Source: Octopus bimaculoides (lineage: Eukaryota). Taken from it: a stretch of DNA of 34,174 nt. This document shows, in pieces, positions 1-34,174 of this stretch. The notes beneath the pieces are model-generated. The model was not told where the DNA came from. It saw only the letters and a program-made list of their open reading frames with translations, and did no database searches. The DNA is taken from contig NC_068986.1 in the NCBI RefSeq assembly GCF_001194135.2, forward strand, positions 27,954,690 through 27,988,863, read 5' to 3'. Position 1 is the first letter of the stretch; every line of letters begins with the position of its first letter. Made by a program: the position numbers and the translations under genes.

Positions 1-57
1 TCATCAAGTCATATATATATATGCATGTGTGTGTGCATGTATATGTATATATATATA

Positions 58-203
58 TCATCATCATCGTTATTGTTTAACATCCGCTTTCCATGCTAGC
101 ATGGGTTGGACGATTTGACTGAGGACTGGTGAACCAGATGGCTACACCAGGCTCCAATCTGATTTGGCAGAGTTTCTACAGCTGGATGCCCTTCCTAATG
201 CCA
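58..203 (+). mobile_element. Truncated copy of a SINE-like interspersed repeat (family A)
   Basis: Nearly identical to 5279-5425 (tttaacatccgctttccatgc...gagtttctacagctggatgcccttcctaatgcca); starts in an (ATC)n run. Confidence 0.75.
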
Positions 204-238
204 GGATGCCCTGAGGGGTCTTGTCTTGCAAGTTACTT

Positions 239-421
239 GGTGACACATGAAAAGCATCCAGTACACCCTGTAAAGTGGAAGGCTTTTGGAAGAGCATCCA
301 GCTGTAAGAATCATGTCAAAGCAGACGGCTGGGATTGGTACAGTCTTCTTACCTGCCACCTTCTCTGGAACCCTCCAACCCATGCCAGCACAGAAAACAG
401 ATGTTAAATGATGACGATGAT
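239..421 (-). mobile_element. Diverged inverted copy of family A repeat
   Basis: Reverse complement reads atcatcgtcatcatttaacatctgttttctgtgctggcatgggttgga...cttacagctggatgctcttcc, matching the 58-203 copy. Confidence 0.65.
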
Positions 422-537
422 AAATAGTGTAAAAACAACACAAAGATGAAGTAAAAACAATGTGAAACATAATATGTATTAGGTTGACACTCAGGAAATG
501 GGGGAAAAAGTCTATACACACACACACACACACACGG

Positions 538-753
538 TCCTTTCTACTATAGGCACAAGGCCTGAAACTTTGGTGGTGATGGTTAGTTCATTGCATCGGT
601 CCCTGTGCTTCACTGGTACTTATTTTATCAAGCCTGAAAGGATGAAGGGCAAAAGTCAACCTTGGTGGAATTTGAACTGAGAACGTAAAAATGGGTGAAA
701 TGCTACTAAGCATTTTGTTCAGCATGCTAACAGTTTTGCCAGCTCACTGCCTT
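538..753 (-). mobile_element. SINE (core family), CpG-decayed copy
   Basis: Colinear with the copies at 20558-20719 and 24349-24560, including the tail ending ccttgtgcctatagtagaaagga on the minus strand. Confidence 0.8.
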
Positions 754-777
754 AATTTATAAATGAGTTTGTGTGGG

Positions 778-835
<58 letters not shown>

Positions 836-874
836 TTAACTCTTTTTTTCTATACAAACAAATGCATATATATA

Positions 875-906
<32 letters not shown>

Positions 907-1050
907 CATACATACATACATACATACATACACATGTATGAGTGTGTGGAAGAAAGAGTTAATGCAATCTGTTTTAGTTGAGATCTGAAAACATGACAAC
1001 TGTTAACCATAACATTAAAGTTTCTTTTTTTATGTTTTGTGCCATTTCAC

Positions 1051-1117
<67 letters not shown>
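1051..1117. repeat. (TAT)n microsatellite
   Basis: Perfect trinucleotide run. Confidence 0.95.
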
Positions 1118-1118
<1 letters not shown>

Positions 1119-1464
1119 TTGTTTGGTCTTCCAATCCTGTAACAGCTTTCACACACACACACATTGTGGGCACCCATTCACTTCTCTTTCTCTCCCCTCC
1201 CTTTCTCACTCTCCCCTCCAGCTCTTCCACTGTGAACCCCTTTTTTATATTCAACAAGTTTCGTAAGAAACTAATCTTTATATTCAAAATGCCACTTGCA
1301 AGTGCTCTGCTACACCTGCTCATTTTTTGTTTTTCTTTTTCCTCCTTTTTTTTTTTGCATGTGTGTGTGTGTGTGTGTGTAGTTTTTAGTTTGTTTTATT
1401 GTTGTTCTTTTCATGTTCTTCATCTCGAAGACAATCTACCCCAGAACCATGACAAATTTTATTG

Positions 1465-1590
1465 GCTTAGGCCAGTGGGTGACAGAATGTGTAGAGACCA
1501 TTGAACGAAATGCCTTGCAGTCTTGACGTATTTAATTACATCTGTTTAAGTTTCAAGTGGGAATCCAGCTGAGGTTGATTTAATCAATGT
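1465..1590 (+). mobile_element. Highly degenerate SINE core-family remnant
   Basis: gacagaatgtgtagagaccattgaacgaaatgccttgcagt...gaatccagctgaggttgattt loosely parallels ggcagaaacgttagcacg...gaaatgcttagcggt...aattccgccgaggtcgacttt. Confidence 0.4.
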
Positions 1591-1676
1591 TACACATACC
1601 TCTTCCCCACCGTACTTCAAAAATCTGTTGTCTTTGTGCTCATGTTAGTTAGATCATTATTATTATTAAAATAAGT

Positions 1677-2052
1677 GGAGGTGCAATGGCCCAGTGGTTA
1701 GGGCAGTGGACTCGCGGTCATAGGATCGCGGTTTCGATTCCCAGTCCGGGCGTTGTGAGTGTTTATTGAACAAAAACACCTAAAGCTCCACGAGGCTCCG
1801 GCAGGGGATGGTGGCGAACCCTGCTGTACTCTGCCACCACAACTTTCTCTCACTCTTACTTCCTGTTTCTGTTGTGCCTGTAATTCAAAGGGTCAGCCTT
1901 GTCACACTGTGTCACGTTGAATATCCCCGAGAACTACGTTAAGGGTACACGTGTTTGTGGAGTGCTCAGCCACTTACACGTTAATTTCACGAGCAGGCTG
2001 TTCCGTTGATCGGATCAACTGGAACCCTCGACGTCGTAAGCAATAGAATGTC
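1677..2052 (+). mobile_element. tRNA-derived SINE, CpG-rich (young), running into a gap
   Basis: Pol III A box TGGCCCAGTGG (1687-1697) and B box GGTTTCGATTCCC (1730-1742), followed by a non-tRNA body; no CCA or 3' acceptor strand. Confidence 0.8.
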
Positions 2053-2789
2053 NNNNNNNNNNNNNNNNNNNNNNNNNNNNNNNNNNNNNNNNNNNNNNNN
2101 NNNNNNNNNNNNNNNNNNNNNNNNNNNNNNNNNNNNNNNNNNNNNNNNNNNNNNNNNNNNNNNNNNNNNNNNNNNNNNNNNNNNNNNNNNNNNNNNNNNN
2201 NNNNNNNNNNNNNNNNNNNNNNNNNNNNNNNNNNNNNNNNNNNNNNNNNNNNNNNNNNNNNNNNNNNNNNNNNNNNNNNNNNNNNNNNNNNNNNNNNNNN
2301 NNNNNNNNNNNNNNNNNNNNNNNNNNNNNNNNNNNNNNNNNNNNNNNNNNNNNNNNNNNNNNNNNNNNNNNNNNNNNNNNNNNNNNNNNNNNNNNNNNNN
2401 NNNNNNNNNNNNNNNNNNNNNNNNNNNNNNNNNNNNNNNNNNNNNNNNNNNNNNNNNNNNNNNNNNNNNNNNNNNNNNNNNNNNNNNNNNNNNNNNNNNN
2501 NNNNNNNNNNNNNNNNNNNNNNNNNNNNNNNNNNNNNNNNNNNNNNNNNNNNNNNNNNNNNNNNNNNNNNNNNNNNNNNNNNNNNNNNNNNNNNNNNNNN
2601 NNNNNNNNNNNNNNNNNNNNNNNNNNNNNNNNNNNNNNNNNNNNNNNNNNNNNNNNNNNNNNNNNNNNNNNNNNNNNNNNNNNNNNNNNNNNNNNNNNNN
2701 NNNNNNNNNNNNNNNNNNNNNNNNNNNNNNNNNNNNNNNNNNNNNNNNNNNNNNNNNNNNNNNNNNNNNNNNNNNNNNNNNNNNNNNNN

Positions 2790-2842
2790 GCTCCCCATCT
2801 CACAAAATGCTTTAGAACTTGTGCCTACAGTAGAAAGGATTA

Positions 2843-2882
<40 letters not shown>

Positions 2883-2888
2883 CATTAT
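2790..2888 (+). mobile_element. 3' tail of core-family SINE with (ATT)n
   Basis: cttgtgcctacagtagaaaggattatcattatt matches the tails at 21290-21320 and 24525-24560. Confidence 0.65.
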
Positions 2889-3501
2889 TGGCAGGGTTAG
2901 AGTATAATTTTATGTTTTAAGAAATTGGCAGATATGATTCCATTTACGTTTGAAATAGTTTCACTTGTACACTGCTCTGGTGCCATTTGCAAAAAGTATT
3001 GAGTCTTCACACCCGTTGCTTCTTTCTCTTTCAGTCTCTGTCTCTCTGTCTCTCTGTCTCTCTCTCTCTCCCCAACAGTCTATATGCTTCGTCTCATTTT
3101 TTCTTCTTCTTTTAACCCTTTCCCTTTAATTCTGTTGAATATCTATTATCAAATAAGTCATTAGTTCTGTCTAAGTTGAAACATTACATGTTGTCAATTC
3201 CTAGAGCTGACTTTCAATATGTGTTTGCATGCATGTCTCATATTCTTGTAGTGCTTGTGTGTGTGTGTGTGTGTTTCATTTTTGTCTTTGATAAACTGCT
3301 TCTCCTCTCCTCCAGGCTTACAGACATGAATGTATTTGTGGATATATTGTTTGGCATGCATGTATGCTGACTTGCATCCACATATGTATGGCTGGCTAAA
3401 GCAATGGATGCATGGTTGTATTTACATTGTACATTTGTTGTATTCTTGAATTATCTCCTGTACAAAAGAAACCAGCAATAACTGGGTGAACTGTAACAAA
3501 A

Positions 3502-3565
<64 letters not shown>

Positions 3566-3599
3566 NNNNNNNNNNNNNNNNNNNNNNNNNNNNNNNNNN

Positions 3600-3631
<32 letters not shown>

Positions 3632-3827
3632 TGTATGTATGTATGTATGTATGTGTGAGCGTATGTATGTAAATTTGGTACCTCATCCCTTACCACCTCA
3701 CTGTCCATGCTTCTCAATATTTACTGTTCACATCCTGATGAAGTATGTATATATGTATGTCTTATTTGTGCATGTGTGTGTATGTAAATATATACATGCA
3801 CATATATACACACACATATATATAGTT

Positions 3828-3858
<31 letters not shown>

Positions 3859-4279
3859 ATCGTTTGCATGCACACATACATCTATGTAAATGTTTATGTA
3901 GAGTTATGTTGTTTTTGTTGAACCTTCAGGCTCTCCATAAAGAGAAAATGTGTTTTCTCATAGAATTAGTCACAGTTTGCATTGAAGAAAGAATTAAAAT
4001 TTTTTTTTATTTGCAAGATCAGTATTATTCCAAAACATTTACACGCACACACATGCACAAACTTACACACATACACATGCATACATAAATACATACCAGT
4101 ACAAATACGCAAATTTTTTTCTTCCTTTTGGACCACAACTCCATTGTATTGTTTGTTTTTTTCTTTCTTTCTTTTTTTTCTTCTCTTCCTGGTTTTGGTT
4201 AATTGAGATGAAATACATTTTTATCTTTTAAGTTCTTAATAAACCTCTGAAACTGCCAACTTACCATTCTTATTATACC

Positions 4280-4312
<33 letters not shown>

Positions 4313-4526
4313 GTGTGTGTGTTATGTTGATTTTAGTAGTGTATGTTTATGGTTTACATATCCTTGTGTATTATAGTCCTGTTATTCAACTGGATATGTC
4401 AACATATCTTTAGTTATATGAACTGGCTATCTAAAGAAAATAAATGTATACACCCTTTATAGAATGTATAGCTTTGTATGTCAATGTTTTTCTTCTCATT
4501 ACGTACACATCACTCTCTCTCTCTCT

Positions 4527-4562
<36 letters not shown>

Positions 4563-4774
4563 NNNNNNNNNNNNNNNNNNNNNNNNNNNNNNNNNNNNNN
4601 NNNNNNNNNNNNNNNNNNNNNNNNNNNNNNNNNNNNNNNNNNNNNNNNNNNNNNNNNNNNNNNNNNNNNNNNNNNNNNNNNNNNNNNNNNNNNNNNNNNN
4701 NNNNNNNNNNNNNNNNNNNNNNNNNNNNNNNNNNNNNNNNNNNNNNNNNNNNNNNNNNNNNNNNNNNNNNNNNN

Positions 4775-4810
<36 letters not shown>

Positions 4811-5278
4811 TACATACCATACATTCATATACACATGTGTGTAATTTAACAGCTGAAACTTTTAAATTGAATAATGTTAGATAAAGAAACATTTATTGTA
4901 CAACCATAATTTAAGGCAGGAATGACAAAAAGCTTGTTGATGGGAAAGTTTGTGTTGCTTTTATTCTCAAACTTGTTTTACAAATGAACACCATTTAGTG
5001 TGTGTATGTATGTATGTATGTACTTAGCTGTGTGTATGCAACCACATACAAGCATACAGGCATATGTACAGATATATGTATATGTGTATGTTAGATAGCT
5101 TAATGCTTTGTGTATCGTTGATCTTGCTTGAAGTGAATATTTCTTCTGAAGGATAGTGATAGAAATCCAAAATGATAGTTTGAAACAAATGACACAGAAG
5201 AAAAACATTTGGTATGTGCAAAACACAGACATACATGTGGTTTGTGTGTATGTACCTGTCTGTCTGTCTCTCTCTCTA

Positions 5279-5572
5279 CATCATCATCATCGTTTAACGT
5301 CCACCTTCCATGCAAGGATCGGTTGGACGATTTGACTGAGGACTGGCGAACCAGATGGCTGCACCAGGCTCCAATCTGATCTGGCAGAGTTTCTACAGCT
5401 GGATGCCCTTCCTAACGCCAACCACTCCGAGAGTGTAGTGGGGGCTTTTACATGCCTCCAGCACAAAGGCCAGTCAGGCAGTAATGGCAGCGGCCAAGCT
5501 CAAAATGGTGTCTTTTACTTGCCACCTGCACAGGAGCCAGTCCAGCGGCACTAGCAACGACCTCGCTCGAAT
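5279..5572 (+). mobile_element. Family A SINE-like repeat, longer copy
   Basis: First ~145 bp align with 58-203; retains many CpGs. Confidence 0.75.
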
Positions 5573-5590
5573 ATTGTTTTGTGTGGTGGG

Positions 5591-5705
5591 TCTTATTCTT
5601 TGTAAGCCTAGTACTTATTCTATCAGTCTCTTTTACCAAACTGCTAAGTTACAGGGACGTAAATACACCAACATCGGTTGTCAAGAAATGGTGGAGGGAC
5701 AAACA
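5591..5705 (-). mobile_element. Family B SINE body fragment
   Basis: cttattctatcagtctcttttaccaaactgctaagttacagggacgtaaa matches 8253-8310 and, inverted, 6985-7060. Confidence 0.65.
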
Positions 5706-6587
5706 TAAACACACAATGCATCCATATATATATATATATGTATATATATATATGTATGTATATATATATATATATATATACATTTCCACTCGTACGGTAT
5801 TCCACAACTTTACTTTATTATACATATATGTATNNNNNNNNNNNNNNNNNNNNNNNNNNNNNNNNNNNNNNNNNNNNNNNNNNNNNNNNNNNNNNNNNNN
5901 NNNNNNNNNNNNNNNNNNNNNNNNNNNNNNNNNNNNNNNNNNNNNNNNNNNNNNNNNNNNNNNNNNNNNNNNNNNNNNNNNNNNNNNNNNNNNNNNNNNN
6001 NNNNNNNNNNNNNNNNNNNNNNNNNNNNNNNNNNNNNNNNNNNNNNNNNNNNNNNNNNNNNNNNNNNNNNNNNNNNNNNNNNNNNNNNNNNNNNNNNNNN
6101 NNNNNNNNNNNNNNNNNNNNNNNNNNNNNNNNNNNNNNNNNNNNNNNNNNNNNNNNNNNNNNNNNNNNNNNNNNNNNNNNNNNNNNNNNNNNNNNNNNNN
6201 NNNNNNNNNNNNNNNNNNNNNNNNNNNNNNNNNNNNNNNNNNNNNNNNNNNNNNNNNNNNNNNNNNNNNNNNNNNNNNNNNNNNNNNNNNNNNNNNNNNN
6301 NNNNNNNNNNNNNNNNNNNNNNNNNNNNNNNNNNNNNNNNNNNNNNNNNNNNNNNNNNNNNNNNNNNNNNNNNNNNNNNNNNNNNNNNNNNNNNNNNNNN
6401 NNNNNNNNNNNNNNNNNNNNNNNNNNNNNNNNNNNNNNNNNNNNNNNNNNNNNNNNNNNNNNNNNNNNNNNNNNNNNNNNNNNNNNNNNNNNNNNNNNNN
6501 NNNNNNNNNNNNNNNNNNNNNNNNNNNNNNNNNNNNNNNNNNNNNNNNNNNNNNNNNNNNNNNNNNNNNNNNNNNNNNNNNNNNNNA

Positions 6588-6620
<33 letters not shown>

Positions 6621-6637
6621 GTGTATATATATACACA

Positions 6638-6677
<40 letters not shown>

Positions 6678-6717
6678 TGTTTGTAGTTTTAGGATATCAA
6701 ACAAGATATTTTCAGAA

Positions 6718-6872
6718 AGTGGCTTTGTGGTTAAGAGGTTTGCTTTCCAGCCACATGGTTTTAGGTTCTGTTCCACTGCACAGCACTTTGGGACAAGTAT
6801 CTTTTCCTATAGCCCCAGGCTGACCACTGCTTTGTGAGTGGATTTAGCAGATGGAAACTATGGAGGCCCATC

Positions 6873-6908
<36 letters not shown>

Positions 6909-7160
6909 AGAGAGAGAGATGTAGATAGATAGATGTGTATGTGTGTGTGTATTATTATGTGTGTGTTTGTCCCCCACCCACTGTTTGACAACTGGTGTTG
7001 GTTTGTTTGCATCCCAAGACATAGCAGTTCCGCTGTAGAGACCTATGTAATAAGTTTCAGACTTAAAAATAAGAACTGGGGTTGATTTATTAGATTAAAA
7101 TCCTTCAAGGTAGCTGCCCCAGAATGGCTGCAGTCCAATGACTGAAACTAGTACAGAATA
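6718..7160 (+). mobile_element. Family B SINE (tRNA-like head, internal TA/GA microsatellite, body and tail), CpG-decayed
   Basis: Head aligns with 22485-22645 and, inverted, 8390-8540; tail cagtccaatgactgaaactagtacagaataa matches 9725-9768 inverted. Confidence 0.7.
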
Positions 7161-8140
7161 AGCGATACCACCTTTCTCTCATTACACACGCACACACACA
7201 CATACATACATAAATACATACATACATATATACTCACATAGATACACACACACACACACATGTATACATACATATACACACATATGCATACTTACATATA
7301 CACACATACATATACATACATACTCACATATATACACACATACACATACATACATACTTACATACATACATACATACACGCACACATACATGCGTACACA
7401 CATATACACACACATGCATGCTTACATACATACACATATGTACTCCACCTCCTTTTAAATACTTGGTAGGGGTGGTCTCTCACCACTTCTTCTTCACTGC
7501 CTCCCCCCTCCTTCCTACCCAGGTCTACTGTTCCTGTTGTTGTTGTTAATTAAAATTATATCTCATTTTATTATTATTATCATTAATATTATTATTAATC
7601 TTCAATTGATAGCTGGGATTTTGTTTTGTTTTTTTCCATTAGTTTATCCAAATTTACTTTTTTACTTTTTTTCAGTTTAGTTTTTTTGAAAAAAATTTTT
7701 TCAGGTTTCTTTTTTTGTATTTTGGTTTATTATTTTTTTGTTTTTGTTTTTGTGTATATTTTGTGAAAAACAAGTTTTAAATGAGAAAAAAAAAAGAAAA
7801 ATACAAAATAAAATTGAGTAAAAACCAAAAAAAAAAGAATTTTTTTTCTGTCTACTTTCTATTTTTCTAATTGTGTTTTTACATCCTTCTTTCTATTTTT
7901 TGTCCTTTCTTTTCTTTCTATTTTTTCTGTCTATGTTTCCCATTTTCCTCTTTCTCTCCCCCCTCTCTCTCTCCTCCTGATTTTGTCTCTCTATCTTCCC
8001 CATTTCTTCTCTCTTATCTAATTTATTACATGTGATAGTGTTTAACTTTTCTGTCTGATAGCCCAAAAAAAGTTTGACTATTTTCTTAATTAAAACTGGA
8101 TATCCAACTATAATTAATTGAAATGAGTAAAAATGTACAT

Positions 8141-8540
8141 GAGGCACAAGTGTGGCTGTGTGGTAAAGAGTTTGCTTCCTAACTACATGGTTCCAGGTTC
8201 AGTCCCAGTTTTAGTCGACAAAATTGACCCCAAGGCTTATTTTTTGTAAGCCCTTATTCTATCGGTCTCCTTACCTGAACTGCTAAGTTACGGGAACGTA
8301 AACACACCAACATCAGTCGTGGTGGTGGTGGGGGGGGGAGACAAACAGACTCAAAGACACACATAAATAAATATATATATATATACATATACAATGGGAT
8401 TCTTTCAGTTTCCTTCTACCAAATCCACTCACAAGGCTTTGGTTGGCGCGAGGCTATAGTAAAAGATACTTGCCTCAGGTGGCATGCAGTAGGACTGAAC
8501 CCAGAACCATGTAGTTGGGAAGGAAGCTTCTTGCCACACA
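8141..8540 (-). mobile_element. Family B SINE on the minus strand (8210-8540) abutting a plus-strand head fragment (8141-8207)
   Basis: gactgaacccagaaccatgtagttgggaaggaagcttc (8493-8530) is the reverse complement of gagtttgcttcctaactacatggttccaggttcagtc (8168-8204) with few mismatches. Confidence 0.7.
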
Positions 8541-8544
8541 TGCA

Positions 8545-8576
<32 letters not shown>

Positions 8577-9054
8577 NNNNNNNNNNNNNNNNNNNNNNNN
8601 NNNNNNNNNNNNNNNNNNNNNNNNNNNNNNNNNNNNNNNNNNNNNNNNNNNNNNNNNNNNNNNNNNNNNNNNNNNNNNNNNNNNNNNNNNNNNNNNNNNN
8701 NNNNNNNNNNNNNNNNNNNNNNNNNNNNNNNNNNNNNNNNNNNNNNNNNNNNNNNNNNNNNNNNNNNNNNNNNNNNNNNNNNNNNNNNNNNNNNNNNNNN
8801 NNNNNNNNNNNNNNNNNNNNNNNNNNNNNNNNNNNNNNNNNNNNNNNNNNNNNNNNNNNNNNNNNNNNNNNNNNNNNNNNNNNNNNNNNNNNNNNNNNNN
8901 NNNNNNNNNNNNNNNNNNNNNNNNNNNNNNNNNNNNNNNNNNNNNNNNNNNNNNNNNNNNNNNNNNNNNNNNNNNNNNNNNNNNNNNNNNNNNNNNNNNN
9001 NNNNNNNNNNNNNNNNNNNNNNNNNNNNNNNNNNNNNNNNNNNNNNNNNNNNNN

Positions 9055-9103
<49 letters not shown>

Positions 9104-9119
9104 AGGTCCTAGCTTTAAG

Positions 9120-9290
9120 GGTACCCGTAACGTAGTTTCCAGTGTGATGCAGGTACTACTCATTTCTGCTAGTTGGGTGTACTGGAGCAATGTGAAATAA
9201 AGTGTCTTGCTGAAAGGCACAACACGCTGCCGGGAATTGAACTTACGATCGTGAATCGAATGCCCCAAACCACTAAGACGCGCCCTCACA
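9120..9290 (-). mobile_element. tRNA-derived SINE related to 26280-26535
   Basis: Minus strand reads gcgtcttagtggtt...gttcaattcccggc...gtgttgtgcctttcagcaagacactttatttcacattgctccagtacac, parallel to 26290-26405. Confidence 0.65.
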
Positions 9291-10039
9291 CAAGGAAATA
9301 TATCCTGTCTATAACGTGATACACCGGACGGGGAAAGAGCTAAACGGTGGCGGGGTGAGTGTATGACAAGCAAAGAAAAACACTGCACGTATCTGTCTAA
9401 CCACCATCAACATTAGTTAAGCTTTCGACACTCCAATTTCCGTTATCTACTCATAGACGAAGTTTTCAGCACCTTTAGAAACAAAATAATTAGTCGGCCT
9501 CCATTAATCAATCAGCCGCAACAACAGTGGAATACCTATCTGTTGCTTTACCTATCTGTTGCTTTCCATGGACGACTTCATTTCGTCCAGCTTTAAAATA
9601 TATTGTAGTTTTTTTGTTTTAATACAATGCGTCTATAAAGGGAATTTGTTTTCCCCATGGCGGAAAACTGTAGCTTCTGGCTTTTCAACTACAAATATGC
9701 ATTAAACATGTGCTTTTTTTCTTTTCTTTTACTTGTTTCAGGCATTTGACTGTTGCCATGCTGGAGCAGTTCTATAGATAAAAAATTTACTCTGAGGTAA
9801 GAAGTTTGCTTCCCAACCACATGGTCCTAAGTTCAGTCCCATTGCGTGGCACCTTGGGAGAGAGAGAAAGAGAGAGTACAATATGTCCAAACTGCAATAC
9901 TACACCTGAAACTATTGAAAATCAGAGTGTACAGTGGAGTACTCAGCCAGAGTAGTAGCTTGGTCGTTTGTATCATGTCCTCATTAAATGTTTTTGGTGT
10001 TTTAGGTGGCTATGTAGTCAAGTGCAGAGTGAAACACCC

Positions 10040-10135
10040 CCTGAGTAGACTGGAGTAACGTGAAATACTGGGCTAGGAATTGAACTCACGACCTTAAAAT
10101 CGTGAGTCCAGTGCCATACCCACAAGGCCATGCAC
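10040..10135 (-). mobile_element. tRNA-derived SINE head fragment
   Basis: B-box-like gtgagttcaattcc on the minus strand, followed by tttcacgttactccagtc as in the 26280 family. Confidence 0.5.
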
Positions 10136-10137
10136 TT

Positions 10138-10320
10138 TTATATTTCTTTATTGATGTCAGGGGGCTGAATATAGAGGGGACAAACAAGGACAGGCAAAGG
10201 GATTAAGTCGATTACATCGACCCCAGTGCGTAACTGGTACTTATTTAATCGAACTCGAAAGGAGGAAAGGCAAAGTCGATCTCGGCGGGACTCGAACTCA
10301 GAACGTAACGGCAGAAAGAC
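10138..10320 (-). mobile_element. Core-family SINE
   Basis: Matches 11683-11865 over ~180 bp. Confidence 0.85.
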
Positions 10321-10356
10321 TGTGGAGAAACGTATTGATGAGAAGATGCTGGAGTG

Positions 10357-10391
<35 letters not shown>

Positions 10392-10943
10392 TTTAGATAA
10401 CACAAATCGAGAGTCTAGTATAGAAAGACTAGGATAACGCCGTTGGTAGGAGAGGTTGGGAAAATGAACGAAGTGGATGAAATATTGTGAGTGAATGATT
10501 CAGGAGAAGCTACGCTAAGAGAAGTTAACTGAATTCAAAGGCACTTATGAACAAGACAGAAGAAAATGAAAAGTACTAATTGAAGAAATTAAAATGTGTG
10601 AAAGGGTGAGATTTTTATAGATTATATAAATTTCAAAAAACCCTCCAAGAAGAAGTTTTTGGAACAATGCAAAAAAGTACCGAAAATTTTTTTTTAAATT
10701 CAAAAAATTTAAAGAATATTTTCAAAGCATCTCGAAATTTTTTGAAGGCTTCGGAGTCGTGAAGTCACAGAGTTTCAAAGTTACTCTGTTGCCTTTCTAT
10801 ACTTGACCATAACTATGTTGCCTGAGATATACCAACACTTTATACAAATCGAGAGATAATAACGATATGTCTGTTGTATTGGAAATCTCCCGAAGCCGAT
10901 GGCAGCAAAACTGAACGACAGACGTCAGACACCATCATCGTGT

Positions 10944-11052
10944 CGGTGGTAGCAATGGTGGTGGTGGTGGTAGTGGTGATGATGATGATGGTATTGCTGC
11001 TGCTGGTATTGCTGATGGTAGGGGTGGTTTTGGCGTTAATGTTGATGACAAC

Positions 11053-11083
<31 letters not shown>

Positions 11084-11185
11084 ATGATGATAATGATGGT
11101 TATAATGATGATGGAGATGGTGATGATGACGGTGGTGGTGGTGGTGGTAGTTGTAATGATGATTACGACGAACGCAACGACGACA
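10944..11185. repeat. Compound (GGT)/(GAT) trinucleotide repeat
   Basis: Interleaved GGT, GAT and GCT runs. Confidence 0.85.
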
Positions 11186-11682
11186 ATTGACTTCGTTCAC
11201 CAGTTCAAAGACATTCTCGCAGCGATATTTTTTGGTCATTTCGGTAACAAACCTCCATCTACGAGGAATAATTTGGTGACATATGAAGGTGAGAAAGTAA
11301 TTCTGCATGAACATATATGTATGTAATATCCGCAGCTGATGTCACAGCAAATAAAGAGGGGAAACAGCAAACGCGCACACACACACTGTCAATTTATTTG
11401 TCCATTAATTACATAGTCTGGCTATGTATGAATGTCACAGCATCAAACTTGTTATAAGAAAGATTAGTTTCACCAGTTCTGATCTACCAACAGATATCCG
11501 ATGACGACGTGTAACCTAGGATCGTTTGTAGGCGTTTAAAATTCCACAGGCAGGATATTTTTTGTCATCTTCAACATGAGAATAATTTACCAATTTTAGA
11601 ATTTTTCCATAAAATAAAATAAAGAATAAGAATAAGAAATAAAAGTAAAGGAAGAGAAAAAAAAAGAATCCTTTAAATATAA

Positions 11683-12068
11683 TTATTTCTTTATTGCCCA
11701 CAGGGGGCTAAACATAGAGGGGACAAACTAGGACAGACAGGGATTAAGTCGATTATATCAACCCCTGTGCGCAACAGGTACTTAATTTATCGACCCCGAA
11801 AGGATGAAAGGAAAAGTCGACCTCGGCGGAATTTGAACTCAGAACGTAACGGCAGACGAAATACCTATTTCTTTACTGCCCACAAGGGGCTACACACAGA
11901 GGGGACAAACAAGGACAGACAAACGGATTAAGTCGATATTATCGACCCCAGTGCGTAACTGGTACTTAATTTATCGACCCCGAAAGGATGAAAGGCAAAG
12001 TCGACCTCGGCGGAATTTGAACTCAGAACGCAGTGGCAGACGAAATACCGTTAAGCATTTCGTCCGGA
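11683..12068 (-). mobile_element. Head-to-tail tandem dimer of core-family SINE
   Basis: Two ~180-200 bp units with junction near 11865 (gaaatacc|tatttctttactgccc). Confidence 0.85.
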
Positions 12069-12224
12069 TGGAATTTTAGAGCGATTACTGATGATTCTAA
12101 AGAATTCGCAGAACTTATTGCCGAATATTATACTGAAAAATCCAAATGTGTTAACTTCACCACTGCTGACAACAAATGTCTATAATATCTGTTGAATTTA
12201 CTCCTGCACTATTACGACGTCACT

Positions 12225-12455
12225 TTAACCCATTAAGTCTCACTGTAATATAAATAGGACACTAAATGAGAACATTAAATAAGCTATATCACATTGTCTC
12301 AGTGTCCTATTTATAGAATACCGAGTATTTCCATTTCTACTTGAAGTAAAGGAGTTTTAATAATTATTTTTTTCATTTCAACCTATTTTCAATCATCTGT
12401 AAAAATTTTGAAGTAATATTCGGAAATTTAAGTACTCTGGGACTTAATGGGTTAA
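12225..12455. mobile_element. piggyBac-type MITE, 223 bp between TTAA duplications
   Basis: TTAA (12225-12228) + CCCATTAAGTCTCA (12229-12242) ... TGGGACTTAATGGG (12438-12451) + TTAA (12452-12455); TIRs 13/14 complementary. Confidence 0.8.
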
Positions 12456-12509
12456 GCGTAGGTTCAAAATGACCTCCCTTTTTTTTATGTCATTACTTAT
12501 CTAATTCTC

Positions 12510-13897
12510 GAATGCTGCGACCTCTTTCTACTGCAAAAACTTGTGCTCCTCTTCCAATTCTATCGTAATAACTGAGTAAACCCAATATTATGAAAAATTA
12601 CCAGCATTCTTCCCTGTTCAAAAAGGATGACTACACAACACGTTCAGTCAGGCTCACTTGCTGTATCACTAAATAGATGGAGATCGATGTCAGAGAGATA
12701 CTCTGGAACTTCTGGAACTCTCATAACCTTTTTAATTCATCCTTTGCAATTTGGATTTAGCCCCAATTCCAAGTTACAACAGTCAATCCATCGAATTTCT
12801 TGAAGATACCACTTAAATCACAGATGGCGGTTCATGAATGAATATGTCTTCTACAAATTAAGCAGATGGCAACTTGAAAGAAGTTATTGAGTTAAAACAA
12901 GCAGACGACATTAAGCTGTGCCGTGAAATAAATAGAGCCGCTCTTATACTCTGTAGATTTTTCCTGTAATCTGACCTGGACAAAATGCAACATCAGATTA
13001 TCGACAGACAACTCAAGCTGACTGTAGACAAGTGCAGCGCCATGCATTTTGGGAGAGGGAACTCGGAATTTACATAATTCTTTGGTGACCATAAACGAGG
13101 CATTATTGTCAGCTACGATTTGTAGTGGATGAATCATTTCTAAACTCGTTAAAAAGGGCGAAGATATCTTTATTCAATAAGACCTTCGTCGGCCGCTCAC
13201 TGACTATTTAAAGTTATAAATGGCTATGGTACGTTTAGACTTGCAGTTTGCTTTTCCTGTCTTAAACACTCTTCTTGTCCAGCACGTCGATCTACTAGAA
13301 GCTGTTCAGAGATTTGCAGCCAGAGTCGTCAGTCGCTTACCATACCCCTTGCTACTCTAACAGCATCGAAACACACTAACGCTTCGACGTCTAACAGCTG
13401 CCTTCATAGAAGCCCACAAGATTCATCCACCATTTTCCAGCGACTACTTTGACCGCCTTCTTTGAATTCAGTATCTCTACGTCATTGCAGACATACTTAT
13501 GAAATGAAAAACAAAACAAACGGCAAAAAAACAAAACAAAACAAAACAAACAAAACGGTATAGCATACGTGATTTTCGTAAGCATTTTTCTTACACACAG
13601 AATGGCAGAAAATTGGAATAAGCTACCTGCATCGGTTGTCAGTTGTCAGAAATTCTGTATCCTTAAAAAATTCTCTGATTCTCTAAATATTCAGACACTA
13701 CTCCCGGTGTGTTCTATGCATCCTTTCCTCTTTACAGCTCTTTTTCCGTTCACTTTTCTATCTTTTTGGGTTCTTAATTCTGTGGCATCTACTTTTGGGC
13801 CACCACTGCCGAGATTCTGTGATTTATTCTTGCTTTCGTCTCTCCTTTTACACTTTCCCGACGAGTTGTAGTTCACCTGAGCATTGTATACAATAAA
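12510..13897 (+). pseudogene. Degenerate CR1-clade LINE: RT domain, C-terminus and 3' UTR
   Basis: Manual translation across frameshifts and stops: LFKKDD..VRLTCCITK*MEIDVREILWNF, QFGFSPNS, QADDIKL, SDLDKMQ..QLKLTVDKCSAMHFGRGN, DLLEAVQRFAAR, MAENWNKLPASVVS; all typical of CR1 ORF2. Confidence 0.85.
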
Positions 13898-14228
13898 AAC
13901 CACCACCAACACCACCACCACCACCACCACCACCATCATCATCTTCATCATCATCGTTCTCGTCGTCGTCATCATATTTATATATATGACTCCTAATGTA
14001 TGTTTGATGCATGCCCATGCGCTTATATATAGATATGTATATATGTGTATATATACGCATGCATATATGTGTATATACATATATGTATATATATATTATA
14101 TGTATGTATATATTATATGTATATATATGTGTATATATATATATGTATATATATATTATATGTATGTATATATTATATGTATATATGTGTATATATACAT
14201 ACATGTGTGTGTGTATATATATTATATG

Positions 14229-14259
<31 letters not shown>

Positions 14260-14320
14260 CATATGTATGCATGTATGTATGTGCACATATATATGCATAT
14301 ATATGCACATACATATATAT

Positions 14321-14439
<119 letters not shown>

Positions 14440-15922
14440 ATTTTCCTTTCCGTGCATTGTTTATTCATGTGTATTTATGTCTAATCTTTTTATTCGTCAT
14501 CGTTGTATGTCACTATGGCAAATGAAAGGAAAGCCTCATCATTCTTCTTCTTGTTATTCTTGTCGTTTTTGTTGCCGTTGTTGTTGTTGTTGTTGTTACT
14601 TTTGTTGTTCTTGTTAGTTTTAAAACAAATGAGTTGTCCTTTCCAGGCCGTTTTAATGTTTACGTCAACCAGTTAGGATAATGGTCGAGATTTGGTTTGG
14701 GAATGACAGAAAGTTCTTCATCGATTAATGAATCTCTCAGTTAGATCTAGTGGGAGCCATCAATCTAATCTAGCTTGTTGGCACTGAACTCTGGTGAGGA
14801 TTACCGACACTCACATCTCTCCTGCTTTCTCATCATTTTTCAAGTGTCTTTCACTGCTCTCAAACTCATCTCGCTGTTCAATATATTTGTAGAGATGATA
14901 GCCTCTTTCTCCTATCAATACTTTCGCCACCGATTCTACCACAGCCTCGTTTCCTTCCTTCCTTTCTTTCTTCTTTCCTTCCATTCTTTCTTTCTTTCTT
15001 TCTTTCTTCTTTCTTTCTTTCTTTCTTTTCTTTCTTTTCGTTTGTTCTTTATGTCTTTCACTCCCGTTGATTATCTTTTTGCAGTCACTTGCCTCCTCCT
15101 CTTCCTCCTCCTCTTCCTCCTCCTCTTCCTCCTCCTCCTCCTCCTCCTCCTNNNNNNNNNNNNNNNNNNNNNNNNNNNNNNNNNNNNNNNNNNNNNNNNN
15201 NNNNNNNNNNNNNNNNNNNNNNNNNNNNNNNNNNNNNNNNNNNNNNNNNNNNNNNNNNNNNNNNNNNNNNNNNNNNNNNNNNNNNNNNNNNNNNNNNNNN
15301 NNNNNNNNNNNNNNNNNNNNNNNNNNNNNNNNNNNNNNNNNNNNNNNNNNNNNNNNNNNNNNNNNNNNNNNNNNNNNNNNNNNNNNNNNNNNNNNNNNNN
15401 NNNNNNNNNNNNNNNNNNNNNNNNNNNNNNNNNNNNNNNNNNNNNNNNNNNNNNNNNNNNNNNNNNNNNNNNNNNNNNNNNNNNNNNNNNNNNNNNNNNN
15501 NNNNNNNNNNNNNNNNNNNNNNNNNNNNNNACAACAACTACTACTCTTTCTCCACCTCTTTCTCCCTCCCCTCCCCCTCCCTTCTGTCCTTCTCTACCTC
15601 TTTCTTTTATTCTATTCAATATTTCATTTGACTTACCTTCCTCTTTCACACATATAAATCATACACACACACACACACACATACACACGCACGCACGCAC
15701 ACACACATTCACGTACATGCATATACATACACACATATACACATACGCGCACACAGACACACGTACGGACACAGTTACATATAAACTCACACAGTCTATA
15801 TTCGTATGTATGCACACACATACATATACATATATTTAGATGCGCGTATACACACAAATATATGTATGCATGCATGTATACATGTATACACACACACACA
15901 TATGTATTTATATATGTATGTA

Positions 15923-15961
<39 letters not shown>

Positions 15962-16017
15962 NNNNNNNNNNNNNNNNNNNNNNNNNNNNNNNNNNNNNNN
16001 NNNNNNNNNNNNNNNNN

Positions 16018-16069
<52 letters not shown>

Positions 16070-16077
16070 TTATAGCT

Positions 16078-16113
<36 letters not shown>

Positions 16114-16799
16114 GTATCGATATATACATATACACTGAGACACACTCACACACATATGGATAGAAAGATAAACGCATGCACATATGCATACGCGTGTGTG
16201 CATATGCTCGTTTGTGCACAGATAGTAAGCGTAAATCTTGCATGCGCATTAGATCACTAAATACGTACAGTGATGCACTCTAAGAACCTTATACTGACCA
16301 TTTTCAAGCACCTTGCATTTCTGCTACAGAATAGAATATAATGACGCATATTTCTTAGCGCTAACAGGCTATCTTAAAGGTAATGTATTTGTCTATTGGA
16401 TTATGTATTTTGTATGGTGACTGTAAGACCTTGTTCTTCGTAAAAATGATTATACGTAGATATCACGTATACTTGCATGCATTCATATATATATATATAT
16501 ATATANNNNNNNNNNNNNNNNNNNNNNNNNNNNNNNNNNNNNNNNNNNNNNNNNNNNNNNNNNNNNNNNNNNNNNNNNNNNNNNNNNNNNNNNNNNNNNN
16601 NNNNNNNNNNNNNNNNNNNNNNNNNNNNNNNNNNNNNNNNNNNNNNNNNNNNNNNNNNNNNNNNNNNNNNNNNNNNNNNNNNNNNNNNNNNNNNNNNNNN
16701 NNNNNNNNNNNNNNNNNNNNNNNNNNNNNNNNNNNNNNNNNNNNNNNNNNNNNNNNNNNNNNNNNNNNNNNNNNNNNNNNNNNNNNNNNNNNATAAAAT

Positions 16800-17350
16800 A
16801 ATATATATATAATATATATAAAATATATATATATGAAATAAAAGAAGCGAAACGCACACTGTTTGCATAGTTTTAGTATATTTTTAATATATTTCATAAG
16901 TGAAAGAGTATTATGTTTGTCGACCGGTTTCGCTTTCGCTAATCATGACATTGAAATTATTGTAATTTCGTATTTTCTTGAGAAGTTCTTAGTCCATGTT
17001 GTGTACGGGAGTTTGTGAATGAAATGAATCAACAGGTAGAAAAAAACTTAACTACAGGTAAATGCTCATTCTTGGGGACGGTGTAAATAAATATACAAAA
17101 AACTTATAAGCTAAGGTGATGAGATGAAATATTTGCAGTGATGTGTATGTGAACATGAATTAGAATATTTACTGAGAACAAAGTTGGTTATGCGTTCTTA
17201 TTTAGGCGAGTTCTGTATTTTTCAATAAATGAATTTTCTTTATTTAAACGTTCTTGTACAGAAATTGTTTCTTTGCACTGTGAGGTTTGGTTGGGTATTA
17301 CCTGTGCATCTCTCTATGTGTTCACTCAAAGGAATCTGTCTGTACTGTAG
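16800..17350 (-). mobile_element. Penelope-like element 3' remnant (GIY-YIG endonuclease C-terminus + 3' UTR/pLTR)
   Basis: Minus strand 17347-17188 gives QYRQIPLSEHIERCTGNTQPNL / (frameshift) QCKETISVQERLNKENSFIEKYRTRLNKNA*, resembling the PLE endonuclease end (SEH..C, R..KE..FI.K....LN); a hammerhead motif lies 240 bp downstream. Left boundary is set by the gap. Confidence 0.65.
16918..16950 (-). ncRNA. Minimal type I hammerhead-ribozyme-like motif, A3-U8 core variant
   Basis: Minus strand: TGTC ATGATTA GC-GAAA-GC GAAA CCGG TC GACA = stem I TGTC/GACA, core A3U4G5A6U7U8A9, 2-bp stem II with GAAA loop, GAAA, palindromic stem III ACCGGT, GUC triplet. Confidence 0.65.
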
Positions 17351-17394
17351 TAAACAGATTCCGTTCATCTGTCCGTTTGTTTGTCTACCTGTCT

Positions 17395-17442
17395 ATCCAT
17401 CAATCAATCAATCAGTCAATCAATCAATCAATCAATCAATCA

Positions 17443-17494
<52 letters not shown>

Positions 17495-17516
17495 GTCTGT
17501 CTGTCTGTCTGTCCGT

Positions 17517-17560
<44 letters not shown>

Positions 17561-17640
17561 TTATCTTCCTACCTACCTGCCTACCCGTCCCTTCTGTCTG
17601 TCTGTCTGTCCGTTCCATCCATCTGTCCGTTTGTCTATCT
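17395..17640. repeat. Compound (TCAA)n(TCTA)n(TCTG)n(TC)n array
   Basis: Successive tetra- and dinucleotide runs. Confidence 0.9.
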
Positions 17641-17644
17641 ATCT

Positions 17645-17895
17645 GTCTTCTCCTTCCACTGTCCCGAGGAGGGTCGGTGGGGTAGAATCCTCAGACACCT
17701 TCTTCATAGGGTCCTATCAAAAGGAGCCACCGTTACACTTTCTGGTTGATTTCCGAAGCATGACCAACCGAAACTATGGATATTATCCAAACACCTCCTT
17801 CTTGGTCTACTCCTACGCTTCCTATCATTTGTCACGGCTGGAAGAGAATCTCAGGCAGAAGGAATCAGTTCGAAGAATGAGAAGGTATATGGATA
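17645..17895 (-). pseudogene. RTE-like LINE ORF C-terminal remnant
   Basis: Minus strand across frameshifts: ILRTDS / LPEILFQ / VTNDRKRRSRPRRRCLDNI...DRTL*RRCL, matching the RTE C-terminal pattern GKRRRGRPRRRWLDNI...DR..WR; runs into a GATA/GACA-type repeat tail. Confidence 0.6.
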
Positions 17896-18536
17896 GAACG
17901 AAAATGAAACTAAATAAAATTCAAGCAAGAAACGTAGTAACCATTGTTTTATGATTGGTCAACCTGATGAATACGTTTTGTTACGTGAAAACGTCGATAA
18001 AATAGTCACGGGTGATATTTACATAAAAAAGTGCCAATAACAACGAATGATTAATTAGTCAGGATATACGACATATTAAAAATGAATTATTGTTTTATAC
18101 AGTTCAAAGTCATGTTCAATTTTTATTTGTTTAAATCAATATCTGACAGAAAGAAAAAAAATTCTGTCAAGTTTATAACGATAAAGCAACAAAACAAAAA
18201 CAGATAAAAAGCAAAAATAAACGAGATATCTCTCACACATACATATGGAGACGTACACACATGTTTGCTGAGAAATGTCTCTTCACTGCTTTTTTACATA
18301 CGGGTATATAGATCCTGTTGTCTATAGATAGATACTGACTGGCATTATATATATATTTATATAATAAAGTAGGCGCTATATCACTTGAAAATCATTTCAT
18401 AAGTGAAATTAATCCCCACCCCACACAAAGATATATATATGTATGTGTGTGAATGTATGTATGATTTATCATGCATGTATTTGTCTATAAGTGTGTGTGT
18501 GTGTATATATATATATGTATGGATATCTGCATGTGT

Positions 18537-18596
<60 letters not shown>

Positions 18597-18995
18597 GTAG
18601 ATATACCAAATAAATTACATAAACATAAATTTATATATATATGTATATATATGTGTGTGTGTGTGTATGTATATGCGTATATATCAATTATTATACATAT
18701 ATATATAATTACATCTATATAGTATGTATATATGCATAATTATACCTATACAATAAGTATATATATATATATATATATATACGCGCATACGCACATATAT
18801 GTATGTATACTTGTATGTATATATATGTGTGTATATATACATACACACACACACGCATATATATATATACATACATGCATGCATATACATATATATGTAT
18901 CTTGTGTACGTTTGTATGTATCTATGTATATATGCACGCGCGCGCACACACACACCTACACACATATGTGATTGTATGTACGTATNNNNNNNNNN

Positions 18996-19032
<37 letters not shown>

Positions 19033-19324
19033 ATGTGTCCTTTTTTTTTATGTGATTTCGCTACATTAAAATATCTTCAATGGAAATTTGACAACTCTGT
19101 TGCATTATTACCCACCACTGGTTTCACAACAACGTCTTTTCATGTTTAGAGAACTTCGGTGTGGCAACCAAAATATTCGTCTGTTATTACAGCCACAGTC
19201 GGAATCATGATATGGCAAGTTGCGTCGGTAATAAATACTGTTTGCCTTTACGTTTTTGACATCTAACCACCAAAGATGTCAAGCTGGATAGAAAAATATC
19301 GCTGGAGAGTTCAATTCTTGGAGG

Positions 19325-19430
19325 ATGAGGTGCAGAGATAGGTGGGTGAAGAGTGTGAGGAAGAGAGAGGGAGAAAGAGAGAGAGAGAGGGGGAGAGAAA
19401 GAGTCAGAGAGAGTGTGTCAAAGAGAGAGT

Positions 19431-19484
<54 letters not shown>

Positions 19485-19580
19485 NNNNNNNNNNNNNNNN
19501 NNNNNNNNGGAGAGAGAGAGAGAGAGAGGAGAGGGACAGGTAGGGAGACACACAGAGAGTGAGACACTGTGAGAGAGTGA

Positions 19581-19619
<39 letters not shown>

Positions 19620-19778
19620 GTTGAGATACTGAGAGAGAGAGCGGTTGAGATACTGAGAGAGAGAGAGAGGAAGGGAGAGAGTGAGAGAGAGAGTGAAAGT
19701 TAGGGAGAGGGAAAGTCAGAGAGAGAGACAGAAAGACCGAGATAAGAGAGTGACAAAGTTATCGGAAGAGATAAGTGG

Positions 19779-19812
<34 letters not shown>
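19325..19812. repeat. (GA)n-rich purine tract containing a ~24-bp tandem duplication (gagagagagcggttgagatact)
   Basis: Seen directly. Confidence 0.9.
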
Positions 19813-20557
19813 NNNNNNNNNNNNNNNNNNNNNNNNNNNNNNNNNNNNNNNNNNNNNNNNNNNNNNNNNNNNNNNNNNNNNNNNNNNNNNNNNNNNNNNN
19901 NNNNNNNNNNNNNNNNNNNNNNNNNNNNNNNNNNNNNNNNNNNNNNNNNNNNNNNNNNNNNNNNNNNNNNNNNNNNNNNNNNNNNNNNNNNNNNNNNNNN
20001 NNNNNNNNNNNNNNNNNNNNNNNNNNNNNNNNNNNNNNNNNNNNNNNNNNNNNNNNNNNNNNNNNNNNNNNNNNNNNNNNNNNNNNNNNNNNNNNNNNNN
20101 NNNNNNNNNNNNNNNNNNNNNNNNNNNNNNNNNNNNNNNNNNNNNNNNNNNNNNNNNNNNNNNNNNNNNNNNNNNNNNNNNNNNNNNNNNNNNNNNNNNN
20201 NNNNNNNNNNNNNNNNNNNNNNNNNNNNNNNNNNNNNNNNNNNNNNNNNNNNNNNNNNNNNNNNNNNNNNNNNNNNNNNNNNNNNNNNNNNNNNNNNNNN
20301 NNNNNNNNNNNNNNNNNNNNNNNNNNNNNNNNNNNNNNNNNNNNNNNNNNNNNNNNNNNNNNNNNNNNNNNNNNNNNNNNNNNNNNNNNNNNNNNNNNNN
20401 NNNNNNNNNNNNNNNNNNNNNNNNNNNNNNNNNNNNNNNNNNNNNNNNNNNNNNNNNNNNNNNNNNNNNNNNNNNNNNNNNNNNNNNNNNNNNNNNNNNN
20501 NNNNNNNNNNNNNNNNNNNNNNNNNNNNNNNNNNNNNNNNNNNNNNNNNNNNNNNNN

Positions 20558-20718
20558 ACATCGACCCCAGTGCGTAACTGGTACTTAATTTATCGGCCCC
20601 CGAAAGGATGAAAGGCAAAGTCGACCTCGGCGGAATTTGAACTCAGGACGTAACGGCCGGACGAAATACCGCGAAGCATTTCGCTCCCAGCGTGCTAACG
20701 TTTCTGCCAGCTCGCCGC

Positions 20719-20719
<1 letters not shown>
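20558..20719 (-). mobile_element. Core-family SINE next to a (CTA)n run (20719-20781)
   Basis: Minus strand begins aggcggcgagctggcagaaacgttagcacg; same core as 24136-24348. Confidence 0.85.
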
Positions 20720-20782
<63 letters not shown>

Positions 20783-21194
20783 CGTAGAAAACCTCTGCAT
20801 TACAACTCGGTGTATATCTTGGTATACATTACGTCCAAGTCTAGCATGGAATGTACTTTACCTTTCTCCTTTCCAAATGGAGCAAGCACTCCTACAAGGC
20901 TTCCAGTTTAAAGAGAACTTCATCAATTGTGCTTTCATCCCGCTACATCTTCAGAAAGCCTTTAAGAAAGGAAACAGTATTTCTCATAAAGGGGGCGAGA
21001 TTGAAAAGGTGAGAAGACGAATGCCACGTTCAAATAGAAATTAACACGGTTTTAAACTTTTATACCTGTCCAAAAAAACGTAGTTAATTTAAAGAAGCAT
21101 TATATGGGTGTAAGCTCTGCTGTGTCAAATCTTTAATAAAGAAAGCAAAAAAAAAAAAGAAAAGGAAGAAAGAAATCCCTCCCTTTAGGGGTAG

Positions 21195-21320
21195 AGCAAT
21201 AGCTTCATTCTTTCGGGGTCGATTAAATAAGTACCAGTTACGCACTGGGGTCGATGTAATCGATTTAATCCTTTCCCCCAAATTTCAGGCCTTGTGCCTA
21301 CAGTAGAAAGGATTATTATA
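21195..21320 (+). mobile_element. 5'-truncated core-family SINE with ATT tail
   Basis: ctttcggggtcgattaaataagtaccagttacgcactggggtcgatgtaatcg...ccttgtgcctacagtagaaaggattatt. Confidence 0.8.
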
Positions 21321-21329
21321 ATAATTATT

Positions 21330-21539
21330 TACATTATTTACATTTGACGGATATTTGTCCCCATCTTGTTTGTTGTTAACACAACGTTTCGGCTGATATA
21401 CCCTCCAGCCTTCATCAGGCGATGAAGGCTGGAGGATATATCAACCGAAACGTTGTATTAACAACAAACAAGATGAGGACAAATATCCGTCAAATGTAAA
21501 TAATGTACATAATTCCTCATCTCTTAAATACAGAACTGT
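21330..21539. mobile_element. Fold-back insertion 1 (87-bp arms, 4-nt loop), probably PLE-derived
   Basis: Arms 21330-21416 and 21421-21507 with 4 mismatches; 32-bp one-sided extension; sits inside the (ATT)n tail of the preceding SINE. Confidence 0.75.
21380..21421 (-). ncRNA. Minimal type I hammerhead-like motif, canonical C3-G8 core, short stem I
   Basis: Minus strand: CGC CTGATGA A GGCTG-gagggtatat-CAGCC GAAA CG TT GTG; 5-bp stem II, palindromic stem III, GUU triplet, stem I only 3 bp including one G-U. Confidence 0.55.
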
Positions 21540-21555
21540 ATTATTGTTGTTGTTG

Positions 21556-21606
<51 letters not shown>

Positions 21607-21919
21607 GTATTGTCCAATCGAGATCGATAAAATTGAGCCCTGGGATTGGTATAATCGATCAGCCTCCTTTCCCCAAGATTTCAGGCATTGTGTCNNNNNN
21701 NNNNNNNTTTCAGAATGCATCGGAGAGCGACAGCCTAGAGAGGGCACTTACTCTTGGCGTTTAGAGTGATCCTGGGTCTGTAGGTGGGGGTGGGGGTGGG
21801 TCCTTGAATGGTCCCAGTACGAGGCCATCCCGTATCAATCAGAAGGATCATATCATCATCGTGTTCATCACATAATTGAAATACTTTTTATCTCATTTGA
21901 TTTTTGTGTAAATTCCACC

Positions 21920-22024
21920 CCCACAATCATCATCGTCGTCATGGACGTCGTCATCACCATCATCATCATCATCATCATCATCATCATTATCATCATCATC
22001 ATCATCCTCACCATCACCATCACC

Positions 22025-22056
<32 letters not shown>

Positions 22057-22085
22057 CATTATTATTATTATTACCATCATCAATA
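21920..22085. repeat. Compound (CAT)/(CAC)/(TAT) repeat
   Basis: Seen directly. Confidence 0.9.
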
Positions 22086-22484
22086 GAAAAAAAATCGAAC
22101 TAAGTATATTGAAGCAAAGTGATCGTTTTTAGATTAAAATATCATAAAGCTCTTCTGTTGAATAATATATAAGCCGGTGTCTGGACAGGCAGGGATTATT
22201 AAAGTTTGGAATTAAAGAGATTATGACGTCAACTGTGACAAAGAAAGGCCAAAATGTAAAATAGAAAAAAATATTATTAGTAACCCCTACCCCCTACCCA
22301 CACGAGTACATGAACATCCACACATACAGACATGTTACTACACATATATATTGAAAGACACATGCGCACAGTTATATACACACATACACACACACACATA
22401 CGCCTAGTTGACTTTGTAGTATTAGTTTGAATGAACAAGTTGTGAACGTACATGAAATGATGTTACAAAATCAACAATGCGCAT

Positions 22485-22645
22485 GCATGGCTGTGTCGTA
22501 AGAAGCTTGCTTCCCAACCAAATGGTTCCGGGTTCAGTCCCACCGTGTGACACCTTGAGCAAGCGTCTTCTATTATAGACACGCGCTGACCAAAATCCTT
22601 GTGAGTGGATTTGGCAGACGGAAACTGAAAGACGCCCGTCGTAAA
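22485..22645 (+). mobile_element. Family B SINE head
   Basis: ggctgtgtcgtaagaagcttgcttcccaaccaaatggttccgggttcagtccc...gacgcccgtcgta; aligns with 6718-6875. Confidence 0.7.
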
Positions 22646-22667
22646 TATATATATATATACATATACA

Positions 22668-23182
22668 CAGGGTGCGTAAGGTATTCAAGGGCATACCTTT
22701 CTTGGGTCATTGCTGCTTTTTTGCTAACTGTATAATCTTTGTTTCAGAAAATAATAACGGCAGACCCTCAGCTTACTCAAGAAAGGAAGAGGTAATGCTC
22801 ATGCTATTATTGTGGTTATAAAGGCTGAGCATAGCGAGTTAGAAATATTTCGATTATTAAAAGTTGCCAGATCTTTCGTCTACAAAGTTTGTAAGGAACT
22901 AGAGACTGAAGATGGAAACATATCACCAGTTTCAAAGCATAAAACAGCATTCTAAACGCTTTGAAATTATCAGAACACCTGAATTTATCCAACAAGTTCA
23001 ACAGGCCATTGATTACAATCTCAGAAAGACTATCACGTCAATTGCAAGAGATTTGCATGTGTCAGAAATGTTGTCCACGAAGACATCAGATATAAATCAT
23101 ATATGAGGAGGAAAGGTCAATTTGTCAGAAAAAGCAAAATAAATTCACTATATCAGGCCTAAAAAGTTCTTAAACAAACTGA
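22668..23182 (+). pseudogene. maT/DD37D-type Tc1-mariner element, left end and degenerate N-terminal DNA-binding region, ending in a gap
   Basis: Starts CAGGGTG in a TA-rich run (typical ITm terminus); translation IIVVIKAEHSELEIFRLLKVARSFVYKVCKELE / IIRTPEFIQQVQQAIDYNLRKTITSIARDLHVSE / VVHEDIRYKSY. Confidence 0.7.
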
Positions 23183-23803
23183 NNNNNNNNNNNNNNNNNN
23201 NNNNNNNNNNNNNNNNNNNNNNNNNNNNNNNNNNNNNNNNNNNNNNNNNNNNNNNNNNNNNNNNNNNNNNNNNNNNNNNNNNNNNNNNNNNNNNNNNNNN
23301 NNNNNNNNNNNNNNNNNNNNNNNNNNNNNNNNNNNNNNNNNNNNNNNNNNNNNNNNNNNNNNNNNNNNNNNNNNNNNNNNNNNNNNNNNNNNNNNNNNNN
23401 NNNNNNNNNNNNNNNNNNNNNNNNNNNNNNNNNNNNNNNNNNNNNNNNNNNNNNNNNNNNNNNNNNNNNNNNNNNNNNNNNNNNNNNNNNNNNNNNNNNN
23501 NNNNNNNNNNNNNNNNNNNNNNNNNNNNNNNNNNNNNNNNNNNNNNNNNNNNNNNNNNNNNNNNNNNNNNNNNNNNNNNNNNNNATATATATATATACAC
23601 ACACACATATATGTATGTATAAAGCCAACCTACTGTGTTATCGGGCTAAATAGATTTCAGCAGAAGTTATTTTCGCAACTTTCGCAACTTTCGCATCAAA
23701 ATTCTTGAATAGATTATATATTTTCTGACTTTCCATTGAATTCTGTAAAAATCCTTTAGACATGACGATTTCATCATCATCTTAATCCTCATCGTGACTA
23801 TCG

Positions 23804-23841
<38 letters not shown>

Positions 23842-24135
23842 GTTGTTGTTGTTGGTGTTGCTATTATTAAGTTGTATATTACGTAAGTGACTCAAGTGCC
23901 GACAGCACTTATCAGACCGTTTGATGAAAATTTGATAAGTTCCATGCTCGAAGCTATCAGGCATTGAATCACTTATGTAATTTACAGCCGAATACAAAAC
24001 AGATACGCTGCTAAGTTTTGAGTACGATTTCTCCTATTTGTTCCGCTGAACTCATACGTGTGTATACGTGCGTGCGCGTGTACATGAACGTATATTTATT
24101 TTACATATATTATTAAAATTATCATGTTTATTAGT

Positions 24136-24560
24136 AAGGCGGCGAGTAGGCAGAATGCTTTGCGGTATTTCGCCCATCGTTATGTTCTGAGTTCAAATTC
24201 CGCCGAGGTCGACTTTGCCTTTCACCATTTCGGGGTCGATAAATTAAGTACCAGTTACGCACTGGGGTCGATGTAATCGACTTAATCCCTTTGTCTGTCT
24301 TTGTTTGCCCCCTCTATGTTTAGCTCCTTGTGGGCAATAAAGAAATAAGAAACGTTAGCACGCCGGTCGAAATGCTTAGCGGTGTTTCGTCTGCCGCTAC
24401 GTTCTGAGTTTAAATTCCGCCGAGGTCGACTTTGCCTTTCATCCTTTCAGGGTCGATAAATTAAGTACCAGTTGTGTATTGGGCTCGATCTAATCGACTG
24501 GTCCTGTCACCCAAAATTTCAGGCCTTGTGCTTGTAGCAGAAAGGATTATTATTATTATT
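24136..24560 (+). mobile_element. Tandem SINE dimer with two different 3' tails
   Basis: Unit 1 (24136-24348) ends ttaatccctttgtctgt...gcaataaagaaataa; unit 2 (24349-24560) ends aaatttcaggccttgtgc...gaaaggattatt. Confidence 0.85.
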
Positions 24561-24606
24561 TTTGATTTCACTCATGTTTGGTCTTATTCCTAGCAGAATT
24601 TATGTG

Positions 24607-24840
24607 GGTAGCGAGCTGGTAGAAACATTAATGTGACGTGCGAAATACTTAGCGGTATTTCGTTTGCCGCTACGTTCTGAGTTCGAATTCCGCCGAGGTC
24701 GACTTTGCCTTTCATCCTTTCGGGGTCGATTAAATAAGTACCGGTTACGCACTGGTGCCGATATAATCGACTTAATCCGTTTGTCTGTCCTTGTTTGTCC
24801 CCACTGTGTGTAGCTCCTTGTGAGCAGTAAAGAAATAAGA
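24607..24840 (+). mobile_element. Core-family SINE
   Basis: Same core and tail type as 24136-24348. Confidence 0.85.
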
Positions 24841-25124
24841 ATTTATGTGGGTAGCGGTTTACGTACCTGTAACCTTAGGTATCCACTATCTTTCAACAGT
24901 GTTTCAAGTGCTTAAAATCCTCCTGATAATCCCTCCTGTCTCTAAGAAGCAAACTTTCCGTAGAAGTTCTCACTGCATTTTATTGCAATCTCCTTCAATT
25001 ATTTGCCTATATGTTTGCTTACAGTTCCCAATGCACCACTTATTATAGGCACAACCTTTACACTTATCATATTTCAAATTCTTGCAATTTCAAATTTTAA
25101 GAAATTGTATCAGAGATGCACATA

Positions 25125-25318
25125 TCTGCAGCCACTAAGGGACATGCTCAACTGGTTAAGGTCAAGCAACTGACAAGCAAATATGTGGTATTGAGCAGAA
25201 TATTTGCTGTAACCCATCTTTTATACCAAGACAAAACAAGCATGTATATTATAACTCTTCCAACCAGTTACGATCAGAAGCCATGAGAGCCACTGCCTGG
25301 TATTGCATCAGGGCATTT

Positions 25319-25353
<35 letters not shown>

Positions 25354-25384
25354 TATTATTATTATTATTATTATTATCATCGTT
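25125..25384 (+). repeat. Probable interspersed-repeat 3' end with (ATC)n(ATT)n tail, unclassified
   Basis: Non-simple sequence ending abruptly in a trinucleotide tail; no second copy in the window, so weakly supported. Confidence 0.35.
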
Positions 25385-25786
25385 NNNNNNNNNNNNNNNN
25401 NNNNNNNNNNNNNNNNNNNNNNNNNNNNNNNNNNNNNNNNNNNNNNNNNNNNNNNNNNNNNNNNNNNNNNNNNNNNNNNNNNNNNNNNNNNNNNNNNNNN
25501 NNNNNNNNNNNNNNNNNNNNNNNNNNNNNNNNNNNNNNNNNNNNNNNNNNNNNNNNNNNNNNNNNNNNNNNNNNNNNNNNNNNNNNNNNNNNNNNNNNNN
25601 NNNNNNNNNNNNNNNNNNNNNNNNNNNNNNNNNNNNNNNNNNNNNNNNNNNNNNNNNNNNNNNNNNNNNNNNNNNNNNNNNNNNNNNNNNNNNNNNNNNN
25701 NNNNNNNNNNNNNNNNNNNNNNNNNNNNNCTTTGTATTTTGAAAGTTTCTCCATTTCTTTTAGGGAAACGTTATCATCTGCTGGTA

Positions 25787-25849
<63 letters not shown>

Positions 25850-26279
25850 CATCATCGTCGTCGTCGTCGTCGTCATCATCATCAAACATTGTACAGATGT
25901 TAATTAGAATGCTATATTCACCTACAGTAGTCTCTAATGAAATATCAACGTGGCAATAAATCTCACTCGGTAGATTCCTCTTCTTACAACCACAATGATG
26001 CTGTCTATAAAGACGAAGTATTTACAATGCTTACAACGGCAAACGTTGGAAAGTTATTCACTAGTTCATGAAATCTATAAATATACACAAAAATTAATTA
26101 CTAGTACTTATATTAGAATTGATAATTAGTTCCAAAAGGGTAAACATCAATTGAATGGATGTGAAACGGTTGTACACTTGAACATGTATAGGCATGTATG
26201 AACGCCTGGAAGTATATATTTATGTTTATGCGTGTATACGTGTTCGTGTATGTTTATGCTTGTATATGCGTTCATGAGT

Positions 26280-26535
26280 GGAGGCACGTGGCTTAGTGGT
26301 TAGGATGTCAGCATCATGATCGTAAGATAGTGGTTTCGATCCTGGATTGGGCGACGCGTTGTGTTCTTGAGCAAAACACCTCATTTCACGTTGCTCCAGT
26401 CCACTCAGCTGGCAAAAATGAGTAACGCTGCGATGGACTGGCGTTCCGTCCAGCTGGGGAACACATACGCCATTGAAACCGGGAAACCGGACCCATGAGC
26501 CTGGCTAGGCTTTAAAAGGATGCATTTATTATTTT
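26280..26535 (+). mobile_element. tRNA-derived SINE
   Basis: A box TGGCTTAGTGG, B box GGTTTCGATCC, then gtgttcttgagcaaaacacctcatttcacgttgctccagtccactcagc; A/T-rich tail. Confidence 0.8.
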
Positions 26536-26662
26536 TTTTTATATGCGTTCATAAATGTTGTGAATGTTGCTGTGTACATTGATAAAATTAATAATGACTG
26601 ATGGTCTAGTTCAATTCAATACAAGTTGATAAATGCATGTGCATGAATGTGAGATTTGTATC

Positions 26663-26842
26663 TATGGTATTTACTTGTATATAAGCGGCACTAATTTACA
26701 CTTAATTTTAGTAGAAAAAAAAAATAGAGTGTGACATACTCGGGACAAAGCTGTTATCAATTTCGAATCTGATGGGAAAACATTTTGTACCACGATTTAA
26801 CACGAAATTAGGAGCGCGACTTATACACGAGTAAACACGGTA
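26663..26842. mobile_element. Old TA-flanked MITE (Tc1/pogo-like termini), 180 bp
   Basis: Left tatggtatttacttgtatataagcggcac versus reverse complement of the right end taccgtgtttactcgtgtataagtcgcgc: 21/29 identical. Confidence 0.5.
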
Positions 26843-28349
26843 TATCCTCTCTCAATATATCTTCTTCAAATTAAGTAAACTGTTGGGAGAAAATATGTTT
26901 CCTTCTAGACTCTTTCAACACAGCCATGTGGAATACAAAAACCAATCTGTTAAACGTATTTCTAGGATATACAAGTGTGTGTGTAAGGAAGATATGATGT
27001 TCCCTGGCAGGAGAATTGACTGGGATCTCATAAAATGTTTTTGTGTATTAATGACTAACATTCATAGTCTGTGAAGGCGATCGAAAGATACTTCCGTGCT
27101 TCCTGATAAAATTACTCTCAGATACCGTGTGAGTTATTTCATATCTCTTCTTGCACAGCCAAAGTTTATAATCCTAAAATGCCCACCACTGCTGGACTGT
27201 AGCAGTAGGTGCCTACAACATCTGATGGACATCATCGAACTTCACTAAGTGAAAAGCGTTAACTTACCACTACAATGCTAGTAAACTATCTTCAGATAAA
27301 CACACAGTATGCTAACAGTTCTCTATAAGATAATCTGAAAGCCCCACTGCCTCGCATATTGCAGCAGAGCCTTGTGGCCCCCTGCTTCTTATTCACTTAG
27401 TGGAATTCTGTTACATACGACTCCTTAACAGAAATAGTTGCCACTGAAAAGGTTTCTCCCCCTTCAGTTCCAGCTTCCCAGTATGCGCATCAGCAAAACT
27501 CCTAAAGTCTTCTTTTCCGCACCATCAATCTATTTTATAATGATTGAAGAAGTGCGGGACTGTGTCCAGTTTATTTTTTTTCTCACATTATAANNNNNNN
27601 NNNNNNNNNNNNNNNNNNNNNNNNNNNNNNNNNNNNNNNNNNNNNNNNNNNNNNNNNNNNNNNNNNNNNNNNNNNNNNNNNNNNNNNNNNNNNNNNNNNN
27701 NNNNNNNNNNNNNNNNNNNNNNNNNNNNNNNNNNNNNNNNNNNNNNNNNNNNNNNNNNNNNNNNNNNNNNNNNNNNNNNNNNNNNNNNNNNNNNNNNNNN
27801 NNNNNNNNNNNNNNNNNNNNNNNNNNNNNNNNNNNNNNNNNNNNNNNNNNNNNNNNNNNNNNNNNNNNNNNNNNNNNNNNNNNNNNNNNNNNNNNNNNNN
27901 NNNNNNNNNNNNNNNNNNNNNNNNNNNNNNNNNNNNNNNNNNNNNNNNNNNNNNNNNNNNNNNNNNNNNNNNNNNNNNNNNNNNNNNNNNNNNNNNNNNN
28001 NNNNNNNNNNNNNNNNNNNNNNNNNNNNNNNNNNNNTTGTCTGCCAAAAAATTCTGCAGTGATGTGAGACATTCATTACTCTCTTTTAATTGAAATGTAT
28101 TTAAGTTTGTCTTTAATTGCTGGAAAAGGGACACTAGAAACACCTAAGACGTCTATAAGTGAATATAATGAAACAACAGTATGGCAAAACTCAGCTCTTC
28201 ATATTGGTAAATGTAATTCATTAATTCCCACCAGAGCGTCTATTTTCAAATTCACTCAAGTGAAGATTCATGAACATCTTCCCTTGACAGTCTCATCTCT
28301 TTTTCCAATTTTTATTATCGCTTTAAAAAAAAAAAAGGTATCATGGATT

Positions 28350-28657
28350 TACGGAGATGTACTTGCATAGCAAGTGACCTGATCTGAGATCGTGTACTGG
28401 AACGAAAACAATTTCAACGTGGAAGGTGCTTATAAGCCATTTAAAATAACACACAAAAACCGTTAGATTCACTTCAACATTTAAATTTAATTTGCCGAAA
28501 TATTTTCGTCGCTTTGAGACAGAATTTTGTCAGTGAACAGGTCGCGGTCTCAAAGAGACGAAAATATTTTGACAAATTAAATTTAAATGTTGAAGTGAAT
28601 CTAACGGTTTTTGTGTGTTATTTTAAATGGCTTATAAACACCTTCCACGCTGCAATT
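28350..28657. mobile_element. Fold-back insertion 2 (103-bp arms, 26-nt spacer) with 13-bp target-site duplication
   Basis: Arms 28418-28520 and 28547-28649 with 4 mismatches; GGTATCATGGATT at 28337-28349 and 28658-28670. Confidence 0.85.
28526..28576 (+). ncRNA. Minimal type I hammerhead-like motif, G3-C8 core variant
   Basis: TTTGTCA GTGAACA G GTCGC-ggtctcaaa-GAGAC GAAA ATAT TT TGACAAA: 7-bp stem I, core G3U4G5A6A7C8A9, stem II 4/5 bp, palindromic stem III AATATT, UUU triplet. Confidence 0.6.
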
Positions 28658-29140
28658 GGTATCATGGATTATTTTACTGATTATAGAATAAACATTAACA
28701 GAGTCTTTGTTCAATTCATGAGCATATTATCAATTTACTCTTTAATTTATGTATCATATTTATATGTGTATATAATATCAATATACGCAACACATATGCC
28801 ACATATACTAGTCCCACTAATGCGTGTACAGAGCCATTAAGTACGAACAAACATACCTCTGATCTTTCAGACACCAACAAGGTAAATGATGCTAAAGGCA
28901 TCTTATCAATTTCGAACATTGCATTCAAAAGTTAGCGTCTATCTTCGCCAAGTTTCACAATCGCCATCTATAAGATTTCATCCCCTGTCATATTATTAAA
29001 ACTTTTATTGCATGCAACATGTAAATGTTATAATGGGATTAATTTGAAAACAAGTTTAAGAATGGCAACAGACAATATGCAGACAGGTTAAAGTGGAAAC
29101 TGAATGAAGATTCAAAATTATTATAAAATTGGTTTTCAGT

Positions 29141-29216
29141 GAAACTTTTAAGTTTTACCTGACAACCTATTCATTCAGAGAGGTTGAATAAGCTGTCAGG
29201 CGAAACTTAAAGTCTC
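29141..29216. repeat. Imperfect inverted repeat (~32-bp arms, 11-nt loop)
   Basis: gaaacttttaagttttacctgacaacctattca / tgaataagctgtcaggcgaaacttaaagtctc; about 5 mismatches and 1 indel. Confidence 0.75.
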
Positions 29217-29394
29217 GATCAAAGCGAATTTTATATAATTATATATTTAAATATATTTATCACTCTCTTTTGCGACAAAACTAATTCAAACAGTAAGAAA
29301 ATGTCAAGGTTTTCTTGCTTCAATAAAAACGTACGAACCATTTGTATGTACGTATAAGCGTATGCATGTATAAATGGACATGTGTGTGCGTATG

Positions 29395-29431
<37 letters not shown>

Positions 29432-30547
29432 GTAAGCATTGTATAAAATTACAGACCCACTCGAATAAACATTATGTATGCATGAATTGGCAAATAAATA
29501 AATAGTCAGAGGGAGATTAACAAATGCATGGTTGCTTCCAGTAAGTGGCTATAGGTTCAATACCGATGGCGATGATTATCATAGCTCTTAAAATTCATGA
29601 ATAATATATATATATATATATATCGGTCAATAATCCTTTTCTTCCTTGGCTATCGCCGAGCAAACACGCGAACTTACTTCGTCCCCACTTTCAAGTTCGT
29701 GCCTCACAGCGTTCATACACATAATTTTTCCCGTCTGGCCGTATAGCCTTTTNNNNNNNNNNNNNNNNNNNNNNNNNNNNNNNNNNNNNNNNNNNNNNNN
29801 NNNNNNNNNNNNNNNNNNNNNNNNNNNNNNNNNNNNNNNNNNNNNNNNNNNNNNNNNNNNNNNNNNNNNNNNNNNNNNNNNNNNNNNNNNNNNNNNNNNN
29901 NNNNNNNNNNNNNNNNNNNNNNNNNNNNNNNNNNNNNNNNNNNNNNNNNNNNNNNNNNNNNNNNNNNNNNNNNNNNNNNNNNNNNNNNNNNNNNNNNNNN
30001 NNNNNNNNNNNNNNNNNNNNNNNNNNNNNNNNNNNNNNNNNNNNNNNNNNNNNNNNNNNNNNNNNNNNNNNNNNNNNNNNNNNNNNNNNNNNNNNNNNNN
30101 NNNNNNNNNNNNNNNNNNNNNNNNNNNNNNNNNNNNNNNNNNNNNNNNNNNNNNNNNNNNNNNNNNNNNNNNNNNNNNNNNNNNNNNNNNNNNNNNNNNN
30201 NNNNNNNNNNNNNNNNNNNNNNNNNNNNNNNNNNNNNNNNNNNNNNNNNNNNNNNNNNNNNNNNNNNNNNNNNNNNNNNNNNNNNNNNNNNNNNNNNNNN
30301 NNNNNNNNNNNNNNNNNNNNNNNNNNNNNNNNNNNNNNNNNNNNNNNNNNNNNNNNNNNNNNNNNNNNNNNNNNNNNNNNNNNNNNNNNNNNNNNNNNNN
30401 NNNNNNNNNNNNNNNNNNNNNNNNNNNNNNNNNNNNNNNNNNNNNNNNNNNNNNNNNNNNNNNNNNNNNNNNNNNNNNNNNNNNNNNNNNNNNNNNNNNN
30501 NNNNNNNNNNNNNNNNNNNNNNNNNNNNNNNNNNNNNNNNNNNNNNN

Positions 30548-30699
30548 GGAGGGGGTGCTGAAAAGTTCCTGGCTTTAAGGGTTTCGCGAAAGGCCTAGCT
30601 GGAGGTCCAACCTTCCAAGTTCTTTTACAAAGCTTAGAAAAACTGAAGGACCGCTGCAATAAGTGAGGGAATCCGAGAGGGGAATACGTTGAATTAAAT
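30548..30699 (+). mobile_element. Internally deleted mariner derivative
   Basis: Mariner-like terminus GAGGGGGTGCTGAAAAGTT right after the gap, joined to C-terminal coding remnant LQSLEKLKDRCNK*GNPRGEYVE; no right TIR found. Confidence 0.6.
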
Positions 30700-30721
30700 C
30701 ACAATTAACTGATTCTCCTGT

Positions 30722-30900
30722 ACTTTCTTTTACTCGGGCGAAATGCTTAGCGGCATAACGTCTGTCTTTACGTTCTGAGTTCAAATTCCGCCGAGGTCGA
30801 CTTTGCCTTTCATCCTTTCGGGGTCTATAAATTAAGTACCAGTTGAGTACTGGGGTCGATCTAATCGACTGGCCCCCTCCCTCAAAATTTAGGGCCTTGC
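30722..30900 (+). mobile_element. Core-family SINE, truncated
   Basis: gggcgaaatgcttagcgg...gaggtcgactttgcctttcatcctttcggggt...aaaatttagggccttg. Confidence 0.85.
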
Positions 30901-30913
30901 ACGACAAACACAC

Positions 30914-31515
30914 AAAGCTGAAATTGAAGATTATATCAATGGCCACTATGTATTCTCATCAAAGGCAGTCTGGAGGATTTTAGAGTTCAAATTACATGGT
31001 TCATATCCTGCAGTGCAACAGCTTACAGTTCATTTACCCCAACTGCAATACATTTACTTTAATGACGATGATGATATTGAACATGTTATCCACACACATG
31101 ACAGGGCCACTCTCACTGAATGGATGCGAATTAACCAGGAATCACTAGCTAACTCATTTGCATATGCATTACACTATACTGATTTCCCTGAATTTTACAC
31201 ATGGAATAATAGTGAGAAAATATGGCATCTGAGAAAAAATAATACACATTCAAATGGGCGTACCTACTTTGTTTCACCAAAGGAACAAGAGTGATTCTAT
31301 CTGAGAGCCTTACTGTATCATATTCTCGTAGCTACATCATTTGAAGATACGAGGACTATTAATGGTGTAGTTTGCCATATTTACAAAGAAGCTGCAATGA
31401 AACTGGGTTTAGTACACAGTGACCGTGAATACTATCGGACTATAGAGTTTGTAAATGTCAGCGACTCCATATCAGATACGAAGACTTGTCTGCTCCATTC
31501 TTAATTGCTGCATTC
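30914..31515 (+). pseudogene. Helitron Rep/helicase internal fragment
   Basis: One frame 30914-31504 with a single internal TGA: EIEDYINGHYVFSSKAVWRILEFKLHGSYPAVQQLTVHLP...TLTEW...YTDFPEFYTW...GRTYFVSPKEQE*FYLRALL..TSFEDTRTING..YKEAAMKLGL; motifs typical of the RepHel region between the Rep and PIF1-like helicase domains. Confidence 0.9.
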
Positions 31516-31614
31516 TATATGTATACTTATGTATATATATATATATTACACAAATATATGATACAATGTAAAATACGCTATCTTAAAGATAGCGTGTTCG
31601 CACTAGTATATATA

Positions 31615-31656
<42 letters not shown>

Positions 31657-31737
31657 AATGTATGTATTTATGCACACGCGCATGTGTTTGTTCGTATGTG
31701 TGAGTATATGTTTGTCCAACCACCGCGTGACAATCCG

Positions 31738-31777
31738 TGTTACTACTACTATTACAACAACTATCACTACTGCTGCC

Positions 31778-31835
<58 letters not shown>

Positions 31836-31863
31836 CAGCAGCAGTAGTAGTAGTAAGTAGTAA
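31738..31863. repeat. (TAC)n followed by (TAG)n trinucleotide repeats
   Basis: Seen directly. Confidence 0.9.
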
Positions 31864-32121
31864 CTACCTTAGACAGATCACTGAAGCTTTTGCCCTTCAC
31901 TGAATAACGATGATATGGAACTGTCAACTTATGGAGAGAACAAAAAATAAAAGGAAGTTCAGATGAAGTATTGATGATGTCGATAGCAACTTATACACTA
32001 TAATCCCTTGTTGTAATAACAAACACTTCAACTTTAACTACTAAACAATGCAGATTAACTTTGATTCGATTTTTTTTTCGCCCACCCTTCTTTACAGACC
32101 AGCCAATTAACTTGGGAAGCT

Positions 32122-32157
<36 letters not shown>

Positions 32158-33040
32158 NNNNNNNNNNNNNNNNNNNNNNNNNNNNNNNNNNNNNNNNNNN
32201 NNNNNNNNNNNNNNNNNNNNNNNNNNNNNNNNNNNNNNNNNNNNNNNNNNNNNNNNNNNNNNNNNNNNNNNNNNNNNNNNNNNNNNNNNNNNNNNNNNNN
32301 NNNNNNNNNNNNNNNNNNNNNNNNNNNNNNNNNNNNNNNNNNNNNNNNNNNNNNNNNNNNNNNNNNNNNNNNNNNNNNNNNNNNNNNNNNNNNNNNNNNN
32401 NNNNNNNNNNNNNNNNNNNNNNNNNNNNNNNNNNNNNNNNNNNNNNNNNNNNNNNNNNNNNNNNNNNNNTATATATATATATATGGGAGAATTTACGAAA
32501 AAAACAACAACAGACGAGGATAGGTGGTGTAAACAACAAAAGGATGTATTAGCTTAACGCTCGGGAATAGAGAAAATTTTTAATACACATATATGCCAAT
32601 GAAAAGAAGAAGACAAAGAAAATTCTTTAACGCATCTTTAATTATAAATCACATATGTTTCCATACATTCTCCATTTCCAACGCCAGTTTACGCGAAAAT
32701 TCTAAAAGAAAAATTACGTAATATTTGCGGTTTTAGGCATTGGAGAGGCATTTCCTCAAACTTGCAACAAAGTCATGCTATTTCATTGAGCGTCTATCAG
32801 ACCTTTTTGTTAGAAAAGAACCGAGAAGAAATGAAAAGGAGAAAGTTAAAAGTGTGTATGCGGGGATGGGTGTGTGGAGAAGATATTATGTGGGGGGTGG
32901 GAGGAATCAAGAGGGTGGATATATATAATGATAGGAGGGAGAAAGGGAAGGAAGGGGAGGAAAACGAATAGAAAGCGAAAGAGGGGAATCGGAAGGAGAA
33001 GGAGGGGGAAAAGTGGAAGAAGAAGAAGAAGAAGAAGAAG

Positions 33041-33843
33041 CGTCTCCAAAATGGACCAAACAGAAAAATCCAACGGGTTGAGATCGGGGCTTCTCGAGGG
33101 CCATACATCCTTGCCTATGAATGATGGAATGTTTTTCTGAATCCAGTGTTGTGTCTGTTTGGAGCTGTGAGATGGTGCCGAGTCCTGTTGGAGGCTCGAA
33201 GGTACACTTTGCAAGCGATCATTCACTGATGTATTGCTGAGTGTTAATTTTAACACCCGAGGGCACAAAAACGAGGGGCTGTCACAGCCGCCCAAACCAT
33301 AACTGACAGTGGATTTTGACGTCAATTTACGAATCTACCCTCGATGAAGCCTGATACACTCCAAAGTCGGTCGTTCTGGTGGTTTACTGTTTGTTCGATG
33401 TCAAGTTTCCTTTCATTTGTGAACACCAGGTTGGGCAGCGTGCCTTCAGAAATCTGACGCAGGATAAAACGACTTCTCTCCAGTTTCATGGCCTTATAAA
33501 CTTGCGTGAGCTCATGACGGCAGATTATCTTGTAAGGGTGGGTCCTGAGGTCCTCCTTCAGCACTCGATACATCGATGTTCGCCTTATTTTTGCTGTGGC
33601 AGCCAGCCTTCTGACGGAATGACGAGTATTTCGCCACATCTTTTCTCTGGTATTTTTGATAAACTGAGGAGTCCGCTCACTTCTTTTTCGGCTACGTCCA
33701 GGTCGTTCAGTGGTGGAACCAGTCTCTTGAAATTTTTTGTCAATTTTCCAGACTGTTTGATTAATTTTAAGCTTCTTTGCTATAGCTGTTTTACTTTCGC
33801 CTCCTTTGTGTGGAGTTATGATTGTATTTCGGTTCATAGCCAT
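33041..33843 (-). pseudogene. DD37D (maT) transposase pseudogene
   Basis: HTH N-terminus, VFTNERKL (first catalytic D lost), NHQNDRLW, SVMVWAAVT, PLVFVPSGVKINTQQY, QQDSAPSH...WPSRSPDLNPLDFSVWSILE with 37 residues between the second and third D; one TGA and frameshifts; cut off by (CTT)n. Confidence 0.9.
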
Positions 33844-33871
33844 TATCTAATTTATAAAACTCAATTTATTT

Positions 33872-34097
33872 AGTCTGAAACAAAAAAGAAGACGCTTTAA
33901 ACAACACAGCACCCATGACTTTCGGAAACATTTTTTCACGCTCAGAATTGTTGAAGCATGGAATAAACTACCCGTATCAGTCATTAGCTGTCAAGATACT
34001 ACATCCTTCAAAACTAGCTGAAACTACCATACTACCTAAAATCCGCCTGATGATTTTTTTCTTAGTTGTAGTGCACCTGAGCACAATATACAACAAT
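33872..34097 (+). pseudogene. CR1-like LINE 3' fragment
   Basis: HDFRKHFFTLRIVEAWNKLPVSVISCQDTTSFKTS*; terminus agttgtagtgcacctgagcacaatatacacaat matches 13864-13894. Confidence 0.8.
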
Positions 34098-34134
34098 TAC
34101 TTTCATATATTTCATACATGCACGCATACATACA

Positions 34135-34174
<40 letters not shown>

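What the first reader, a model, noticed from the sequence alone, without database searches (positions are those of the whole stretch)
16918..28576. Three unrelated hammerhead-like motifs cover three Watson-Crick versions of the core 3:8 pair (C-G, G-C, A-U)
Seen: three motifs with different stem sequences share the order stem I - NUGANNA - stem II - GAAA - palindromic stem III - UH - stem I. The cores are CUGAUGA (21412-21418, minus), GUGAACA (28533-28539, plus) and AUGAUUA (16940-16946, minus). U4, G5, A6, A9 and GAAA are invariant, while positions 3 and 8 change together and stay complementary. Established: the hammerhead core has a C3-G8 tertiary Watson-Crick pair that tolerates compensatory swaps, and Penelope-like elements carry minimal type I hammerheads whose palindromic stem III works through dimerisation. 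Inference: this genome holds several PLE-related lineages with non-canonical cores that a CUGANGA-only search would miss. I cannot tell from the sequence whether these variants have been catalogued.
Basis: partly seen in the sequence, partly recalled or inferred. Interest (0 to 1): 0.88.

Follow-up and report, generated by a model that had tools for sequence, protein, structure and literature searches.

The report
Octopus Penelope-type hammerhead ribozyme relics
The three motifs are real leftovers of the small self-cutting "hammerhead" RNAs carried by Penelope-like jumping genes in the octopus genome; two of them have an unusual but still complementary pair in the catalytic core, which is of moderate interest and rests on one copy each.

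Summary
The window is Octopus bimaculoides chromosome DNA (GCA_001194135.2). They are not chance. One descriptor finds exactly these three; shuffles give 0.09 per window and scrambled-core controls almost nothing. All three also have the G10.1-C11.1 pair, which the descriptor did not ask for.

- **Control loci:** the same descriptor, and a covariance model built only from outside loci, pick up genuine hammerheads beside Penelope-like (PLE) reverse-transcriptase genes. That model ranks motif 1 top in the window (E 5e-4).
- **Motifs 1 and 2:** each sits next to the axis of a 190-310 bp near-perfect palindrome. This matches PLE "mini-units" found elsewhere, which are twin inverted, 5'-truncated copies with a 13-bp target duplication and microsatellite targets.
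- **Motif 2 helix II:** the mirror arm restores a 5-bp helix II.
- **Motif 3:** it resembles a hammerhead-like stretch downstream of an octopus PLE gene remnant.

The PLE-hammerhead reading is therefore supported. These copies have no gene, and the two in palindromes are probably inert. The G3-C8 and A3-U8 cores each rest on one copy, with no family or cleavage evidence. 3:8 covariation (U3-A8) in PLE hammerheads was published in 2014.

The parts
21380..21421 (-). Motif 1: canonical PLE-type minimal hammerhead. Stem I 5' CGC 21421-21419; core CUGAUGA 21418-21412; unpaired A 21411; helix II GGCUGG 21410-21405 / UCAGCC 21396-21391 (loop 21404-21397); GAAA 21390-21387; CG 21386-21385; U16.1 21384; U17 21383; stem I 3' GUG 21382-21380.
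   Evidence: Sequence. Descriptor hit. Top hit in the window of covariance model R1, which was built only from hammerheads in PLE loci outside the window: 21.6 bits, E 5.4e-4.
21323..21539 (-). Palindromic mini-unit that carries motif 1. Sense arm 21323-21416, 4-nt centre 21417-21420, mirror (inverted) arm 21421-21514, 25-nt extension on the mirror copy 21515-21539. It sits in an (ATT/GTT)n microsatellite tail of a SINE-like repeat.
   Evidence: Inverted repeat of 94 nt, 95% complementary. Five arm mismatches listed. The whole unit folds at -154.6 kcal/mol, z -26. Flanks read. No unambiguous target duplication (microsatellite; possibly ATTATT).
28526..28576 (+). Motif 2: hammerhead with a G3-C8 core. 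Stem I 5' UUUGUCA 28526-28532; core GUGAACA 28533-28539; unpaired G 28540; helix II GUCGC 28541-28545 / GAGAC 28555-28559 (28556 A mismatched now; the mirror arm has C); GAAA 28560-28563; AUAU 28564-28567; U16.1 28568; U17 28569; stem I 3' UGACAAA 28570-28576.
   Evidence: Sequence. Descriptor hit, score 14. The mirror-arm base at 28511 restores the 10.4-11.4 pair. With that base the isolated 57-nt RNA folds as stem I plus a 5-bp helix II as its minimum-energy structure, -14.5 kcal/mol.
28337..28670 (+). Palindromic mini-unit that carries motif 2. 13-bp target-site duplication GGTATCATGGATT at 28337-28349 and 28658-28670; 59-nt extension of the inverted copy 28350-28408; mirror arm 28409-28520; 26-nt extra 5' part of the longer sense copy 28521-28546; sense arm 28547-28657.
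   Evidence: Inverted repeat of 117 nt, 93%. blastn self-hits give the arms and the 13-nt direct repeat. Sequence. Folds at -159.3 kcal/mol. Same layout and the same 13-bp duplication as the proven insertion L004 9388-9620.
16918..16950 (-). Motif 3: hammerhead-like motif with an A3-U8 core. Stem I 5' UGUC 16950-16947; core AUGAUUA 16946-16940; helix II GC-GAAA-GC 16939-16932; GAAA 16931-16928; CCGG 16927-16924; U16.1 16923; C17 16922; stem I 3' GACA 16921-16918.
   Evidence: Sequence. The only palindromic-helix-III hit even under the strictest geometry. The predicted homodimer forms a 6-bp ACCGGU/ACCGGU helix III, -16.5 against -8.4 kcal/mol for two monomers. It shares GAAACCGGU with a canonical-core hammerhead in O. 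sinensis (L002) and with a stretch downstream of an O. bimaculoides PLE gene remnant (L003).
16837..16917 (-). Roughly 85 nt between the predicted cleavage site of motif 3 and a (TA)n microsatellite. This is the presumed 3' terminal segment of the truncated insertion; its 5' boundary is not defined.
   Evidence: Sequence. The distance is comparable with the ~90 nt from the hammerhead cut site to the reverse-transcription start in the anole PLE (PMC11167929). Inference.
13375..13413 (-). Possible decayed PLE hammerhead: GCU|UCUAUGA|A|GGC..GUC|GAAG|CG|U|U|AGU.
   Evidence: R1 hit, 13.5 bits, E 0.15. Sequence. Not significant on its own.
17961..17998 (+). Possible decayed PLE hammerhead: AAC|CUGAUGA|..|GAAAA|CG|U|C|GAU, with an extra A in the GAAA box.
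   Evidence: R1 hit, 10.5 bits, E 1.1. Sequence. Not significant on its own.

Best explanation
The three motifs are relics of the minimal type I hammerhead ribozymes carried near the 3' ends (pseudo-LTRs) of Penelope-like retroelements (PLEs), or of gene-less derivatives that PLEs mobilise, in Octopus bimaculoides.

**How the elements arose (inferred).** Each motif sits in a short, gene-less, heavily 5'-truncated insertion in or beside a microsatellite. Motifs 1 and 2 lie in 'mini-units': two inverted copies of the last ~95-115 nt of a source RNA joined head to head, with the junction at or just upstream of the hammerhead. This is what would result if both ends of the cut target DNA primed reverse transcription, as reported in vitro for a PLE protein. 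It would also fit an RNA template whose 5' end, or the point where the enzyme switched template, lay just upstream of the ribozyme.

**How the ribozyme works in a source transcript (established for this family).** Helix III is only a 4-6 nt palindrome (ACGU, AAUAUU, ACCGGU). Two copies must therefore pair through it to form a double hammerhead, and each copy then cuts after position 17.

**The copies in this window (inferred).**
- Motif 1 has the canonical C3-G8 core.
- Motifs 2 and 3 have G3-C8 and A3-U8, which keep the tertiary 3:8 pair.
- Motifs 1 and 2 are probably inert. A transcript through the palindrome would fold into a ~100-bp hairpin, only one complete ribozyme is present, and there is no tandem partner.

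**Shown:** non-random motif, PLE-type anatomy, matching architecture in genuine PLE loci. **Inferred:** how the mini-units arose, that the swapped cores were already in the source RNAs, and any activity.
For: **Organism.** The window is O. bimaculoides GCA_001194135.2, CM046606.1. Octopus genomes carry PLEs (PMC13282606).

**Not chance.** See the shuffle, score and scrambled-core controls.

**Family features that my descriptor did not require** (listed in PMC4209133):
- G10.1-C11.1 is present in all three.
- There is an unpaired nucleotide after A9 in m1 and m2.

**Independent loci.**
- The descriptor recovers hammerheads beside PLE reverse-transcriptase fragments in L004, L005 and L007. No other hit of the same quality appears in about 140 kb.
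- Model R1, built from three of those hammerheads, scores m1 at 21.6 bits (E 5.4e-4), the best hit in the window.
- R1 also finds an O. bimaculoides hammerhead (L003 6446-6479, 30.7 bits) downstream of PLE reverse-transcriptase fragments.

**Architecture.**
- Palindromic mini-units with the axis 5-8 nt upstream of stem I occur in genuine PLE loci. L004 9388-9620 is 233 bp, has a 13-bp duplication AACTTTTTAGTTA, and a second copy of the host sequence preserves the empty site. L005 ~1939-2148 lies inside (TA)n.
- O. sinensis L002 has 159-nt arms (99%) around a canonical-core hammerhead.
- The m2 unit has the same 13-bp duplication length. Like the L004 unit, the m1 and m2 units carry a one-sided extension on the inverted copy.

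**Helix II of m2.** The mirror arm restores a 5-bp helix.

**Literature.**
- PLE insertions are highly 5'-truncated, often have an adjacent inverted truncated copy and one-sided tails, prefer microsatellites, and carry the hammerhead near the 3' end (PMC8557442).
- A PLE protein cleaves and extends both DNA strands (PMC11167929).
Against: - There is no reverse transcriptase or GIY-YIG coding sequence anywhere in the window (tblastn). The PLE link rests on anatomy and parallels, not on adjacency.
- No second copy of any of the three elements was found in the window, in JGI metagenome contigs, among predicted proteins, or in the other octopus loci. Family membership and consensus are therefore unknown.
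- Each motif has one weak helix.
- R1 does not report m2 or m3 at E <= 10. Rfam reports no hammerhead for any of the three. Rfam also essentially misses the genuine PLE hammerheads of L004 (14.5 bits against a 48.5 threshold), so that negative carries little weight.
- The isolated m3 RNA folds no better than shuffles (z +0.5).
- My descriptor thresholds were chosen after seeing the motifs.
It was validated only by the Pfam RVT_1 hits on the proteins it led to.
Confidence: 0.8

Rival explanations
1. Solo monomers of non-LTR 'retrozymes'. These are gene-less, hammerhead-bearing repeats that normally sit in tandem arrays, are expressed as small circular RNAs, and are now argued to derive from PLE pseudo-LTRs. 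On this reading the elements are copies of such non-autonomous RNAs and not truncated autonomous PLEs.
For: There is no coding capacity downstream of any of the three hammerheads. Type I hammerheads with a palindromic helix III are shared by both groups (PMC7229834 abstract). A 2026 preprint derives animal retrozymes from PLE pseudo-LTRs and notes dispersed as well as tandem copies.
Against: The elements are not tandem, and no second copy lies nearby. Genuine PLE clusters (L004, L005) contain mini-units of the same architecture made of their own pseudo-LTR sequence. This rival largely overlaps the main explanation, because the mobilising machinery and the ribozyme type are the same.
Confidence: 0.25
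2. Foldback or MITE-type DNA transposons, or hairpin-RNA genes, in which the hammerhead-like letters near the apex are incidental. This concerns motifs 1 and 2.
For: The inverted repeats are near-perfect at 94 and 117 nt, and the hairpin folds are extremely stable. Rfam gives sub-threshold plant-miRNA-like hits for the hairpins. A Tc1/mariner transposase remnant lies in the window.
Against: - Scrambled-core controls on the same real sequence give no hits at the palindromes.
- A 13-bp duplication and one-sided extensions do not look like Tc1/mariner MITEs, which make TA duplications.
- The same palindrome-plus-hammerhead layout is made of PLE pseudo-LTR sequence inside PLE clusters, with an empty site preserved.
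- R1 hits m1 independently.
Confidence: 0.06
3. Chance matches to a permissive pattern in AT-rich, repeat-rich DNA, picked out after the fact.
For: The helices are short. The number of windows scanned is unknown. Other octopus loci (about 50 kb) gave no further hit with the first descriptor.
Against: About 0.0006 hits per window are expected at the motifs' quality, that is score >=10 together with G10.1-C11.1. Scrambled boxes on 162 kb of real DNA give about 0.01 per box, against 9 for the true boxes. There is an independent model hit for m1, mirror-arm restoration of m2 helix II, and the architecture parallels. Chance remains conceivable for m3 alone.
Confidence: 0.04
4. The G3-C8 and A3-U8 cores are post-insertion decay of canonical C3-G8 hammerheads and were not features of the source RNAs.
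For: The copies are old enough to have diverged; the arms are 93-95% identical. Clearly mutated cores occur in other relics: A6U in L003, G5C in L005 2033, and a deletion at window 13375.
Against: Each case needs two specific transversions that happen to restore complementarity. With roughly 3-4% change per arm in the m2 unit, the chance is of the order of 1e-4 (my estimate). Every decayed example seen elsewhere is a single hit that breaks the core, not a compensated pair.
Confidence: 0.12

Closest known systems
Minimal type I hammerhead ribozymes of Penelope-like elements ('min-HHR'; Cervera & De la Pena 2014, PMC4209133; dimer cleavage in Lunse, Weinberg & Breaker, RNA Biol 14:1499, not readable here)
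   Same: Type I order. UGA..A and GAAA boxes. Short helix I (3-7 bp). An unpaired nucleotide after A9 (m1, m2). G10.1-C11.1. A palindromic 15.2-16.2 segment in place of a real helix III. Dispersed single copies attributed to truncated PLEs. Pairs on opposite strands. A 3:8 core covariant (U3-A8) already described.
   Different: The G3-C8 (m2) and A3-U8 (m3) versions were not found in the literature I could search. m3 has only a 2-bp helix II and no unpaired nucleotide. None of the three lies next to a PLE gene in this window.
PLE insertion structures: pseudo-LTRs in direct or inverted orientation, an inverted 5'-truncated copy next to the unit, one-sided 30-40 bp 'tails', microsatellite targets (Craig et al. 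2021, PMC8557442; anole PLE biochemistry, PMC11167929)
   Same: Inverted twin copies, extreme 5' truncation, a one-sided extension, microsatellite targets, and a hammerhead about 60-200 nt from the outer (3') end.
   Different: Here, and in L002, L004 and L005, the whole insertion is only about 190-450 bp. In all five palindromic units I saw, the junction lies from within the core (m1) to about 27 nt upstream of stem I. I did not find this regularity stated in the papers I read. The extensions are 25 and 59 nt, not 30-40.
Animal non-LTR retrozymes (Cervera & De la Pena 2020, PMC7229834; Li, Clavereau & Pollet 2026 preprint)
   Same: Gene-less repeats with type I hammerheads that need dimers, probably derived from PLE pseudo-LTRs.
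   Different: Retrozymes are tandem arrays that give circular RNAs. These are single, palindromic or truncated insertions.
Engineered 3:8 swaps in hammerheads (Przybilski & Hammann 2007, RNA 13:1625, cited from my own knowledge; a G3-C8 variant is mentioned in PMC3884650)
   Same: Watson-Crick replacements of C3-G8 can retain activity, depending on context.
   Different: Those are laboratory mutants. Here the swaps occur in genomic relics whose activity is untested.

Membership tests
Hammerhead ribozyme, PLE minimal type I | Conserved core boxes C3-U4-G5-A6-N7-G8-A9, G12-A13-A14-A15.1, U16.1-H17 | tested here: inconclusive
   m1 has every box. m2 and m3 have every box except positions 3 and 8, which are G/C and A/U, so they are complementary but not canonical.
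Hammerhead ribozyme, PLE minimal type I | Type I three-helix order, with helix I open and helix II a hairpin directly between A9 and G12 | tested here: met
   The descriptor with fixed geometry finds all three. Helix lengths I/II are 3/6 (m1), 7/3 plus a mismatch plus 1 (m2) and 4/2 (m3).
Hammerhead ribozyme, PLE minimal type I | G10.1-C11.1 closing pair (highly conserved, PMC4209133) | tested here: met
   Present in 3 of 3. Only 6% of shuffle hits have it.
Hammerhead ribozyme, PLE minimal type I | Unpaired nucleotide between A9 and 10.1 | tested here: inconclusive
   Present in m1 (A 21411) and m2 (G 28540), absent in m3. It is also absent in the canonical-core O. sinensis example in L002.
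Hammerhead ribozyme, PLE minimal type I | Palindromic 15.2-16.2 / loop 3, allowing a dimeric helix III | tested here: met
   ACGU, AAUAUU and ACCGGU. The m3 homodimer is predicted to form the intermolecular helix.
Hammerhead ribozyme, PLE minimal type I | Large helix II (about 4-8 bp) | tested here: inconclusive
   m1 has 6 bp. m2 has 5 bp only after restoring the mirror-arm base. m3 has 2 bp, so the feature is not met there.
Hammerhead ribozyme, PLE minimal type I | Consensus families with compensatory changes in the stems and at 3:8 | not testable with these tools
   No tool searches the octopus genome by DNA. No other copies were found in the window, the fetched loci, metagenome contigs or predicted proteins.
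Hammerhead ribozyme, PLE minimal type I | Mg2+-dependent self-cleavage after position 17 (as dimers) | not testable with these tools
   This needs an experiment.
Hammerhead ribozyme (Rfam models RF00163, RF00008, RF02275-7) | Score at or above the family gathering threshold | tested here: not met
   No hammerhead hit even at E <= 10. As a control, the genuine PLE hammerheads of L004 reach only 14.5 bits against 48.5, so this test cannot detect the subclass.
Penelope-like element (autonomous) | Gene encoding a PLE-type reverse transcriptase with a GIY-YIG endonuclease | tested here: not met
   tblastn with a PLE probe finds nothing in the window at E <= 10, while it finds fragments in L003, L004 and L005. 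The window elements are gene-less fragments.
Penelope-like element (insertion signature) | 5' truncation, an adjacent inverted truncated copy, a one-sided tail, a variable target duplication, a microsatellite target | tested here: met
   m1 and m2 units. The same signature is seen in PLE loci L004 and L005, with an empty site preserved for L004. The features themselves are from PMC8557442.
Non-LTR retrozyme | Tandem repeats of about 170-400 bp, each with a hammerhead | tested here: not met
   No direct or tandem copies of any of the three elements.
MITE / foldback DNA transposon | Terminal inverted repeats with a fixed short duplication (TA for Tc1/mariner), in multi-copy families | tested here: inconclusive
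   Long inverted repeats are present. The m2 unit has a 13-bp duplication and an asymmetric 59-nt extension. Copy number cannot be tested.

The most novel reading that the evidence does not exclude
Octopus PLE-derived elements may carry naturally maintained, dimer-active hammerheads with G3-C8 and A3-U8 cores. Together with the canonical C3-G8 and the published U3-A8, nature would then have sampled all four Watson-Crick versions of the tertiary 3:8 pair.

The palindromic mini-units may also record a short-circuit of PLE retrotransposition: reverse transcription started on both DNA ends, on an RNA whose 5' end lies just upstream of the ribozyme.
Probability: 0.3. Interest if true: 0.6.

Novelty: new member of a known kind. 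Interest (0 to 1): 0.45.

Why it matters
**Annotation.** Standard tools (Rfam, CUGANGA descriptors) do not see these ribozyme relics, so PLE-derived sequence in cephalopod genomes is under-annotated. Near-perfect palindromes like these are also the kind of structure that breaks short-read assemblies.

**Ribozyme biology.** Natural G3-C8 and A3-U8 cores, if they hold up in family consensus sequences and in cleavage assays, would be a clean natural confirmation that what matters at positions 3 and 8 is the pair and not the bases. They would also widen the search patterns used to count hammerheads in animal genomes.

**Retroelement mechanism.** Mini-units with a fixed junction just upstream of the hammerhead, a 13-bp duplication and a one-sided tail are compact natural records of how PLEs integrate. 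That mechanism is still poorly understood.

None of this overturns current views.

Tried and rejected
**My first reading, now withdrawn.** I first took motifs 1 and 2 for accidents at hairpin apices and thought motif 1 lacked a UH site and had a stray A. After reading the PLE min-HHR definition I saw that the 'stray' A is the family's usual unpaired nucleotide, and that ACGU+U is the minimal helix III plus cleavage site.

**Searches that found nothing or could not help**
- Rfam at gathering and at E <= 10, on the whole window and on small windows: no hammerhead. The L004 control later showed this test is blind to the subclass.
- Concatenated translations across the three elements, searched against 5.8 billion proteins to find other copies: no hit.
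- Exact look-ups of three window ORFs: not on record.
- Metagenome scan with a motif 1 pattern: 0 matches.
- blastn of the three elements against the window and the fetched loci: no other copies.
- Whole-window direct-repeat search: only microsatellites.
- Lunse et al. (RNA Biol 14:1499): not held.

**Leads I downgraded**
- The first descriptor on about 50 kb of other octopus DNA gave no hits. This showed the octopus genome is not uniformly dense in such motifs. Later model searches did find PLE hammerheads there with single core mutations.
- The hammerhead-like stretch at L003 2225-2256 (U3-A8, 7-bp stem I) may be a deletion derivative of an m3-like sequence between two CGAAA repeats, so I do not count it as a fourth core type.
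- The strict-descriptor hits at 16978-17043 (+) and 9395-9454 (-) have no palindromic helix III and lack G10.1-C11.1. I treat them as chance.

Full report
**Where the window comes from.**
- The window has 17 N-gaps (6,025 N), is about 36% G+C and is full of microsatellites.
- Its only convincing coding remnant is a frameshifted Tc1/mariner transposase at 32846-33843 (-).
- That ORF is on record on a 117-Mb NCBI record, GCA_001194135.2 CM046606.1, which is Octopus bimaculoides. The nearest named relatives are from O. sinensis and O. bimaculoides.
- None of the three motifs or their surrounding elements touches a gap, so the gap warning does not affect the finding.

**Checking the observation.**
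- My first pass was sceptical. Motifs 1 and 2 sit at the centre of inverted repeats of 94 nt (95%) and 117 nt (93%) that fold at -155 and -159 kcal/mol. Rfam reports no hammerhead even at E <= 10.
- Reading the definition of PLE minimal hammerheads changed the parsing. The family has a short helix I, an unpaired nucleotide after A9, a conserved G10.1-C11.1 pair and a palindromic 15.2-16.2 segment instead of a true helix III (PMC4209133).
- On that definition the three motifs parse as follows:
  - m1 = CGC|CUGAUGA|A|GGCUGG..UCAGCC|GAAA|CG|U|U|GUG
  - m2 = UUUGUCA|GUGAACA|G|GUCGC..GAGAC|GAAA|AUAU|U|U|UGACAAA
  - m3 = UGUC|AUGAUUA|GC-GAAA-GC|GAAA|CCGG|U|C|GACA

**Is it more than chance?**
- A fixed-geometry descriptor finds exactly these three in the window with a Watson-Crick 3:8 pair, plus one weak non-paired hit.
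- 1000 dinucleotide shuffles average 0.094 hits, and none reaches three. Replacing UGA or GAAA by any other word on the real sequence gives 0.05-0.13 hits per word, with the true words the sole maximum.
- Shuffle hits are mostly minimal. Only 0.0097 per window reach the motifs' summed helix score (>=10), and only 6% have G10.1-C11.1, which all three motifs have although I did not ask for it.
- On 162 kb of real DNA (window plus fetched loci), high-quality hits number 9 for the true boxes, against 3 in total for 255 scrambled GAAA boxes. Most of the 'decoy' trinucleotide hits (CGA, TCA, TGT) are genuine hammerheads with one core mutation.
- The thresholds were set after seeing the motifs, so these P-values are optimistic. 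The margin is large enough that chance is not a serious explanation for m1 and m2, and it is unlikely for m3.

**Independent controls outside the window.**
- The octopus fragment then retrieved 120 relatives, many carrying RVT_1 domains. I fetched loci around four of them.
- In those loci my descriptor picks up GCU|CUGACGA|A|GGGC-UAAC-GCUC|GAAA|CG|U|C|AGC and relatives beside the reverse-transcriptase fragments. These have the same 3-bp helix I, unpaired A and ACGU palindrome as m1.
- A covariance model built only from three of these outside sequences ranks m1 first in the window (21.6 bits, E 5.4e-4).
- The same model finds an O. bimaculoides hammerhead with a single A6U change downstream of the L003 PLE fragments (30.7 bits).
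- It finds many more in the PLE loci, including a family with C at core position 4.
- Rfam gives those genuine PLE hammerheads only 14.5 bits (threshold 48.5), so its silence on the window says little.

**What the palindromes are.**
- Genuine PLE loci contain the same structure.
  - L004 9388-9620 is a 233-bp unit of two inverted pseudo-LTR ends. Each end has a hammerhead, and the axis lies 5 nt upstream of stem I. It is flanked by a 13-bp duplication (AACTTTTTAGTTA), and a second copy of the host sequence preserves the empty site.
  - L005 ~1939-2148 is a similar unit inside a (TA)n tract, with the axis 8 nt upstream of stem I.
  - O. sinensis L002 has 159-nt arms (99%) around a 132-nt centre that holds CUGAUGA|GGAU..AUCC|GAAA|CCGG|U|A.
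- The m2 unit in the window has a 13-bp duplication (GGTATCATGGATT, 28337-28349 and 28658-28670), a 59-nt extension on the inverted copy, and a longer sense copy that starts about 5 nt upstream of stem I.
- The m1 unit lies in an (ATT/GTT)n tract, has a 25-nt extension on the inverted copy, and its axis falls inside the core, so only the minus strand keeps a full core.
- These are the published hallmarks of PLE insertions: strong 5' truncation, an adjacent inverted truncated copy, one-sided tails, microsatellite targets, and the hammerhead near the 3' end (PMC8557442).
- They also fit the in vitro finding that a PLE protein cleaves and extends both DNA strands and starts reverse transcription about 90 nt downstream of the hammerhead cut site (PMC11167929).
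- In all five palindromic units the junction lies from within the core to about 27 nt upstream of stem I. From this I infer that the copied RNA began, or the enzyme switched template, just upstream of the ribozyme. This is inference, not shown.

**The palindrome as a second witness.**
- The two arms are independent copies of one source.
- In m2 the sense arm has A at 28556 (a G.A mismatch at 10.4-11.4), while the mirror arm has C. That C gives a perfect 5-bp helix II, GUCGC/GCGAC.
- With it, the isolated RNA adopts stem I plus helix II as its minimum-energy fold.
- In m1 the sense arm keeps helix II intact where the mirror arm has a G-to-A change.

**Motif 3.**
- It is not in a palindrome.
- It ends about 85 nt upstream of a (TA)n tract.
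- It shares GAAACCGGU with the canonical-core L002 hammerhead, and a 14-nt identity plus the same box with a stretch about 400 nt downstream of an inverted PLE gene remnant in L003.
- The L003 stretch may be a deletion derivative, so I do not count its apparent U3-A8 core.
- The predicted m3 homodimer forms the ACCGGU helix III.
- Its 2-bp helix II and the lack of an unpaired nucleotide make it the weakest member.

**The 3:8 question.**
- Among high-quality hits every 3:8 pair is Watson-Crick: C-G seven times, G-C once, A-U once. The few non-paired hits are all low-quality and lack G10.1-C11.1.
- Post-insertion decay is unlikely to explain the swapped cores, because each needs two specific transversions that restore pairing. 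The decayed relics seen elsewhere have single, uncompensated hits.
- PLE hammerheads with a U3-A8 core are already in the literature (PMC4209133). I found no report of natural G3-C8 or A3-U8, but I could not read Lunse et al..

**Function of these copies.**
- In a source transcript, two copies would pair through the palindrome and each would cut after position 17. This is established for the family, with low activity in vitro (PMC4209133, PMC6765202).
- The m1 and m2 copies themselves are probably inert: they have no gene and no tandem partner, and a full transcript would be sequestered in a long hairpin. m3 also has no gene and no partner.

**Verdict.**
- The PLE-hammerhead interpretation is supported.
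- The claim of lineages with non-canonical cores is plausible but untested.
- This is a new member of a known kind, of moderate interest.

Noticed in passing
L006 11777-11810, L007 11778-11811 / 9076-9109 / 1664-1697, L008 5325-5358 / 2624-2657 (GCA_949826985.1, organism not identified): A PLE hammerhead family, UUC|CCGACGA|A|GGGC-CUUU-GCUC|GAAA|CG|U|C|GAA, has C instead of U at core position 4 in several copies. This is a family-level non-canonical core that CUGANGA searches would miss.
   Followed up: partly
L004 9388-9620; L005 ~1939-2148; L002 8183-8632; window 21323-21539 and 28350-28657: In all five palindromic PLE mini-units the inverted junction lies from within the hammerhead core to about 27 nt upstream of stem I. 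Two of them (L004 and window m2) have a 13-bp target duplication. This may mark the 5' end of the copied RNA.
   Followed up: partly
L003 6446-6479 (+), with PLE reverse-transcriptase fragments at 3978-5100 (+) and 3234-2691 (-): An O. bimaculoides PLE relic with two copies arranged head to head. It carries a hammerhead, UUU|CUGUGGA|A|GAGC-AUAG-GCUC|GAAA|CG|U|U|AAA, with an A6-to-U change (30.7 bits with model R1).
   Followed up: partly
window 13375-13413 (-) and 17961-17998 (+): Two weak model hits that look like decayed PLE hammerheads: one has lost G5 and has GAAG, the other has an extra A in the GAAA box. If real, the window holds five PLE-hammerhead relics in 28 kb, perhaps because PLEs favour microsatellite-rich DNA.
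   Followed up: partly
window 32846-33843 (-): A Tc1/mariner transposase pseudogene split by a frameshift. The best named relatives are O. sinensis LOC115214814 (71%) and O. bimaculoides LOC106876097 (62%).
   Followed up: partly
window 2819-2845 and 21290-21320: The same repeat end (TTGTGCCTACAGTAGAAAGGATTAT) followed by an (ATT)n tract appears twice, probably the 3' end of an octopus SINE. The motif 1 unit is inserted in one of these tails.
   Followed up: no
window, many places (e.g. 862-932, 14263-14327, 18808-18880): There are dozens of sub-threshold Rfam hits to mir-297, mir-466 and mir-3149. All lie on (TG)n/(TA)n microsatellites, so they are artefacts of low-complexity sequence.
   Followed up: yes
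window 21323-21514: Four of the five differences between the two arms of the motif 1 palindrome are G in the sense arm against A in the mirror arm. The cause is unknown (CpG decay, or editing of the source RNA).
   Followed up: no
L004 9450-9650: Rfam scores genuine PLE minimal hammerheads at only 14.5 bits (Hammerhead_3, threshold 48.5) and gives no Hammerhead_1 hit, so this subclass is effectively invisible to Rfam-based annotation.
   Followed up: yes
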